NCBI GenBank assembly: GCA_964638155.1
Contig: CAZWYI010000008.1
Coordinates: 4,787 to 68,786, forward strand
From: an uncultured Thermoplasmatales archaeon
GTDB taxonomy: Archaea; Thermoplasmatota; E2; DHVEG-1
Direction of reading: 5' to 3'
Length of the DNA: 64,000 bases
Part shown: positions 1-64,000 of the stretch, piece after piece
Numbering within the stretch: position 1 is the first letter of the stretch
Layout of the letters: every line of letters starts with the position of its first letter
Translations under genes and position numbers: made by a program
Notes under the pieces: generated by a model
What the model was told of the DNA's origin: nothing
The model's database searches: none
What the model saw: the letters and a program-made list of their open reading frames with translations, nothing else

Positions 1-2497
1 CAGCATGCATAAAAGCCTGTCCAATATTTATTCTAGGATCAATACCATCGATTTTACCACAAATACAACTCTCAAGCCACATAAAAGAAGGACCTAAATC
101 CATATTCTCAACAGATCTAGTAGTATAATCTCCAAGTCTTGCTAGATCGCCACCAGGCCCCATGAAACCTCCGAGTATAGGTACTATTGTTTTTTGTAAT
201 AAAAATTTTATAACTGGTCCACCTAATCCAGAAGCGGTGAGTTCATTTCCTGCCATTCCAAATAAGTGTTGATTACCATGACCATTTACAAATAAGAAAT
301 TACTATTTTCCATTATCTCTGCACCCTTTACAGCACCTTCACCAGCGATTTTTTTAACTTGATATTTACTAAAAAGTAGTTTGTTTAAAAGATTAGCCTG
401 TTTAATTTTATCTAATGCCTCATCGCTTAAACCTTCTTTACCAGCTGCTGCAAACATTGCCTTTTCAGATTTAAATTCTAATGGTTCAGCAACCTGATCA
501 ATTGTCCTATATCCAAGCATCTCCGTGTAACCATTTTCAAGTTTCATTGGTTCTCCACGCTTTATCATACCTAAGAGATCGCCGAAAATTAGATACCTAA
601 TAAAAGGCTTTTGAAAATCTTGGCCGCCACCAATTAAAAGACCAAAGTTTTCTTTCCATTCCTCCAGGTTTTCAATAATGTGATCATAAAAAACAGTACG
701 AGCTATAAGTGCACTTGCATCCTGTGAGTCCCAACCAGTTATTCTTCCTACAATATTTTCCATGTATGGATATTCGCCGCTGAATTTGTCTTGTGCTTTA
801 TTTGACCAATCGTATTTTACTGGATCGATATTACCATATATTACATCTGAAGGCGTACCTCCTCCAACATAATAAAGAGTATCATCAGTACCATCACCAT
901 CATAATCACCAAATGGTTCAACATGATTTTGATAAATATAGTTTGGAACACCTACTGCCCCACCTACTATTGAAATATATGTCGGGGATTCCTTGTAGTG
1001 CTCTGTGAGTATTTTTAAGTCTGTATTATCTTCCAGTTCAATTCCTGCAATTTTTGCAAGAATCTGATTTAAAGGGTCAATAATATTATCTTGTATATGT
1101 CTATTAGACGGTGGGACTAGTTTAGCATTACGGCGGGGCATAAAATAACCAGGACATGTTTCACCATCATCACTAAGAACATTATCATCTGCTGTAAAAG
1201 CAAAGGATTCCTTTGCAAAAACAAGGCCTTTATGATAAGCTGCAAGATAAGGAGCAAGACTAGAAAGATCTTTCATAAACTCATATTTTGGACTATCTAG
1301 TTTTTCAACAACAACATGACCTGAAACCGTCCCTTCCTTTTCAACTAACCAGGTACCTGTGGCACTAACTGTATATGTAACTCCACCACGATCATATAAC
1401 ACTGTTTCTGATTCTACCTTATCTGCTACTATTTGACCGCTTTTATCACGTTCTGGTACTCCGCTAGCTGAAGTACTTCCTCCAGCTAAAACCTCAAATT
1501 TTTGCAAAGTGATAGGTAAATCCTCAAGGTTTGCACCAATATCAAAAGTTGCTGCATCACCCATTGACTCTACATATTTTATGTCATGGTTGTAACCCTC
1601 AAATTTAACCAATGAGTACTTAAAATCTTCAGGAATTTCAAATTCCCAAGATGTTTTTGCTTGACCAGTTGACATAGCTATAGCAGTGTTTACAATTTGG
1701 CTCATTGACATGGATTTTATTGTCCTTTTTTCAAAGGATTTTTCATAAACATCTAACACTTTAGGTTTCCATGCATCCATTGGATTTGCAAGGACAATAT
1801 AATCTATTTCATAGTTTGCATCTACTTTTGTAAATTTATTTCTTAAAATTTCTATTGTTGAATCAAGTATTTCTTCTACTGTTTCAAACTTTAAAAAGCT
1901 GCCAAATCCTTCTAAATCTTCTCCACAAACAATTGTTTTTTCAACATCAAGTTTATCTAAAACTCTTGTTACATCATAATCCATTGCATCGGTCACAATT
2001 ATTGGTATTCCCAAGTATGATGCAATTGGTGCTGCAACAATTCCTAGTTCATAACCTGGTTTGTTATTTTCAATTATTAAGGCAGCATTACTACTTTCCC
2101 AGTATTTCTCTGCAAATTCCAATGAAACTTCTTTTGGAGATTTAGATCCATCTACCACTTCTTCTCCAAAAACACCCATTAAAGCCTTAGTTTTTTCTAC
2201 TGAGGTAGAACTTTTTGTCATATTTTTTACAAATAGTGGTATTACATTTTGTTCACATTCACTATCATAATGTACTGACACTGGCGTTGCAACAAGCGGA
2301 TAAAACGGACTTGCATCTGCAACAGTTATGCTCATCGGCAAATTATTTTCTTTTAAAATACCTGTGATTCTACTGAAATCTTCAACTTCTGCTTTTTTAG
2401 TTGTAACTTCTCCGTAATCATAGTAATAAACCCCAATAGAAGCGAGTACTAAAATTACTACACCTAATACAACTATTATCTTATCATTTTTCTTCAT
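1..2497 (-). CDS. Large membrane-anchored/secreted C25 (gingipain)-like cysteine peptidase; runs off the left edge of the window and is absent from the ORF track
   Basis: Manual translation from ATG at 2497 (GGGGAT RBS): MKKNDKIIVVLGVVILVLASIGVYYY. The frame stays open to position 2. It contains AAPIASYLGIPIIVTD (cell-wall-binding-2-like), VGRITG, FVNGHGN (catalytic His), WLESCICG (catalytic Cys) and IGQAFMHA. Confidence 0.75.
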   Translation of the reverse strand, partial: MKKNDKIIVVLGVVILVLASIGVYYYDYGEVTTKKAEVEDFSRITGILKENNLPMSITVADASPFYPLVATPVSVHYDSECEQNVIPLFVKNMTKSSTSVEKTKALMGVFGEEVVDGSKSPKEVSLEFAEKYWESSNAALIIENNKPGYELGIVAAPIASYLGIPIIVTDAMDYDVTRVLDKLDVEKTIVCGEDLEGFGSFLKFETVEEILDSTIEILRNKFTKVDANYEIDYIVLANPMDAWKPKVLDVYEKSFEKRTIKSMSMSQIVNTAIAMSTGQAKTSWEFEIPEDFKYSLVKFEGYNHDIKYVESMGDAATFDIGANLEDLPITLQKFEVLAGGSTSASGVPERDKSGQIVADKVESETVLYDRGGVTYTVSATGTWLVEKEGTVSGHVVVEKLDSPKYEFMKDLSSLAPYLAAYHKGLVFAKESFAFTADDNVLSDDGETCPGYFMPRRNAKLVPPSNRHIQDNIIDPLNQILAKIAGIELEDNTDLKILTEHYKESPTYISIVGGAVGVPNYIYQNHVEPFGDYDGDGTDDTLYYVGGGTPSDVIYGNIDPVKYDWSNKAQDKFSGEYPYMENIVGRITGWDSQDASALIARTVFYDHIIENLEEWKENFGLLIGGGQDFQKPFIRYLIFGDLLGMIKRGEPMKLENGYTEMLGYRTIDQVAEPLEFKSEKAMFAAAGKEGLSDEALDKIKQANLLNKLLFSKYQVKKIAGEGAVKGAEIMENSNFLFVNGHGNQHLFGMAGNELTASGLGGPVIKFLLQKTIVPILGGFMGPGGDLARLGDYTTRSVENMDLGPSFMWLESCICGKIDGIDPRINIGQAFMHA

Positions 2498-2723
2498 TAT
2501 TTTTATCCCCCGCATTATATAATACGTTATAGATTAGTATATTTACATCTTTCTATATAATATTTTCTATTTAAATTATATATATTTTTAGTAATTAAAT
2601 GTTATGGATTAATATATTTCTATTTAAAAATCCATATAATAAACATAATTTGTAAAATTTTTAATGCCAATACTTTTAATAAGCACAACTTTTATTACAA
2701 GAAAAATTTAAGGAGATTAAAAA

Positions 2724-3089
2724 ATGGCTGATGTAGAAATGTCAAAACAGTTACAAGACCAAATAAACAGATTACAACAAATGAGAAACCAACTTCAGAT
2801 GATTATGCAACAAAAGCAACAAGTGGAAATGAATCTAAGAGAAACAGAAGAAGCACTTGAAGAAATTGATAAAACAGGAGAAAAAACACCTATTTATAAA
2901 AGTGTTGGAGCAGTTCTTATTAAAACAAAAGGGAAAAAAGACATATTAAAACAATTAAAATCTGATAAAGAATCACTAGAACTTAGAAAAAACACTCTCC
3001 ATAAACAAGAAGGGAGAACAAAAGAAAAATTAAATGAACTGCAAAGCAAAGTCCAAAACGCATTAAATGTACCAGGAAACACGGCATAA
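2724..3089 (+). CDS. pfdB: Prefoldin beta subunit
   Basis: 121-aa coiled coil with the IYKSVGAVLIK hairpin; AGGAG RBS. Confidence 0.95.
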   Translation: MADVEMSKQLQDQINRLQQMRNQLQMIMQQKQQVEMNLRETEEALEEIDKTGEKTPIYKSVGAVLIKTKGKKDILKQLKSDKESLELRKNTLHKQEGRTKEKLNELQSKVQNALNVPGNTA

Positions 3090-3103
3090 AAAGTATAAAG
3101 ATT

Positions 3104-3427
3104 ATGTTTGAAAAAAAATATTTCTCAACAAAACATGATTTCAAAACAGGTTTATATTTTAAATTATGTTTTGTTATAGGAATGTTTTTACTTTCTATTT
3201 TTATTTTCTTAAAAATAATTTCTTTTTTAATAGAAGAAAACAGCATTGGCATTTTAAAAAGTTTATATGATTTTTCTCAAGGAACAACTACAGATTCAGT
3301 TGGTGCATTTTCTATTATATTCATTGCATTAGGATTTATCATATATTTCTTACATGTTCAATTTGTTAAACTCAACGAAATTGCAGAAGATATTAAAAAA
3401 AATCCGGAATACAACGATGAAAGATAA
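3104..3427 (+). CDS. Hypothetical membrane protein (2 TM)
   Basis: Two hydrophobic segments; starts 14 bp after pfdB. Confidence 0.6.
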   Translation: MFEKKYFSTKHDFKTGLYFKLCFVIGMFLLSIFIFLKIISFLIEENSIGILKSLYDFSQGTTTDSVGAFSIIFIALGFIIYFLHVQFVKLNEIAEDIKKNPEYNDER

Positions 3428-3428
3428 T

Positions 3429-4217
3429 TCACACACCATATCTTCTGTTTCTTTTTTGAAATGTTCTAATTGCTTTTAAAAAATCTCTTTTTTGAAATGC
3501 AGGCCAGTATACATCAGAAAAATATAGTTCAGAATAAGCAAGTTGCCACAACAAAAAATTTGATATTCTTTCCTCACCAGACGTTCTAAGAATTATATCT
3601 GGATCTGGTATACCATTTGTATATAAATATTTTGAAACAATTTCTTCTTTTATTTCATCTATTTCTATTTTATTTTCTTTTACATCCTCTGCAATTTTTT
3701 TAATAGCTTGAAGTATTTCTTCTCTACCGCCATAGGCTAATGCAATATTAAAAGAATATTTATCATACTTTTTTGTTTGATCCATAATATTTTCAGCAGA
3801 TTTTTTAATACTTTTTGGCAAAGAATCAAGATGGCCTAAAATTCTTACCTTTACCTTGTTTTTATGAATTCTTGAATCCTTTGATGCTTTATCCAATTCT
3901 TTTTTACATAAATCCATTAATGTTTTTACTTCATTATTTTTCCTACTAAAATTTTCTGTAGAAAAAGCATAAACTGTAAGGTTTTTTATTTTTAAGTCAA
4001 AGCACCATTGTAAAACTTCTTCTATCTTGTCTCTTCCAAACTCATGACCAGCAGTAGGCTTTAAGCCAAGCCCTTGGGCAAATCTTCTATTTCCATCCAT
4101 AATAATTGCCACATGTCTTGGAATAGAATTCTTCTTTGTTTCTTCCAAAAGTTTGTAATCTTTAAATTCTCTAATTTTTTTTGCGAAAAAATTGTAGATA
4201 TTTGATTTGTAAATCAT
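3429..4217 (-). CDS. uppS: cis-prenyltransferase (undecaprenyl-diphosphate synthase family); frame is open upstream to 4322
   Basis: HVAIIMDGNRR, YAFSTEN, RTSGEERISNFLLWQ motifs. Confidence 0.96.
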   Translation of the reverse strand: MIYKSNIYNFFAKKIREFKDYKLLEETKKNSIPRHVAIIMDGNRRFAQGLGLKPTAGHEFGRDKIEEVLQWCFDLKIKNLTVYAFSTENFSRKNNEVKTLMDLCKKELDKASKDSRIHKNKVKVRILGHLDSLPKSIKKSAENIMDQTKKYDKYSFNIALAYGGREEILQAIKKIAEDVKENKIEIDEIKEEIVSKYLYTNGIPDPDIILRTSGEERISNFLLWQLAYSELYFSDVYWPAFQKRDFLKAIRTFQKRNRRYGV

Positions 4218-4418
4218 TGCAGCAATTTTTCTTAAAGTATCACTTTTTATAGCATATTTTTCAATTTGATCTATTTTTTTTCCTGCGATTGTTTTTAGTG
4301 ATACTTTTGATTTTGTAATAGCCTATTTTCCTCCCGCAATATTATTTTTTTAAAAAATAGATAGATTACAAGTATTTATATTTTTGATAGCAAAACTATA
4401 TAATAGTTTAGAACAAGA

Positions 4419-4577
4419 CTATTCTTTGTTTTCTTTAACAAATTTTTTGATTTCTTCAATGTTTTCAACTATCAACTGTGCTTTTCTTAATCCAAATCTA
4501 AATGGATACGCGTCATTTTCATCTCTTTTTAATACAATTACAGGATTACCATTATATTCTTCTAATTCTACAGGCAT
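4419..4577 (-). CDS. Small 52-aa hypothetical protein missed by the ORF track
   Basis: MPVELEEYNGNPVIVLKRDENDAYPFRFGLRKAQLIVENIEEIKKFVKENKE; GGAGG RBS 10 nt upstream; TAG at 4419-4421. Confidence 0.8.
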   Translation of the reverse strand: MPVELEEYNGNPVIVLKRDENDAYPFRFGLRKAQLIVENIEEIKKFVKENKE

Positions 4578-4765
4578 TTTCTTTCAGCCTCCATACATGT
4601 GAAAGCATTTCATATATTAAACTGTTTATATTTTTTTATATAACTATTATTTGTTACTAAAAGTCTATAAAAAATCAAAAAGTTAAAGATTTTCAACTAT
4701 TGCTTCCAAAGTGTTTAAATACAAGAAGATGATATTCCGGTCCCTTAATTTACTTGGGTGATACA

Positions 4766-4987
4766 CTGGGAAATATAAGACCTACATTCATAAAAAACGT
4801 TGCAATTGAGCTGAATAGAATATATCCTGGGCAATTTAAAAACAATGATTTTCAGCATAATAAAGAGAAAGTTGAAGAGCTTACCGATGTAAAAAGTAAG
4901 GTTCTAAGAAACCGTATAGCAGGATATATTACTAGACGACTTGCAAGCAAAAATAAACCAACATCGGTTCAACCAAATTCTGAGTAA
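4766..4987 (+). CDS. rps17e: 30S ribosomal protein S17e (probable CTG start; track uses TTG at 4754)
   Basis: [23 protein letters not shown]; GGTGA RBS 4 nt before CTG. Confidence 0.95.
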
Positions 4988-5037
4988 CAACCCAAAATTT
5001 ATTTTAAAAGGGGGTTTTTCTTATTACAGGTGAGTCT

Positions 5038-5714
5038 ATAAAGAAAATACAAAAAGCAATTAAAGATCTGCAGAAAGGAAAATTTATTTTAATTTATGAT
5101 GATGATAAAAGAGAAGGAGAAACAGATCTAGTTATATCTTCAAAATTTGTAACACCAACATCGATAAAAACCATGAGAAAAGATGGTGGTGGTTTAATAT
5201 TTTTAATGACATCTAAAGAAGTAGCAGATAAACTAAAAATCCCATTTCTATCAGAGATGTACAAAAGTATTGACAACAAGTATCCAGTATTAAAAGAGCT
5301 TGTGCCAAATGATATACCATATGACACAAAATCTTCTTTTTCACTTTATATAAATCATAGAGACACCTATACCGGCATTACAGATAACGATCGAAGTCTT
5401 ACTATGAAAAAATTTTCTGAACTTACAAAAAAGATTCAAAACATAGATAATGGTACAGCGATAAAAATATTTGGATCTGAATTTCGATCACCCGGGCATG
5501 TTCCAATATGTGTTGCAGATAAAAAATTACTAGATAATAGAAAAGGTCATACTGAGCTTGTAATAAGTATGCTAAAGATGGCGGAACTTCCACCAGCAGG
5601 CAGTGGCTGTGAAATAATGGGCGATAGTGGTAAAGCCTTATCAAAAAAAGATTCAATAAAATATGCAGAAAAAAATGATTTAGTTTTTCTTGAAGGAAAA
5701 GAAATAATTGAGGC

Positions 5715-5736
<22 letters not shown>
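5038..5736 (+). CDS. ribB: 3,4-dihydroxy-2-butanone 4-phosphate synthase (probable ATA start; track starts at 5173)
   Basis: The in-frame upstream segment KKIQKAIKDLQKGKFILIYDDDKREGETDLV is the conserved N-terminus; FRSPGHV and GHTE motifs. Confidence 0.95.
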
Positions 5737-6646
<910 letters not shown>

Positions 6647-6663
6647 AAGGATGTGAAAATAGA

Positions 6664-7080
6664 ATGGTTGAAAAAAATATAAAAATTGGAGCTGTTGTAT
6701 CTGAGTTTAATTACGATATAACAATGATGATGTTAGAAAGAGCAAAGGAACATGCTGATTTTCTTGGAGCAGATATTACAAAAATTGTAAAAGTTCCTGG
6801 AGTATTTGATATGGGACTTGGAATTAAAAAACTACTAAAAGATAAATCAATTGATGGAGTTGTAGCACTTGGATGTGTAATAGAAGGTGAAACAGAGCAC
6901 GATGAACTAGTTATTTCTCACGCTACAAGAAAAATAGCTGATCTGGCACTTGACTATGATAAACCTGTTGGACTTGGGATATCTGGTCCAGGTATGACAA
7001 GACTTCAAGCAGAAGAAAGGATTGAAAGAGCAAAAGCAGCTGTTGAAGCAGTAGTAAAACTTCATAAAAATTTAAGTTGA
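6664..7080 (+). CDS. ribH: 6,7-dimethyl-8-ribityllumazine synthase
   Basis: VVSEFN, VPGVFD, GCVIEGETEHD. Confidence 0.95.
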   Translation: MVEKNIKIGAVVSEFNYDITMMMLERAKEHADFLGADITKIVKVPGVFDMGLGIKKLLKDKSIDGVVALGCVIEGETEHDELVISHATRKIADLALDYDKPVGLGISGPGMTRLQAEERIERAKAAVEAVVKLHKNLS

Positions 7081-7176
7081 TAAACAGAAAAATAATCTTT
7101 TTTTATCTTTCATTAACTAAAAATAATATGAAAAAATTTATATATAATTTTAAAATATAAGTTTTGAGGAAATAGA

Positions 7177-7611
7177 ATGAAAAAAAACAAAAAAGTAGCT
7201 ATCGGATTATGTCTTTTATTATTAGTATCAAGTGTATTCCTTTCAGGTTGCATTTCAAAAGTAAAAACTAATGAGGATTGGCGCCATAGTAAGAGATGCG
7301 AAAATGGTGTAATAATAAGTGGTTCAGCTCCTGAAAAATATGAGGGGCACGACTTAATAGAAGTAATGTTTGTTAGGGATACTAAACCCTGCGATAATTG
7401 GGAAGAATATGAGTACACAGTAGAAGATGAGGACATTATAAAGCAAAGAACATTTTCAAATACACGGTTCTTCGAAGGTGAAATATGCGGACTTAATATA
7501 TTTGAACCATTATACTTTAGAGCAGTTGCAAAATATAGGATTCAAGATGGAAGCGAAGAAGGATTAATTAAACCTGTTGAAGGAGAAGAAGTTTGCATTA
7601 CTTTAAATTAA
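7177..7611 (+). CDS. Putative lipoprotein
   Basis: Basic N-terminus, hydrophobic stretch, lipobox FLSGC. Confidence 0.7.
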   Translation: MKKNKKVAIGLCLLLLVSSVFLSGCISKVKTNEDWRHSKRCENGVIISGSAPEKYEGHDLIEVMFVRDTKPCDNWEEYEYTVEDEDIIKQRTFSNTRFFEGEICGLNIFEPLYFRAVAKYRIQDGSEEGLIKPVEGEEVCITLN

Positions 7612-7631
7612 AAAACTAATTAATTTAAAAC

Positions 7632-8168
7632 TTAGTCTTTTTTCTTATTTATCGATTTAAAAATCGAAGGAAGATGTATGGTATATGAACCATCTTTTTG
7701 AATAATAATAGGTTCATCTTCTAAAAGGCCTTTTAAATCTATTTTATATTTACCAGGTTTTTCAATATCTATTGTCTCAGGCTCCATAGATTCTTCAAGT
7801 GAAGACTGTATCTTTTCTAAAGCATTTTTTCTATAAGTATCATCAGTAATAATATCAATATTTTCTTTTTTATCTGGCTTGATTTGTTTTTCTTTAAGAT
7901 GTTTTTTCATTACCTTTTTGATATCTTTGGGTTTAATTTTTGCCCAATTTCCAGATTGATCAATAAAATTTTCGTCTCCACCTAGCATTTCCATAATAGC
8001 AGTATTAACATCTTTACCAACTTTTTTTGTAATATTTTCCCGCTCTTGTTCATCAAGTGGCTGTTTTGTATAAAAAAAACGATTCCCTCCACAATCTGGA
8101 CAACCCTTTAAAAGTTCGGAAGAACCTTCCTCGAATATATGTCCACATTTAAGACACTGGTGAGGCAT
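7632..8168 (-). CDS. oapC: Zn-ribbon protein OapC/ArvC
   Basis: MPHQCLKCG...GCPDCGGNRFFY; C-terminal GSYTIHLPS; third gene of the operon. Confidence 0.88.
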   Translation of the reverse strand: MPHQCLKCGHIFEEGSSELLKGCPDCGGNRFFYTKQPLDEQERENITKKVGKDVNTAIMEMLGGDENFIDQSGNWAKIKPKDIKKVMKKHLKEKQIKPDKKENIDIITDDTYRKNALEKIQSSLEESMEPETIDIEKPGKYKIDLKGLLEDEPIIIQKDGSYTIHLPSIFKSINKKKD

Positions 8169-8171
8169 TTA

Positions 8172-8549
8172 TTATTTAGCTCCTTTACCAGGTATAATCC
8201 TGGTTTGAATCATATCATCATCTTTTTTAACCATTTTTAGTAGATCAGCAGGACCAATAAGTGTCATCCGAGGTTTATTAGTTAGACCAAATATTTTTCT
8301 AATAAAAGAAGGACTGTCTTCGCCGTAGCCTTCCATCTCAAAACCAATGAAGGTATCTTGTTTTATCTCTTTCATAGTTTTTTCTATAAGATTGGCCTGC
8401 TCTATTGCAGTAAGGCCACTTTCCAAGACAAGGATTTTACCTTTTTTAACTTCTTTTATGATGAATTTAAGTTTTTCTTCGGCAGAAAAATTATCTAATT
8501 TATTTTTTGAAACAAGGTTAAAGGAAATGCCTTTGGTTTTTTTTGTCAT
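8172..8549 (-). CDS. oapB: DUF2073 protein OapB/ArvB
   Basis: ILVLESGLT, FIGFEMEGY, MTLIGPA. Confidence 0.88.
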   Translation of the reverse strand: MTKKTKGISFNLVSKNKLDNFSAEEKLKFIIKEVKKGKILVLESGLTAIEQANLIEKTMKEIKQDTFIGFEMEGYGEDSPSFIRKIFGLTNKPRMTLIGPADLLKMVKKDDDMIQTRIIPGKGAK

Positions 8550-8556
8550 TACACTT

Positions 8557-9213
8557 TTACCTCCGTTTTTTCTTCCGTTTTTTTCTAAAATGTTTCACCA
8601 TTGTAGTATATAAATTATCAGAATTATATCCAGTAAGAGCGCTTATTGGTATTACAGGATGCTGTGGAAAAGCAGATTTAAGTGTCGCAGGACTTGATTC
8701 TTCCATATCTATTTTATTTGCAGCTATAAGTACTGGCAGCTTTCTTGCTTCAAGATTTCCAAGTATAGTTACATTGACTTGAGTGAAAGGATCTTGTGTG
8801 GAGTCCATAACAAGTAAAACTCCATCAATATCTTCAAGCCACTTAATAGACTCAATAACGCCCTCAGTTGCCTCTTTAGCTCTTCTTTTAGACTCATCTT
8901 TAGATAAACCAAAGCTACTCATAAATTCTTTAAAATCAACTTTAGTTGAAATACCTGGAGTATCAACGATATCCATATAAAGAGATGAACTGCCATTATC
9001 AATTTTTACATCCTTTTTCCATTTAGCACGTCTTGTCTCATGTGGAATTTCAGACACACTACCCATGATATCACCAGTCCAATCACGTAAAATACGATTT
9101 GCAAGGGTAGTCTTTCCCACATTAGGAGGACCATAAATTCCAATTTTGGCATGCTTTTTCCCAAAAATTTTTTTGATAATAGAAGCCAATCTTATTCTAC
9201 TTAGTAATCCCAT
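8557..9213 (-). CDS. oapA: Small Era-like GTPase OapA/ArvA
   Basis: G1 GPPNVGKT, G2 HET, G3 DTPG, G4 NKID, G5 SAL; SKRRAKEATEGV. Confidence 0.92.
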   Translation of the reverse strand: MGLLSRIRLASIIKKIFGKKHAKIGIYGPPNVGKTTLANRILRDWTGDIMGSVSEIPHETRRAKWKKDVKIDNGSSSLYMDIVDTPGISTKVDFKEFMSSFGLSKDESKRRAKEATEGVIESIKWLEDIDGVLLVMDSTQDPFTQVNVTILGNLEARKLPVLIAANKIDMEESSPATLKSAFPQHPVIPISALTGYNSDNLYTTMVKHFRKKRKKKRR

Positions 9214-9419
9214 CCAATCATACCTCCTAGAAATTAGGTATTATAACAAAAAACAGTATTATTATAATAGTTTATTAGTTTAATGGTAATTTATTTTATT
9301 GTGCCAATCAAAATAAATTTGTTAAAAAGTTATTCATAGGAGTTATTTTTATGAAAATCCTTATATATCAACAAAGTCATTATTGATTCCCAGAAATAAT
9401 TCGGGAGGCATGATTATTA

Positions 9420-10379
9420 ATGACTGATGAAAATAATGTAGTTGAGGATTTGGGGAATTTGGATTCACTCAGACAGAAATTAATGACTGTTACAGATGAA
9501 ATAGATGCTATTAAGCATTCTTTTTCAAAAGGCACACAAGATCTTGACAGAATTCAGAATATGTTACATGTTGACAACATTGAAGAAATAAGCGGAGTTT
9601 TAGAAAAATTCGAATCAAGAGTACAACAAGCAGAACAGAAAAGAATGGAAGCAGCAGAAGGAGCAGAAAAATACAGTCAAGAACTAGAAAAAGAAAAAGA
9701 ACGTCTTGTAAAACTCTGGGATGCTTACAAAAACCAAGAAGAAGAACTTAGCGGCACCGAGAAAAAAATAAATGAATACGAAGAAAAACTAAGAGAAATG
9801 GATGCATCAAAAAAACAACTAGAAGATGACCTTACAGCAAGAGTTAATACTCTAAATAAAAAACTTGAAGAAAATAAAGAAAAAGCAGAAAAATTCGATG
9901 AATACAAACAAAAATACGAACAATATGAAAATACCAAAAATCAACTAGAAACTGAATTAGAAACACTTAAAGAAGAAAATCAAAACAAAGAAGAAACGAT
10001 AAACGATTTAAATAATAAACTTGAAAAAATGGAAGAAATGGAAAATTACGCCGAATACAAAGAAAAATACGAAGAGATAAATGCGGAATATGAAAAAGAA
10101 AAAGAAAGACTTACAAAACTTTATCAACTATATGAAGACACAGATAACGAATGCAAAAAACTACAAAAAGAAAATGAACAATGGGAAAACTGGTATAAAA
10201 ACAAAAAAGATGTTTTTAATCAATTATTCTCTGGATCTCCACCAATAGCAGGTGAAAATCCAAGTAATACAAAACCAAACGAAAACACAACCACAGAAGT
10301 AGAAATTGAAACGGTAAAAGACGAAACACCTGATGAAAACAAACCGAATAAAAAAAGAAAAGGTTTATTTAGAAAATAA
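9420..10379 (+). CDS. Long coiled-coil protein with a disordered tail
   Basis: E/K/Q heptads; duplicated EKEKERLxKL(W/Y)xxY; C-terminal KKRKGLFRK. Confidence 0.8.
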   Translation: MTDENNVVEDLGNLDSLRQKLMTVTDEIDAIKHSFSKGTQDLDRIQNMLHVDNIEEISGVLEKFESRVQQAEQKRMEAAEGAEKYSQELEKEKERLVKLWDAYKNQEEELSGTEKKINEYEEKLREMDASKKQLEDDLTARVNTLNKKLEENKEKAEKFDEYKQKYEQYENTKNQLETELETLKEENQNKEETINDLNNKLEKMEEMENYAEYKEKYEEINAEYEKEKERLTKLYQLYEDTDNECKKLQKENEQWENWYKNKKDVFNQLFSGSPPIAGENPSNTKPNENTTTEVEIETVKDETPDENKPNKKRKGLFRK

Positions 10380-10392
10380 TTAAATTTATTTT

Positions 10393-12498
10393 CTACTCTA
10401 TATTTATACTACTAGACCCGTCATCTTCCTCATATACTTGAATAATATTTTCTACATAATTTTTAACATCTTCAATATGAGTTATTAAAAATATCTGATG
10501 GAATTTTGAAGAAAGATGATTTAGTGCCTTCATAATATTTTGACGTCTTATATTATCCTGAGAACCAAATATTTCATCAAGAATAATAAAATTGAAAATA
10601 CCACCGGCTCGCTCAGTTATTACTTCAGAAATTGAAAGACGTAGGCAAAGATTTGCAAGGTCTTCTTCCCCACCTGAAAAACGCTCGATAGTAAAACCCT
10701 CCCCCTTATCATATACAAAAACGTTATAATTTTCATCAAGTTCTATTTCATTATATTTTCCATCTGTTAACTCTCTATAAAAATCTGAAGCATAGGTTGA
10801 AAGTGTAGGTCTAATCCTTGAAATTAGATACGTTCTAAAATCGCTCATTACATCTGATAGCATCCCAAGATATTTTACTGCGTTTTTTTCCTGCTTAATT
10901 TTCTTTTTATATTCTTCCAGCTGTTTTATTTTTTCTTTAAAATTAGTAATTTTTTCAGAGATTAATTTTTTTTCACCTTGTTTTTTTTCCATATTGATAT
11001 TTAAGGTTGATAGTTCATCTTTTTTTGAATTAAACTTATCTGAAAAGTTTTGATAATTATTGTAAGTCTGCTCAACTTCTTTTTTTACTTTATCATATTT
11101 TCTTTGATCAAAATCTATTTTTCCAATATCTTTTAGAATTTTTTCTTTATTTTTAAAATCAGATTTTTCTTTTTCTATTTCAGAAGAAATATGATGGATA
11201 CTGGCATTTATTTTTTCTTTCTCCCGAAGAGTATTTTGAAGATATGACTTTTTTTTTCGTAAAGCGTTTTTTTCTCTTAGAATTCTTTCTTTTTCTTCTG
11301 TTTTAAGTTTAATTTCTTTATCAAAGCTATTTCTTTTTTCTTCAATTTTTGTTTTTTCTTTATCAAATTTTTTTAATAAAACGTTATATTGGCCAGATAA
11401 TTCTCGTTCACATGTAGGACATTTTGCATTAGGACCAATTTTTTTGATGTTACCTTTCTTTGTTTCAATATCAGATAAATCTTCTTTTAGACGGGTAGAT
11501 AGGGCATTATTTTTTTCTATTTTTTTAACTAGTTTTTCAATATGATTATCAATATCTTCAAGTCTTAGTTCAGCAGATTTAAAATCGCTTTCTACATTTT
11601 TAAAATTGTTTAGTTTCTTTTTTTCTTTATCAAGTTTTTTTTCTCTTTGCTTAATTTTTTTATCTAGTTCTTCTAATTCTTTTTTTAGCTTTTTTTTGTT
11701 TTCAAAAATAGATTTTTTTTCTGAAAGTTCTTCCTTTTTTTTGTTTAACTTTTCGTATTGTTTTTTATAATTATTTAATTTATTTTCAAGTTTATTTTTT
11801 TCCTTTTTAAATTTTTCAATAGTTATTTTGTTTTCTTTTATTTCTTTGTCAATTTTATCTTTTTCTTCTGTTTTATTTTTGATTTCTTTTTTATAAATTT
11901 CTTTTTTATCTTTTCCTTGCTCGTCTGTTAGATCGTCACTTAATTTCTCAATTAAAAAATCTTTGTTTCTTTTATCTGATCGTATCTCTTTTATTACTTC
12001 ATCCAGTGAATCGATACCTAACATTCTTAGTATTAGAGGTCTTCTTTCACTTGCATTCATAGAAGATAATGTGTTAAGTTCTTTTTGTTTTGCAAAAATA
12101 CTTGTAAAAAAAGATTTAAAATCCATTCCTAGTTTTTTTTGTATAAATTTTGTTACTACATCTGCACCAGTTGCTGCAATTTTCCCATTTATTGTAGCAG
12201 TTGCAGAGGCAGTTAGGCTTTTTCCTTTTATTTCTCTAACCACTCTGATTTTTTCTTCTTCAAATATAAAATCTAGTTCGACTCTGCAGGTTTCTTTTTT
12301 ATCTGCATCTTGTCTTCTTATCTCTTCAGTAGAGGTTCTTGCTGCAACTGAGCCATATAAAACCCAGGCTATTGATTCAAAAATTGTTGATTTTCCAACC
12401 CCGTTTAATCCAATAACTCCTACAATTCCATCTGGAAATTCAATAGTTGTATTTTTGAATTTTCTAAAATTTTTAAGAGTTAATGACTTAAGCTGCAT
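10393..12498 (-). CDS. rad50: Rad50/SbcC SMC-like ATPase
   Basis: Walker A GLNGVGKS, zinc hook CPTC, signature FSGGE, Walker B ILDE, H-loop ITH. Confidence 0.92.
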   Translation of the reverse strand: MQLKSLTLKNFRKFKNTTIEFPDGIVGVIGLNGVGKSTIFESIAWVLYGSVAARTSTEEIRRQDADKKETCRVELDFIFEEEKIRVVREIKGKSLTASATATINGKIAATGADVVTKFIQKKLGMDFKSFFTSIFAKQKELNTLSSMNASERRPLILRMLGIDSLDEVIKEIRSDKRNKDFLIEKLSDDLTDEQGKDKKEIYKKEIKNKTEEKDKIDKEIKENKITIEKFKKEKNKLENKLNNYKKQYEKLNKKKEELSEKKSIFENKKKLKKELEELDKKIKQREKKLDKEKKKLNNFKNVESDFKSAELRLEDIDNHIEKLVKKIEKNNALSTRLKEDLSDIETKKGNIKKIGPNAKCPTCERELSGQYNVLLKKFDKEKTKIEEKRNSFDKEIKLKTEEKERILREKNALRKKKSYLQNTLREKEKINASIHHISSEIEKEKSDFKNKEKILKDIGKIDFDQRKYDKVKKEVEQTYNNYQNFSDKFNSKKDELSTLNINMEKKQGEKKLISEKITNFKEKIKQLEEYKKKIKQEKNAVKYLGMLSDVMSDFRTYLISRIRPTLSTYASDFYRELTDGKYNEIELDENYNVFVYDKGEGFTIERFSGGEEDLANLCLRLSISEVITERAGGIFNFIILDEIFGSQDNIRRQNIMKALNHLSSKFHQIFLITHIEDVKNYVENIIQVYEEDDGSSSINIE

Positions 12499-13640
12499 TA
12501 TTTACCTTCTTTTTTTGCCTCTATTTTTTCTATATATCCTATCCCCATATCTGTAAGTGTGTCTTTTTCTTCGATTTCTTTTTTTTCTATAAAATTCTTG
12601 AATTCATTTACTAAAGCATCTATTTTTGAGCTGGAAAAATCACTATCATTTTCTTCTTTTTTTGTAACATTTGTTTTTATTTCATAGTGGATTGCTTCAC
12701 TGAATTCTTTTCTTATTTCATTGAAGTCCAGATTACGGTATATCTCAGGTGATATATCTTCAAGTGTTATTCGTACTGTTTTTTTATTTGGTTTTATTTT
12801 TTTTGATTGTTCTTTGATTTTTTTCATTATTTGATCTATTTTTAGTTCAGAACATTTAATTGGTTCTGAATCAACCATAGGCCTAGTTTTTATTTTAATA
12901 AAATTAGGGCTAAATTTTTCTTTTTCTATGTTTATTTTAATAAATCCTTTTTCTTCATTGGCTTCAGTAAAAGAAAGGCTTTCTATGGAACCAGAATAAT
13001 AAGCATTTTCTGCAAGTTTTGTATAATTATGGAAATGACCTAAAGCTATATAATCAAAATTTCTAGAAAGTATTCTTGCAGGGATTATCAATTCATTAAA
13101 CTCATTCATAGAATAACTTTGAACCCCAGTTACAGAGCCGTGTGATATAAAAATATTAAAATCTGCTTTTTTTTCTGGTTTTAATTTTTTTAGTTGTTCA
13201 TCAAAATCTTTTTTAGAGTTACACTGAGGGATTGCATGTATAACAATCTTTTTTCCTTTTATATCAAAATCAATTTTTTCATATTTTTCATTATATACAG
13301 GATAAACATTATCTATATGATCAAACACGCTAAATATATGCCCTGTTTCTTTTAGTTTAGGATGCTCATGATTTCCAGATATTAATACCATAGGTATTTT
13401 TTCTTTCGAGAGTCTTACCAATTGTTTTATCGCAAATGTTATCGCACGGTTATTTGGCCGTACTGAATCAAATAGGTCCCCCGCATGCAAAACAATATCA
13501 GGTTTTTTTTCAATTGCGTAGTCTATAAATTCTTTAAAAGAATTATATATGTCTATCTCTCGTTGGTTCACACCTTCTTCATTAGATTTTCTATAGGCAG
13601 CATAGCCAAGATGTGAATCTGCTGTGTGTAAAATTTTCAT
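12498..13640 (-). CDS. mre11: Mre11/SbcD nuclease
   Basis: DSHLG, GDLFD, GNHE, HGS, GHFH motifs. Confidence 0.93.
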   Translation of the reverse strand: MKILHTADSHLGYAAYRKSNEEGVNQREIDIYNSFKEFIDYAIEKKPDIVLHAGDLFDSVRPNNRAITFAIKQLVRLSKEKIPMVLISGNHEHPKLKETGHIFSVFDHIDNVYPVYNEKYEKIDFDIKGKKIVIHAIPQCNSKKDFDEQLKKLKPEKKADFNIFISHGSVTGVQSYSMNEFNELIIPARILSRNFDYIALGHFHNYTKLAENAYYSGSIESLSFTEANEEKGFIKINIEKEKFSPNFIKIKTRPMVDSEPIKCSELKIDQIMKKIKEQSKKIKPNKKTVRITLEDISPEIYRNLDFNEIRKEFSEAIHYEIKTNVTKKEENDSDFSSSKIDALVNEFKNFIEKKEIEEKDTLTDMGIGYIEKIEAKKEGK

Positions 13641-13653
13641 ACTAAATTTATCC

Positions 13654-15036
13654 TTATTTCTTCCTCTTTAATTTCATATCAAGTATGTCACAGACAATGG
13701 TATCTGCTTCAAGTGTAGGTGCAATAGGTGGAGCATAAGCTGTTTCAAGTTTTTTGAAATCATTAACCCTAAGCCCGCCTAGAATTGCAGCAGCATATGT
13801 ATTTACTCTTTTTGCTGCTTTATCTCCAATTGCTTGCATGCTTACTATTTTTTCATTTTCAGTATCTGCTTTGACTTTGATTGTAATTGGTTTTCCACCA
13901 GGAAAATATTCAGGCAATGATTCGCCATTATATTTGGAACTAATTATTTTGTCTTTATCTACTAAATTTTCACATGCACCAACCGATGCTACTTCTATAT
14001 CAAAAAAATCTGATGTACATGTATTTAGAAACCCGTGAAATAACTTATATTCCCCACCAGATGAGTTTATTCCTGCAGAGATACCCTGCCTTACCACTAT
14101 ACTACCAAGTCCAATACATATTTTCTTTTTTGAAACATAATCATAGTATTCAGTGCAATCTCCAACTGCATAGACATCTTCAATACTTGTCTGTGATTTT
14201 TTATCAACTATTATTCCCCCGGTCTTGCCAATCTTACAACCTATGCTTTCAGCAAGATTTGTATTTGCTTTGGTACCTGTTGCGATAATTAAAAGATCTG
14301 TATCTATTTTCTTTTCTTCATCTGTTTTTTTATTTTTTATTAAAACAGATTTTATTTTACCGTTTTCTTTTTTTATTTCAGAGGCAAGATGATCAGTATA
14401 AATATCAACTTCTTCAGGGATCTTTTTTGCAACCATTTTTGCCATATCTGAATCAAATATATTTGCAAGAATATTTGGAAGCGCCTCAACTATTGTTATA
14501 TTCATACCCATTTTGTATAAATTATCAGCCATCTCAAGGCCAATAAAACCAGCACCAACAATTGTAGCATTCCTTTTTTCTTTAACATAAGATTTAATTT
14601 TTTTAGCATCATCAATTGTTCTTAAAACACTAACTCCATCAATTAGTTCATTACCTTCTTTTAAGTTTTTAATTGGAGGAATAGAAGGTATTGCACCAGT
14701 ACAAATTATTAATGAATCATATTCTTTTTTTATTTCTCTATCTTTATTTTCTGCTATTACAATTTTTTTTTCTTTATCGATTTTTTTTACTTTTGTATTT
14801 AAAAATAAATCAATTTTTGATTTTTTAAAAAAATCTTCATCAAACTCTATTAGATCTTTAAAATTTGGTATTTCACCTGATATTGCATATGGTAGCCCAC
14901 ACTTTGAATATTCAGGATATTTATCTTTTTCAAATATAGTTATACTTGCTTTTCTATTATTTTTTCTTGCAAATTGAGCAGCAGTAGCTCCCCCTGCCCC
15001 ACATCCTATGATTACAATCTTTTTAGCTTCAGTCAA
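13654..15036 (-). CDS. FAD-dependent CoA-disulfide reductase/NADH oxidase family protein
   Basis: GCGAGG, single redox Cys in YSKCGLPY, GAGFIG, YAVGD, YAPP. Confidence 0.88.
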   Translation of the reverse strand: MTEAKKIVIIGCGAGGATAAQFARKNNRKASITIFEKDKYPEYSKCGLPYAISGEIPNFKDLIEFDEDFFKKSKIDLFLNTKVKKIDKEKKIVIAENKDREIKKEYDSLIICTGAIPSIPPIKNLKEGNELIDGVSVLRTIDDAKKIKSYVKEKRNATIVGAGFIGLEMADNLYKMGMNITIVEALPNILANIFDSDMAKMVAKKIPEEVDIYTDHLASEIKKENGKIKSVLIKNKKTDEEKKIDTDLLIIATGTKANTNLAESIGCKIGKTGGIIVDKKSQTSIEDVYAVGDCTEYYDYVSKKKICIGLGSIVVRQGISAGINSSGGEYKLFHGFLNTCTSDFFDIEVASVGACENLVDKDKIISSKYNGESLPEYFPGGKPITIKVKADTENEKIVSMQAIGDKAAKRVNTYAAAILGGLRVNDFKKLETAYAPPIAPTLEADTIVCDILDMKLKRKK

Positions 15037-15243
15037 AACTTACCCCCTCCGTCCTAAATATATAAGTTCATTTAATGTTTTTCTTTTCTTGCAGCGATAA
15101 ATGAAAAAATAATAGAATGATAATTATAAAATAGATTATTCTAGTTGTCCATATTGTAAAATTACCTTGTAACTAATTTTATCAAAATATATTTCATATT
15201 TTATATTTATTTTTTCTCTTAAAAAAGAAAAGAAAAGTTTGTT

Positions 15244-16728
15244 TTAATGCCATTCGTTTTCAAAAGCGAAGTAATTAATTCTAGACCAATCATCAATATC
15301 AGGTTCTTGTCTTGAACCATCTGAGTAATCAACTATTTGAAACATCCATGCATAGTTCATACAGCTTTTATAAGGTCTATTTTTCCAGTATCCTGGTTGC
15401 CATGGGTATTTACTAAAGTCATCATGTCCGGGAATAGGATTAAAAGCAAAAGTATGGCCAAGTTCATGCATATAGGCACTACCATAAACGATGTCTCTAT
15501 CAAGCATATGTTTAAATTGGTTATATTTGTCTTCCATTCCCTTGCTTGCTATTTGAAATGCATTTGATCTAAACATATATCCCGGTATATCTTCATAATA
15601 TATGACTAGCCCATAATGAAATACTCCGCGTCTCCAGTTATCTTCATCACCATGTAAAAAATATTCATAATAAATTTTACTTAAGTCTCTTCGACCAATG
15701 TCATCATCAAATGGGATTATTTCATAACCACCCATCTCACCCATATCTAAATGATAGACTATGTTTTGTCTATCAAATGCTGTTTTTATGAGTTCTTTTG
15801 CATTAACAGGAAAATAGACTTTTTCTCCATTTGGTCCATCTCCCATTTTATCCATTTCAACAAAAACATCTTTTCTGTATGGATCTGAGTACCATTCTGA
15901 TGTAAGATATTCTTCATAGTTGTTTATGCTATCCTGATCTGGATCAATCTCTTTATGATTATCATATTCAAAAGGATTGTATCCCCATTTCAATTCCCAT
16001 TCTACAGGTATTAAATCTTTATCAGGATCACCTGTGTTTTTTTGCTTAGGATCTGTATTATAAATATTTACTTCAGACCAATATGTAATTCCATCGCCAT
16101 CGTAGTCGTTTTGGAAAATATTAAACCATAATTCACAGTCTCTATCCTTTTCGTATATCGTTCCATCAACACAACCGCATAATCTACCATAACCACTTGA
16201 ATCGTCTAGTTGATCATCTCCAGTCCAACATCCTGTTTTAATACTATATGTTATCTCTGCAACATATTTGTCAGTGGATCCTTCAAAATCTCCACTTATA
16301 TCACATAAAACATCTTCTTTACCGCTCATGGAGTTCCATAATTGGATTTTTATATTTACATATTCTTGTTCATCATCTACATCTAATGTTGCACTAAAAT
16401 CAGGATTATATATGTATCTTTTATTATTATATATCTCACTTGTAAATTCTTCACCGTTAATTATAATTTTTAAATATAAATTGGTATTTTCATTGTCATA
16501 TGATTGTGTTTCAAAAAATTTGTTAAACAAGTTGAAAGCTATGTTTTTTAGTTTAATTTCTGGTTCTTCATATTCTAAATAGCGTATAGCCTGTATATCC
16601 ACTGTGATAGCTGTATCAACTAATGGATCAAAATCATCATTGTTGTTAGTTTTGATTATAGTGGAACTAACGGTATAACTAACAATTAGTAATATCCCAA
16701 TAATTAAACAAAATAACCTCTTACCCAT
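15244..16728 (-). CDS. Secreted zinc metalloprotease-like protein with Ca-binding DxDxDG repeats
   Basis: Signal peptide; DYDGDG, DPDKDL, DPDQDS; HELGHTF followed by SCMNY; GAGGTG RBS favours ATG at 16728. Confidence 0.7.
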   Translation of the reverse strand: MGKRLFCLIIGILLIVSYTVSSTIIKTNNNDDFDPLVDTAITVDIQAIRYLEYEEPEIKLKNIAFNLFNKFFETQSYDNENTNLYLKIIINGEEFTSEIYNNKRYIYNPDFSATLDVDDEQEYVNIKIQLWNSMSGKEDVLCDISGDFEGSTDKYVAEITYSIKTGCWTGDDQLDDSSGYGRLCGCVDGTIYEKDRDCELWFNIFQNDYDGDGITYWSEVNIYNTDPKQKNTGDPDKDLIPVEWELKWGYNPFEYDNHKEIDPDQDSINNYEEYLTSEWYSDPYRKDVFVEMDKMGDGPNGEKVYFPVNAKELIKTAFDRQNIVYHLDMGEMGGYEIIPFDDDIGRRDLSKIYYEYFLHGDEDNWRRGVFHYGLVIYYEDIPGYMFRSNAFQIASKGMEDKYNQFKHMLDRDIVYGSAYMHELGHTFAFNPIPGHDDFSKYPWQPGYWKNRPYKSCMNYAWMFQIVDYSDGSRQEPDIDDWSRINYFAFENEWH

Positions 16729-16820
16729 AATTAACACCTCTAAATTTATTTCATTACACTATTTAGTATATATAAAATTTTGCTCAAAACTTGAGATTTC
16801 AAAAAGTTAAATATATATCC

Positions 16821-18719
16821 TTATTTTTTAAAAACCATATATGTTAAAAAAACTATAGGAATTAAACTTAGAAAATATATTGGAGAAAAAGAAGCTTTAA
16901 TACCTTTATTTGGTCTTGTTTCAATGTTTACCATCTTAAGTTGTAATAGATTATTACAATCATAAAATGATTTTTGTATTAAACTAAATCCTTTTTCGTA
17001 GTTATCATTTTCCAAAAAATTCTTTCCAGTATTGTAATCGTCTATTATTGAATTAATATTTTTCCCTAATGACTCAGCCATATCTATTCTTGTCTTTACA
17101 ATATCTAACGCGATATCTATTATTTCTTCAACAAAATATTCGTGGTTATCTAATTTAGATAATTCTATTACATTTTCTTTCATTTTTTTAAGAGAAAAAG
17201 AATAATTATCCTCCCAAATATTTGAAATTAGCTTTTCTATTTGTTTTTTATTAGAGTATTCATCTAATGTATACCACATTTTTTGGGTTAAAAAACCTTG
17301 TTTTTGCATTCCATTATCGCTTAATGTAAAAAAATTTGAAATGTTTTCTTTGTCTTCGTTTACTATTATTTCTTTTAGATAATCTGTTTCATTTAAAAAA
17401 ACCTGTTCAGTTTTTTCAAAAAATTTTGATAAATAACCATGACCATAGAAATTTAGTAAATCTAGTGATAACTCTGCTACTTCTCCTGTTTCATAAGGAT
17501 CATAGATTTCAGTATCACATATATGTATAGGTACATATATTGATGAGCAGGCATGATTTGGTGAAAACCATCCCTCACTTAGAACATCATACTCTTTTTT
17601 TGGGATTTTATATATCATTGACCCTTCATAATTATATGCAGGATTTTCACCACACATGCTTCTCAGCCCATCTAGATCACTACTGTGAAGTCTAGACCAT
17701 TTTATCATATCTGAAACATCTATTGATCCAACCTCTTTTTGAATTATTTCATTCATTCTGTCTTCCCATGCTTTGTATTCATAACTAACTTTTACATCTG
17801 CTTTGTTGTTATTGATACTATTTAGTTCAATATAATAAAAACCAACTTTTTTGCCTTCACCAATATTTATCCTTGTTAAAGAATTAAGTTTTATTTGTCG
17901 CCCTACAATATTTCCTTTGCTAAAAGAAATTGGTATCTGTTTAACTTCGATATAATCATGACCTACATTCATAACTCTTAAGCCAAATATGCTTCCAAAG
18001 CCAAGGCGTATTGCTCTTTTTTCTCTAATCGTTCCTTCGAACTCTTTATCAAAAGATTTTGCAATCGATCTATAGATAAAACTTTTTTTCCATAGTTCTT
18101 TTGCATAGTTTGTCATTACCACAAAATCATCTACTTTTTTTGTTTTGTGGTGAATGACATCTGCTTCTATGACATATCCTTCATCTGGCCCTACAACAAA
18201 AAGATTCTCAGGTACACCTGTTGCATGGTATTTATCTACCGCATCCTCTGTCAGTAACGATACTGCTTCTTTTTCGTTATCAGCTGTTTGGCATGCATAA
18301 CGTATCCAATCAAAATCATCCCATGCATTTTGTGTAGGGTTCTTCCAGTTTGTTATTGTATCTGCATCGCCAAAAGCTAGTCCTGCATCTGTAAAACACA
18401 TTCCAGGTTTTACAATATTTGGTATCACATCACCACTAGATACAACTCCAATTATTTTGTGTTTTACTTCAAAATTCATTTCTTTTCCAGTCCAAGGATG
18501 TCTATATGTATAGGTATATCCTTTTGGAACAATTGTTAAAACCTGATAATCTGGTCTGCTTGGATCACGTACTTTTAATAAAAGGTTAAAATCCCCATCT
18601 GTTGCATCACCGCATGCTATAATATCTTTGCATGCCTGGGTTGAATTAGGTACAATAATTATGAAGCATAAAAAAAATAGAATTGTGTATAAAACTGGTT
18701 TTTTATTCTTAATATTCAT
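16821..18719 (-). CDS. Secreted, C-terminally anchored Ntn-hydrolase (C45/C69-like)
   Basis: Signal peptide ends TQA followed by CKDIIACGDAT (N-terminal nucleophile Cys) and LLLKVRD; C-terminal TM plus KK. Confidence 0.65.
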   Translation of the reverse strand: MNIKNKKPVLYTILFFLCFIIIVPNSTQACKDIIACGDATDGDFNLLLKVRDPSRPDYQVLTIVPKGYTYTYRHPWTGKEMNFEVKHKIIGVVSSGDVIPNIVKPGMCFTDAGLAFGDADTITNWKNPTQNAWDDFDWIRYACQTADNEKEAVSLLTEDAVDKYHATGVPENLFVVGPDEGYVIEADVIHHKTKKVDDFVVMTNYAKELWKKSFIYRSIAKSFDKEFEGTIREKRAIRLGFGSIFGLRVMNVGHDYIEVKQIPISFSKGNIVGRQIKLNSLTRINIGEGKKVGFYYIELNSINNNKADVKVSYEYKAWEDRMNEIIQKEVGSIDVSDMIKWSRLHSSDLDGLRSMCGENPAYNYEGSMIYKIPKKEYDVLSEGWFSPNHACSSIYVPIHICDTEIYDPYETGEVAELSLDLLNFYGHGYLSKFFEKTEQVFLNETDYLKEIIVNEDKENISNFFTLSDNGMQKQGFLTQKMWYTLDEYSNKKQIEKLISNIWEDNYSFSLKKMKENVIELSKLDNHEYFVEEIIDIALDIVKTRIDMAESLGKNINSIIDDYNTGKNFLENDNYEKGFSLIQKSFYDCNNLLQLKMVNIETRPNKGIKASFSPIYFLSLIPIVFLTYMVFKK

Positions 18720-18790
18720 TTGATGTAAAAATAGCAGTTATAACTTATAAATATTTTCTATCAAATTTTTAAAATATTAAAAAAAGATAT

Positions 18791-19756
18791 TTATTCTTTT
18801 TTATCTTTTTTTTCTTTTGTGGATTTCTTTTTTGTTTTGCTTGTCTTTTTCTTTGATTTTGATTTTTTAGTTTTTTTCTTTTTTGTTGAGCTTGATTTTT
18901 TTTCTTTTGATTCTGTTTCTTCTTTTTTGGGTTTTTCTTTCTTTGTTTCCTTTGGTTTATCTTTTTCTTCAGTTTTTTCTTTTGCTTCTTGCTCTATTTT
19001 TTCTGTCTCTTCTTTTTTTGGTTCTTCCTTTGTTTCTTCATCTTTCTTTTCTTCTTTTTTTGTTTTTTTGTCTTCTTTTTCCTTTGATTCTTCAGGTTTT
19101 TCTTTTTTCTCTTCTGTCTCTTTTTTTTCTGATTCTTCTTTTATTTTTCTAGTAGGCTCTGATATAAGTTCTGTTTTAAAAATTTCTACTCTTTTTACGG
19201 GATAGAGTTTTTTACAATTTTTGTAAATATCGCTACCCATTTTTCCATCGACAATGTTTTTTACAAATTCATTTAAGGTATTTGTTTTTGCTTGTTTTAA
19301 AATAGTACTTTTCATTGATTCTCTAACTACTCTTTTTTGAGAATTTTGTATTCTTTTATCAGTTGTCGCAAATGGTTTTACTCTAATTTTTGCACCATCA
19401 CGTGTGGTTACATCATATACTCCTTCGATTTTTGATCTTCTTCGCCTTATCATTCTTCTTAAGTAATCAGATGTCAATGAATGCCCTACAAAATGTGTAT
19501 GGGCGTTTGAGTCTTCAATTTCATCTATTTTAAAATATAATAGGATATGTGATTTTCTAAAATCATTTGTTAAATCCTGCATAGTTACTTGTGTAACTCT
19601 ATCTATTAATGAATCTGGATTATTTGCTAGAGTTTGAGCTATTGTCACATTATCAAAAGATGCAGGGGCAAGTACATCAAACCATTTTTTTGCTTTCCAT
19701 CTATCTTTTACTTTTCTTGCTTGTGCACGACTTCTTGCTTTTGCCATTTTTACCAC
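18791..19756 (-). CDS. rps3ae: 30S ribosomal protein S3Ae with a ~120-aa K/E-rich C-terminal extension
   Basis: VKDRWKAKKWFDVLAP, DYLRRMIRRRRSKI, YPVKRVEI. Confidence 0.96.
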   Translation of the reverse strand: MVKMAKARSRAQARKVKDRWKAKKWFDVLAPASFDNVTIAQTLANNPDSLIDRVTQVTMQDLTNDFRKSHILLYFKIDEIEDSNAHTHFVGHSLTSDYLRRMIRRRRSKIEGVYDVTTRDGAKIRVKPFATTDKRIQNSQKRVVRESMKSTILKQAKTNTLNEFVKNIVDGKMGSDIYKNCKKLYPVKRVEIFKTELISEPTRKIKEESEKKETEEKKEKPEESKEKEDKKTKKEEKKDEETKEEPKKEETEKIEQEAKEKTEEKDKPKETKKEKPKKEETESKEKKSSSTKKKKTKKSKSKKKTSKTKKKSTKEKKDKKE

Positions 19757-19834
19757 TTACTAATTATTAGTTATATCAAATCGGTTTTTTGGGTAATACA
19801 CTACTTATACTTAAATTATGCTGAAGCATTATAT

Positions 19835-20632
19835 CTAAAAAGCATCTCTTATTTTTAGGTTTTTATTACGCCCAATATCAAAAATATATTTTCTAATTTT
19901 TTCATAGAAAACAGACTTTTCAAAAATTTTTTTATAAAAATTTGTTTTAAGATAGTTATTTAAGTTTATCTTATTAGTTATATTTTGTTTCATGTCTTTC
20001 CTTATATTAAATTTATCAATCAAAATTTCTGAGATATTGTACGTTGAAAATATCTCAAATAATTCTTCCACATCTTTTTTAGTTACTGTAGGATATATAG
20101 GTCCAAAAAATACACTAGTTTTTACATTTGTATTTGAAAATCTTTTCAAAGCATCAAGTCTATTTTGTATCGATGAAGAAAACGGTTCTAATAGTTTTCT
20201 TTCAGAATCATTTAGCGTTCCGATACTAAACATTACTTCAGCATTTGAAAACTTTGAAATTAAATCTATATCTCTAACTATTAAATTTGATTTAGTCTGT
20301 ATACAAATTGGGAAATTATAAATCAAAAGTTGTTCCAAACAGTATCTAGTAAGTCTATATTTTCTTTCAATTGGCTGATATGGATCAGTAACAGTCGAGA
20401 TTCCTACTACTCCTTTTTCTTTTTTTCTAATTTCTTTTAATAAAACATTTGGAATGTTGGTTTTTGTTTTTACAAAACTACCCCAATTTCCTCTAGGAAT
20501 TCTCATTACATTTGGAACATAACAATATGCACAATTATGCTGGCATCCAGTATAAGGATTTAATGAGTAATCCAGACCAGGTAGCCTTGATTTAGAAAGA
20601 GCTGTTTTACATTTTACTTCTGTTATTTTCAT
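19835..20632 (-). CDS. Radical SAM protein, spore-photoproduct-lyase-like family
   Basis: SLNPYTGCQHNCAYCY, STVTDPYQP, IQTKS, LLEP. Confidence 0.88.
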   Translation of the reverse strand: MKITEVKCKTALSKSRLPGLDYSLNPYTGCQHNCAYCYVPNVMRIPRGNWGSFVKTKTNIPNVLLKEIRKKEKGVVGISTVTDPYQPIERKYRLTRYCLEQLLIYNFPICIQTKSNLIVRDIDLISKFSNAEVMFSIGTLNDSERKLLEPFSSSIQNRLDALKRFSNTNVKTSVFFGPIYPTVTKKDVEELFEIFSTYNISEILIDKFNIRKDMKQNITNKINLNNYLKTNFYKKIFEKSVFYEKIRKYIFDIGRNKNLKIRDAF

Positions 20633-21909
20633 TTAATAAAATCCTCAAGTCTTTTCTGATATAGTTTATTTTTTAGTACAGCACTATTTTTTATCCATCG
20701 ATTTATTGGTATATCCATTTCAGTTTTTAAAATATTTAAAGCTTTATCGAATGTTTCAAATTTTTTGTATGGTTCTTTTAATGCTTTTCTTACACTTTCA
20801 CGTACATTCCAAACACCAACCGGCATAATATAACCAGGGTGTGCCTCTCTTAAAATTACTATACCTGCTTGTCTTCTTTCTTTGTTTAAAAGTTCATTTA
20901 CTGCAAGCCTTGCTGCATAATAGCATCCGCCTATTTCAGCATAGTTTTTTCTTCCATCGTAGAATTCATAGCTATTGAAAATTGTAATCTTTTTTCCATA
21001 TGGATTCCAGGTTGTATTTGGATACCATGCTTCAATTAGTTCATACTGCCATTCTGATGGAAACATAAAAATTATCCATCGGTTATCAAATTGATTTAGA
21101 TGGTATATTCTAAATTCATTTATCCAAGGGTAGGTTTTTGTTTTCTCTCGTAATTCTTTTCCAAGTGTTGAATCAACAGCTGTTATACTCCATCGAGTTG
21201 GAACAAACCTTCTATATTTTTTTACTCCAAACGCACCAACACTAAACGCTCTATTTATTCTAGTGATACTTACTCCTTTGTTGTAGAGATCTACCACTGC
21301 ATTTTTTGATTTTAAATCGGTGTCATAATATGCCTTTTCAACATTTTGCTCATATTTAGGATTAGTTATATCAAATTTTTTTATTGGTGCAGATGGACCA
21401 TGAGGCTGCACCTCATCATAGAAAGCGATTTTTCCATAAGGTTTTTTGTTAAAAATTGCTTCTGTGAACACACTGTTTTTTGAAATAGCTAGTTCTTTTG
21501 TGTACTCTACTATTTTGTTGGTGCTTTCTACATCATAGATGTCTACTGTGTGTTTACCTCGAATAAGCATTGTTCTAAAATCAACGATTTCATCTATTGT
21601 TTTATCAAGCCATGATTCTGGTGTATCTATTTCTGAGGTATCTCCCATAACAGGTGGTATCATAGGGCCTATTGATACCTTTGGATAGCCTACTCTTCCT
21701 ATAAATACACTCGGAGGAGAAGAACCTCCTATTTTTAGAGAGTTGATTTTCTTTTTATATTTGTTTTTTGAGTAGTATTTTAAAATAACTGGGCATCTAG
21801 ATTTTCCACAGAGTAATTTTGTTCCTCTACATAGAGCACATAAGCTATTAGTATTTGTTTCAATATTGTTGAAAAATTTATTTTGGTAAGTATCTATTTG
21901 TCTCAACAA
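20629..21909 (-). CDS. nreA: Nre-family DNA repair protein
   Basis: CALCRGTKLLCGKSRCP, SPPSVFIGR, VPTRWSITAVD, GGCYYAARL, PVGVWNVRE; C-terminal PIP box QKRLEDF. Confidence 0.92.
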   Translation of the reverse strand: MLRQIDTYQNKFFNNIETNTNSLCALCRGTKLLCGKSRCPVILKYYSKNKYKKKINSLKIGGSSPPSVFIGRVGYPKVSIGPMIPPVMGDTSEIDTPESWLDKTIDEIVDFRTMLIRGKHTVDIYDVESTNKIVEYTKELAISKNSVFTEAIFNKKPYGKIAFYDEVQPHGPSAPIKKFDITNPKYEQNVEKAYYDTDLKSKNAVVDLYNKGVSITRINRAFSVGAFGVKKYRRFVPTRWSITAVDSTLGKELREKTKTYPWINEFRIYHLNQFDNRWIIFMFPSEWQYELIEAWYPNTTWNPYGKKITIFNSYEFYDGRKNYAEIGGCYYAARLAVNELLNKERRQAGIVILREAHPGYIMPVGVWNVRESVRKALKEPYKKFETFDKALNILKTEMDIPINRWIKNSAVLKNKLYQKRLEDFIK

Positions 21910-22245
21910 AGTTATGATTATAGTTTTTGTTTTATAAAATTTATCCCGGGTTTATTAAAAGTAATGTGTAAAATTGTTAATTAGTTAAGTGTAAATTATT
22001 TATTTTTGTTATTATAGTAACAAAACATATGTTATATTAAATTTAATTTGTGAAAATGTTATTATTATAAAGTTCTGTTATTCTATAAACGGCATTTATT
22101 TATATATAAAAAGCCTGATTATATACCGCATGAGAAAAGCAAAGTCTTTAAAAACAGATTCTGATTAACAATCGTTAAAAATAAACAGAATTGTAACAGA
22201 AGATTTATATATAATATAAAATAGAAATAAATAAAAGGTAATATA

Positions 22246-25200
22246 ATGAAATTAAATAATAATATATTGAACATAATAGTTATACTTATAGTTCTTATAA
22301 TGAGTTTAAGTCCAATTGTAGCCTCAGTAAATACTGTATACAACAAGGGATTTGACAAAGGACCATCATATACATCAGTAGTTCCATTAAAGAAAGCCAC
22401 ACTTGTAAAATATGATGAAAATTCATATTTTGATGATTACTCATACCTAGCAGCATTACCAACAGCAGTATTCCAAAATGAAAATCATTTGTATTCACAT
22501 CCTCTTTTATTTTTTGATGAAAAATATGAATATGAAGATGATAAAGAACGCAGTTTAAACGCAAGGCAGGGTCTTGATTATTTCATGGACGATTGGATGG
22601 AATACTGTAATTATGAACTCGATGAAATGAACTTGATAAATATTGAGGAAAATGAAGTTCCAAGAGAATGGGAGACAAAAGAGTTAAATTCCATTAAAAG
22701 CAGTAATATTTTTGAATTAACCAAAAAAATTGCATTAAAAGATTGGTCTTATTCAGATGATGCTGTTGTTGCAGTTGTCGAAGAGGAATTCAAAGATTCT
22801 GAGTATGAATTTAGTTCTGAGCTTGAAGGAACAATATCTGAAAAAAAAGCTATTGAAAAAACATTTTATTCTCCACAGGAAGACAAACTAAACCCTCGTT
22901 TTCATGATTTTGAAGTTCCAGAGGGATATAAATATATCAAAGCAAGGACATGGTGGGCCTCAATCACAACAGGCATAGGAAAAGATTCTGATTTGCCATT
23001 GAGTGTATTAATTACAATTCCAACCGCTGATCCTGACACTCAATTTTATTGTGACTTTGGAGATGGAGAATGGTTGCAAGTTGCATATACTCAAGCATGG
23101 AATTTAAATGAAGGGATGGATGAAGAAAAAACACAGATGTATGCCTATAAGAATGGTAAATGGCGTCTTAGTGTAACAGACATCCCTACTTTCGAAAAAT
23201 ATGGATCTGCTTCAGATATAATAAAAAACATGATTAACAAAGTTACTTACCAAACAGATATTACTATATTACCTGGAACCGAATTCAAAATACCTGAAAA
23301 AATACCCTTTGGTTGCAGAAACGCAAATTTTAAATTAACTTGGAGTAAAACAAATGTAGACTTAGGAATGTCAATAATTGGTCCTGCAGGGGAAGAAATT
23401 TTGAGTTCTATTCAACAATCTGTAAAAGGAGAACAAAACATACATTTAGATCAACTTGGCGAGTGCCCTGAAGGTAAAAGTTATTCAGTTGCAGTCTTTA
23501 AACTTGATGAAAATGAGGACCCTGTTGATTTTAAAATTGAATATACATGGGATCAAAATATAACAAAAGAAAAAGCAGATTATCTTTCATCTGCAACAGA
23601 AGGAGCGGTTCTTGCAAGTCAACTAAATGCTCCTTTGATTTACACAAAATCCTCAGATATTCCAAAGGAAACAAAAGAAGCATTATATAAGATTGGTGTG
23701 AAAAAAATACATCTTGTCGATTTAGGTGGCAGAATTGATGAAAACAAAGTTGATGAGCTTAAATCGATAGCAAAGATCAAAAAACACTATAAAAAACATG
23801 AGGATATCTATCGAGATATCACAGATATTTCTGGGCAAAATGATATTATAATCTCTACAATTGACCCATGGACGAAATGGTTAGTAAACGAGCGAAAACC
23901 TGATGAGGAAACCAAAGCTGCTCTACATATTGGCCCTGCTGCATATATTGCAGCTCATCATGGAAGTCCAGTTTTAATTGTCGATAATCACCCTGAACTA
24001 TCATCTGCGGTTGTTTGGCATACTGAATTTTGGAAAAGACATGGCGGAGGATTTCCTGACCCGCCATCTGCTCCAATGTCGCTTACAGGCAGACAAGCAT
24101 ATGAATACTTTGGTGAAATTGGATTAGATAAACCAAAAATGGAAACAATGATCACAGTTGCAGGCCAGTATGATATTGGTGCACCATGGGATAGAACCTT
24201 TGTTGGAAGAGCAATACCTGGAAAATTCTTTGGTTCCCCAGTTGACACAGCATATTGGATTTCTAGAAATATATTCTATCCAGCATTGATATTCAATAAT
24301 CCCGGTGCACAGTCAGAAGGAGATACATATATCCAAGGGTCCGAGAGTAAAAGAAGAACGTTATTCCCATTTGGCTCATTAGGGTTAAAGGTTACAAAAC
24401 CAGAAAAAGAAGAAAAATTCACCTATCCTATTCTACACTCATATATTACATATAATCATAAATTGAATGAAGTATTTAAGAAATATTATGGATTTCAATA
24501 TGAATGTAGAGATGACATTATACCTGGAGAGTCTGCTTCTCCTTATGCAATAGATGAAGGAGTTGTTCCAGGAAAAACAGGTGCAGTTTGGCCTGATTTC
24601 AGTGATACAATTACAAATCCATTTTATTTTGAAAAAGGAGGATATAGTAATATTTACTCAACTAGTTACACTCCAATTGTTGAGAATCTTAACAGAGGAA
24701 CCTTACTATGGAATTGCGGAACCCATGGTGCTGGTGGAAATTCTGGATTTCTGATAACCTGGCCTGAAGATGGACTTAGTTCAAAAGGATTAAATCTTCC
24801 AATAAAACTTTTTGGCTACGAAAAGGAAGGGAATCCTTGGCGTAGTTATGATTTTTTAATGGGTTCAACTGAAACACCTGATAGTATGACTATGAATGCT
24901 AAAGGCATAATTCCAGGCATAACAGGTAATCCTACTATGGATGGTTTATTTCCACTAGGTTGGGATTACACTGTCAACGAAAAACCATTTAGGCAAAATT
25001 TGTTTAAACTCATAAGTTACATACCAATATTAGGTAATTTTGTTGATAATAGACCATGGCTTATGGATAGTTCCTATTTTAAAGATGGTGTTGTTGGAGC
25101 AAAACTTGCTAGCTTTCCACTCCCCTTCAATCAGTTAACCGGTTTAAACATTGATGAGGACCTAGATAATCTTCATTCTGCAGGATGGATTCTATCAGCA

Positions 25201-25701
25201 TGTCTTCCCGCTTATAAGTATTTACATTTGACTATGATACGACATGGCTCGTCTTACCAGGTTACAGATCCATGGCCAACAAGTTGGTATGCATATTGGA
25301 CAAATACAATGCCCAGAGATATGGTACTTGGAGACACAGTAGGAGAGGCATATACCAAAGGCATTAGCCATGTAGGAAAACTATATGCAACTGATCCACC
25401 TGAATGGTGGTGGGACTCTAAGCAAAATGTAGTATACTTTGGTGACCCGGATTTACGCATGTTTGTACCTGGAACTGATTACAGTGATGAAAATTACTGG
25501 ACAAAAAAAGATACAGAAGCAATGAGATACGATGAAGATGCAGATATAAATGGTCATATGCCTTTTGGAGCAAAAGATCATCCAAACGAGATAAAACCAA
25601 AATCTATCCTTGAGCAATATATGGTACCAATTATTATAACAATATCAGCTGTGCTGATAGTAGGTTTTATAATAATAAGAAAGAAAAAAACAAAAAAATA
25701 A
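22246..25701 (+). CDS. 1151-aa secreted, C-terminally anchored C25-like peptidase with CW_binding_2-like segments
   Basis: Signal peptide; AVLASQLNAPLIY; THGAGG (His) and ILSACL (Cys); VVYFGDPDL; TM plus RKKKTKK. Confidence 0.7.
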   Translation: MKLNNNILNIIVILIVLIMSLSPIVASVNTVYNKGFDKGPSYTSVVPLKKATLVKYDENSYFDDYSYLAALPTAVFQNENHLYSHPLLFFDEKYEYEDDKERSLNARQGLDYFMDDWMEYCNYELDEMNLINIEENEVPREWETKELNSIKSSNIFELTKKIALKDWSYSDDAVVAVVEEEFKDSEYEFSSELEGTISEKKAIEKTFYSPQEDKLNPRFHDFEVPEGYKYIKARTWWASITTGIGKDSDLPLSVLITIPTADPDTQFYCDFGDGEWLQVAYTQAWNLNEGMDEEKTQMYAYKNGKWRLSVTDIPTFEKYGSASDIIKNMINKVTYQTDITILPGTEFKIPEKIPFGCRNANFKLTWSKTNVDLGMSIIGPAGEEILSSIQQSVKGEQNIHLDQLGECPEGKSYSVAVFKLDENEDPVDFKIEYTWDQNITKEKADYLSSATEGAVLASQLNAPLIYTKSSDIPKETKEALYKIGVKKIHLVDLGGRIDENKVDELKSIAKIKKHYKKHEDIYRDITDISGQNDIIISTIDPWTKWLVNERKPDEETKAALHIGPAAYIAAHHGSPVLIVDNHPELSSAVVWHTEFWKRHGGGFPDPPSAPMSLTGRQAYEYFGEIGLDKPKMETMITVAGQYDIGAPWDRTFVGRAIPGKFFGSPVDTAYWISRNIFYPALIFNNPGAQSEGDTYIQGSESKRRTLFPFGSLGLKVTKPEKEEKFTYPILHSYITYNHKLNEVFKKYYGFQYECRDDIIPGESASPYAIDEGVVPGKTGAVWPDFSDTITNPFYFEKGGYSNIYSTSYTPIVENLNRGTLLWNCGTHGAGGNSGFLITWPEDGLSSKGLNLPIKLFGYEKEGNPWRSYDFLMGSTETPDSMTMNAKGIIPGITGNPTMDGLFPLGWDYTVNEKPFRQNLFKLISYIPILGNFVDNRPWLMDSSYFKDGVVGAKLASFPLPFNQLTGLNIDEDLDNLHSAGWILSACLPAYKYLHLTMIRHGSSYQVTDPWPTSWYAYWTNTMPRDMVLGDTVGEAYTKGISHVGKLYATDPPEWWWDSKQNVVYFGDPDLRMFVPGTDYSDENYWTKKDTEAMRYDEDADINGHMPFGAKDHPNEIKPKSILEQYMVPIIITISAVLIVGFIIIRKKKTKK

Positions 25702-25763
25702 AATTTTTCTTTATTCTTTTTCAAAAAATCTTATTTACATGATATCTTATTTTGTAATTTATT

Positions 25764-26489
25764 ATGACCGCGAAAAAAACAAATTCTAGCAGAAGAAGAT
25801 CAAGGCCTGTTGAAAAACAAAGTGCTACGAAAAAATTTAAAAGAAATAAACCTGCAATGCTTCTTTCAATATTTGTTGTATTCATTCTTGTTCTGAGTTC
25901 AGCATATGCATTTATTCAGTTTTTAGGTAACGATGAAACTGAAGAAAATACTGGTTATCAAAATGATCCGGAATATAAAGATGCTCTAGCAGGTACAAAT
26001 TATCCTGTGGCTGTTCTAGAAACAAGCAAAGGAGCTATAGCAATTGAACTTTACACTGATCAGGCACCAAAAACCTGTGAGAATTTTATCAATCTTGTAA
26101 ATGATGAATTTTATGATGGTATGATATTTCATAGAATATCAGATGACTTCATGATTCAAGCTGGTAAATCACTTCCAGACGGTACAACTAAAACAAGCCC
26201 TTATGGTAATATAGAAGAATTTGAAGGGGAAGTATCTCACGTTGATGGAGCAATTTCAATGGCCAGTACAGATGCAGGTGTGCCCGGAAGTGCTGAGTTT
26301 TTCATTTGTGATGGTGCACAATCTTTTCTAGATGGAAGCTATGCTGCATTTGGCAAAACTATCTATGGAATAGATGTAGTAAGAGATATAGCAGATGACC
26401 CCCATGATGGTAGTTTTGAACCTAACCCGGGCGGAGGAAAACCAACCACGGACATTGTAATAAACAAAATTTTAGTGGTAAAAGAATAA
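25764..26489 (+). CDS. Membrane-anchored cyclophilin-type PPIase
   Basis: N-terminal TM; [31 protein letters not shown]. Confidence 0.9.
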
Positions 26490-26505
26490 TAGGAGGAAAA
26501 GTTTT

Positions 26506-26976
26506 TTGACTGAAAAAATAGCTAAATTTAATACAAATATGGGAAATTTTGAAGTAGAACTGTTTAACGATAAAGCACCACTTACTGTTGGAAATTTTAA
26601 AAAACTAGCAGATAAAGGTTTTTATGATGGAATAATTTTTCATAGGGTAATTCCAGATTTCATGATTCAATCAGGCTGTCCACAGGGAACCGGTTATGGT
26701 GGACCAGGATATACAATTCAAGATGAAATTAAAAAAGATCTAACCCATGAAAAAGGAGTTCTCTCTATGGCTAATACTGGAAGACCTCATACCGGTGGTT
26801 CACAGTTTTTTATAACAATTAAACCCACACCATGGCTTGATGGTAAACACACAATTTTCGGAAAAGTAATAAACGGTATGGATATAGTTGAAAAAATTTC
26901 TAAAGTTAAAACCGGAAGAAATGATAAACCATTGAATGATGTTAAAATTAACAGTATTAAAGTAATTGAAAAATAA
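26506..26976 (+). CDS. Cytoplasmic cyclophilin-type PPIase
   Basis: [31 protein letters not shown]. Confidence 0.95.
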
Positions 26977-26994
26977 AATTGGGAGAAAAATAGC

Positions 26995-27465
26995 ATGATT
27001 TTATCTGATAATGATATAGTAGAACTAATAAAAAGTAATGAACTTGGAATTGAGCCATTTGTTGAAAAAAATTTAACACCAAACGGTTATGATCTATCAA
27101 TTGAAGAAATTTTTATCAAAAAAAAGGATGAACACATTAAAAAAGGAGTTGCAAAGATTCCCGCTCAGACTTGGTTTGCAATTAGTACAAAAGAATTTCT
27201 AAAAATGGGGCCTAAGATTACAAGTCAATTGTGGATTCGTAGTAGTTATGCAAGGCGTGGTGTTATGGCTAGTTTTGGAAAAGTTGATGCTGGTTTTCAT
27301 GGAACACTTACCATAAGTTGCTTTAATAGTAACGATGAAACACTTGAGATACCAATCGGAGATCGTTTTTGTCAGATTGTTTTTGAAAACATGAGTAGTA
27401 TTCCTTCTGAACTTTATGATAAGAAAAGTGGGAATTATCAGAATCAAAGAGGCATCAAATTATAG
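26995..27465 (+). CDS. dcd: dCTP deaminase (short form)
   Basis: PNGYDL, RSSYARRG, DAGFHGTLT, RFCQIVF. Confidence 0.9.
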   Translation: MILSDNDIVELIKSNELGIEPFVEKNLTPNGYDLSIEEIFIKKKDEHIKKGVAKIPAQTWFAISTKEFLKMGPKITSQLWIRSSYARRGVMASFGKVDAGFHGTLTISCFNSNDETLEIPIGDRFCQIVFENMSSIPSELYDKKSGNYQNQRGIKL

Positions 27466-27601
27466 ATTTTTTTAGTTATATATCTTTTTGTATTATATTT
27501 CAAATTAAAGTAACATTTATATAAATTTTTAATATATTAGTAACAATATTTATATATCTTGAATTTATATGGGGGGTTAATATTAATATTGGTGAAATTA
27601 A

Positions 27602-28471
27602 ATGGAAAAAACAATATTTGGAGTTATACTTGCAGCATTCTTATTAATGTCAGTAAGTTTTATTGCTCCAGTATACGTACAGGCAGCTGAAATAAACATA
27701 AAACAGACTAAAAAAAATATTGGTGAGTTAACAACATCAATTACAGAACATAAAGAATTTGAAGATATATTAAATAATCCAGACCTCGCAAAAATTGTAG
27801 AATCTATATTAGAATCTGGTGCCACAGAAAAAAAAGTAACAGATTACTGGAATACAATAAAAAACCTAGATTCTTTTGAAAAAATATGTACTGAAGAAAT
27901 AACAAATAAAGCAGAAAAAATACAAAACTCAATAGATAAAATATTATCAACTAAATATGATGATGAAGATCAAGATGAAGATGGATTCTATCTAACTATA
28001 GACGAAAACAACATACTATCTATATCTCAAGAATCAAAAGAAAACTCGATATTTTTAGATAGTGATGGATCTATTGAATTATCAGGCCATGAAACTATCA
28101 ATCCTGATATTATGCAAAAGATAAAAGATTTCTTAATAATACTATTTCTTATTGGACTAGGTGCAGCAGTTGGAGTGCTAATTATTGCAGGAGTTTTCTT
28201 TTTACTTCAAACAATAATTGCAGCAATAGCAACAGGACTGGGAACACTAGTAACAGTAATTGTAGGTGTAGCAATAGTTTTTGCCGGAATTGCAGGAGTT
28301 TCAGCAGCAATTACATTTATAATCGATGTCATCGAATTTCTAACAAAATCAGAAGACACAAAAAATAAAACAAAAACTGAAAATGTAAAATCTATGAAAA
28401 CATTAGTAAGAACCTTTATAAGTAAAATTTTTAGTTTACTTAATATGAAGATACAACATGTATTCTTCTAA
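27602..28471 (+). CDS. Secreted/membrane hypothetical protein with a long Gly/Ala-rich hydrophobic hairpin
   Basis: Signal peptide ending VQA; ~65-aa hydrophobic segment; amphipathic C-terminal tail. Confidence 0.65.
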   Translation: MEKTIFGVILAAFLLMSVSFIAPVYVQAAEINIKQTKKNIGELTTSITEHKEFEDILNNPDLAKIVESILESGATEKKVTDYWNTIKNLDSFEKICTEEITNKAEKIQNSIDKILSTKYDDEDQDEDGFYLTIDENNILSISQESKENSIFLDSDGSIELSGHETINPDIMQKIKDFLIILFLIGLGAAVGVLIIAGVFFLLQTIIAAIATGLGTLVTVIVGVAIVFAGIAGVSAAITFIIDVIEFLTKSEDTKNKTKTENVKSMKTLVRTFISKIFSLLNMKIQHVFF

Positions 28472-28487
28472 AATTTTTTTTATTTTT

Positions 28488-29258
28488 TTATATTATTTTT
28501 CTTGCAAAGGTAAGATAACCAGTGTGCCCTAGCATATCAAAACTAGGACGAGTTCCTCTATCTGAAATAATCATTTCTCTTTGTATATTTTCAAACGTTT
28601 TAACTTCGATAAAATTATGTTTTTTTATTTCTTTTACAGTATCTTCAACTTGACTAATAAGTGGAGAATAACAGCAAAGATATCCGCCTATTTTTAAAGA
28701 ATTATATGAAGTATTTACAGCATCCCAGGGATTAGGCATATCAAGGATTATTGCATCTAAGTTTTGTTCATCAATTCCTTTTGTTACATCCTTGTGTTTT
28801 GTTTCAACATAATCAATAAATCCACTATTTTTAAGATTTTTTTTAGCATGTTTTATAAAATCAGTTCTTTTATCATAAGATATAACTTTACCATTTGGTG
28901 CTACAGCATTAGCAAGAGCTATAGTTAAACTACCTGAACCGATTCCAGCCTCTAAAACATTGTCCCCCGATTCAATAGAACAAAACATTACAATATATGC
29001 TAGTTCCTTTGGAAGAATAATTTGTGCTTTTCTTTTTAAGCCTTTAAGTTTGTCCATTAGAGATGGTTTTAAAATATAGAACTCTTTGTTTCCAATTGAT
29101 ATTTTTTCCCCATATCTTTTACCAACAAAACAAGATGGATCAATTACACCTACCCCTTTGAATTTATCAGTTTTTCCATCTGTATCAATAAAATATCTTT
29201 TCATTTTTTTATCAATTAAAACTATTGTTTCATTTTCTGATACCTTTATATCTGTCAT
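28488..29258 (-). CDS. trmI: tRNA (adenine-N1)-methyltransferase
   Basis: RKAQIILPK, EAGIGSGSLT, LDMPNPW, HTGYLTFARK. Confidence 0.95.
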   Translation of the reverse strand: MTDIKVSENETIVLIDKKMKRYFIDTDGKTDKFKGVGVIDPSCFVGKRYGEKISIGNKEFYILKPSLMDKLKGLKRKAQIILPKELAYIVMFCSIESGDNVLEAGIGSGSLTIALANAVAPNGKVISYDKRTDFIKHAKKNLKNSGFIDYVETKHKDVTKGIDEQNLDAIILDMPNPWDAVNTSYNSLKIGGYLCCYSPLISQVEDTVKEIKKHNFIEVKTFENIQREMIISDRGTRPSFDMLGHTGYLTFARKII

Positions 29259-29265
29259 ATTTTAT

Positions 29266-30306
29266 CTATCCATACATATCAATTAATGAACCAAATCCTA
29301 GGTTTTCAAGATCAAGTTGATCAAGCCATTTATCCTTGCATTCGCAATTTAGATTATTAAAAACACTAGTATCTTGATTTAAGGAAAAATCAGATATTGC
29401 TTTTAAATATTTTTTATCACATTTTTTACAGTTATGTGCACCACGTATTTTTCCTCCCCCTGCAACATCACACTTTAATCTAACACTATCATTTACGATT
29501 TTTTTACTTTCTTTAAGTATTTTAGCTACGCCAAAAAGCCATGGTGGTCTATACAATTTTTTTTTCCAAAGATATTCAACAAAAGTTCTTCTTTGAACAT
29601 TACATGGATTAAAAGAAATAACATCAGTAAAATCTTTTATTTTTTTAACAGTATTTACTGCATCGTTTATTGATTCTCTTTCTGTTAAAAAAGGTGGTTT
29701 AATCAAAACATATGTTTTAAGATTGATATTATGTTTTTTTAGAATATCTACAGCTTTTTTAAAATCTTTAAAACTAAATCCTTTATTAATAATATTTTTT
29801 CTAATTTCGTCATCAGCTGTTTCTAGCCCGATTCCTATTTCAATAATTTTATCTTTTAAAATGTTTCTAACATTAGAAATTGTTTTTTCTGTAATATATT
29901 CAGGTCTTGATTCAAAAGAAATTTTTTCTATCTTTTTGTTTAAATCCTTTAATATTTTGTTTCTAATATCTTCTGAAATCTCAGATTTATCTAGAAAACT
30001 ACCTGAATTAAATATCTTTACAAATCTTTCCCCATTATATTTTTCCATTGCTTTTTTATATTGAGAAAAAAGCTCTTCATCTGTTACTTTTGACCAAGCG
30101 CTATCATTGAAATATCCACACATACTGCAGCCTGATTTAATCGCCCATGAACAACCACGTGTTCTAAAAATAATTACAAATGTGTCTACAATTTTGTTAT
30201 TAATAAGATCTTTTTCAGTCCAACAGCTAACAGGTTTTGAAAAATCTTTTTTTCTTGGTTTAAAATCTTGTTTAAGATTCTTGCAGTATTCTTCTATTTC
30301 TATCAT
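29266..30306 (-). CDS. Archaeosine-synthesis radical SAM enzyme RaSEA
   Basis: FRTRGCSWAIKSGCSMCGY, SGSFLD, ESRPEY, GLET, YRPPWL, RGAHNC. Confidence 0.9.
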   Translation of the reverse strand: MIEIEEYCKNLKQDFKPRKKDFSKPVSCWTEKDLINNKIVDTFVIIFRTRGCSWAIKSGCSMCGYFNDSAWSKVTDEELFSQYKKAMEKYNGERFVKIFNSGSFLDKSEISEDIRNKILKDLNKKIEKISFESRPEYITEKTISNVRNILKDKIIEIGIGLETADDEIRKNIINKGFSFKDFKKAVDILKKHNINLKTYVLIKPPFLTERESINDAVNTVKKIKDFTDVISFNPCNVQRRTFVEYLWKKKLYRPPWLFGVAKILKESKKIVNDSVRLKCDVAGGGKIRGAHNCKKCDKKYLKAISDFSLNQDTSVFNNLNCECKDKWLDQLDLENLGFGSLIDMYG

Positions 30307-31559
30307 TTCTTTTGTTTCTTATCTTTTTTCTTGTATTTAAATATGAAAATTACTGCTATAATCGCTAGTAAAAATATTACTGTTACAAAGCCTGGTACTT
30401 TAACTGTGTGTGGATATGGCAGTAGTACTTGCTCATTTTTTGGTTTCTTTTGATCATAGCTATCATAGTTTAATAAAACATCTGCTTGCTCGTCACTTGA
30501 TTTAGACCAGTTCCATGGTTGAGGTGGTGTTTCATCACCTATGTCATCATCACCTGTTGTTGAAACATTATATTCTTCTGTATCTTCTACAATGTTGCTG
30601 TATTTTATAAATATATTTGGGAAATAATGACTTACTTCAACATATACTTTCATTGTATAGTTTGAGTTTTGCTCCCATCCTTCATATGCCGGAGAAGTTT
30701 CATATTTTTCAGGATAATCTAATTTGTATCTATTAACATTTATTTCTTCTCCAGAATCTAGTTTATAGTAAACTCTAAATGTTTCCTTGCTAACTTTTTC
30801 ATCAACCTCTATATCTATATCATCGTCACTACTCATTGATTTTAAAGAAGGTAAAGTTTCATCTACATCAATTACATCATCGTCATAGTAAAAACTTCCT
30901 TTGTTTTCATTGTTTACATGTCCATTTACATCTTTAGCTGTTAAAATATATGTGAATTCACCAGTTTGATTATCTGTATTCTCAAACAAGAATTTTACAA
31001 TTATATCATTTTGTTCAAATTCACTAGGTTTAACACTTTTTTCTGTATCATCAGGATAAGTGATATCTATTTTTAATGAGTCTTTGTCAACTTCAACATT
31101 ATCGGTTATTTTTGCAACAAATAGTATGTCTCCTCCTGGTTCTTGCATCTCTGGTAGAACCACTAACTCTACAACTGGCGGTTCATCATCATATATAGGA
31201 GGGTTTACAAGAATTATAAACACTAGTAACCATGCAAAGAAATACACTGCATATGCTGCAAACCAGTTTTTTTTAGTGAAATGTGATGTATCAAGATTAA
31301 GTTTCAGATAAAAATATTTTATAAATGAAGAACTAAAAATTGCAAGTATTATTACTAAAAACCAGCGCATACCTGTCTCTGGGCCCATTAAAGCCCAGAA
31401 TCCAAAACAGATTATTGCCATTAGTATTCCAAAGAAAAAGGCTATAAAAACAGATTTTACGTTTCTTTTTTCTTGTTTTATATATTTTTCTCTGTCAAAT
31501 TTACCTGGTTTAAACGGTTTATCTTCTTCTTCGTCTTTTTCTTTACGTCTTTTAGCCAT
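30303..31559 (-). CDS. Multi-TM membrane protein with an extracellular domain and a PGF-CTERM-like tail
   Basis: Three N-terminal TMs; C-terminal VPGF-TM-KYKKKDKK. Confidence 0.7.
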   Translation of the reverse strand: MAKRRKEKDEEEDKPFKPGKFDREKYIKQEKRNVKSVFIAFFFGILMAIICFGFWALMGPETGMRWFLVIILAIFSSSFIKYFYLKLNLDTSHFTKKNWFAAYAVYFFAWLLVFIILVNPPIYDDEPPVVELVVLPEMQEPGGDILFVAKITDNVEVDKDSLKIDITYPDDTEKSVKPSEFEQNDIIVKFLFENTDNQTGEFTYILTAKDVNGHVNNENKGSFYYDDDVIDVDETLPSLKSMSSDDDIDIEVDEKVSKETFRVYYKLDSGEEINVNRYKLDYPEKYETSPAYEGWEQNSNYTMKVYVEVSHYFPNIFIKYSNIVEDTEEYNVSTTGDDDIGDETPPQPWNWSKSSDEQADVLLNYDSYDQKKPKNEQVLLPYPHTVKVPGFVTVIFLLAIIAVIFIFKYKKKDKKQKK

Positions 31560-31615
31560 CGACGTGGGAACAGAATTCTTATTAAAAGATTTTTCCCATT
31601 TTTTCTAACTAATCT

Positions 31616-32017
31616 TTACTTTTTCTGTTTTTCTTTTTCTTTTTTGAGTTTCTTTGCTTTTTTTAGTTCTGCTTTTGCTTTCTTTTTTTCTAGTTTTAGC
31701 CGTTCTTTTTCAAGATCTGAATCTATTTTTTTCTTTTCTAGTTCATCATCTGAATTGTGATGATGTACCTCTACTATCTTTTTTTGTTCAGTTGTCAAAC
31801 CTGATCTATATCTATATGTTAAAAAAACAGATATTAGAGTATAAAAAACAAGGATTATACCTAACACGATTACAAATGTATCATTTATTTTTATATCTGA
31901 TAATTCAAGAAAACCTCTAGTTGCAACTAGTAATGCGAGTAATACTGATCCAGCCCATGCATGATGTCTTGATATGTCATATTTTCTTTTATATTCAGAT
32001 AAATATTTTTTGTTCAT
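31616..32017 (-). CDS. Hypothetical membrane protein
   Basis: Two TMs and a K/E-rich tail; overlaps the serS stop. Confidence 0.7.
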   Translation of the reverse strand: MNKKYLSEYKRKYDISRHHAWAGSVLLALLVATRGFLELSDIKINDTFVIVLGIILVFYTLISVFLTYRYRSGLTTEQKKIVEVHHHNSDDELEKKKIDSDLEKERLKLEKKKAKAELKKAKKLKKEKEKQKK

Positions 32018-33507
32018 AAAAACTCTATGCCCTCTGGTAGTTTATCTAAATATTTTCTAAAACCTTCTGGCCATTTATCTGGATTGATTCCTTTTTGAGA
32101 TAAAAATGCAGCTGTCCAACGCTCAAGACCAATTCCTGAGCATCCGCTCCATAATTTGCTTTTTTGTGCTTTTATATTAAATGCTTTTATGTATTTATCA
32201 CCAAGAATACTTAAGTTTTGAAACTCTAGCCATTCTGATTTTTTCCTATCACCCCGGTATGGCATATATGCCTCAAAATCTATTGTTCCAGTATCTTGTG
32301 TTCCTTTATCACCTATTTTTCCTGCCTGTTGCATATACCAGGGGGTAACCCAGGCCATACGCCATTCGAGATCAAAAATATTGTTGAACACATGTTTATA
32401 ACGATCAAGTAGTTTTTCTCTTAAATCTAACAGATGTTTGCGTGTCCCGATATACACCGGTTCTATTCTGTGGAATTCATCTACTCTTTCTATTCCATGT
32501 CTTCCACCTGATTCATATCTAGCTGATATAGCTGTGTTATCATAGACATAAACAGGCAATGATTTTTCTGAGATTGTTTTTCCTTTAAGGCTCCAATATA
32601 TAAGTGGGCATTGTGCATAACAAATACCACCTTTAGGTGAACTTAGATTTTTGTTTAACACATCTATTGGGATCTCATTTTTTATTTTTGTTATATCAAC
32701 AAAAGATTCCCATTTATCTGTATCCCTTGTTTTAGGCTCTGTTACATAATAAAATTCTCCAGGCATACCTTCCATATGGCCAGTTTTTAACCATACATCA
32801 AAAGGAACTATATTTGATTCCATTATTTCTTCAAAGCCAAGTGGTTTTAATATTTCTTCAACTGCTATTTTTTCCATGGTTTTAAGAATAGCAGCTGATT
32901 GAGCGCGATAAAACCATTTACCTTTAGTAGGGCCCTGTTTAAGCCATCCTAGTTTTATCATTCCTTCTGTTGGATCTTTTTTCCATATTTCTTTTTTTGG
33001 ACCAGATTCCCATATTAGTTTCCAAAATTCTCCTTTTCCTTCGTAGTACTGGTTTTCAATTTTTTCATGTACTCTATTTATCATTCTGTCTATGTAATTA
33101 TGTCTTAGAAACTCTTCATCAATATTTTCTATTTTCATTTCTGCTTTTTTATCTTTTGTTTCAACTGTGGCAAACGGAATACTAATTTTTTTTAAGGGTT
33201 TTTTTTCTAAATCAAAATATATTTTATAGATTGGTACTTTTATTTCCCTTACACCTATATGATATTTTTTTCCAAATTCTTTTGATATATTGTTTTTAAT
33301 TTGTAATAAAGAGTTATGCGGCCTAAAAACTCCTTCAGATATTACATTAAAAATTAAGTTATCTTTACTAGTCTTAATATCTTTTATTTTAACTGACTCA
33401 TCTTTTACAATATTTTTTTCAAAATCTAAAAGAAGATTTTTGATATCTTTTTCTATTTTTGAAACATCATCGCTGAATGTAAATTCTACTTTTAAATCAA
33501 ATTTCAT
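32014..33507 (-). CDS. serS: Methanogen-type (rare, Zn-dependent) seryl-tRNA synthetase
   Basis: CYAQCP, YESGGRHGIERVDEFHRIE, WLEFQN, WSGCSGIGLERW. Confidence 0.95.
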   Translation of the reverse strand: MKFDLKVEFTFSDDVSKIEKDIKNLLLDFEKNIVKDESVKIKDIKTSKDNLIFNVISEGVFRPHNSLLQIKNNISKEFGKKYHIGVREIKVPIYKIYFDLEKKPLKKISIPFATVETKDKKAEMKIENIDEEFLRHNYIDRMINRVHEKIENQYYEGKGEFWKLIWESGPKKEIWKKDPTEGMIKLGWLKQGPTKGKWFYRAQSAAILKTMEKIAVEEILKPLGFEEIMESNIVPFDVWLKTGHMEGMPGEFYYVTEPKTRDTDKWESFVDITKIKNEIPIDVLNKNLSSPKGGICYAQCPLIYWSLKGKTISEKSLPVYVYDNTAISARYESGGRHGIERVDEFHRIEPVYIGTRKHLLDLREKLLDRYKHVFNNIFDLEWRMAWVTPWYMQQAGKIGDKGTQDTGTIDFEAYMPYRGDRKKSEWLEFQNLSILGDKYIKAFNIKAQKSKLWSGCSGIGLERWTAAFLSQKGINPDKWPEGFRKYLDKLPEGIEFL

Positions 33508-33537
33508 ATTTTCATACCATTAATAACTAATAATTCT

Positions 33538-33771
33538 TTAACTTTTATCTAAAACTTTAAATGCAACATTCACACAGTTTAAATAATCATCAACTGTATG
33601 AAGAAGTGAAGGAATAGAATCTGTGTTGATTTCTGCCTTTAAAACTGATTTTTTTATATTTGATTTTACAAAATCAAAATCATCTACTTTTACACTTTTT
33701 AGTATTTTTTCTGCTTTTATATTTGTTTCTAAATCAATTACTAAATTACACTGTGCTTTCATATTTATCAC
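33538..33771 (-). CDS. pcc1: KEOPS subunit Pcc1
   Basis: Small size; SLLHTVDDYL; position after DHH in the S15 operon. Confidence 0.85.
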   Translation of the reverse strand: MINMKAQCNLVIDLETNIKAEKILKSVKVDDFDFVKSNIKKSVLKAEINTDSIPSLLHTVDDYLNCVNVAFKVLDKS

Positions 33772-35108
33772 TTAATTTGCTCTAATATTATTTTATTTAC
33801 TGTTTCTAGAAAATCTTTTTCTTTTTCTGAGCTAATTGTTGCGCCACTAGCTATAGCATGCCCTCCTCCGTGTCCACCTAATTTTTTTGATGCTTTTTTC
33901 ATTGCTTCTCCAAGATCTAATCCTTTTTTAACTAAATCCTGGTTTCCCCTGCATGATACATGTATCTCATCATTTTTTCTAACTATTGATATTAATGGTT
34001 TTTTTATATCAAGCATAAAATTTGTAGCAATACCACCAATTACTCCACCTATAGATGAACTATCAGTATAAAAATATCTAAAACCATCTTTTTCTTTAAA
34101 TCCTTCTTTTTCTAATCGTAAAAGTTCATTTAATATTTTTTCTTTGTATTCTCTTTCAATCTTTAAAGCCTTATCCAGTGATTTTTTATCACCCATTGCA
34201 ACTGAAAATGCTATACCACGGTTTCCACTTTTACCACATGAATCAAATAAATCTGCAAGTCTTTCTGATTCAAAATTAAATAGTTCTGTGTAATAACGAG
34301 TTCTAATTACTGTATCTAGTATATTTTTTTCACATCCTTTCTTTATTAAAAGGAGCATTAGATAGGATTGTAGTTTTTTTATTTGATCAGAAGTTAGTTC
34401 ATCAAATTTTGATTCTTTTTTAATACCAATTTTTTCAAATAATTCTTCTATATTTTTTTTATTTCCAGAAATACTACTATAATATGGATCAATTGAGTAA
34501 AATAGAGAATTGTATATATTTTCACCTGGCAGCTTTATACTTGTTTTTTGTTTGATTATATCATTTTTTATTGCTTCATCTATTATTTTTTTGTTGAATC
34601 CTCTAAAACCGCCAATGTATTGTTTATCTCCTGATGCCCCTGCTATTGCTAGAGCTGCTAGGTCAAAATTATTTTTATTAATTGTTTTTGCAAATAAATA
34701 AGCAAGTGTTGCTCCGCATGCTTCATAGTTACCATTTATACCATAATGGTTACAATTGATTTGTATAACATTTTCTTTTGTTTTTTTCTTGATTGGCTGG
34801 TGATGATCAATTATTATTGATTTAAAATCCATACGTTCAATTGAATCTATTTGACCTGATCCCATATCTGAATATATTACTAGATCATTTTCTTCTTTTG
34901 AAACTCTTTCTAGTCCTTTATCAAAAGGGTTTCTCATAAGTGTAACATGAAAATTATAGCCTTCTCTATAGAGTGAATTGCAAATTATTGCTGCAGCTGA
35001 TATTCCATCTGCATCATAATGAGAGATAACTCTAATTCTACTATTTTTAGGAATTGATTTTAAAAGTGCCACTGCTTTTTTGTTTGTTTCTTCTATTGAA
35101 TTTTTCAT
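33768..35108 (-). CDS. DHH/RecJ-like phosphoesterase
   Basis: SHYDADG, DMGSG, IDHH, GGGHAIASGA. Confidence 0.9.
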   Translation of the reverse strand: MKNSIEETNKKAVALLKSIPKNSRIRVISHYDADGISAAAIICNSLYREGYNFHVTLMRNPFDKGLERVSKEENDLVIYSDMGSGQIDSIERMDFKSIIIDHHQPIKKKTKENVIQINCNHYGINGNYEACGATLAYLFAKTINKNNFDLAALAIAGASGDKQYIGGFRGFNKKIIDEAIKNDIIKQKTSIKLPGENIYNSLFYSIDPYYSSISGNKKNIEELFEKIGIKKESKFDELTSDQIKKLQSYLMLLLIKKGCEKNILDTVIRTRYYTELFNFESERLADLFDSCGKSGNRGIAFSVAMGDKKSLDKALKIEREYKEKILNELLRLEKEGFKEKDGFRYFYTDSSSIGGVIGGIATNFMLDIKKPLISIVRKNDEIHVSCRGNQDLVKKGLDLGEAMKKASKKLGGHGGGHAIASGATISSEKEKDFLETVNKIILEQIK

Positions 35109-35175
35109 CTTTTAAGAGCGTAATAGGAAATGTTTTATAAATAATACAGGTTATTAAAAAGTTGGAGAGAAAGAT

Positions 35176-35742
35176 ATGGTAAAATATTGTCCATATTGTG
35201 GAAGAAATATGCCTGATGATGCTAGAATTTGTCCTTATTGTAATAAAATGCTAGGTCTTCATGAAGGAATTTCACAAAAACCATACACTAGCACACCAGA
35301 GAAGAAAGACAAAACAGTATTAATTATTGCAGTAGTATTAGTAGTCATATTAATTCTACCTGTAGCTATTGCTGCAACTGTTTATGTATATTTTAGTAAT
35401 ATGCTTGAGGATAGCTCAGAAGGACTTGCGTTAGCACCAATGATAAATATTCAAGTTAAAGAACATAGTAAAAATAACGCCACTATATCTGTATCATATA
35501 TTGACAAAGAAAACATATTATGGAGTACTTTAGAATTTGAAATAAAAGATATGGATGACAACGAAAAATTAGAAGAAAATATCAATTATACAATTTACAA
35601 ACCAAATGGACATATAGAAACAGGAGATGAAATTGAGTTAAAAGGAATCAAACCGGAATTCGAAGAAAATCATCAATATAGATTGACTATGATTTATATT
35701 CCAACAGATAGTATAATAATGGTACGTAATTGGGTTCAATAA
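35176..35742 (+). CDS. Zn-ribbon + TM + extracellular domain protein with a pilin-like helix
   Basis: CPYC...CPYC; VAIAATVYVYFSNM resembles archaeal pilin N-terminal helices. Confidence 0.7.
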   Translation: MVKYCPYCGRNMPDDARICPYCNKMLGLHEGISQKPYTSTPEKKDKTVLIIAVVLVVILILPVAIAATVYVYFSNMLEDSSEGLALAPMINIQVKEHSKNNATISVSYIDKENILWSTLEFEIKDMDDNEKLEENINYTIYKPNGHIETGDEIELKGIKPEFEENHQYRLTMIYIPTDSIIMVRNWVQ

Positions 35743-35759
35743 AAAATAATAGGTTGATT

Positions 35760-36218
35760 TTACTCAAACATCAATTTTGCCTGTTTTGCACTATATTTCC
35801 ATTTTTCTGGGAGAACATTATTATCCTTATAGTATTTAACAAGCCTTCTTATTTTTGATTCTGTTAGTTGAAGATTTCTTTTGTTTTCAAGGTCTTTTTT
35901 ATTTGTATCAAGATGTTTTCTCAACTGCAAAGCTCTGCTTATCAAGTTTTTTAAATCCTCTGGTATGTCTGATTTTAGATTGTTGCTTCCAAGGATTTTA
36001 TTAATCTTTTTACCAGTAGCTATTTTTACATCGGGTACTGCATATTGATCTCGTAGTATCATACCTATTTCACTAGTACTGTGTCCTTTTTTTGCAAGTT
36101 CTATTACATGTGCTTCGACTTCGCGAGGGTTTAAACTGCTCCAATCTGGATGAGTTTTTCTTTTTGCAGGATGTTTTGAACCTGCTTTTCCTCTTCTTCG
36201 TGCATGTATTCGCGCCAT
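35760..36218 (-). CDS. rps15: 30S ribosomal protein S15
   Basis: MARIHARRRGKAGS, LQLTESKIRRLVKYYK. Confidence 0.97.
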   Translation of the reverse strand: MARIHARRRGKAGSKHPAKRKTHPDWSSLNPREVEAHVIELAKKGHSTSEIGMILRDQYAVPDVKIATGKKINKILGSNNLKSDIPEDLKNLISRALQLRKHLDTNKKDLENKRNLQLTESKIRRLVKYYKDNNVLPEKWKYSAKQAKLMFE

Positions 36219-36338
36219 ATTATTTCTCCATGATATAATTAGTAGAGTAGAAAGTGTATATAGTTATGATATTTAAATCTAAAGGTATCATTTTTTTATT
36301 ATAACTCTTTCAAAAAATAAAAAGATTTAGTTAAAAAA

Positions 36339-37451
36339 TTATTTAACCTTTTTAAACTTTGAGCCAAGTTTTTTCATAACCTTTGGAAGGGTTGTATATT
36401 CCATATCTTCCATAGGCAACCTATGTGGCTCAAATGGACCGTGACGTCTCATATAATCCATAATTTCTTGAGATTTCTTCCTTGTTATATCAAATGCTGG
36501 ATCAGCAAATAGATCAACTGGCTCGGTAATTTTACCTTGCTTTAGCTGAAAACCAAGAGCAGTAACTCTTGGTGGACCATCAAAACGAGTACATTGTGCA
36601 TCTTCAACAGACACAGGCATCAAAGGACCATTATGGCTTCCACGCATCCAACCAGATACCAAGTGACCTAGTGAAAATGCTTCAAGTATTTCACCAACAG
36701 CCGGTAGACCGCTCTGACCACGTACTACTGCAACTGGATCATCTTTTCCAACATATTCTCCAGCTATCTGATAGAGTTTTTCAGAGGATATAGCTGATAC
36801 TGGTTCAGTTGATGGAAGTTTTGAAGATTTCTTTGGAAATACTCTTTTAATTACAAAACGAGATTTCGCACCAATAAGTGCAAGAAGATCATACATATCC
36901 TCAGGAGTGTTAAGCATGACACTTTTATGTTCTAAAATATCCAATACTTCAAAAGTGAAACCATCATGAAGAGAAGGATCAATAATTAATCCAGCTGTGT
37001 TAAATGGATCTGCAAACATTTTAAAGATAGGAAAATTAAAAGCACCAGGCTCAGTTTTATCCATAAAAAAACAAATCACCGGCTCTGCTTTTCTTTCTGT
37101 AAATTCTATTTCAGCAATACCTGGACCCATACCACGGACATTTCCTGAAAAAGCATCACATAAAAGATCTTGTCCTGCTCCATATAATCCAAGGTCACGT
37201 GCCTTTTCTGTTGCTTCACAAAATGTATCCCAAGCAAGACTATGAATTTCTTTTGCATCCACACCGTTTTTATGAGTCATTACTAGTTCCAAGTCATCCC
37301 CACAATGCGTCACATGAAAATCTTTTATTAATTTGTCACGTTTTGCATCAATTAATTTACGATTTGCAATATCTTCTAAATCAGGGTGAACAAGTGCATG
37401 TCCCGGCCAACCGCCAACATCTGCCTTTATTATACTGAATGTAGTTTTCAT
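36339..37451 (-). CDS. fbp: Bifunctional fructose-1,6-bisphosphate aldolase/phosphatase
   Basis: KADVGG, DKTEPG, YVGKDDP, GWMRGSH, EYTTLP. Confidence 0.97.
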   Translation of the reverse strand: MKTTFSIIKADVGGWPGHALVHPDLEDIANRKLIDAKRDKLIKDFHVTHCGDDLELVMTHKNGVDAKEIHSLAWDTFCEATEKARDLGLYGAGQDLLCDAFSGNVRGMGPGIAEIEFTERKAEPVICFFMDKTEPGAFNFPIFKMFADPFNTAGLIIDPSLHDGFTFEVLDILEHKSVMLNTPEDMYDLLALIGAKSRFVIKRVFPKKSSKLPSTEPVSAISSEKLYQIAGEYVGKDDPVAVVRGQSGLPAVGEILEAFSLGHLVSGWMRGSHNGPLMPVSVEDAQCTRFDGPPRVTALGFQLKQGKITEPVDLFADPAFDITRKKSQEIMDYMRRHGPFEPHRLPMEDMEYTTLPKVMKKLGSKFKKVK

Positions 37452-37583
37452 AATTTTAGAACCTCCCTATGATAGGTAACTGTTTTCATGGTATGTATAT
37501 TATATTTATAAATCATTTGGAAGAAATTATCAGTAAAATATATATTTTACTCCTAGTTTGCAACTAAATACAGTGAGGAAAAA

Positions 37584-39077
37584 ATGACCATAAAAATATA
37601 CAATACACTTTCACGTAAAAAAGAAGAATTTAAACCGGTTAATAAAAACAAAGTTAAAATGTATGTATGTGGAATGACAGTTTATTCTGATGCGCACATC
37701 GGTCATGCTCGTACATATTTTGCTTTTGATATGATTAGACGTTATTTTGAATACAAAGGATATGATGTAAATTATATCCAAAATATTACAGATGTTGATG
37801 ATAAGATAATTAATGCTGCAAACAAAAAAGGCGTTGATCCACTGGAATACTCAAAAAAATTTGCAGATCGATGCCTAAAAGATCTTGATAATCTTGGTAT
37901 TAGAAGAGCCGATAAATATCCAAAGGCCTCAGAAACTATTCCTGAAATGATAGAGATGACCAAAAAAATAATTGAAAAAGGCTATGGTTATGAGGCAGAT
38001 GGAGATGTATATTTTTCTGTTGAAAAATTTAAAGATTACGGTAAACTCTCTGGTCAAAAACTAGAGGACCTTATGACTGGTGCTAGAATAGAGCCAGAGG
38101 ATAAGAAAAAAAATCCTTATGATTTTGCGCTTTGGAAAAGTGTAAAGCCAGGTGAACCAAGCTGGGATAGCCCATGGGGAAAAGGTAGACCTGGTTGGCA
38201 TATAGAGTGCTCTAGCATGAGTTCTAAATTCCTTGGCCTTCCATTTGATATACATGGAGGCGGAATGGATCTTCGTTTTCCACATCATGAAAATGAAATC
38301 GCGCAAGCAGAAGCTGCAACCGGTAAAAATTTTGCAAATTTTTGGATGCACATAGGTCTTCTAACTGTTGAAGGAGAGAAGATGAGTAAATCAATTGGAA
38401 ATATTATTAATATTAAAGATCTTTTAAAAGAATGGAATCCAGAAATAATCAGGTTTTTTTATGCCCAAGCCCATTATCGTAGTCCGCCTGATTTTAGCAA
38501 CAAAGGACTTGAAAACTCAAAGAAAGGCCTTGAAAGGATATACCGAGTTAAAGAAAAACTTGAAAAAAATGCAAAAGAGGAAAAATTTGATCCTAAAAAA
38601 TTATTTAGCTTGGAAAAACAGTATCTCAAAGATATAACAGATTTTAAAAATAATTTTGAAAAGGCTATGGATGATGACTTTAACAGCCCACAGGCTGTAG
38701 GTGTGTTATTTGATTTTGTAAATAATACAAATAGATATTTTGAAAAAACAAAAACACCTCATCGGGGAATATGCAATTATTCTCTAAATACCCTTTTAAA
38801 ACTAGGGAATATTCTAACTTTATTTCAATCGAAAAAACAAGAAAAAACTGAGGATGACAAAGAACTAAAAAATGATTTAGAAAAAGTTGCCGGCAAATAT
38901 GTAACAGATTTTAAGGGAAAAACTATTGAAGAGTTAATGAATATTCTCCTTGAGGCTAGGGAGAAAGCCAGACGTGAAAAAAAATGGGATACATCAGATA
39001 ACATTCGTGATGATTTGAAGGAAGTAGGATTTGAAATACAGGATACAGATGAGGGTCCTGTATGGAGAAGAAAATAA
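37584..39077 (+). CDS. cysS: Cysteinyl-tRNA synthetase
   Basis: CGMTVY, HIGH, PGWHIECS, HHENE, KMSKS. Confidence 0.98.
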   Translation: MTIKIYNTLSRKKEEFKPVNKNKVKMYVCGMTVYSDAHIGHARTYFAFDMIRRYFEYKGYDVNYIQNITDVDDKIINAANKKGVDPLEYSKKFADRCLKDLDNLGIRRADKYPKASETIPEMIEMTKKIIEKGYGYEADGDVYFSVEKFKDYGKLSGQKLEDLMTGARIEPEDKKKNPYDFALWKSVKPGEPSWDSPWGKGRPGWHIECSSMSSKFLGLPFDIHGGGMDLRFPHHENEIAQAEAATGKNFANFWMHIGLLTVEGEKMSKSIGNIINIKDLLKEWNPEIIRFFYAQAHYRSPPDFSNKGLENSKKGLERIYRVKEKLEKNAKEEKFDPKKLFSLEKQYLKDITDFKNNFEKAMDDDFNSPQAVGVLFDFVNNTNRYFEKTKTPHRGICNYSLNTLLKLGNILTLFQSKKQEKTEDDKELKNDLEKVAGKYVTDFKGKTIEELMNILLEAREKARREKKWDTSDNIRDDLKEVGFEIQDTDEGPVWRRK

Positions 39078-39080
39078 TTT

Positions 39081-39488
39081 ATGAGAAAGATACTTGTAGG
39101 TTTTGATGGTTCTGAGGGATCAGAACAGGCTCTTAACAGAGCTATGATGATTCTTTATGAGTATGGGCAGCTTATTTTACTTGCTGTTATACCAACTCCT
39201 GGAAAACAATCTTTTTTTGATGAGGAAGCATATAAAAAACTTAGAAAAAAAGCAGATATTTTGATTTCTAATACCATTGATGACCTTGGAGAGCAAAGTT
39301 TTGAAATAAAGGGGATTGTTGAAGAAGGTGATCCTGCAGCAAAAATTATTGATACCTCAAACCGGTTGGATGTTGATTTAATTGTTTTAGGTAGCAAAGG
39401 TAAAAGTGAGCTTGGCCATTATCTTATCGGTAGTGTAGCAAATAAAGTAGTTCAGTATGCTCATAAACCTGTTATGGTTGTAAGATAA
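39081..39488 (+). CDS. Universal stress protein
   Basis: ILVGFDGS, GDPA, IVLGSKG, IGSVANKV. Confidence 0.92.
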   Translation: MRKILVGFDGSEGSEQALNRAMMILYEYGQLILLAVIPTPGKQSFFDEEAYKKLRKKADILISNTIDDLGEQSFEIKGIVEEGDPAAKIIDTSNRLDVDLIVLGSKGKSELGHYLIGSVANKVVQYAHKPVMVVR

Positions 39489-39495
39489 AAAAAGT

Positions 39496-40083
39496 TTATT
39501 TTCCTCTACCTTTTTTAGCAGCAATACTGGGTCTAACTTTTTCAGCACCTTTTCCTTTATGTCTTAGACCTCTTCCTTTCTTTCCAGCACTAGTTTTTCC
39601 ACGTAGAACACGTCTTTTATGTTTTACATTTGAAATCCATTTTATATTTTTATCTTTCATAATTGCTGGATGAACTGGATCAACAAAGATTATTTCATAA
39701 AAATGATGTTTACCATCTTTTCCAACAGGATATGAATTTAATACATCCATATTTGGATATTTTTTAGCTGCTCTTTCCTCTGCAATTCTCTGAGTATTTT
39801 TCGCCATTGTAATTTTCTTTATACCTTTCTTTGATGGAACTCTACCACCCTTGATAGTATGTTTTCTAAGTCCGCCACGTCTTACTCTAGATCTAACTAC
39901 AACATATCCTGGTTTTGCTTTGTATCCAAGAGATCTTGCTCTGTCTATTCTTGTGGGTCTATTGACTCTTGTAAAGTTTTCTTCTTTTCTCCACTGTATC
40001 ATTCTTTTTTGCTGTGGAGATTGATATGAAGTATCTGGTTTTTTCCATTGTTCTGAAAGGTGTTCATACATGCTTTTTACCAT
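39496..40083 (-). CDS. rpl15e: 50S ribosomal protein L15e
   Basis: PTRIDRARSLGYKAK, RGKTSAGKKGRGL. Confidence 0.97.
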   Translation of the reverse strand: MVKSMYEHLSEQWKKPDTSYQSPQQKRMIQWRKEENFTRVNRPTRIDRARSLGYKAKPGYVVVRSRVRRGGLRKHTIKGGRVPSKKGIKKITMAKNTQRIAEERAAKKYPNMDVLNSYPVGKDGKHHFYEIIFVDPVHPAIMKDKNIKWISNVKHKRRVLRGKTSAGKKGRGLRHKGKGAEKVRPSIAAKKGRGK

Positions 40084-40219
40084 AATTTCACCTGTTAAGT
40101 ATAACTTGATAGGAGCAATAGGAAGTGTGTTCTTTATTTAAAAGTTTTGTTACCACATTTTTTTATGTTACTAAAGTTTATAAGAGAATTTGTATTTTGG
40201 AAAATCCGGGAATTTACTT

Positions 40220-41527
40220 ATGGATCATATGTTTAACCCTAAAATCGAGAAGATATCAAGAAAAAAACTTAAAGAAATTCAGTTAAAAAGACTAAGAGAA
40301 ACCGTCCATCTTGTATATGATAATGTACCATTCTACAAAAAGAAATTCAAAGAAAAAGGAATTACTCCAGACGATATCAAAACTCTTGATGATATAACAA
40401 AACTTCCTCTTACAACTAAAGACGACTTACGAGATAACGCACCATATGGCATGATGGCAACTAGTCTTGATAACTGCATTGAAATGCATGCATCAAGTGG
40501 TACTACAGGAATTCCAGTTACTGCATGCTACACAAGAAACGATATGGCTGTATGGGCAGAAGTTATGGCACGGTGCCTTGCGATGTCTGGGCTATCTAAA
40601 AAAGATATTTTCCAAAACCCTATACCCTATGGTACTTTTACTGGGGCTTTTGGTTTTCATTATGGTGCACAAAAGGTTGGTGCTATGGTAATTCCTTCTG
40701 GAAAAGGTCAGTCTGAAAGACAATTGAAACTAATGGATTATTATGGTACAACCTTTGTAAGTGGCGTTGCCTCATATATCCTGCGTCTTTCGCAAGTTGC
40801 AAAAAATATGGGTCTTGATCCTAAAAAGGATTTAAAAGTGAGAAACGGTCTTTTTGGCGCTGAAATGTTTACTAAGGGCCTAAAAAAACGTATTGAGGAT
40901 ACTTGGGATATGGATGTCCATGATATCTATGGTCTAACTGAAATGTGTGGACCAGGTGTTTCTACTGATTGTGATGAGCATAACGGTCTTCATCTATGGG
41001 AAGATCATTTCTACATTGAAATTCTTGATCCAATAACACTTGAACCAGTTGAACCTGAAGAAGAAGGTGAAATTGTTCTTACTACTCTTTCAAAAACTGG
41101 TATGTCTCTTCTTCGTTATAGAACACGGGATCTAGCTAAAATTTTTGACGAAAAAGTATGTGACTGCGGTAGAACCCATGTAAAACATACTCCAATTAAA
41201 GCCCGTAGTGATGACATGTTGATAATACGTGGAACAAATATTTACCCTGGTCAAATCGAATCAGCTATTATGAAAGATCCAAAGGTTGGAAACAACTGGA
41301 GAATGATTATCAATACTGATAAAAATGACATGGATCAACTAACTGTTGAAGTTGAAACAAAGAAACTATTAAGTAAAGTAGACAAGGAAAAACTAGAAAA
41401 CAAACTAGAAAATGATATTAAACAAGTAATTGTTTTTACACCTACTGTATCTATACTTCCGCCTAATGGTATAGAACAAAAAGGCCTGAAGGCAAAACGG
41501 GTAATTGATAATAGAAAAAAGGAATGA
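40220..41527 (+). CDS. paaK: Phenylacetate-CoA ligase family protein
   Basis: HASSGTTG, YGLTEMCGPG, RYRTRD, RSDDMLIIRGTN. Confidence 0.9.
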   Translation: MDHMFNPKIEKISRKKLKEIQLKRLRETVHLVYDNVPFYKKKFKEKGITPDDIKTLDDITKLPLTTKDDLRDNAPYGMMATSLDNCIEMHASSGTTGIPVTACYTRNDMAVWAEVMARCLAMSGLSKKDIFQNPIPYGTFTGAFGFHYGAQKVGAMVIPSGKGQSERQLKLMDYYGTTFVSGVASYILRLSQVAKNMGLDPKKDLKVRNGLFGAEMFTKGLKKRIEDTWDMDVHDIYGLTEMCGPGVSTDCDEHNGLHLWEDHFYIEILDPITLEPVEPEEEGEIVLTTLSKTGMSLLRYRTRDLAKIFDEKVCDCGRTHVKHTPIKARSDDMLIIRGTNIYPGQIESAIMKDPKVGNNWRMIINTDKNDMDQLTVEVETKKLLSKVDKEKLENKLENDIKQVIVFTPTVSILPPNGIEQKGLKAKRVIDNRKKE

Positions 41528-41531
41528 AAAA

Positions 41532-42203
41532 ATGAAAGATAATGTTAAAAAGTTGATACGTAAAAATGGCGCTCTTTCAGAAAAAGAAGTAAAAGACCTG
41601 CTTAGTGAGTATAATATTAAAACAACTAAATACAAGATTGTGAAAAAAGAAAGTGATATCAAGGATCTTGATTTAAAATTTCCAGTTGCCTTAAAGGTCT
41701 GTAGTAGTAAAATTCTTCATAAAACAGATGTGGGTGGAGTAAAATTAAATATTAAAAATAGTGAAGAACTTAAAAAAGAATTTAAGAAATTTAAAAAGAA
41801 ATTTCCAAAAGAAGATTTACTTGTAGACCAAATGGCAAAAAAAGGTGTTGAAGTAATCATAGGTTTAGTAAAGGATCCTACTTTTGGCCTAACTATTATG
41901 GTAGGTGTAGGAGGAATATATACTGAACTCTATAAAGATGTAAGTTTTAGAGTAATCCCCTTGATGAATAAGAATTCAGCTGAAGAAATGCTTAACGAAA
42001 TAAAGGGGAAAAAACTTTTAGAAGGGTTTCGTAATACGAAGGCAGATAAAAAACAGGTAATAAATTTATTAATGAAGGTATCAAAAATCGGGGAGGAACT
42101 TATGGATCGAATCGATCAAATGGATCTCAATCCGGTTTTTGTATATGAAAATAATTATTGTGTTGTTGATGCAAAACTTATATTAAAAAAAGGTGAAAAA
42201 TAA
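41532..42203 (+). CDS. ADP-forming acyl-CoA synthetase beta subunit (ATP-grasp)
   Basis: [33 protein letters not shown]. Confidence 0.9.
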
Positions 42204-43618
42204 TGCAAACAAAAACAGAGGAGTATAAAATTAAAGATATAAACCTAGCTGATTTTGGTAGAAAAGAAATTGAGATTGCTGAAAAAGAAATGCCAGGTCT
42301 AGTTTCAACTAGGAAAAAATATGGTTCAAAAAAACCACTTAAAGACGCTAAAATCACTGGTTCACTTCATATGACTATTCAAACAGCTGTTTTAATTGAA
42401 ACTTTAAAAGAACTTGGCGCGGATGTCCGCTGGGCAAGTTGTAATATTTTTTCCACTCAGGATCATGCTGCTGCTGCAATTGCAAAAACAGGAACTCCAG
42501 TTTTTGCTTGGAAGGGTGAAACCCTTAAAGAATATTGGTGGTGTACTCAAAAAGCACTTGATTTTGGTGATGGAAAAGGGCCAAATTTAATTGTTGACGA
42601 CGGCGGAGATGCAACACTTATTATTCATAAAGGATATGAAGTTGAAGAAAATCCTAGTCTTCTTGATAAAGATTATAGTAATGAGCAAGGTGACTTCCGT
42701 GCGCTTATGGCTCAGTTAAAAGAAATCTATAATAAGGATTCTGAACGCTGGCATCGTACCGTAAAAGATATGAATGGTGTTTCTGAAGAAACTACTACTG
42801 GTGTACATAGGCTTTATCAAAGGCAAAAACAAGGAACTCTTTTGTTTCCCGCGTTTAACGTAAATGATAGTGTTACAAAAAGTAAATTTGATAATTTATA
42901 TGGATGCAGGGAGAGTCTTGCTGATGGTATCAAACGGGCAACTGACGTTATGGTTGCTGGAAAAACTGTTGTAGTATGTGGGTATGGTGATGTTGGTAAA
43001 GGATGCTGCCAGTCTATGCGTGGTTTTGGTGCAAGGGTTATTGTTACTGAAATCGATCCTATTTGTGCTCTTCAGGCGTCTATGGAAGGTTATGAAGTAA
43101 AGACTGTTGAAGATTCTTTAGATGAAGGTGATATTTATGTTACCGCGACTGGCAACTGTAATGTTATAAAAGTTGACCATATGAGAAACATGAAGGATCA
43201 GGCAATTGTTTGTAATATAGGTCACTTTGATAATGAAATAGAAGTTGAAAAACTAGATAAACAAAGTGATGTAAATAAGGTTAACATAAAGCCCCAGGTT
43301 GATAAGTATGTTTTTCCTGATGGTCATGAGATTTTTATGCTAGCAGGTGGAAGACTTGTGAATTTGGGTTGTGCGACAGGCCATCCGAGTTTTGTCATGA
43401 GTAACAGTTTTACTAATCAGGTTCTTGCTCAAATTGAACTTTGGAATGATGACTACAAGACTGGTGTTTATATGCTTCCGAAGGTTCTTGATGAAGAAGT
43501 GGCAAGACTTCACTTGGATAGGCTTGGTGTAAAACTTACGAAATTAAATAAGAAACAAGCAGATTACATTGGTGTTCCAATAGATGGTCCTTTTAAGTCA
43601 AAGCATTATCGATATTAA
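42203..43618 (+). CDS. ahcY: Adenosylhomocysteinase (long form)
   Basis: [43 protein letters not shown]. Confidence 0.98.
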
Positions 43619-43637
43619 AAAAAAAGAAGAGAAGAGT

Positions 43638-43721
43638 TTAGATTAAACCAATTTCTTTTTGTATTGCTATCCATGCACGGGATAGCTCATATTCTTCATA
43701 ATCATCCACAGCGTTGCACAT
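43638..43721 (-). CDS. Possible leaderless 27-aa small ORF
   Basis: MCNAVDDYEEYELSRAWIAIQKEIGLI; TATA-like TTATATAG about 22 nt upstream; no homology evidence. Confidence 0.3.
   Translation of the reverse strand: MCNAVDDYEEYELSRAWIAIQKEIGLI
43666..43686. other. Perfect 7-bp hairpin downstream of ahcY
   Basis: GCTATCC-N7-GGATAGC. Confidence 0.4.
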
Positions 43722-43847
43722 AGTATTATATTTGCAATTAAGACTATATAATATTGTCGACTAATTTATCGACTATAAACGTTAAAAGTAATCTTTAAAG
43801 ATACATAAACTAAATGAACAACAATTTTATAACAACAAAAAAGACAG

Positions 43848-44588
43848 ATGAAAAAAATGATAACATTAATTGGAACTGGACACGTATTCAATCTAACCCA
43901 GCCATTACTTCATATATTCGATGAAAAACAACCAGATCTATTATGTATAGAACTAGATAGACAGAGATACCAGGGACTAATGCTTAAAAAATCAGATCCG
44001 GGAAAATACAAAGAAGCATCAAAAAACCAGCCAATTCTATACAAACTTTTATCAAGATTTCAAGATGGAATGGCCAAAGAGTATGGAACAGAGGCAGGCC
44101 AAGAAATGATAACAACAATAAACTATGCAAAAGAACACAATTTACCACTTGCATTTATAGATATAAACGCACAATACCTTTTTAGAAGAATGTTTAAAAA
44201 AATGAGTTTAAAAGAAAAACTAGCTTTAGTTTTCTCAGGTTTTGGAGGACTTTTTGTAAGTAAGAAAAAAGTAGAAAAGGAGCTAGAAAACATACAGAAC
44301 AATTTTGATTTTTATATGAAAGAAATTGGAAAAAAATTTCCAACATTAAAAAGAGTTTTAATTGATGAAAGAAACATTTACATGGTAAAGCAATTAATAG
44401 AAGCCCAAGAAAAATTTGATAAAATAATAGCTATAGTTGGCGATGGCCATATTCCAGGTCTTAAAGAGATACTTGAAACAAAAGATGTAGAATATAAAAC
44501 AATAAGATTAAAGGAGCTTAGAAGTTTTGATAAATCTATAGATAATTCCATGACTGCTTCTTTTTCATTTGAGCAAAAACAAGTATAG
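43848..44588 (+). CDS. TraB/GumN (Tiki-like) family protein
   Basis: LIGTGHV, CIELD, G-QE, LIDERN, VGDGH. Confidence 0.88.
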   Translation: MKKMITLIGTGHVFNLTQPLLHIFDEKQPDLLCIELDRQRYQGLMLKKSDPGKYKEASKNQPILYKLLSRFQDGMAKEYGTEAGQEMITTINYAKEHNLPLAFIDINAQYLFRRMFKKMSLKEKLALVFSGFGGLFVSKKKVEKELENIQNNFDFYMKEIGKKFPTLKRVLIDERNIYMVKQLIEAQEKFDKIIAIVGDGHIPGLKEILETKDVEYKTIRLKELRSFDKSIDNSMTASFSFEQKQV

Positions 44589-44598
44589 TTTAAAAATA

Positions 44599-44988
44599 TC
44601 AATCATAGTTATTTTCTATAATTTCAATTGCACGTGTAATATCATTTTCAGTAATTATTCCTACTATTATGTTATTATAAATTACAGGTAGTTTTTTTAT
44701 TTTGTTTTCTTTCATAACTTTTACTGCTTGCTGAACTGTCTGAAGTGAATCAATGGTTTTTAAGTTTGGTGTCATAACCTCTTTTACCTTGGTTATCTTT
44801 GGATTTTTTTCGTTTAATATTATTTTATCAATAATATCCCTCTCAGTAATTATCCCAACTATTATATCCCCTTTCTCTACTATTAGACTACCAAGCTTGT
44901 GTTCTTTGAATTTTCTACATGCATCCATCACAAGCTCATCACTATCTATTGTTTCAACTCTCTTAGTCATTATCTCATGTATGATCAT
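44599..44988 (-). CDS. CBS-pair protein
   Basis: Two CBS motifs (GIITERD, GIITEND). Confidence 0.9.
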   Translation of the reverse strand: MIIHEIMTKRVETIDSDELVMDACRKFKEHKLGSLIVEKGDIIVGIITERDIIDKIILNEKNPKITKVKEVMTPNLKTIDSLQTVQQAVKVMKENKIKKLPVIYNNIIVGIITENDITRAIEIIENNYD

Positions 44989-45174
44989 AATTTACAAATT
45001 TTGTATTTTTTTATAGTGTATAAATCTTTTTTATGGAAAATTATTAAATATTTTATTTATTCAACTATGCTCATAAATTTTAAAATATTTATAAAAATCA
45101 TAAGAGACTAAAAAGACAATTCTATTTTAATGAAAAGACTATTTAACTATCGGTTAATAATAAAAAAAATTATT

Positions 45175-45249
45175 GGGCCTGTAGCCTAGTCTGGATAGGG
45201 CGATAGCCTCCTAAGCTATAGATCGCGGGTTCGAATCCCGCCAGGTCCG
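45175..45249 (+). tRNA. tRNA-Arg (anticodon CCT), intronless, CCA not encoded
   Basis: Acceptor GGGCCTG/CAGGTCC; D arm GCCT/GGGC; anticodon stem ATAGC/GCTAT with loop CTCCTAA; T arm GCGGG-TTCGAAT-CCCGC. Confidence 0.97.
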
Positions 45250-45343
45250 TAATAATGATTAACATAATTTTCGTTTGGTTTTTTCCAAACATTTTAAATT
45301 AGTATATAAATAACCACTTACAAGATATTATATTGTGATGTTT

Positions 45344-45913
45344 ATGAAAAAACTGGGAATGTTATTAGTTGTTTTTATGCTTTGTATTATTATTTTAACT
45401 GGTTGTGTTAATAATAAAAAGGAAAACGATGGAAAAAAGGATACAAGTGATGACTTAACAACAAATGATGAAAAATCCGATGATGACGAAGGCCCTGAGG
45501 GAAAAACTGAAAATATAACTGTATCCACAGATAAAGAAACTTATGATATAGGAGAAACAGTAAATATCTCAATTAAAAATAACTTAAATACATCTCTAAA
45601 GATAAGAACGCCAACATATGACGTTCAAAAATATAATAATACTGAATGGACCTTAATGAGAAAATCTGCATATCCTTGTGAATCAAGTTGTGTAATGGGC
45701 ATGATACTCCCTAATTTCACAATAGATCCAAACCAAACATTAGAGTATCAGTGGGACCAAAAAGAGACATGGTGCATATACTCAGAATCCTCACCATGCC
45801 AATCTAAAACAGTTACAATTAATGCCACTACAGGAATTTATCGAATAAAATGTTATATTGAAAATAATGACACGATCTATTATGTTTATTCAGATGAATT
45901 TACAATAATATAA
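45344..45913 (+). CDS. Lipoprotein with an Ig-like domain
   Basis: Lipobox ILTGC; acidic linker; TDKETYDIGETVNISIKN...GIYRI. Confidence 0.75.
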   Translation: MKKLGMLLVVFMLCIIILTGCVNNKKENDGKKDTSDDLTTNDEKSDDDEGPEGKTENITVSTDKETYDIGETVNISIKNNLNTSLKIRTPTYDVQKYNNTEWTLMRKSAYPCESSCVMGMILPNFTIDPNQTLEYQWDQKETWCIYSESSPCQSKTVTINATTGIYRIKCYIENNDTIYYVYSDEFTII

Positions 45914-45914
45914 T

Positions 45915-46004
45915 TTGTTCCAACAGATAGCTGCATACAAGCAAAAAATAGACATTCTGAATGCATGTTTTCTCCTTTTGAGCAGGGGTAACCACCAGGT
46001 CCGT
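45915..46004 (+). repeat. Repeat copy R1, ending in CCAGGTCCGT (tRNA-Arg 3' end)
   Basis: Manual alignment: about 74/92 columns identical to R2. Confidence 0.88.
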
Positions 46005-46247
46005 TAATTTTTAATCAGATTATTTCTTTTTATTTAAAGAAAAATTTTCCATCAGATCGCAGTATTTTATCTTGTTTCTTCTTAATTTAAATTCATAAAA
46101 TCTTATACTCTTTCTGTTATAGAATCTCGTTTAAACCCAGATTGCATATACCGCCATGGTTGGAATAATTACTATTCTAGTTTTTAAGATTATTACTATA
46201 TAGAATATTTATTATTTTATTCCAAAGAAAAAATAAAGATCAAATAT

Positions 46248-48392
46248 TTATAATTGCATATTTCTAAATATTCTTTTCATTAAGTTTTGTATTAGTTGGA
46301 AGATTATATTGTTAAATATTTTATTGTTTTTTGGTGTTGAGAATTTCTGTGTTGCCCATGTGCTTTCAATGTTATATATGTCTTTTGAAATTACTTTGAT
46401 TTTAAATGTATCTCTTTTTGTCCATTTATGTTCAAGTTTAAGTTCATATCCTGAATCATAGGGTCCTTTCCATCCACTGTTTGTACCATCTCCCCAATTT
46501 ACATAGTAATATATTTGATCTCCATCTGGATCATTTGTTTTAAAGCTATATTCATATGTTCTTCTTTTTCTTCCATTGCCTGGCCCATCTATGGTTGGTT
46601 TATCTGGTGGTTTTGATAGATACATCTGCATTGGATCTGAATATTGACTATATCCTGTTTTATCTTTTGCTCTAATTGTTATTTGTATGTGTTGTTTTGA
46701 TGCGAAATTATTTGAGATTGATATATTTTCAATTGTTATTTTTTTATTTGAATTATATTTTCCATAAAGTATGGATTCATCTGTTATTGTATGTCCTGAG
46801 TTATCTTTTCCAGTTATCTTAAATTGATAGTAAACTTTATCATTTTCATTATCATTTGCTATGCAGTTAAAGCTGTATATTCCCCCTGGTTTTCCATATT
46901 CTGGACCATTTATTGTGGGTTTATCTGGTGGTTGATTATTTAATGTTGTAAAATTTAGTCTTTTTCCATTTGCCTCACCTGCTGGATTTTTTATATTTGC
47001 CCAGAAAATATATTTTTTATTTGGTTCTAAACCTGTTATTTCAGTTAATATTTCATCATTTGTGTAAAATGGTTTTTTCCATTCTGTATATTGTTTACTG
47101 CTTCCTTCTTTTTTGTATGTGAATCTTACCTCGCATTCTGATCCTCCATCATTAAATATCCATGCATTTATTTTTGCACTAGTGCTTCCTATCCATGTTG
47201 CATCAATTGTTTCAACTACTGGTAGGTTTATGCTTATTGTTATATTCCATTCTTTATCCTCTGGTAGTCTTTTATTTGTGCCATATGGCCCTTCAAAATA
47301 GAAATAATATTTATGTGTTCCAAGCCCAATGTCTTTACCTTGTATTATTTTTGAGTAATCTGAGTTGCTTCCTGATCCTTCCATCATATATATTTTATCA
47401 TCAATCATTAGATACTTGATACATGGTTCAACTTTATTTGGATGTTTATAATGCACTTTGAAGTTAAATTCTGTTTTATAATCTCCTTCATTTGGTATAA
47501 CACCTTCTTCCCAATCTTGGTATTTAGTTAGAAGCAATGGTTTATATACAATAAATTCAGGGCTACATCCAAGATAATTACCTTCGTAATATATTTTTAT
47601 TTTCCATTCTCCAACTTCATTTGGCGTCCATATATTCCATACACAAAAAGATGTCCAAGATTCTGATATTGAATAAGTGCTTGTATGTTTTATATTATTA
47701 TTTTTATACCATTTCCAGGTTATCTCATGTCCTTTCCATCCGTTTTCTAGTTCTGTATATGAATATATTTGATCATCGAATTTAAACTCTCTTTTTTCAG
47801 GTCCGTGATCATCATATCCTTCTACCCAGTCACATGTTATTGAATTTTTAAAAGTAGGAGTTCCATGAAGCACTTGGAAATTATGTTCAACAAGAAAAAC
47901 TCCATTGCAATAAAATTTTATTTTCCAGTTTCCACCATATTTAGGTGTATACCAAGCCCATGTAATGATATCACCAGAAGATTCTAGAGGATCCCATTCG
48001 CTTTGTCTGTTTACTTCTCCATCATATATATATTCTCTTGATAAAACATCACCTTCTTCTACATTGTTTATTTTTGCAAAAAAATATACTGTCTCACCCT
48101 GAATAAATTCAGTTGTTGGTTCACCATGATCATCATAACTGTTTACCCATTTACACAAAAATGAATATTCAATAGTTGGTGAGTTAGTTATTGGAGCTAT
48201 ATCTTTCGAATATTCAATATAGCTTATTTTATTGTTATTATTTGTATCACTAATATAGCCCATTGCATTAGTTAGAACATTATTTTTCTCTGTTTCATTT
48301 GCTGTTACTATTTTATTTGTTGGTGTTATTATTAGAATATTTGAGAATATAAATAATGATAGAATTATTGTTGTTAGTATTTTTTTCTTCAT
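46248..48392 (-). CDS. Secreted multidomain surface protein (two internal repeats, FnIII-like and PKD-like domains)
   Basis: Signal peptide; duplicated C(K/D)WVxxYDDHG module; PPDKPTIxGP...WGDG; amphipathic tail. Confidence 0.8.
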   Translation of the reverse strand: MKKKILTTIILSLFIFSNILIITPTNKIVTANETEKNNVLTNAMGYISDTNNNNKISYIEYSKDIAPITNSPTIEYSFLCKWVNSYDDHGEPTTEFIQGETVYFFAKINNVEEGDVLSREYIYDGEVNRQSEWDPLESSGDIITWAWYTPKYGGNWKIKFYCNGVFLVEHNFQVLHGTPTFKNSITCDWVEGYDDHGPEKREFKFDDQIYSYTELENGWKGHEITWKWYKNNNIKHTSTYSISESWTSFCVWNIWTPNEVGEWKIKIYYEGNYLGCSPEFIVYKPLLLTKYQDWEEGVIPNEGDYKTEFNFKVHYKHPNKVEPCIKYLMIDDKIYMMEGSGSNSDYSKIIQGKDIGLGTHKYYFYFEGPYGTNKRLPEDKEWNITISINLPVVETIDATWIGSTSAKINAWIFNDGGSECEVRFTYKKEGSSKQYTEWKKPFYTNDEILTEITGLEPNKKYIFWANIKNPAGEANGKRLNFTTLNNQPPDKPTINGPEYGKPGGIYSFNCIANDNENDKVYYQFKITGKDNSGHTITDESILYGKYNSNKKITIENISISNNFASKQHIQITIRAKDKTGYSQYSDPMQMYLSKPPDKPTIDGPGNGRKRRTYEYSFKTNDPDGDQIYYYVNWGDGTNSGWKGPYDSGYELKLEHKWTKRDTFKIKVISKDIYNIESTWATQKFSTPKNNKIFNNIIFQLIQNLMKRIFRNMQL
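46462..46514. repeat. 53-bp near-identical coding segment, second copy at 48646-48698
   Basis: 52/53 identical; encodes IYYYV(N/K)WGDGTNSGWKGP. Confidence 0.9.
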
Positions 48393-48404
48393 ATTTTCCC
48401 TCGA

Positions 48405-51400
48405 TTAATATCTTATTTGTAAAATCTTCTGAAATAGCCGTTCTATTATGTTGAATAATCTTGGACATTTGCTTATTATCTCTAAAAATAGATTTAGGTT
48501 TTTATCTTTGTTTTTAGGAATTTCAACTGACAATGTTGTCCACCCTGTTTCTTGTCCGTTTGAATCTTTTGCTTTTGCTTTAATTGTATATGTATCTCTT
48601 TCTGACCATTTATGTTTAAGAGTTATTTGTTCTCCAGAGTCATATGGTCCTTTCCATCCACTGTTTGTACCATCTCCCCATTTTACATAGTAATATATAT
48701 TATCATTTTCAGCATCTGTCGATACTAAGGTATAGCTGTATTTCACATCCTTTTCGCCTGTTGATGGTCCATTTAGGTTTGGTTTTGTTGGAGGAAAATT
48801 TTGTTCAGATATTTCTATGTTTAATGGATCTGACCATTGACTTGTTTTATATCCATTTGTTGCTCTGACATAAACATTGTAGTTGCCTTCATTTGTCCAT
48901 TTATGTGTTTTTTCAATTATTTCTCCTGAAATTATCCAATCTGTTTCTTCATCAACTTGTTTATCTCCATTCCAATCCCAGAAATATTTTAGTTGTTTGT
49001 TTGGGCTTGGATCTGATGTTGATGTCCTAAATGTGTAATCTCTGTTTATTACTCCTTGTCCTGGCCCGCTTATCATTGGTTTTGGTGGATGTAGCATTTC
49101 TTTTTTGCCTGCTTCGTACATTTCACAGTTTTGTATGCTACCTGTTTTTTCTTTTTCTATTATTATTGCTCCTATTTCATCTCCTGAGATGTCGTATTCC
49201 CATGTAGCTTGTGTTATTTTTTTATCTGTCATATGTAATAGCTGTATATCTTCCCATCCTTGGTTGAATTTTCTTGAATAACATAGGTTTTTTCCATCAC
49301 TCCATGCAACTACTGGTAATGTAGCTGTTGTTTCTTGGAGCACCCCTGTTCCTCCACTGAATAATGCTGTTGAGCTTCCTTGTTTTAGGTTTGAAAATAC
49401 TGTTTCTGGTCCATCTAGTGTTTTTAGTGTTCCTATTGAATCTTCAAAGAGTACATCAACGGTATGATCCTCAGGGTCTTCTTTCATCCATGAAACAGAA
49501 GGTGCAGCGTTATTTAGATAGTTAATTGATGGGTATGCATTTCTTCCCCCGTTTGTTATTTTTATATTATTTGAGGTTGTTGTTAGTTGGTTCATTAGAG
49601 TAAAGGTCTTTATGTATACATCATGATCATCTATATCTGGATTATCATTATTGGTTAGTAATCCGTTTGCATCTGCTACATATGCACATGCTGCTTCAAC
49701 TCCATTATATGATAGACTTACTGGTATTGATACAATGTTGTCATTACTAATTACTTGAGGCATTGTCCATTGGTTTTTATTCCAGAATGATCCATATAAA
49801 AACCTGTCATTTACTGTTATTCCACCTTGAGATATATCTGGATTTGTATCACACATCCATACAACTGCTGCTTTGTTATCACTTGCACTTATCACAGGAT
49901 ATGAATCTGTGGAATGATTTGTTGCACCTATTAGATTTGGTTCAGACCAACTACTTCCATCCCAGTAACAGTATCCTATTTCACTATTTTTTGCTACTTC
50001 TAAAATGGTTTTATCAGCAACTGTACTTTCTAGGCAGTTAAATACACATATTGCATCTCCATTATCTAACAAAGCTATTGAAGGGTTTGATTGAGCTAAA
50101 TTATCATTTGTTACTCTTTTTGGTGTATTCCAACTGTCTGTGTTTTTATTCCATTTTGAAAACCATATATCTAATCCATCTCCATTTGCTCCCTTGCTTA
50201 GATCATCTTGTGTCCATACCATCATTTTTTCCCCATTGCTGTTTCTTGCAATCGATGGATGAGACTTTGGAAACGCATCTTCAAGTAAAAGCCCATCTTC
50301 ATTATTTACCCAGCTCGGGTTTCCATAATTTCTTGGCATGTATTCCCAATTTGAGTTGATACTTGTTGGTGTTTCTGCTTGCATATAATTAGGCCAACTT
50401 GCAGACCACCATTCCCATCTTGCATCTATAACAAAAATTAGTTCTGCATATGCTCCAAAAGAAATTGAAACTTGGAAATCATCATATATACTATCCCCGC
50501 TCTCTGGTGCTTTAAACCGCCAATTCCCTGATACATCTGTATATAGACCCGCGCTTGCAGCACCACATATTCCAACTCCTCCTTTTAACTCGGCTCCAAC
50601 ACCTATTTTCCCATTTACGCTTTTGAAACAATTATTGTTGTATTTATTAGGTGAATTGAGATTAAAATCTACACCAGCATTAAAATATAGATTTGCTTCA
50701 GCACTAACAGGTACAGGTCCTACTGCTGTAGCAAAATAAAAAGCAGGATATTCATATCTTCCATTTAGATAAATGCAGAGTTCCCAGTTAAGATTATCTC
50801 CTACTTTATCAAAATTATATCTAACACCTGAGGATATCGAAAGCGAATCATATGCATCAATATCTACACCTGCACTACCTGTTAGAGTAACTTTATCTTT
50901 ATTTGGATTGTTTGCATATAGATCAATTTTCATAACCATGTCTTCCCAGTTAAATGTTAGATCATAGTCACCGCTGAATTTTTTAAGATTAACCTGACCA
51001 GGTACACTACCAACTATACTAATCAAATCCTGGAAATCATTAAATGAAAATTCAGAATGTAGATGATTTCCATCCCAGTTCTTATCTCCAGCAAGTTTAA
51101 TAGCTGCTTCTACCCAGACAGGTATATCTTTTATTCTTACAGATACAACATCTGTTTGTGATGTTCCCTCTGAATCTGTCACTGTTAATTCTGCAGTATA
51201 TGTATAAGCTGAACTATATGTATGTTTAGGGTCTTCTTTATCAGAAGTGCTTCCATCACCAAATTTCCAATGATAAGTATATGGCCCAACTCCTCCTTTT
51301 GCTTCACCGTTAAATTTAATCCAATAATCGGTAAATCCTTTGTAGTTACCATGAGCATCAGCTTCTAGAACATATACTGTTTTTTCATCACCCCAGTCAC

Positions 51401-52754
51401 TATATGCTCCTTGTTCATCCATAGCTTGTGCTTTAATATTAAAAGAACCTGATGATGACCATTTATGGGTTTTAGTTACTGTTTCACCAGAGTTTACAAA
51501 ATCCGTCCAGGAACTAATATCTCCATCACCCCAATCAAATCGGTATTTTACTCTATCGCCATTTGGATCAATTGTTTTTGTACTAAATTCAGTCAAACTG
51601 TTAATAGCAATAGACAAGGACCCTGATGGTTTATCTGGTGGATTAGGACATGGTTGTAATACTGCTTGTATCCAACCATCACCATTTATTGTGAAACTAG
51701 TTTCAGTTGAATATTCATCATCTATATCTATATTACTGGATACAGTCCATTTTTGAAAAACAAGATCATCCGGTACATTAACCTTTATCGGATATTCATG
51801 TTGATCGTCTACCCATAGTTTTTCGCCATCATAAAAATCATCTAATAAATAATGTATAGTTGTTGCATCTTCAGGGCTTGTCTTTATTTCTAATTCATCT
51901 CTTTTGATGTTTATTATATGTATTTGTTGATCTTCTGAGTCACTAACAATTAAATAATTTGGCCCAATGCATGCTAATCCACAATCTCCTGATTGTGGTA
52001 TATGGCCATTTACTAATCTTGGATTGTCTCTTGAATAATCTAGTGATATTGGTGATACTAATATACCGTTGTCCCATATGTAATTTGTATCCCAAGCAAG
52101 TCCCATATGATAATATGGAAGAGTAGAATTTGTTTTGATAGATTTTTTTACTTTGCCTGTGTCTAAATCTAAAAATAGATAATATCCATTTCCATTTTTT
52201 CTGCAACCATAAATTAAATGTTGGTAATCTGTTGTTAAACCTCCACATATAGTATCTTCACTTCTATCAAAACTCTTAATATTATCTCCAGTATTACTAT
52301 TAATTACATATATTTTTTTTGTTCCATAATCAGATATATAAAGCCGTTTTTCCATGCTGTGAAATGCAACACCTATTGGTTCAATACCTGGTAGATCATA
52401 ACTTTTTATGACTCTCCCTGAGAAAGGATCAACTGCTGTGATTTTATTGTCTTGTTTATCAGCAATCCAAAGAAATTCAGGGAAAAAAACATCAAATCCT
52501 ATCCCTGAGGGCTCAGGACCAGGTGAATTGTAACTTATTTCAATTTCACCATATTCACTATCATCATTATTTGTGTTTACAATTGACGATATTGCTTTTT
52601 GTATTTCTTCATCTGTTATATGATTTGTTATTTTGTTATCTTCCAGTTTTTTTTCATTAACATTTTTTGCTATATTTTTAGCAAATGATGCATTTAGAAT
52701 TGTTACTAGCATCAATAATATTATAAACATAGAAATTATTTTTTTCTTTACCAT
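48405..52754 (-). CDS. 1449-aa secreted surface protein (beta-propeller-like and several PKD-like domains)
   Basis: Signal peptide; PSGIGFD/PIGVAF propeller blades; WKFGDG, WGDG and WNGD PKD motifs; amphipathic tail. Confidence 0.8.
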   Translation of the reverse strand: MVKKKIISMFIILLMLVTILNASFAKNIAKNVNEKKLEDNKITNHITDEEIQKAISSIVNTNNDDSEYGEIEISYNSPGPEPSGIGFDVFFPEFLWIADKQDNKITAVDPFSGRVIKSYDLPGIEPIGVAFHSMEKRLYISDYGTKKIYVINSNTGDNIKSFDRSEDTICGGLTTDYQHLIYGCRKNGNGYYLFLDLDTGKVKKSIKTNSTLPYYHMGLAWDTNYIWDNGILVSPISLDYSRDNPRLVNGHIPQSGDCGLACIGPNYLIVSDSEDQQIHIINIKRDELEIKTSPEDATTIHYLLDDFYDGEKLWVDDQHEYPIKVNVPDDLVFQKWTVSSNIDIDDEYSTETSFTINGDGWIQAVLQPCPNPPDKPSGSLSIAINSLTEFSTKTIDPNGDRVKYRFDWGDGDISSWTDFVNSGETVTKTHKWSSSGSFNIKAQAMDEQGAYSDWGDEKTVYVLEADAHGNYKGFTDYWIKFNGEAKGGVGPYTYHWKFGDGSTSDKEDPKHTYSSAYTYTAELTVTDSEGTSQTDVVSVRIKDIPVWVEAAIKLAGDKNWDGNHLHSEFSFNDFQDLISIVGSVPGQVNLKKFSGDYDLTFNWEDMVMKIDLYANNPNKDKVTLTGSAGVDIDAYDSLSISSGVRYNFDKVGDNLNWELCIYLNGRYEYPAFYFATAVGPVPVSAEANLYFNAGVDFNLNSPNKYNNNCFKSVNGKIGVGAELKGGVGICGAASAGLYTDVSGNWRFKAPESGDSIYDDFQVSISFGAYAELIFVIDARWEWWSASWPNYMQAETPTSINSNWEYMPRNYGNPSWVNNEDGLLLEDAFPKSHPSIARNSNGEKMMVWTQDDLSKGANGDGLDIWFSKWNKNTDSWNTPKRVTNDNLAQSNPSIALLDNGDAICVFNCLESTVADKTILEVAKNSEIGYCYWDGSSWSEPNLIGATNHSTDSYPVISASDNKAAVVWMCDTNPDISQGGITVNDRFLYGSFWNKNQWTMPQVISNDNIVSIPVSLSYNGVEAACAYVADANGLLTNNDNPDIDDHDVYIKTFTLMNQLTTTSNNIKITNGGRNAYPSINYLNNAAPSVSWMKEDPEDHTVDVLFEDSIGTLKTLDGPETVFSNLKQGSSTALFSGGTGVLQETTATLPVVAWSDGKNLCYSRKFNQGWEDIQLLHMTDKKITQATWEYDISGDEIGAIIIEKEKTGSIQNCEMYEAGKKEMLHPPKPMISGPGQGVINRDYTFRTSTSDPSPNKQLKYFWDWNGDKQVDEETDWIISGEIIEKTHKWTNEGNYNVYVRATNGYKTSQWSDPLNIEISEQNFPPTKPNLNGPSTGEKDVKYSYTLVSTDAENDNIYYYVKWGDGTNSGWKGPYDSGEQITLKHKWSERDTYTIKAKAKDSNGQETGWTTLSVEIPKNKDKNLNLFLEIISKCPRLFNIIERLFQKILQIRY

Positions 52755-52896
52755 TTTTTCCTACTCCAAAAATTACCTATGAAACATTATTTTGATTTTG
52801 CCTTAATAAAATTATGTTTTTATGTTAAAATACTAACCAATAATATGTTTCATATTCAAACAAAACGTTATTTATGTAACAATATTCCTTAATTGG

Positions 52897-53046
52897 TTAT
52901 TTATTAAATTCTAATGCATGTATTGCACTAAACATAGCTGGTTCATAAAGTTCTTTTTTCAGACTGATTTTTGCTGATTCTAAATAGTTCAAACTTAAAT
53001 TTTAATAATCTTGTATCTTATCAATTGATCTTTTATCCTGCCTCAT
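52897..53046 (-). pseudogene. Truncated HEPN toxin with an in-frame TAA
   Basis: MRQDKRSIDKIQDY*NLSLNYLESAKISLKKELYEPAMFSAIHALEFNK*; ATGA overlap with the MNT gene; matches the HEPN N-terminal helix pattern. Confidence 0.7.
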
Positions 53047-53675
53047 TGATTACCCTTCTCATATAATATAACACCGTTTTCTTTTATTTGTTTTTGTAAG
53101 GATTTATCCATATTTTCATATTCTTTCATATTTTTGAAGAGTGGTTTTCCCTGATGATTGCATTTATTTGAAGCTGCAGCAATTAAATCCCGGATTTCGT
53201 TTTTTTGTTTTTTTGACCAAGATTCTTTTAAAAATAATAAATCGATATCAGATTTTCTATGGGCCGCTCCTTGAGCAACAGATCCATATAATATTATCAT
53301 ATAGTTTTCAAAATCTACATTTTTTATTTCTTTAAGATAGTTTTTTACTTCTTTCCGGAATTCTTTTTGTTCAATATATCCAATATACAAATTGTTAGCA
53401 TCTATTGGTTCATCTGCCTTGAAACCTATTATTGATTTATTTATTGTATCTATTGAAAAAACTATTTGGAATTCTTGTAAACTATATCTTATTGTTCTTC
53501 CAACAGAATTTCGTTCATAGGTTCCTTTTATTATGTTTTGCTCTTCTAGTTTTTTTAAATGTTTAGATATTGCTGGTTTGCTAATTCCGATCACTGCAGA
53601 TATTTCGGGGAGTGTTTTATCATTCTGAACTAGTAGTTCTATAATTCGTTTTTCGTATTTATTTAGCAATTCCAT
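53043..53675 (-). CDS. ArsR/MarR-type HTH fused to a minimal nucleotidyltransferase (MNT antitoxin-like)
   Basis: TLPEISAVIGISKPAISKHLKKLE; LYGSVAQG...SDIDL. Confidence 0.88.
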   Translation of the reverse strand: MELLNKYEKRIIELLVQNDKTLPEISAVIGISKPAISKHLKKLEEQNIIKGTYERNSVGRTIRYSLQEFQIVFSIDTINKSIIGFKADEPIDANNLYIGYIEQKEFRKEVKNYLKEIKNVDFENYMIILYGSVAQGAAHRKSDIDLLFLKESWSKKQKNEIRDLIAAASNKCNHQGKPLFKNMKEYENMDKSLQKQIKENGVILYEKGNQ

Positions 53676-53746
53676 TTTACCAACATATTAACTAATTAAT
53701 TAATAAGCTTTTTTGTTAGTTATGTCAAAAGATAATCTGCTATATG

Positions 53747-53835
53747 TTGTTCCAAATAGATAGCTTCATACAAACAAAAAATTGATGTTTTGAATGCATT
53801 TCTCCTTTTGAACATGATTAAACTGCCAGGTCCGT
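53747..53835 (+). repeat. Repeat copy R2; GCCAGGTCCGTA matches the tRNA 3' end plus flank (12 bp)
   Basis: Manual alignment to R1. Confidence 0.88.
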
Positions 53836-53902
53836 ATTTTTTTCTGTATGCAAAATCATGATGTTTAATATTATCAAAAGAAATTGTATCTGATTTTTAA
53901 TT

Positions 53903-53991
53903 TTACTACAAAAGATAAATTCATAAAAGTAAAAAATACATGTTCTGAATGCATGCTTTCCCCTATAAACCAAGTATAACTAAACAGCTCC
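53903..53991 (+). repeat. Degenerate repeat copy R3
   Basis: 58/80 ungapped identity to R1 including TTCTGAATGCATG; ends ACAGCTCC versus CCAGGTCC. Confidence 0.75.
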
Positions 53992-54000
53992 TTAAATTAT

Positions 54001-56988
54001 TTATTGATTCCTTTTTCTTCTATAGAAAATCAGTCCAATAAATACAGAGAAAAATACTGCAATAACTCCAAAACCAGGTGTATCACTTAACTCATCTGAA
54101 GAAGTATTATCCTGATTTTGATCATCAGATTCATCACTAGTTGAAAATGACCCTGTTGCTGAACTTGTGGCCCATTCATCAGGAGTAACAACCATTTTTT
54201 CATTCGCATCCATTGAAAAATCACCCTTTGATTCAGGAATATACTCTATTTGAGGATTATTATCAAGTGATTCTGTGCTCTTTGTTATTGCTGTAAATGT
54301 AAACGGGGAATCAAAAGTTTCTACAACGAGATCATCATAATCTTCAGAAACATAAAGCTCTATTTCTGCTCCTTCATCATTCTGACCACTTGTAAAAATA
54401 TATTCCCTGCCTACAAATGGTGAATTATAGAATTCTTTTACAAAATGGATAGAATACTCCAGTATATCACCTTCACTGACTTTTGTTACATTTCCTCGTT
54501 TAAATCTAACCGAGTGATCAGTAGCCACATCCGATGTTGAAAGTGGTGTAAAGGTTATCTGATCGGCAGTATCTTTTGTGGTGGTCACATTCTCAAAACT
54601 ATAAAATGAGGTATTGTGCCAAAGCATCAATGAATAAACGCCTGAATCACTTTCAGATTCAACAGTACTTTCTGTGTGAATTGTTAAAGAAACATTACTT
54701 GGTAGCATGAACATATCAACGGTTCCATCAGCTCCATTTGATTCGAAAATTGGTGCTGAATAGGGTATTTCAGAGATAATTTCTCCGTTCACATATCCTG
54801 TTTTTCTTCCAGATGAACCCTCAGCATAAAATGATGCATCACCTGAGCCATACATTAGTGTCTGCATTGGATCAGGTAGTTTTTGATCCGTGATACCTAC
54901 AGTTGTTGGAGTTGTGCCAATGTAATTTATAGAACTAGGGTTACCTATAACTGTTTCATATGGTGTGTAATAAATATTTTCATTCCATGTAGAAGTACTG
55001 TTCCATTCATAGGACCACCAGCCATCCCTAGACCATCCATCCTCTCCAAAAACAATGAAGGGGTATTGATTAAAATTCGTAAAATCTGTTGAATCATGAG
55101 TGCTAACATATGCATGGTTTGGATCATAGATAAAGACATTATAACTATCGCCTCCAAGAGGAACTACTCTCCAAGGCACAACCGCATGACCTTTGCTTCC
55201 TTCAAAAATTGAGATAATCCCCGGTGTTCCTGCATTGAGGTCATCGATGATATCATCAAGGATGTCATCAATAAATGGATGTAGTCCCGATCCAGATCGT
55301 TCAGGTTGAAGTAGATATTGAGCGGATTTCAAGAGAAGTCGATGGAAACTGTATTGTCCTGCTTGCCGGGCGTAATAATAAGGCCAGGTATTATTCCAAT
55401 TCTCCCTCTCAAGATCATCGATGCTAACAGCAGTTGGTTGAATTAAATTCGCATAAAGACCTGATGACCCATCAGCTAGTTCAAGAGATAACGCACACAT
55501 ACCATAACATTGACCTCTACGCCCTCCTTCTCTCACCTTATTCTGAAACAGGTAATCGGCATGAGGTTTTCTCCAACCATGTTCCTCGTTCCACCATATC
55601 TCATCACCAAAGATAGATTCCATCATACTCCAACTCCAAGTATGATTCTCATCACATCCCCAATTTGCAAAAGGAAGACCCCAATACCATTGCCATGGTG
55701 CACCAATTTCGATATTTTCTCCTTCTACTCTTGTGGATCGGTCTTCTGTATCATATGCCCTTACTGAATATCGTAATGTGCAAGGAGCAGAGCAATCATC
55801 AAGGATGTCAACACCGTTGTATACTGTGATCGATCGTTCAACATCTGTTTGTGGCGGATCAATCGTGAAATCAACGGGCATTCCATCAACAGTGATCGTC
55901 ATGAAATCAATTCCATCTGGATCAGTTGCTGTTGCCGTGACATCTATTCGCTGTCCATCCATTGGAAGCAAACTATGTTTTGCTGGTATAGCATTATCCT
56001 CTTCGAATTCAATATCAATAGTTACAACAGGATCACTTCCTGTTCCTTGTACCTCGATATCGAAAGTTTCCCCTACAGGGGCTTCGCTTCCTTGATCATC
56101 AGCAAAAATGCTGAAGGTATACGTTCCGGTGGTTAGAACCTCAGAATAGTTACAGGATAATGTTGTTTGGGTTCCTTCGGCCTCACAATATTCAACTTCA
56201 TCTCCGCCTTTTTTAATAGAAATATATTGCATGGCAACATCATCTGTTGCAGTTACTGAGATTATTACGGTATCACCTGATTGTGGATTTTCAGGATTGA
56301 CCGTATATTCTATCTCGCAAGGTGTTGTATCCTCCGTTGGTTCTTCAGGAGGATCTGGTTCTTCTCCAGTTGAAGTTTCATAAGTTATCTGTAACCGAGG
56401 CCTGTAAGCCGCATCATTATCACTGTAAAATACATAAGAGAAGAATTGATCATATTGCTCATTAACAAACAAAACTCCATAATTTTGACTTGGAGTATCA
56501 ACCCAATCTTCAACTAACGTTAATGCATTAAAATCATACGGACCATCTGTTCCCACATTCTTTTGATCAATTGTTGAAGAGACAGAAGGCTTGTTATTCC
56601 AATTTAACGTATCCTCATTCCAAGATGTTGTTGCCTTTCTCATCTCTGTTAATGCATTATCCGAACCATATTCTGAACACCATAAACGAATTTTTGCACT
56701 TTTAATAACTGCATCAGACGGAAGATCAATGTTATTGAACTTTACATAGAACTGATAATCATTATTGAACTCGTCTTGCCCAAGTATCAGATTATATTTA
56801 TCCATGCCTGTGTTGTAATTCATTGATGGTAATCCTCGATAGACATAACTTGATTCATCGGAGTAAAAATATGCAGTATACGTCACTGGTTCCGATGGCG
56901 GAGCTGATTTTACAGATATACTGAAAACAGGTATTATCATAACAATTGTTAATATAAAGCAGATTATTTTAGGCACATAGTTCTTCAT
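54001..56988 (-). CDS. PGF-CTERM surface protein with a DNRLRE-like domain, Ig-like domains and a putative papain-like Cys-His-Asp domain
   Basis: GGAGG RBS before ATG 56988; TLNWNNKP...RPRLQITY; GQCYGM, GHAV, YDPN; TPGF-TM-RRKR. Confidence 0.8.
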   Translation of the reverse strand: MKNYVPKIICFILTIVMIIPVFSISVKSAPPSEPVTYTAYFYSDESSYVYRGLPSMNYNTGMDKYNLILGQDEFNNDYQFYVKFNNIDLPSDAVIKSAKIRLWCSEYGSDNALTEMRKATTSWNEDTLNWNNKPSVSSTIDQKNVGTDGPYDFNALTLVEDWVDTPSQNYGVLFVNEQYDQFFSYVFYSDNDAAYRPRLQITYETSTGEEPDPPEEPTEDTTPCEIEYTVNPENPQSGDTVIISVTATDDVAMQYISIKKGGDEVEYCEAEGTQTTLSCNYSEVLTTGTYTFSIFADDQGSEAPVGETFDIEVQGTGSDPVVTIDIEFEEDNAIPAKHSLLPMDGQRIDVTATATDPDGIDFMTITVDGMPVDFTIDPPQTDVERSITVYNGVDILDDCSAPCTLRYSVRAYDTEDRSTRVEGENIEIGAPWQWYWGLPFANWGCDENHTWSWSMMESIFGDEIWWNEEHGWRKPHADYLFQNKVREGGRRGQCYGMCALSLELADGSSGLYANLIQPTAVSIDDLERENWNNTWPYYYARQAGQYSFHRLLLKSAQYLLQPERSGSGLHPFIDDILDDIIDDLNAGTPGIISIFEGSKGHAVVPWRVVPLGGDSYNVFIYDPNHAYVSTHDSTDFTNFNQYPFIVFGEDGWSRDGWWSYEWNSTSTWNENIYYTPYETVIGNPSSINYIGTTPTTVGITDQKLPDPMQTLMYGSGDASFYAEGSSGRKTGYVNGEIISEIPYSAPIFESNGADGTVDMFMLPSNVSLTIHTESTVESESDSGVYSLMLWHNTSFYSFENVTTTKDTADQITFTPLSTSDVATDHSVRFKRGNVTKVSEGDILEYSIHFVKEFYNSPFVGREYIFTSGQNDEGAEIELYVSEDYDDLVVETFDSPFTFTAITKSTESLDNNPQIEYIPESKGDFSMDANEKMVVTPDEWATSSATGSFSTSDESDDQNQDNTSSDELSDTPGFGVIAVFFSVFIGLIFYRRKRNQ

Positions 56989-57110
56989 TTTTTTAACCTC
57001 CCGATAAAATATTTTATTCTCCGTGGTGTAAATTAACAAGTATTATTAACGGTTTCTTTTTATTTTGCATACATAGTAATGTTTTAAAACAAGATAATTG
57101 GTCTTTATTT

Positions 57111-58928
57111 TCATTTTTTTACCTGTTTAAGACATCCGCTGTTAAGCGCATATTCATAGTTTTTCTCATTGTGATCACCAATAAAAACAGTATCGCCGAC
57201 TTTATATTTCGTATGGGTAGTCCATTCCGTAAACGATTTCTTTACAACATATTTTTTAAGCCCAGATTTTGAAAGATAGGACAACTTTTTATCAGATAAA
57301 TCTGTAAGTTCATTTATTCTTTGTTGTTTGAATTTGGTGTAATTTCCAGGATATGTTTTAATGGCATGGTCTTTCATGAAAAAAATAGTATCAGAAACTG
57401 AATCAAGAAACATTCGATCATGAGATGCAACGATAACGGTTCCGCCATAGCTATTCAAAGCACGTTCTATTGCTTTTTTTGATTGAATATCCATATGATT
57501 CGTAGGTTCATCAAGAATAAGGAAATTATACGGCTGCATCAGTAACCTGAGAAGAGAAACCCGTGCACGTTCACCACCTGAGAGTTGATTAATTTTTTTA
57601 TAGATTGCTTCTCCTTTGAAATTGAATTGACCAAGTAACGCTTTTGCATCGTTTTCATCAAGATCTTTATGGTCTTTTAACACTTCATTAACCAAAGTGT
57701 TTTTTGGGTTTAAAGAAAGATGGGCTTGATCAAAATATCCATATTTTACACCTTTGCTTATTTGAATGGTTCCTGTGTCTTGTTTCTCTTCACCAGTCAA
57801 TAGTTTTAATAACGTTGTTTTTCCACAACCATTGGGTCCGATTAAACCTATTTTTTGCCCAGAAAAAATCTCAAAAGCAGCGCTCTCAAGGATTGTTTTA
57901 TCATTAAAATGTTTACCTATTCCACTTCCATCGGCAACGTTTTTTCCTGATTTAAATGATGATTCAAAATTAAAACGTAAGAGATACTTTTTCAGAACAG
58001 GGTTTTCTAAATGTTTGGATTTCTCCATTCGTTTCATTTTACTTTTGATCTGTATATCATATTTATTCCGCCGTGTCATTTTCTGAATGGATGCTTCTTG
58101 TTGTTTCATTTTTATTAATGATTTCTTGTATTCCCGATATTTCTGCTGTTGTCTAAGACGATTTTGTTCAAGATATTCCTCGTAATCTGCGTTAAATACC
58201 TGGATGTTATCTCCTTGAAAATCAAAGACCCTGTCAACAAGATCGTCAAGAAGGTACTCATCATGGGTAATAATCATCACAGAACAGGGTAAATCAACGA
58301 TTCCCTCTTCTAACCACTCAATTGTCTCAATATCAAGATGATTTGTTGGTTCGTCAAGTAGCAGTAAATCACATTGATCCGGTTGAACAAGAACACTAGC
58401 CAAGGATAGTTTTTGATGTTCACCCCCTGAAAGAACCTCCATTTTATCTGTAAGAGAGATATATTCTAAAGAAACCTCTTTGAGGATTTTCATGACCTCA
58501 TCTAATAGAGACTCCTTTGTTGATTTGCCGATTGAAACCTTTAACTCCTGTATTTTTTCAAGGATTATTTTATATGCATCTGAATTGTATATCTCAGGGT
58601 TTTCAAGTTGTTTTTCATATTTTTTTAATTGCTGCTGGTAGCTGTGTTCATTAATTTGTTGAGTAATAAATTGTTGAACAGTTACATTTTTTTGATGCTC
58701 GATGGTTTGGTTCAGCATCCTGACCTTGAGATCATCCTTTATAAAAAGTTCACCATCATCTGGTAACATATCTTTTAAAAGAATGCGAAAAAGAGATGTT
58801 TTTCCACAACCATTCGGCCCAATTATTCCAATGCAATCGTCTTTATGCACATTAAAAGATGCCTCTTTGAAGAGTGTTTTACCTTGAATTGTTTTTGAAA
58901 TATTTTTAGCTTGAATTAATGAGTTCAT
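57111..58928 (-). CDS. ABC-F family ATPase (start could lie up to 58976)
   Basis: Two ABC domains (GPNGCGKT, LSGGE, DEPTNH) joined by a helical linker; no TM. Confidence 0.92.
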   Translation of the reverse strand: MNSLIQAKNISKTIQGKTLFKEASFNVHKDDCIGIIGPNGCGKTSLFRILLKDMLPDDGELFIKDDLKVRMLNQTIEHQKNVTVQQFITQQINEHSYQQQLKKYEKQLENPEIYNSDAYKIILEKIQELKVSIGKSTKESLLDEVMKILKEVSLEYISLTDKMEVLSGGEHQKLSLASVLVQPDQCDLLLLDEPTNHLDIETIEWLEEGIVDLPCSVMIITHDEYLLDDLVDRVFDFQGDNIQVFNADYEEYLEQNRLRQQQKYREYKKSLIKMKQQEASIQKMTRRNKYDIQIKSKMKRMEKSKHLENPVLKKYLLRFNFESSFKSGKNVADGSGIGKHFNDKTILESAAFEIFSGQKIGLIGPNGCGKTTLLKLLTGEEKQDTGTIQISKGVKYGYFDQAHLSLNPKNTLVNEVLKDHKDLDENDAKALLGQFNFKGEAIYKKINQLSGGERARVSLLRLLMQPYNFLILDEPTNHMDIQSKKAIERALNSYGGTVIVASHDRMFLDSVSDTIFFMKDHAIKTYPGNYTKFKQQRINELTDLSDKKLSYLSKSGLKKYVVKKSFTEWTTHTKYKVGDTVFIGDHNEKNYEYALNSGCLKQVKK

Positions 58929-59108
58929 TTTAGATGCAAATGAATTCATACAGTATAGATTTTTAGTTTTTATCATTCATTTAAAAAATAAATAACAAAT
59001 TCTTTATATAATGTAATTAATATATTATAAAATAATTAATAATGTTCAAAATGAAATGCTTCAGAACTTTGCATAATGACATAAATTGATTAATATAACG
59101 TGAGATAA

Positions 59109-60908
59109 ATGGGCAAAAAAACAAAACTACCACGGGAATTCTGGGCGGTCAATGCATCCAATCTATTAGAAAGAGGTGCATACTACGGCATGTTAGCTGT
59201 TTTTGCCTATCATCTAGTATATAACATTGGAATCGAAAGCTGGATGGTTGGAATACTGACAGGTATCTCCATGGGTCTAATAAATTTCATACCTTTGATT
59301 TCTACATCACTTGCTAGTAAATATGGTTTTAAAAAAATCCTTTTGTTTTCTTATACGACTCTTGCCCTGGGATATATCACACTAGGTTTTGGTTACTCTT
59401 TTTTATTGATTTTTCTAGCAGTAATCATAATGGGTCTTGGCTCAGGTTTTGAAAAAGCTCTAATTGCTGCATCAATTTCTCATTCATCTGATGAAAAAAA
59501 CCGAGATTATGCATTTAACATATATTATTGGGTGATTAACTTTGGTGCTTTTTTTATTCCTCTTAGTATTACTTTTTTATTTGTACCAGAAAATTATGGC
59601 AGTGTATTTTTCTTAATGGCTTTGTTTATCCTATGTAGTTTTTTAATCATTTTACTATCCTATAAAAATCCAGTTGAACCTGATTCTTCAATTTCAACAC
59701 TAAAAGCTGTTAAAAATCTAAAAGTTATATTTAAAGACCCTAAATTTGCAATAGTTTTGCTTATTTTTTCAGGATGCTGGTTTATGCTTTACACAAGAAA
59801 ACCTTTTACTCCTCTATTTATGACAGATTTTAGAATTCTTCCAAATTGGTTTATTCCAATTCTTGCAGCTCTTAATCCTGGAACAATTATTACCTTAGGT
59901 CAAGTATGGGCATATATAATAAAGGGGCGTAAAATTGATTCATTAAAAATGCTTATCTCTGGTGTTCTAATAATATCTGCAGGATTTTTTATAGTAGGAA
60001 TTACCTTGAATCCCGCAGTATTTATTGCAGGTATCATTATTTTATCCTTTGGTGAGCTTGTATCTTACCCTGCATTTCTTAGTTATGTATCAAAAATTCC
60101 CCCTAAAGAAAAACGTTCGATATATATGGGATATTCTTTTATGCCTCTAGCAATTGCTGGAGTTACAGCACCAATAGCTGGTGGTTTTCTTTACTATTAT
60201 ATCGCTGAAAACATGGCTATGGGACGTCTTTTTTGGGCAATTGTAGCATCTATAGGACTAGTAGCAGCAACAGCGTTTATTCATTACGATCTTCATTATA
60301 ATAAAAAGAAGAGAAAAATTAAATCTAGATTAAAAGCAAATATTCCAATACTATTTATCCCAGTTATTTTAATAATTGCTTTTTCATTAGGACCTGATAC
60401 AATTTATAGAGGGCCACTTTCAGACGAAGACACACCAGATGAAGTATTAGATGAAAAAATTTGGACATATCTAAATGAAACATATTTCTTTGAAGGAGAG
60501 TTAGATGAGACTGAATCAATCTCATATGACATATCTAAAGAAAAAATGTTTATCGATTCAATTAATTTGAATCTTAGTTGGTCTGATGAAAAAGATATAA
60601 GACGTATAAGGAGATTTGAAAACAAAGGAGATACTTTTTTAGCCAAAATAATAGTTGATGGTAAAGTAGTCGGCAGAGATAGTTATAAAAATATTCATTC
60701 TAAAAAGGGTTTTATCGATTTGAAATATGATTATAATGACTTAAGTTTTGAACAAAGTTCTTTTGCAAAAGTTGAAATTATGCTTTTAGAATGTAATGAT
60801 TATTATCCTATTTTTGGATTTGATTTAATCACAATTGAGGATTCTTCAAATACTTATGAACTTGAAATTCTTGTAACATATTTAGAACACATCTATAAAA
60901 TACTATAA
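59109..60908 (+). CDS. POT/PTR-like MFS peptide transporter with an extra C-terminal TM and soluble domain
   Basis: LERGAYYG, AFNIYYWVINFGAF, GELVSYP; ~170-aa C-terminal extension. Confidence 0.8.
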   Translation: MGKKTKLPREFWAVNASNLLERGAYYGMLAVFAYHLVYNIGIESWMVGILTGISMGLINFIPLISTSLASKYGFKKILLFSYTTLALGYITLGFGYSFLLIFLAVIIMGLGSGFEKALIAASISHSSDEKNRDYAFNIYYWVINFGAFFIPLSITFLFVPENYGSVFFLMALFILCSFLIILLSYKNPVEPDSSISTLKAVKNLKVIFKDPKFAIVLLIFSGCWFMLYTRKPFTPLFMTDFRILPNWFIPILAALNPGTIITLGQVWAYIIKGRKIDSLKMLISGVLIISAGFFIVGITLNPAVFIAGIIILSFGELVSYPAFLSYVSKIPPKEKRSIYMGYSFMPLAIAGVTAPIAGGFLYYYIAENMAMGRLFWAIVASIGLVAATAFIHYDLHYNKKKRKIKSRLKANIPILFIPVILIIAFSLGPDTIYRGPLSDEDTPDEVLDEKIWTYLNETYFFEGELDETESISYDISKEKMFIDSINLNLSWSDEKDIRRIRRFENKGDTFLAKIIVDGKVVGRDSYKNIHSKKGFIDLKYDYNDLSFEQSSFAKVEIMLLECNDYYPIFGFDLITIEDSSNTYELEILVTYLEHIYKIL

Positions 60909-61045
60909 TATTCCATATTATGGATCTGATGTAATTTTAAAATACAGGAAGTCTGACAAAGTTGGGGTAATTCTACAATTATGAAGAAACAGCAGAATTA
61001 TTCAATATAAAAATAGAAATTAATTAAAAATCTCTCTTTAACTTT

Positions 61046-62254
61046 CTATGTATGATACTCAGCGTTGATTCTAATATACTCATAGGAGAAATCACATCCC
61101 CAAGCTGTAGCATTATGTTCTCCCTGATTTAAGTCTACAAACACTCTTAGCTGAGAAGACTTTAACATAAGCTTTAAACTTTTTCTATTAAAATCCAAAC
61201 CACTACCGTTCTCAGCGACCTTCATCAAATTCTTACTAGAACCAAGGTGTATGTCTATTTTTTTTGGTTCTATTTTTACACCTGATCTTCCTGCAGCAGC
61301 AAGTATCCTGCCCCAATTTGGATCCCTTCCGAATAACGCGGTTCTAACAAGATTGGAGTTGGAAATAGTTTTTGCAACTTGTCTTGCTTCCTCTTCGGAT
61401 TTAGCGTTTACAACCTTATATTCGATAAATTTGGTTGCACCCTCTCCATCTGAAACAATAGCTTTAGCTAAATGTCTGCAGATACGTTCAAGTTTTTCTT
61501 TGAATTTTTCGTATTTCTCATCTTTCTCTGTTATCCTTTTATTTCCGGAAAGCCCATTACACATAACTGAAACCATATCATTTGTTGATGTGTCACCATC
61601 TACAGTAATCATATTAAAAGTCTTCTTCACAGATTCAGACAGAGCCTCCTGTAAAAGATTAGGATCAATATCTACATCAGATACAATAAAACAGAGCATA
61701 GTAGCCATATTAGGATGAATCATCCCGGAGCCTTTGGCTATACCTGCCATATTGACCTTCTTTTTTCCAATTTTAAAAGTAAGATATCCTTCTTTTTGGA
61801 AAGTATCCGTAGTCATAATAGCATTAGCTGCCATGTCACCTGCTATCTTTCTACTGGAAAGGACACTTACGTTTTTTCTTATACCCTTAACCACTTTCTC
61901 TGTAGGAAAAGGCTCTCCAATTACACCAGTAGAAGCAACTATCACATCCTCAACAGGAATATTAAGTTCATCAGCTAAGGCCTCTGCACTTTTAACAGCA
62001 CCCTCCATACCCTCTGGACCATTACATGCATTGGCATTTCCTGAAGTAACAAGTATGGCTTGAGCTTTTTTGTTTTTAAGATGTTTCTTAGTAAGCCTAA
62101 TAGGATGAGCCTGCACCCTGTTTTGAGTATAAACAGCAGCTGTACTAGCAGGAACATCGGAGACAATAAGTGCTAAATCTCTTCTCTTGGATTTTATACC
62201 TATATGACACCCTCTTACTTTGATACCATTTACATCAGTTATGTTCTTCTGCAT
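61046..62254 (-). CDS. argJ: Ornithine acetyltransferase / N-acetylglutamate synthase
   Basis: SGNANAC, AIMTTDT, KGSGMIHPNMATML, DGDTSTND, DGEGATK. Confidence 0.97.
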   Translation of the reverse strand: MQKNITDVNGIKVRGCHIGIKSKRRDLALIVSDVPASTAAVYTQNRVQAHPIRLTKKHLKNKKAQAILVTSGNANACNGPEGMEGAVKSAEALADELNIPVEDVIVASTGVIGEPFPTEKVVKGIRKNVSVLSSRKIAGDMAANAIMTTDTFQKEGYLTFKIGKKKVNMAGIAKGSGMIHPNMATMLCFIVSDVDIDPNLLQEALSESVKKTFNMITVDGDTSTNDMVSVMCNGLSGNKRITEKDEKYEKFKEKLERICRHLAKAIVSDGEGATKFIEYKVVNAKSEEEARQVAKTISNSNLVRTALFGRDPNWGRILAAAGRSGVKIEPKKIDIHLGSSKNLMKVAENGSGLDFNRKSLKLMLKSSQLRVFVDLNQGEHNATAWGCDFSYEYIRINAEYHT

Positions 62255-62296
62255 TTTAACAATCCTTCAAAACCACATCATATATCCTTTTATAAA

Positions 62297-63331
62297 TTAT
62301 GGTGACAAGGGAATATGTGAAATACCCTGTTTTTCATTGAATCCAAGCATTATGTTCATATTCTGAACCGCCTGACCTGCTGCACCTTTTACTAGATTAT
62401 CAATAGCTGATATCAAAACAATCTGATTGGTCCTTTTTATAAATAAGGGATATATATCACAGTAGTTAGATCCTCTCACCGATTGGACATTGGGTGGACT
62501 GCTTCTCAATCTAACAAAGGGTTCATCGGAATAGCTTTCTTTGTATATTGACAATAATTTTTCGTTGTCGATATCTTTTTTAGCCTTGGAATAAACTGTT
62601 GTCAATATACCTCTATTAAGAGGAACAAGATGAGGCGTAAATAAAAGATTGATTTTTTCTCCTGAATCTTTTGTTAGTACTTCTTCCATTTCAGGAGTGT
62701 GACGGTGAGAACCAACCTTATAGGCTCGAAAATCTTCGTTTGCCCTTGGAAAATGAGAAACCTTATTTGGTTTTGCACCAGCGCCAGTAACACCTGATTT
62801 GGAATCAACAGAGATATTTGATATGTCAATTAGACCTTTTTTAATAGCAGGTGCTAGAGCTAAAATAGATGAAGTAGGGTAACATCCTGGATTAGCTACT
62901 AGATGAGCGTTAGAAATTTTCTCTCTAAATAATTCAGGAAGGCCATAAACTGCTTTACCAATAGCCTCTGGAAAAACATGTTCCATTTCGTACCATTTCT
63001 CATAGGTTTCTTTGTCTTTAAGTCTAAAATCCCCAGAAAGATCAATTATCCTTGGCCCGTTCATACCAATGTCTTTTACGAATTTCATGGAAACTCCATG
63101 AGGAAGTGCTAGAAATACTAGATCAAGATCTGAAATTTCATCCATAGATGCTTTGGATAGTTCCATATCACATATGCCTTCAAGATATGGATGAATATCT
63201 GATATCCTTTTACCAACAAAGCTTTTAGAGGTGATCATCTCTAAATTGACTTTATCATGCTGAACTAGTATTCTTGTCAGCTCAGAACCAGTATAACCAG
63301 TTGAACCAATAATACCAACATTACTTGTCAC
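62297..63331 (-). CDS. argC: N-acetyl-gamma-glutamyl-phosphate reductase (GTG start)
   Basis: GSTGYTG, NPGCYPT, SGVTGAG, DNLVKGAAGQA. Confidence 0.97.
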   Translation of the reverse strand: MTSNVGIIGSTGYTGSELTRILVQHDKVNLEMITSKSFVGKRISDIHPYLEGICDMELSKASMDEISDLDLVFLALPHGVSMKFVKDIGMNGPRIIDLSGDFRLKDKETYEKWYEMEHVFPEAIGKAVYGLPELFREKISNAHLVANPGCYPTSSILALAPAIKKGLIDISNISVDSKSGVTGAGAKPNKVSHFPRANEDFRAYKVGSHRHTPEMEEVLTKDSGEKINLLFTPHLVPLNRGILTTVYSKAKKDIDNEKLLSIYKESYSDEPFVRLRSSPPNVQSVRGSNYCDIYPLFIKRTNQIVLISAIDNLVKGAAGQAVQNMNIMLGFNEKQGISHIPLSP

Positions 63332-64000
63332 TGCTGAACACCTCCTCAATAGATTTCATAAGGACATCTACTGCCTTATCAAGATCTTCTTTAGGTGTAA
63401 TCAAAGGAGGCGCAAAACGTATCACATTCTTTGCAGTACAGTTAGATAGAACTCCATGTTTCATCATAGCAGGAACAATTTCTTTTCCCTCTTGATCCAG
63501 AACTACTCCTACCATTAGTCCTTTGCCTCTAACCTCAACTATATGATCTGTTTTCTCAGCTTCTTTTCTTATTTTGTCCATTAGATATTTGCCCATCTCT
63601 TTTGATCTATCAGGAAGTTTTTCATCTATCAATGTTGAAACAGAAGCATAAGCAGCTGCTGTGGCAAGAGGGTTTCCTCCAAAAGTAGTTCCATGGTCTC
63701 CACTTTCAAATGCAGACGCTACTTCCTCTTTTGCTAAAAGTGCACCTATTGGAAAACCGCCGCCTAAAGCCTTAGCAATTGTAATAACATCTGGTATTAC
63801 ATCATATCCTTGATAAGCAAACAAATGACCGGTTCTACCCATTCCACACTGTATCTCATCAAAAATAAGAAGAATATTGTATTTATCACATATCTCTCTT
63901 AGTCCTTTTAGATATTCTTTTTTAGCAGGAACGATACCTCCCTCTCCCTGCACAGGTTCAACCATTATCGCACATATCGTTTCATCAATAGCTTCTTCTA
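63321..64000 (-). CDS. argD: Acetylornithine aminotransferase, 5' end outside the window
   Basis: EPVQGEGG, DEIQCGMGRTG, PLP Lys in AKALGGG, HGTTFGGNP; frame open to the window edge. Confidence 0.93.
   Translation of the reverse strand, partial: EEAIDETICAIMVEPVQGEGGIVPAKKEYLKGLREICDKYNILLIFDEIQCGMGRTGHLFAYQGYDVIPDVITIAKALGGGFPIGALLAKEEVASAFESGDHGTTFGGNPLATAAAYASVSTLIDEKLPDRSKEMGKYLMDKIRKEAEKTDHIVEVRGKGLMVGVVLDQEGKEIVPAMMKHGVLSNCTAKNVIRFAPPLITPKEDLDKAVDVLMKSIEEVFSSDK

Follow-up and report, generated by a model that had tools for sequence, protein, structure and literature searches.

The stretch of DNA analysed here (64 kb, hereafter the window), from an uncultured Thermoplasmatota archaeon, contains a tRNA-Arg(CCT) gene followed by an array of three units, and this locus is most likely an integration hotspot formed by serial integration (tandem accretion), with the units being integrase-less derivatives of integrase-carrying islands. 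The hotspot is of an ordinary, known kind and follows the familiar pattern in which elements integrate one after another into a tRNA gene and then decay; the island family itself, which is specific for tRNA-Arg and carries a XerA-related integrase, has been undescribed until now. Members of this family would insert into the last roughly 14 bp of the tRNA-Arg gene, and intact members carry a XerA-related tyrosine integrase with its stop codon flush with the tRNA end. Insertion would restore the tRNA at the near end (attL) and leave the far end with an attR-type junction composed of a conserved ~80-bp arm and a copy of the tRNA 3' end, and repeated insertion would stack units outward from the tRNA. 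The three units of the window would either have lost the integrase gene or never have contained one.

The tRNA-Arg(CCT) locus

ARAGORN and Rfam agree on a single tRNA in the 64-kb window, tRNA-Arg(CCT) (45175-45249, plus strand), the presumed integration target, which forms the attL side of the array. Downstream of it lie three diverged copies of an element of ~90 bp, all in the same orientation on the plus strand. The first, R1 (45915-46004), is an attR-type junction in which the imperfect core ACCACCAGGTCCGT comes after a conserved arm module; R2 (53747-53835) ends in the imperfect core ACTGCCAGGTCCGT, and the core of R3 (53903-53991) has decayed to ACAGCTCCTT. The shared 14-bp core, CCCGCCAGGTCCGT, corresponds to 45237-45250 and extends 1 nt beyond the discriminator base of the tRNA. 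The R1 and R2 cores each contain 2 mismatches to the tRNA and that of R3 is degenerate, while exact copies of CCAGGTCCGT occur three times in the window, at the ends of the tRNA, R1, and R2. R3 is probably the oldest junction of the array and R1 the youngest, which would place the order of insertion from R3 to R1.

The alignment of R1 to R3 spans about 90 bp with a mean column identity of 82%, and pairwise identity over the arm columns is 77% for R1/R2, 71% for R1/R3, and 64% for R2/R3. A profile built from the arms recovers all three in the window (E = 3e-27 for R1, 1e-23 for R2, and 2e-17 for R3), and a 23-position arm pattern has three exact matches in the 64 kb, all of them R1 to R3; with up to 3 mismatches allowed, the same pattern has 7 matches compared with 2.2 expected by chance. 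A 17-base pattern applied across the genome collection proved too loose, as all 119 of its hits were chance matches confined to the pattern. R1 is 78% identical to the arm of the related metagenome contig L123 and 77% identical to R2. The arms within the window are therefore as divergent from one another as from the arms of other genomes, which indicates that they were acquired separately and not by local duplication.

Unit 1 (45251-46004, plus strand; 754 bp) consists of a hairpin, TTTGG-T6-CCAAA (45274-45289), an AT-rich TATA-like stretch, a lipoprotein gene with the lipobox LTGC (45338-45913), and arm R1, with 1 bp separating the lipoprotein stop codon (45911-45913) from R1. Unit 2 (46005-53835, plus strand; 7831 bp) encodes two PKD-type surface proteins (46248-48392 and 48405-52754, both on the minus strand) and a fusion of an HTH domain with an MntA-like nucleotidyltransferase (53043-53675, minus strand), and ends in arm R2, which sits 72 bp from the start of the HTH gene, an arrangement matched in two related contigs, L122 and L128. 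Unit 3 (53836-53991, plus strand; 156 bp) is a 67-bp spacer followed by arm R3. The right chromosomal flank (54001-58976, minus strand) encodes a CBM96/DNRLRE surface protein whose C-terminal tail is of the PGF type (54001-57039, minus strand) and an ABC-F ATPase (57111-58976, minus strand), a homologue of which (59.5% identical) flanks the same tRNA in contig L134.

No integrase is encoded in the window: a tblastn search with the L123 integrase against the 64 kb returned nothing below E = 1, and the noncoding interval 46005-46247 gave no tblastn signal for a DUF6036 nucleotidyltransferase or an integrase relic. The units' left ends likewise have no convincing sequence in common. Much of the original prediction for this locus was borne out, as alignment and the arm profile confirm three co-oriented ~90-bp copies beyond the tRNA that end in its last bases (CCAGGTCCGT at R1 and R2, degenerate as ACAGCTCCTT in R3), and the predicted segment lengths, the 1-bp gap between the lipoprotein stop and R1, and the integrase-free character of the array all hold. 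Of the HTH-MNT/HEPN pair that it placed in the second segment, the HTH-nucleotidyltransferase gene is present and the HEPN partner is absent, with no ORF of at least 40 amino acids before the next gene.

Integrase-bearing relatives

In the related metagenome contigs L123, L128, and L131, an integrase gene lies flush with the tRNA-Arg 3' end, and the far end of the island is marked by the same arm as in the window, after which the tRNA 3' end is repeated in an attR-type junction. A tyrosine integrase inside the element and beside one att site is present in L123, L124-L131, and L134, and in L123-L130 and L134 its stop codon abuts the end of the tRNA-Arg gene (...TTTTAG|ACGGACCTGGCGGG). Eight arm copies were found outside the window in four contigs (three each in L122 and L128, one each in L123 and L131), with pairwise identities among arms of 55-78%. 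Every one of these eight ends in a tRNA 3' fragment, as do those in the window (11 of 11 in total). As in other tRNA-targeting integrative islands, the 3' end of the tRNA recurs as a direct repeat at the far boundary; this is seen at R1, R2, the L123 arm, and the L122b arm, and the latter two carry the exact 14-bp core CCCGCCAGGTCCGT.

The core tracks the targeted tRNA. Elements in tRNA-Arg(CCT) terminate in CCCGCCAGG..., whereas L131, whose integrase is 67% identical and located at tRNA-Arg(CCG), has the terminal repeat AATCCCGGCAGA, which matches that tRNA, and retains the arm module. The arm is a putative binding site on which recombination would depend. At the DNA level, conservation between loci is limited to the tRNA, the integrase, and the arms, and the cargo is unrelated and differs in every genome. 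L123 (7.9 kb) contains, in order, the tRNA, the integrase, DpnII-type restriction-modification genes, a DndB/DpdB-like gene, and an arm with an exact core. In L128, the tRNA and integrase are followed by QueC/TGT/TIR cargo and an arm, a methyltransferase unit and an arm, and an HTH plus DUF6036 unit and an arm, with 6 kb of island cargo between the integrase and the integrase-less units. The three arms of L122 delimit two units, one with a different lipoprotein and one with HTH plus DUF6036.

Units 1 to 3 of the window and the units of L122 and L128 lack recombination genes, lie between att sites, and have arms in common with those of the integrase-bearing L123, L128, and L131. They contain 1-3 genes in either orientation with their own upstream regions, and very small single-gene units are found in the window (754 bp) as well as in L122 and L128 (about 0.9 kb). 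The 64 kb examined of the window's own genome, out of a contig of 72.7 kb, contained no integrase-bearing element, and the nearest genomes with one belong to other lineages, their TraB flank protein being 53% identical. The closest relatives encode AdoHcyase homologues with 90% identity (P0122-P0124), one of them on a 253-kb NCBI contig. When the TraB and CBS flank proteins were looked up by exact match, only the contig from run SRR7048227, the window's sample, was returned, with no sign of the same species in other samples.

Integrase identity

The integrase is a tyrosine recombinase: its catalytic domain is recognised by Pfam as Phage_integrase (E = 5.5e-35), and among solved structures archaeal XerA comes closest (PDB 4a8e, E = 1.5e-30). 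It scores 162.9 bits against the NCBIfam model recomb_XerA_Arch, compared with an equivalog cut-off of 220, and is related to XerA yet not a XerA orthologue. Against phage and plasmid collections, identity reached at most 29%, and the protein forms a separate XerA-related lineage, known only from uncultured Thermoplasmatota-type contigs. The ORF is complete (331 amino acids) and stops exactly at the core boundary when integrated. An SSV-type (class I, partitioned) integrase was rejected, as the gene is not split by integration, and so was the idea that the arm is a fragment of such a split integrase, because that gene is whole and has its end at the core. Neither the arms nor relatives of the integrase were found in IMG/VR, and a viral origin was rejected, the sole match (L132) being a chance one to a GC-rich phage. 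A literature search on Thermoprofundales integrases and on the run accessions found nothing relevant.

Possible variation in the source sample

In SRR7048227, the Logan contigs are interrupted precisely where the tRNA ends: the last position of L120 is 45250, and L135, which corresponds to 45221-46491 of the window, starts at 45221, with an overlap of 30 nt. This break suggests that the tRNA has more than one downstream sequence in the sample, and the site may be variable there. The break at 45250 is a branch in the assembly graph, and it does not reveal the identity of the other branch. R1, R2, and R3 are crossed by Logan contigs unbroken, with no unit-level variation visible in the sample. 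Runs SRR7048218, -225, and -228, neighbours of the window's sample by accession number, contain close homologues of the integrase. Neither an excised circle or circular junction nor an empty site was observed in the assembled contigs.

Origin of the integrase-less units

Given the imperfect or decayed cores of the array and the frameshifted integrase of L134, the integrase-less units look like derivatives of the islands, with integrase loss as their presumed origin. Tandem integration and the loss of integrases after integration have both been described for archaeal elements (PMC8371274), and serial integration at tRNAs is known to leave behind partial tRNAs and degenerate remnants (10.1101/2020.12.28.424599). 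Not all of the data fit a simple decay, however. Conservation of the integrase-less arms R1, L122c, and L128a equals or exceeds that of L128c, which bounds the integrase-bearing island of L128, and this runs against what simple decay predicts. Plain integrase loss also does not explain the origin of the very small single-gene units.

A different reading, that of the original interpretation, which we consider unlikely, is that the integrase-less units (0.75-0.9 kb to 7.8 kb) are working non-autonomous mini-cassettes shuffled among tRNA-Arg arrays by the XerA-like integrase of a co-resident island. Each unit would be excised between the upstream core and its own arm-plus-core and reinserted at tRNA-Arg, and the array would serve as a capture platform for surface and defence genes, with the conserved arm in the role of attC. 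The recurrence of integrase-less units with unrelated cargo and well-kept arms in three independent contigs (the window, L122, and L128) is consistent with such a process, as are the compactness of several of them (754 to about 900 bp), the close integrase homologues in the three adjoining runs, and the branch point of the window's sample, which in the assembly graph coincides exactly with the end of the tRNA. An HTH plus nucleotidyltransferase module also lies beside an arm in the same orientation at three loci with differing neighbours, but these recurring units have only 24-38% protein identity and no DNA similarity. Moreover, an identical unit was never seen in two contexts and no circular junction was found in contigs, unit-level variation is not visible in the Logan contigs that pass R1 to R3, and the units' left ends lack a convincing shared sequence. 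The two mismatches in each of the R1 and R2 cores and the degeneracy of R3 argue in the same direction, and the frameshifted integrase of L134 shows that decay in place does happen.

A reading in which the repeats are unrelated to recombination, being instead a small RNA, a minus-strand gene for a short peptide, or a regulatory or terminator element spread by local duplication, with a coincidental tRNA-like end, is highly improbable. On the minus strand of each window arm, a GGAG-like motif does precede an ATG and a short ORF (MHSE...), and T-rich runs on both arm strands are candidate archaeal terminators; however, the ORF has no codon periodicity (variability of 0.30, 0.31, and 0.27 at the three codon positions), 2 of the 10 arms lack its start codon and one interrupts it with an early stop, Rfam matches only the tRNA and not the arms, and the three arms fold no better on either strand than shuffled controls (z-scores of -0.3 to +1.1). 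Nor does it account for the tRNA 3' fragment that terminates all 11 copies and varies with the target tRNA, or for arms that mark the far ends of the integrase-bearing islands in L123, L128, and L131.

Serial integration at the tRNA is the preferred explanation, and the original interpretation is partly supported, in that the repeats are recombination-site copies from repeated integration at the tRNA 3' end and that the units have one conserved arm in common, which in related contigs flanks variable cargo and ends in a tRNA 3' fragment. Its proposal of a family of non-autonomous cassettes that form an integron-like platform finds no support: the arm belongs to ordinary autonomous islands with their own tyrosine integrase (L123, L128, and L131), units have 1-3 genes that may face either way, and the arm shows sequence conservation and no attC-like fold. 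Movement of the units by an integrase supplied in trans is a possibility, an improbable one in our assessment.

Relation to known systems

The island family would explain a variable surface-protein and defence island in poorly known sediment archaea through tRNA-Arg-specific integrative islands, and it supplies a concrete candidate att site, the ~80-bp arm plus the 14-bp core. In the cis-mobilizable elements of Streptococcus thermophilus (ICESt1/CIME), integrase-less units keep att sites related to those of the autonomous element. The array resembles both these and tandem accretion in that units are stacked at one tRNA 3' end with an att copy bounding each, and it resembles CIMEs in that some units have no integrase and yet keep att sites akin to an autonomous element's; it differs in its archaeal host, the lack of conjugation genes, units as small as one gene, and movement in trans that is hypothetical here. 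Features in common with integrons are the involvement of a tyrosine recombinase and the arrayed gene units, every one of which terminates in a recombination site. Unlike in integrons, there is no integrase-attI-promoter platform and no integrase in the window, the arms show sequence conservation and, in contrast to attC hairpins, no more folding than shuffled controls, the units are single- or multi-gene in either orientation with their own upstream regions, and the recombinase belongs to a mobile island. If the integrase-less units do move in trans, they would represent a simple archaeal counterpart of cis-mobilizable elements and integron cassettes.

Tandem accretion of genomic islands is known from bacterial tDNA hotspots, such as the Asn tDNAs of Klebsiella (PMC4891358). 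Among archaeal elements, those with class II (pNOB8-type) nonpartitioned integrases also target a tRNA gene and keep the integrase gene intact after integration, and both tandem copies and integrated elements lacking an integrase are documented for them, as here (PMC8371274); the integrase of the present family differs in belonging to a separate, XerA-related lineage and in having its stop codon flush with the core. The tycheposons of Prochlorococcus (10.1101/2020.12.28.424599) similarly push older elements outward by serial tRNA integration, so that an island of variable content, with defence and niche genes, accumulates from degenerate remnants and partial tRNAs. In contrast to tycheposons, the host is archaeal, no replication module (primase/helicase) was seen in L123, L128, or L131, and a conserved ~80-bp arm accompanies every partial tRNA.

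Repeat copies downstream of tRNA-Arg(CCT)

The sole tRNA gene of the window, tRNA-Arg(CCT) (45175-45249, plus strand), is followed downstream by three diverged copies of an ~90-bp element in the same orientation, R1 (45915-46004), R2 (53747-53835), and R3 (53903-53991), as the original prediction had stated. The positions invariant in R1-R3, taken as a pattern, have exactly three matches in 64 kb, and over the columns of the arm, the conserved module of each copy, pairwise identity is 77% for R1/R2, 71% for R1/R3, and 64% for R2/R3; the repeat observation is real and far above chance. Across the whole window, the decamer CCAGGTCCGT occurs only at the ends of the tRNA, R1, and R2, and R3 is degenerate at this place, confirming that R1 and R2 end in the last bases of the tRNA. 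The cores, or copies of the tRNA 3' end, of R1 and R2 each depart from the tRNA at 2 of 14 positions, and that of R3 is badly decayed. No tyrosine recombinase gene is encoded anywhere in the 64-kb window, and the description of the array as integrase-free therefore stands.

The segments delimited by the repeats are 754 bp, 7831 bp, and 156 bp in length. The only gene of the first encodes a lipoprotein (45338-45913, plus strand; lipobox LTGC), and R1 begins 1 bp past its stop codon, as predicted. At 24 bp past the tRNA stands a perfect hairpin, TTTGG-TTTTTT-CCAAA (45274-45289), and between it and the lipoprotein gene comes an AT-rich, TATA-like stretch, so this unit seems to bring its own terminator and promoter signals. 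The 7.8-kb segment carries, on the minus strand, two genes for PKD-type surface proteins and a fusion of an HTH domain with an MntA-like nucleotidyltransferase (53043-53675). The PKD genes are paralogous, sharing in their C-terminal parts a 170-bp repeat (46381-46550 and 48565-48734) that is 78% identical, including a 54-bp stretch at 94%, and breaks between contigs of the Logan assembly coincide with it. An HTH-MNT/HEPN pair had been proposed here; the window holds no HEPN partner gene beside the fusion.

Integrase-bearing islands in related contigs

A specific arm pattern led to two JGI metagenome contigs, L122 and L123, and look-ups of integrase homologues recruited L124-L131 and L134. L123 (8.1 kb) opens in a tRNA-Arg(CCT) 98.7% identical to that of the window, and a gene for a 331-aa tyrosine recombinase has its stop codon flush with the tRNA 3' end. 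Past this integrase come a transglutaminase-like membrane protein, a DpnII-type restriction-modification set, a DndB/DpdB-like protein, a small membrane protein, and finally an arm that terminates in the exact 14-bp tRNA end CCCGCCAGGTCCGT. L123 is thus a complete integrated island, whose far (attR-side) end is the arm. The integrase matches Pfam Phage_integrase (E = 5.5e-35), and archaeal XerA proteins are its closest solved structures. Its score falls under the NCBIfam XerA cut-off, so it is no XerA orthologue, and it is not of SSV type either, since integration leaves the gene unsplit.

About two dozen homologues of the L123 integrase are present in metagenomes; twelve of these (P0001-P0012) are 61-96% identical to it, one being labelled Candidatus Thermoplasmatota archaeon, and the tRNA junction is identical in every integrase locus recovered (...TTTTAG joined to ACGGACCTGGCGGG). 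Neither arms nor integrase relatives were found in IMG/VR, and the best identity of the integrase in phage and plasmid collections is at most 29%. L128 reads tRNA, integrase, cargo (Ogg, QueC, TGT, HD, CYTH-TIR), arm, methyltransferase unit, arm, a unit of HTH and DUF6036 nucleotidyltransferase, arm, and the three arms of L122 bound an HTH and DUF6036 unit and a unit with a lipoprotein unrelated to that of the window. The HTH and nucleotidyltransferase module, which may be an addiction or defence module, has the same place and orientation beside an arm in the window, L122, and L128. The cargo of intact islands consists mostly of defence genes, represented by the restriction-modification set and DndB/DpdB-like protein in L123 (485-4677) and by QueC/TGT (7-deazaguanine pathway) and the CYTH-TIR protein in L128 (3084-7911).

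In L131, an integrase with 67% identity occupies another tRNA, tRNA-Arg(CCG), and the far end of its island retains the arm module and terminates in AATCCCGGCAGA, the 3' end of tRNA-Arg(CCG). This change of core with target, the arm being kept, is the strongest evidence that arm and core together would form the attachment site of the element. In this switch of target (L131 5480-5630 and 11003-11077), about 60 bp is inserted ahead of the core matching the new tRNA, with the arm module kept.

Probable serial integration and its alternatives

The array is probably best explained by serial integration of islands at the tRNA-Arg 3' end. Integrase-bearing islands would have inserted one after another, each marking its far side with a junction of arm and core; later loss of the integrase would have yielded three integrase-less units whose age falls toward the tRNA. 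Most likely, the integrase or a partner protein binds to the arm. Each of the 11 arm copies identified, in the window plus four other contigs, terminates in a tRNA 3' fragment, and arms are co-oriented with the tRNA in every contig that includes it; at the DNA level, only tRNA, integrase, and arms are conserved between loci, and all cargo differs, in agreement with the expectation that arms flank variable cargo. R1 is 78% identical to the L123 arm, so the arms of the window are as distant from each other as from those of other genomes, and they therefore represent separate acquisitions rather than local duplication. An integrase 94% identical to that of L123 is frameshifted beside tRNA-Arg(CCT) in L134 (1079-2150), so decay in place does occur in this integrase family.

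The far-end cores of the arms L122a (L122 3464-3477) and L128a (L128 2017-2030) read CCAGGCTCGT in place of the CCAGGTCCGT of the tRNA; both can pair with the tRNA 5' strand GGGCCTG, and the CCAGGCTCGT-type cores may be displaced native tRNA ends. The end of R3 (53980-53991), with CAGCTCC, resembles this GCTC type, which would fit R3 being the first junction, holding the displaced native end.

The main alternative would be that the units remain mobile as cassettes, acted on in trans. In its favor, three genomes have small units that combine conserved arms with unrelated cargo, but the cores are imperfect, no unit is common to two contexts, and no junctions were seen, making it rather unlikely. 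It is very improbable, and contradicted by these results, that the arm is unrelated to recombination. As a structured RNA, the arm is ruled out by Rfam hits to the tRNA only and by folding of either strand of any arm no better than shuffled controls. Nor is it a peptide gene: a minus-strand ORF (MHSE...) after a GGAG motif is equally variable at the three codon positions, and of 10 arms, two lack its start codon and one carries an early stop.

Tandem accretion arrays can include cis-mobilizable elements (CIMEs), members that lack an integrase, and the window locus is like arrays with such members. It works like genomic islands stacked in tandem at tRNA genes (PMC4891358) and like archaeal elements for which tandem integrations and integrase loss are reported (PMC8371274), and it resembles the serial tRNA integrations that built Prochlorococcus islands (10.1101/2020.12.28.424599). 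Of the original prediction, repeated integration at a tRNA end with a shared arm is retained, and the integron likeness is not, as neither an integrase-attI platform nor folded attC sites are present and units comprise several genes, in either orientation. What is new is the integrase and att family in Thermoplasmatota, the kind of system being well known.

Possible variation at the site, and neighboring genes

Logan contigs of the window's own sample, SRR7048227, match parts of the window with 100% identity. The last base of the core, 45250, is exactly where one of them (L120) stops, and another (L135) starts at 45221, an overlap of 30 nt that is presumably what a k = 31 de Bruijn graph, as used for Logan, gives at a branch. 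This suggests a different sequence after the tRNA in part of the population, and as L120 spans 6.9 kb upstream unbroken (38377-45250), the second branch has that same background. R1, R2, and R3 are each crossed without a break, and these contigs give no sign of variation of the three units themselves. Runs with accessions next to that of the window sample (SRR7048218, -225, and -228) contain close integrase homologues, which sit in a different lineage (flank TraB protein only 53% identical).

Ribosomal protein L15e, encoded in the window flank, marks the host as an archaeon, and the best named homologues of its adenosylhomocysteinase (81-82% identical) come from Thermoplasmatales/Thermoplasmatota metagenome-assembled genomes, in keeping with a Thermoplasmatota lineage. 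In L134, an ABC-F gene is found on the upstream side of the tRNA, whereas its window homologue (59.5% identical) is downstream of the array; this difference suggests a rearrangement that had one endpoint close to the tRNA. A large CBM96/DNRLRE surface protein (54001-57039, minus strand) ends in a PGF-type C-terminal membrane tail and weakly matches Heimdall-CTERM; its gene, placed 9 bp past R3 and reaching 42% G+C against about 30% around it, may also be horizontally acquired. A long, low-complexity Lys-/Glu-rich coding stretch (9000-20000) gives rise to many spurious direct-repeat families (D1-D5).

Follow-up and report, generated by a model that had tools for sequence, protein, structure and literature searches.

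Two large secreted proteins encoded in a 64,000-nucleotide stretch of DNA from an uncultured Thermoplasmatales archaeon (GCA_964638155.1, CAZWYI010000008.1:4787-68786; hereafter the window) bear a diverged version of a short C-terminal tail, and our analysis indicates that this tail is a real C-terminal signal, specific to the lineage and carried by exported proteins. Judging from sequence, it probably serves to retain its carriers, among them many protein-degrading enzymes, at the cell surface with no need of a membrane-spanning anchor.

Two secreted proteins with a shared C-terminal architecture

Both open reading frames agree with a preliminary description of the window, each with an N-terminal signal peptide and a C-terminal PKD domain followed by a PKN(K/N) hinge and then a helical tail that does not span the membrane. 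Positions of these genes, their parts and two further proteins discussed below are as follows.

46248..48392, minus strand: gene of the 714-aa secreted protein (ORF and translation), its orphan passenger followed by a terminal PKD domain and the tail
46251..46337, minus strand: tail of the 714-aa protein (TPKNNKIFNNIIFQLIQNLMKRIFRNMQL), made up of hinge and amphipathic helix and lacking the conserved proline; a weak, degenerate member
46338..46628, minus strand: terminal PKD domain of the 714-aa protein
48303..48392, minus strand: signal-peptide-like N-terminus of the 714-aa protein (MKKKILTTIILSLFIFSNILIITP...)
48405..52754, minus strand: gene of the 1449-aa secreted protein (ORF and translation), carrying three PKD domains and the tail besides a weak beta-propeller-like region at the N-terminus
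48408..48521, minus strand: tail of the 1449-aa protein (IPKNKDKNLNLFLEIISKCPRLFNIIERLFQKILQIRY), rank 6, E 1.3e-5 with the independent tail profile
48468..48503, minus strand: predicted tail helix 1 of the 1449-aa protein (KNLNLFLEIISK), AF2, residues 95-106 of a 126-aa model
48411..48464, minus strand: predicted tail helix 2 of the 1449-aa protein (PRLFNIIERLFQKILQIR), AF2, residues 108-125, the first residue being the conserved proline
48522..48785, minus strand: terminal PKD domain of the 1449-aa protein, AF2 pLDDT 97-98, match to PDB 4xed
52674..52754, minus strand: signal-peptide-like N-terminus of the 1449-aa protein (MVKKKIISMFIILLMLVTILNASFAKN)
27602..28471, plus strand: proposed third protein, not a tail member (4.3 bits; rank 91, E 23 with the independent tail profile)
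54001..57039, minus strand: 1012-aa surface protein with a PGF-type C-terminal anchor (…TPGFGVIAVFFSVFIGLIFYRRKRNQ), Heimdall-CTERM model 22.6 bits, DNRLRE domain

The 714-aa protein ends in ...STPKNNKIFNNIIFQLIQNLMKRIFRNMQL, with PKNN as its hinge, and the 1449-aa protein in ...IPKNKDKNLNLFLEIISKCPRLFNIIERLFQKILQIRY, with C-P-R-L-F as the kink residues. When the 2075 C-termini of the genome were ranked with a profile built only from the tails of other genomes, the 1449-aa tail came sixth (E 1.3e-5); with the same profile the 714-aa tail, which lacks the proline kink and has a hydrophobic moment of 0.67, came 21st (E 0.13). By tail sequence alone, membership of the 714-aa tail would be marginal, and we count the protein only as a probable, weak member because its PKD domain, hinge, helix and length jointly fit. 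The terminal PKD parts of the two proteins are 46% identical, and a search of 5.8 billion proteins returned no full-length homologue of the 714-aa protein, its matches being confined to the PKD part.

Form and distribution of the tail family

The canonical tail, MPKNKxFNFNFNLLSWLFERFPNAFPILRHLLGL, stands at the extreme C-terminus of signal-peptide proteins and has a layout of hinge, helix, (E/D)xFP kink and helix, with a length of 27-42 residues (mode 33). Within the order, 79 of the 118 genomes matched the tail profile, with a total of about 780 tails, and none of the 266 other Thermoplasmatota genomes did. When 185,579 species genomes were scanned for the exact pattern, in-frame tail matches were confined to metagenome-assembled genomes of Thermoplasmatota; the 12 bacterial pattern matches comprised 11 out-of-frame chance hits and one in-frame match unlike a tail. 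An occurrence of the motif in other archaeal phyla found no support, since the same scan gave in-frame tail matches in Thermoplasmatota only. All 58 significant matches from a search of 1.84 billion proteins end at most 11 residues from the C-terminus, and the 57 in-frame Thermoplasmatota genomic matches reach a stop 29-53 codons past the M of MPKNK (29-43 in 56 of them). In the sediment archaea of Marine Benthic Group D the tail is carried by hundreds of exported proteins, in dozens of copies per genome and reaching at least 64. Between genera the sequence drifts and the layout is kept, and the KNK hinge is absent from the tails of some genera (e.g., G015, with MPYQPSWNLLQRLFDRFPHAFP...). The profile scores some genomes as tail-free although variant tails are present (G015, G029, G076), and the presence/absence vector is therefore too noisy for use.

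The genome of the window encodes 18 tail proteins by the strict profile and about 25 more with looser versions, so that the tail is not restricted to the two paralogs in the window. Signal-peptide-like N-termini were found in all 16 N-terminally complete core members (Fisher p about 7e-9), and tails are almost wholly restricted to signal-peptide proteins, which refutes the possibility, raised in advance, that they occur equally on cytoplasmic proteins. A lipobox was present in one of 42 tail proteins and another membrane-span-like segment in two of 42, so most tail proteins are without another anchor. Passengers are varied and include C25 gingipain-like, C13/C14, M14 and C1A peptidases, beta-propellers, DUF11 and orphans. 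Most tails follow the same PKD-type domain, but tails also occur without a recognizable PKD domain, as in a 180-aa protein (C36:7750) and a 229-aa protein (C6:104). The proposal of a lineage-specific signal on unrelated proteins holds in its first part; as to its second, the carriers are less unrelated than was suggested, as most share the preceding domain. About 15 close C25 peptidase paralogues are encoded here, of which nine end right after the catalytic domain, two have the tail directly and four have a PKD domain and then the tail.

Relative to the canonical form, the copies in this genome are degenerate, with a mutual identity of 21% and with proline as the sole column conserved at 90% or more in the tail alignment (A1). 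They have kept hinge, kink and amphipathic character and have lost most of the canonical sequence.

Comparison with described C-terminal signals

Searches of Pfam and NCBIfam with whole proteins or isolated tails (eight tails, E up to 10) gave no match of the tail to a described sorting family or any other model, and a literature search on the tail strings found nothing relevant. For annotators, the tail offers a new C-terminal marker.

Like PGF-CTERM/archaeosortase A (and PEF-, PEP-, LPXTG- and GlyGly-CTERM), the tail is a short C-terminal signal on many exported surface proteins of one lineage. A real PGF-CTERM system coexists with it in this genome: ArtA is encoded at G000:C44:5958-6683 (TIGR04125, 118.9 bits against a cut-off of 75) and serves to explain the roughly 10 TPGFE-type tails of the genome, not the MPKNK-type tail. 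As a positive control, the PGF tail of the neighbor at 54001-57039 did match a CTERM model. The tails of the two window proteins are distinct from such anchors, as had been proposed, since members of the family have no PGF motif, no transmembrane helix (the highest 19-residue Kyte-Doolittle means are 0.15-1.13), no Arg/Lys end and no match to a model among the eight tails searched. Nor does the tail match the tripartite signals (LPXTG, PEP-CTERM, GlyGly-CTERM and others), having no membrane span and having its basic residues ahead of the helices.

The C-terminal domain of the type IX system of Bacteroidota, with its sortase PorU, resembles the tail in occurring, within C25-rich genomes, on gingipain-type C25 peptidases among many exported proteins, and, on our reading, in surface retention. 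However, that domain is a beta-sandwich of 80-100 residues in two-membrane organisms, whereas the tail has about 30 predicted helical residues and belongs to an archaeon; no hit to Por_Secre_tail (TIGR04183/PF18962) was obtained for the 27-42-residue tails, and the tail does not imply type IX genes.

Predicted structure, physical properties and selection

An AF2 model of the last 126 residues of the 1449-aa protein comprises a PKD sandwich, a low-confidence hinge (linker pLDDT about 69) and two helices (residues 95-106 and 108-125, pLDDT 83-90) interrupted at the proline. The last domain was modeled as a true PKD fold (pLDDT 93), and its best PDB match was 4xed (48% identity, rmsd 0.8 Å), a PKD domain of an M14-like peptidase from the single-cell genome of Thermoplasmatales archaeon SCGC AB-540-F20. 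This structure thus represents the same pre-tail domain in the same archaeal group. Its construct ends in ...TLEVTMPK, exactly at the hinge, so the PKD domain folds without the tail, and the structure is uninformative on the tail itself.

The mean hydrophobic moment of the tails was 0.53, compared with 0.37 for other C-termini (p about 2e-7). Wimley-White interfacial free energy was -0.3 kcal/mol for the tails of this genome, a value that is close to zero when helix formation is left out of account and so speaks against membrane binding, and -3.8 for canonical tails, compared with an average of +5.6 for other non-transmembrane C-termini (p about 1e-18). Basic residues lie N-terminal of the tail helices, not C-terminal.

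Identity by codon position, from 38/39 in-frame matches whose stop is codon 34, was 0.74, 0.88 and 0.62 at first, second and third positions and 0.35 past the stop codon, a pattern that points to selection acting at the level of the protein. The tails of canonical genomes were more conserved than the domain preceding them, both within a genome (0.57 vs. 0.42) and between genomes (0.50 vs. 0.42). The polar positions of the tail (E, R, N, both prolines) do not vary, and the distance to the C-terminus varies hardly at all.

A candidate surface-retention module

The reading that we prefer, and in which we have about even confidence, is that the tail is a cleavage-free surface-retention module, made of a polybasic hinge and a proline-kinked amphipathic hairpin that would bind the membrane surface non-covalently. 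After Sec export via the N-terminal signal peptide, the last 27-42 residues would form two short helices joined at the conserved (E/D)-x-F-P kink and preceded by a flexible, usually basic hinge (PKNK). The aromatic amphipathic hairpin may then sit in the head-group region at the outer face of the cytoplasmic membrane, with the hinge lysines placed against the lipid surface, and the passenger, whether a peptidase, an adhesin-like protein or an orphan domain, would be held on the cell rather than lost to the sediment. We infer membrane binding and lack of cleavage for a tail whose position, composition, distribution, predicted helices and protein-level selection are observed. A plain lipid-binding helix of the PBP5 kind requires no such sequence constraint. 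The higher conservation of the tail than of the domain, its fixed polar residues and its near-constant distance from the end therefore suggest a protein partner.

The closest functional parallel is offered by the in-plane anchors of Escherichia coli PBP5/PBP6 (PMC2909392), in which a short amphipathic helix at the C-terminus keeps a Sec-exported enzyme on the outside of the cytoplasmic membrane, with basic residues nearby and with neither span nor cleavage; for the tail, such binding would be the counterpart. Predictions for the tails agree with this class in export, a C-terminal amphipathic helix, the absence of a transmembrane helix and favorable interfacial partitioning. In-plane amphipathic anchors are a functional class, not a homologous family, and the tail differs from PBP5/PBP6 in having two helices, a conserved proline kink and a conserved sequence, in being one family common to dozens of different proteins per genome, and in belonging to an archaeal host with ether lipids.

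Another possibility, which we regard as unlikely, is that a new archaeal sorting system recognizes the tail. A dedicated enzyme would cut at or near the hinge and attach the passenger covalently to lipid, glycan or the surface layer, and in Marine Benthic Group D this would apply to hundreds of exported proteins. The dozens of copies per genome are what is seen for PEP-CTERM or type IX C-terminal domains, and a tail more conserved than its passenger, with fixed polar residues and length, would suit such a signal. A PorU-like member of the expanded C25 peptidase family acting at PKNK could conceivably be the enzyme, by analogy with bacterial type IX secretion, in which PorU is a sortase of C25 type; C25 enzymes cleave after Lys or Arg, and the hinge reads PKNK. 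Tail-less C25 peptidases are also among the commonest neighbors of tail genes (12 proteins, 11 loci). However, C25 peptidases occur in 118/118 genomes of the order, tail detected or not, and as a partner sought by presence/absence the family was set aside as uninformative; some genera, as noted, have no KNK hinge. The tail, with neither a transmembrane helix nor a terminal basic cluster, is unlike any sortase, exosortase, archaeosortase or rhombosortase signal. When the neighbors of tail genes (42 here and 87 in 58 foreign loci) were clustered, they comprised only other secreted proteins, C25 peptidases and small membrane proteins, with no recurring enzyme. The earlier suggestion of an unknown processing enzyme thus found no support, either from neighborhoods or from a usable presence/absence contrast between genomes. 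A cleavage-free membrane-surface anchor fits the sequence at least as well as a processing signal.

To about the same low degree we credit a docking peptide, whose non-covalent partner would be either another tail or a conserved protein of the surface (S-layer subunit or membrane receptor), in a dockerin-cohesin-like scaffold that assembles the exported enzymes. Sequence-specific conservation of the tail is consistent with docking, and drift between genera with the layout kept is expected under co-evolution with a partner. Binding to other anchored proteins is, moreover, a known strategy in a review of archaeal surface biogenesis (PMC6098224). Against docking, the 21% mutual identity of the tails in this genome is hard to square with one binding site, and our search yielded no candidate receptor, nor any candidate enzyme, for the tail. 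Small proteins with a signal peptide and a membrane span recur near tail genes and were rejected as a receptor family, their likeness lying in the signal peptide only.

That the tail is functionless is very improbable. It would then be a structural appendage that paralogues inherited along with the PKD domain, or the product of DNA-level conservation within cassette-bounding repeats. The same PKD-type domain does precede most tails and the two window genes do sit inside an insert flanked by copies of a tRNA-Arg 3' end, but tails exist without the domain, the domain was crystallized without a tail, conservation peaks at second codon positions and stops at the stop codon, and the DNA repeat in the window (D1, 78%) spans the PKD domain and leaves out the tail. 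On the last two findings we rejected a DNA-level repeat.

Significance for sediment archaea

Marine Benthic Group D (Thermoprofundales) are among the most abundant archaea of marine sediments and are thought to feed on buried protein via exported peptidases. Whether an enzyme is released or retained on the cell decides who gains its products, which bears on models of subsurface carbon turnover. C25 and PKD-domain peptidases are among the most highly transcribed genes of this group (PMC6461988). By the shared tail, exported proteins fall into two sets, those with it and those without (six vs. nine in the C25 family here), and the question of retention is therefore testable from sequence and reporters. 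A membrane-surface module of the kind preferred here would, if true, be an anchoring mode absent from the standard review of archaeal surface biogenesis (PMC6098224).

The protein at 27602-28471

The preliminary description had also assigned a looser version of the tail to the protein at 27602-28471, an assignment that its rank and E-value with the tail profile contradict. This is a multi-pass membrane protein, with a signal peptide, an acidic helical region, a hydrophobic block of about 73 residues (2-3 membrane spans), a basic stretch and a final helix that is probably cytoplasmic. The rejected group of small membrane proteins would have taken it in. It has one paralogue, at G000 C4:53911-54777.

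A C-terminal tail shared by exported proteins

Both tail genes of the window encode proteins with basic, then hydrophobic, signal-peptide-like N-termini:

46248-48392, minus strand, gene for the 714-aa protein (ORF translation)
48405-52754, minus strand, gene for the 1449-aa protein (ORF translation)

Translation exactly bore out the C-terminal endings given for them in the preliminary description. Pfam recovered only PKD domains in the 1449-aa protein and no domain in the 714-aa protein, and neither protein matched a C-terminal sorting model in NCBIfam. The contrast claimed between these endings and PGF-CTERM is real, since the neighbouring protein at 54001-57039 matches a PGF-type CTERM model (NCBIfam) and archaeosortase A is encoded in the window's genome (G000, in which the window is part of contig C8; 2.15 Mb, 30.6% G+C, 94% complete).

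A simple pattern search of C-termini found the same ending on many further proteins of G000. The profile of the last 40 residues that had been proposed as a check converged on 18 proteins at E <1e-3, with looser versions on ~25 additional signal-peptide proteins, and extended the tail beyond the original pair. Signal-peptide-like starts were present in 16/16 N-terminally complete core members (Fisher p ~7e-9); the remaining two of the 18 are cut by contig ends and were left out of this count. A lipobox was found in one of 42 tail proteins and another membrane-span-like segment in two. The tail consists of a hinge (usually P-K-x-K), ~8 residues, a helix, a nearly invariant proline, usually within (E/D)-R-F-P, and a second helix running to the C-terminus.

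By Pfam, the passengers include C25 gingipain-like peptidases, a C13/C14 caspase-like peptidase, DUF11 proteins, PKD-only proteins and proteins with no match. The same PKD-type domain precedes most tails and is absent before several (e.g. contig loci C10:1783, C36:7750 and C6:104), the tail of C10:1783 directly following a C25 domain. Of ~15 close C25 paralogues, nine terminate directly behind the catalytic domain and the tail is present on six, so the tail is a modular addition. A search of 5.8 billion proteins found no relative matching the passenger of the 714-aa protein over its full length; its PKD domain and a single internal module (…HKYYFYFE…) are the only parts that recur, and the partial relatives (M14, papain-like and beta-propeller proteins) all end in tail variants.

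The protein at 27602-28471, described earlier as carrying a looser tail, falls outside the family. A profile built solely from foreign tails and scored on the 2075 C-termini of G000 placed the 1449-aa tail 6th (E 1.3e-5), the 714-aa tail 21st (E 0.13, a marginal score) and this C-terminus 91st (E 23). Here a signal peptide is followed by an acidic helical region, ~73 hydrophobic residues, a lysine-rich stretch and a helix. With its one paralogue in the genome (C4:53911-54777) it forms a two-member family of ~289 aa with near-identical signal peptides, acidic helical regions, 2-3 membrane spans and basic amphipathic C-terminal helices; the simplest reading makes its C-terminus the cytoplasmic end of a membrane protein. 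One copy of this family sits in a surface-gene island.

Distribution of the tail

Among 1.84 billion representative proteins, the tail profile gave 58 matches at E <=1e-3, all 58 within 11 residues of the C-terminus, with canonical forms MPKNKxFNFNFNLLSWLFERFPNAFPILRHLLGL and MPKNKAINPFLLFLERLIERFPILEQILQPIYDKL... The G000-derived profile matched in 73/118 genomes of the order (GTDB DHVEG-1, Marine Benthic Group D) and in 0/266 genomes from other families of the phylum. With a broader profile, ~780 tails were found in 79/118 genomes of the order, the per-genome maximum being at least 64. An exact DNA pattern (MPKNK, 9-16 codons, ERFP), searched in 185,579 species at one genome per species, gave 70 loci. 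Of these, 58 come from assemblies of Thermoplasmatota, Thermoplasmatales or Thermoplasmata; all 58 are in frame and, with one exception, have a stop codon 29-43 codons past the methionine. The 12 bacterial loci were rejected as tails: 11 are out-of-frame chance matches and one is in frame and unlike a tail.

Some genomes scored tail-free contain the PKD domain 21-50 times each. Three genomes so scored have variant tails without KNK or without ERFP, and further ones carry a different C-terminal domain in place of the tail; profile-based presence or absence is therefore no clean character. Pfam and NCBIfam searches found no model matching the tail, and the tail strings were absent from every paper of the library searched.

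Structure, constraint and possible function

The tails are amphipathic rather than membrane-spanning, with KD19 maxima of 0.15-1.13, far under transmembrane hydrophobicity, and a hydrophobic moment of 0.53 vs 0.37 for other C-termini (p ~2e-7). In best-window Wimley-White interfacial energy, G000 tails reach -0.3 kcal/mol and canonical tails -3.8, against a mean of +5.6 for other non-transmembrane C-termini (p ~1e-18). An AF2 model of the C-terminal 126 residues of the 1449-aa protein (54 aligned sequences) gave a beta-sandwich at pLDDT 97-98, a hinge at ~69 and two helices (95-106 and 108-125, pLDDT 83-90) broken at the proline. The sandwich corresponds to the PKD domain of PDB 4xed (48% identity, rmsd 0.8 A), from a Thermoplasmatales single-cell genome and the only solved relative of the terminal PKD domain (window 48522-48785). 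That construct stops at ...TLEVTMPK, the first hinge residues, so that its boundary coincides with the tail start; the PKD domain thus needs no tail in order to fold, and no structure has ever shown the tail.

Pairwise identity by codon position in 38 canonical tails was 0.74, 0.88 and 0.62, dropped to 0.35 just past the stop codon, and was 0.53, 0.53 and 0.39 in the 60 bases upstream. The constraint therefore acts on the protein, and it weighs more heavily on the tail than on the preceding domain. Tail identity vs that of the preceding 85 residues was 0.57 vs 0.42 within genomes, 0.50 vs 0.42 between genomes and 0.21 vs 0.24 within G000, whose tails are degenerate.

We give about an even chance to the tail being a non-covalent membrane-surface anchor, a reading that fits its position, the lack of another anchor, its amphipathic and aromatic composition, the basic hinge and its modular use on peptidases. 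Among known classes, the C-terminal amphipathic anchor of PBP5 comes closest (PMC2909392). Transmembrane, lipid and protein-protein anchoring are the modes given in a review of archaeal surface biogenesis, an amphipathic anchor not being among them (PMC6098224), and the word 'anchor' is absent from the main genomic paper on the group (PMC6461988). Anchoring does not explain why the canonical tail has a fixed length and is conserved in a sequence-specific way, the pattern expected of a signal read by a protein, and we therefore put it no higher. This pattern would suit recognition by a dedicated sorting or processing system; however, the tail lacks every defining part of sortase-like signals and the neighbourhoods of tail genes yielded no candidate enzyme, and we consider such a system unlikely. 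Docking of the tail to a surface protein would account for the same conservation and length, and is likewise a minority possibility.

Genomic setting and further surface-protein modules

The insert holding both tail genes adjoins a tRNA-Arg(CCT) gene whose 3' end (CCAGGTCCGT; ...CGCCAGGTCCGTAAT) has further copies in the window:

45174-45250, tRNA-Arg(CCT)
45335-45913, small secreted-protein gene, in the first unit bracketed by 3'-end copies
45990-46012 (~45993), 3'-end copy CACCAGGTCCGTTAAT
53043-53675, HTH/nucleotidyltransferase gene, bracketed with the two tail genes in the second unit
53821-53843 (~53824), 3'-end copy TGCCAGGTCCGTATTT

These units look like attachment-site-bounded cassettes; the bounded stretch contains no integrase. 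Tail genes cluster elsewhere too (87 tail proteins in 58 loci of <=8 kb) and seem to be part of variable surface-gene islands.

Another C-terminal module also recurs. This beta-type domain (~100-120 residues) resembles CARDB weakly (18.8 bits), is in every case located within 2-4 residues of the C-terminus and is closed by a hydrophobic strand (…LLLFFITGLE, …FIFLFWVSIKNQ). It occurs at:

G000, C48:704-5907 (three genes)
G000, C15:21517-21933
G000, C24:11424-13946
loci L095, L099, L100, L104, L111, L114 and L121

In two genomes (G030 and G076) this module takes the place behind the PKD domain that the helical tail occupies in other genomes, and it may represent another kind of retention or sorting domain.

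Peptidase_C25 is universal in the order (118/118 genomes, most with at least 15 matches, 15 being the number of candidates scored) and was found in 0/14 control genomes; it is a very large lineage-specific expansion. Three genomes (G053, G054 and G056) hold dozens of small ORFs (~100-230 aa) with a common signal-peptide sequence (MNKKILIGSIISVVILILVSFTSVVG-like), in which this sequence is strongly conserved, to a degree unusual among signal peptides, and the remainder differs in each.
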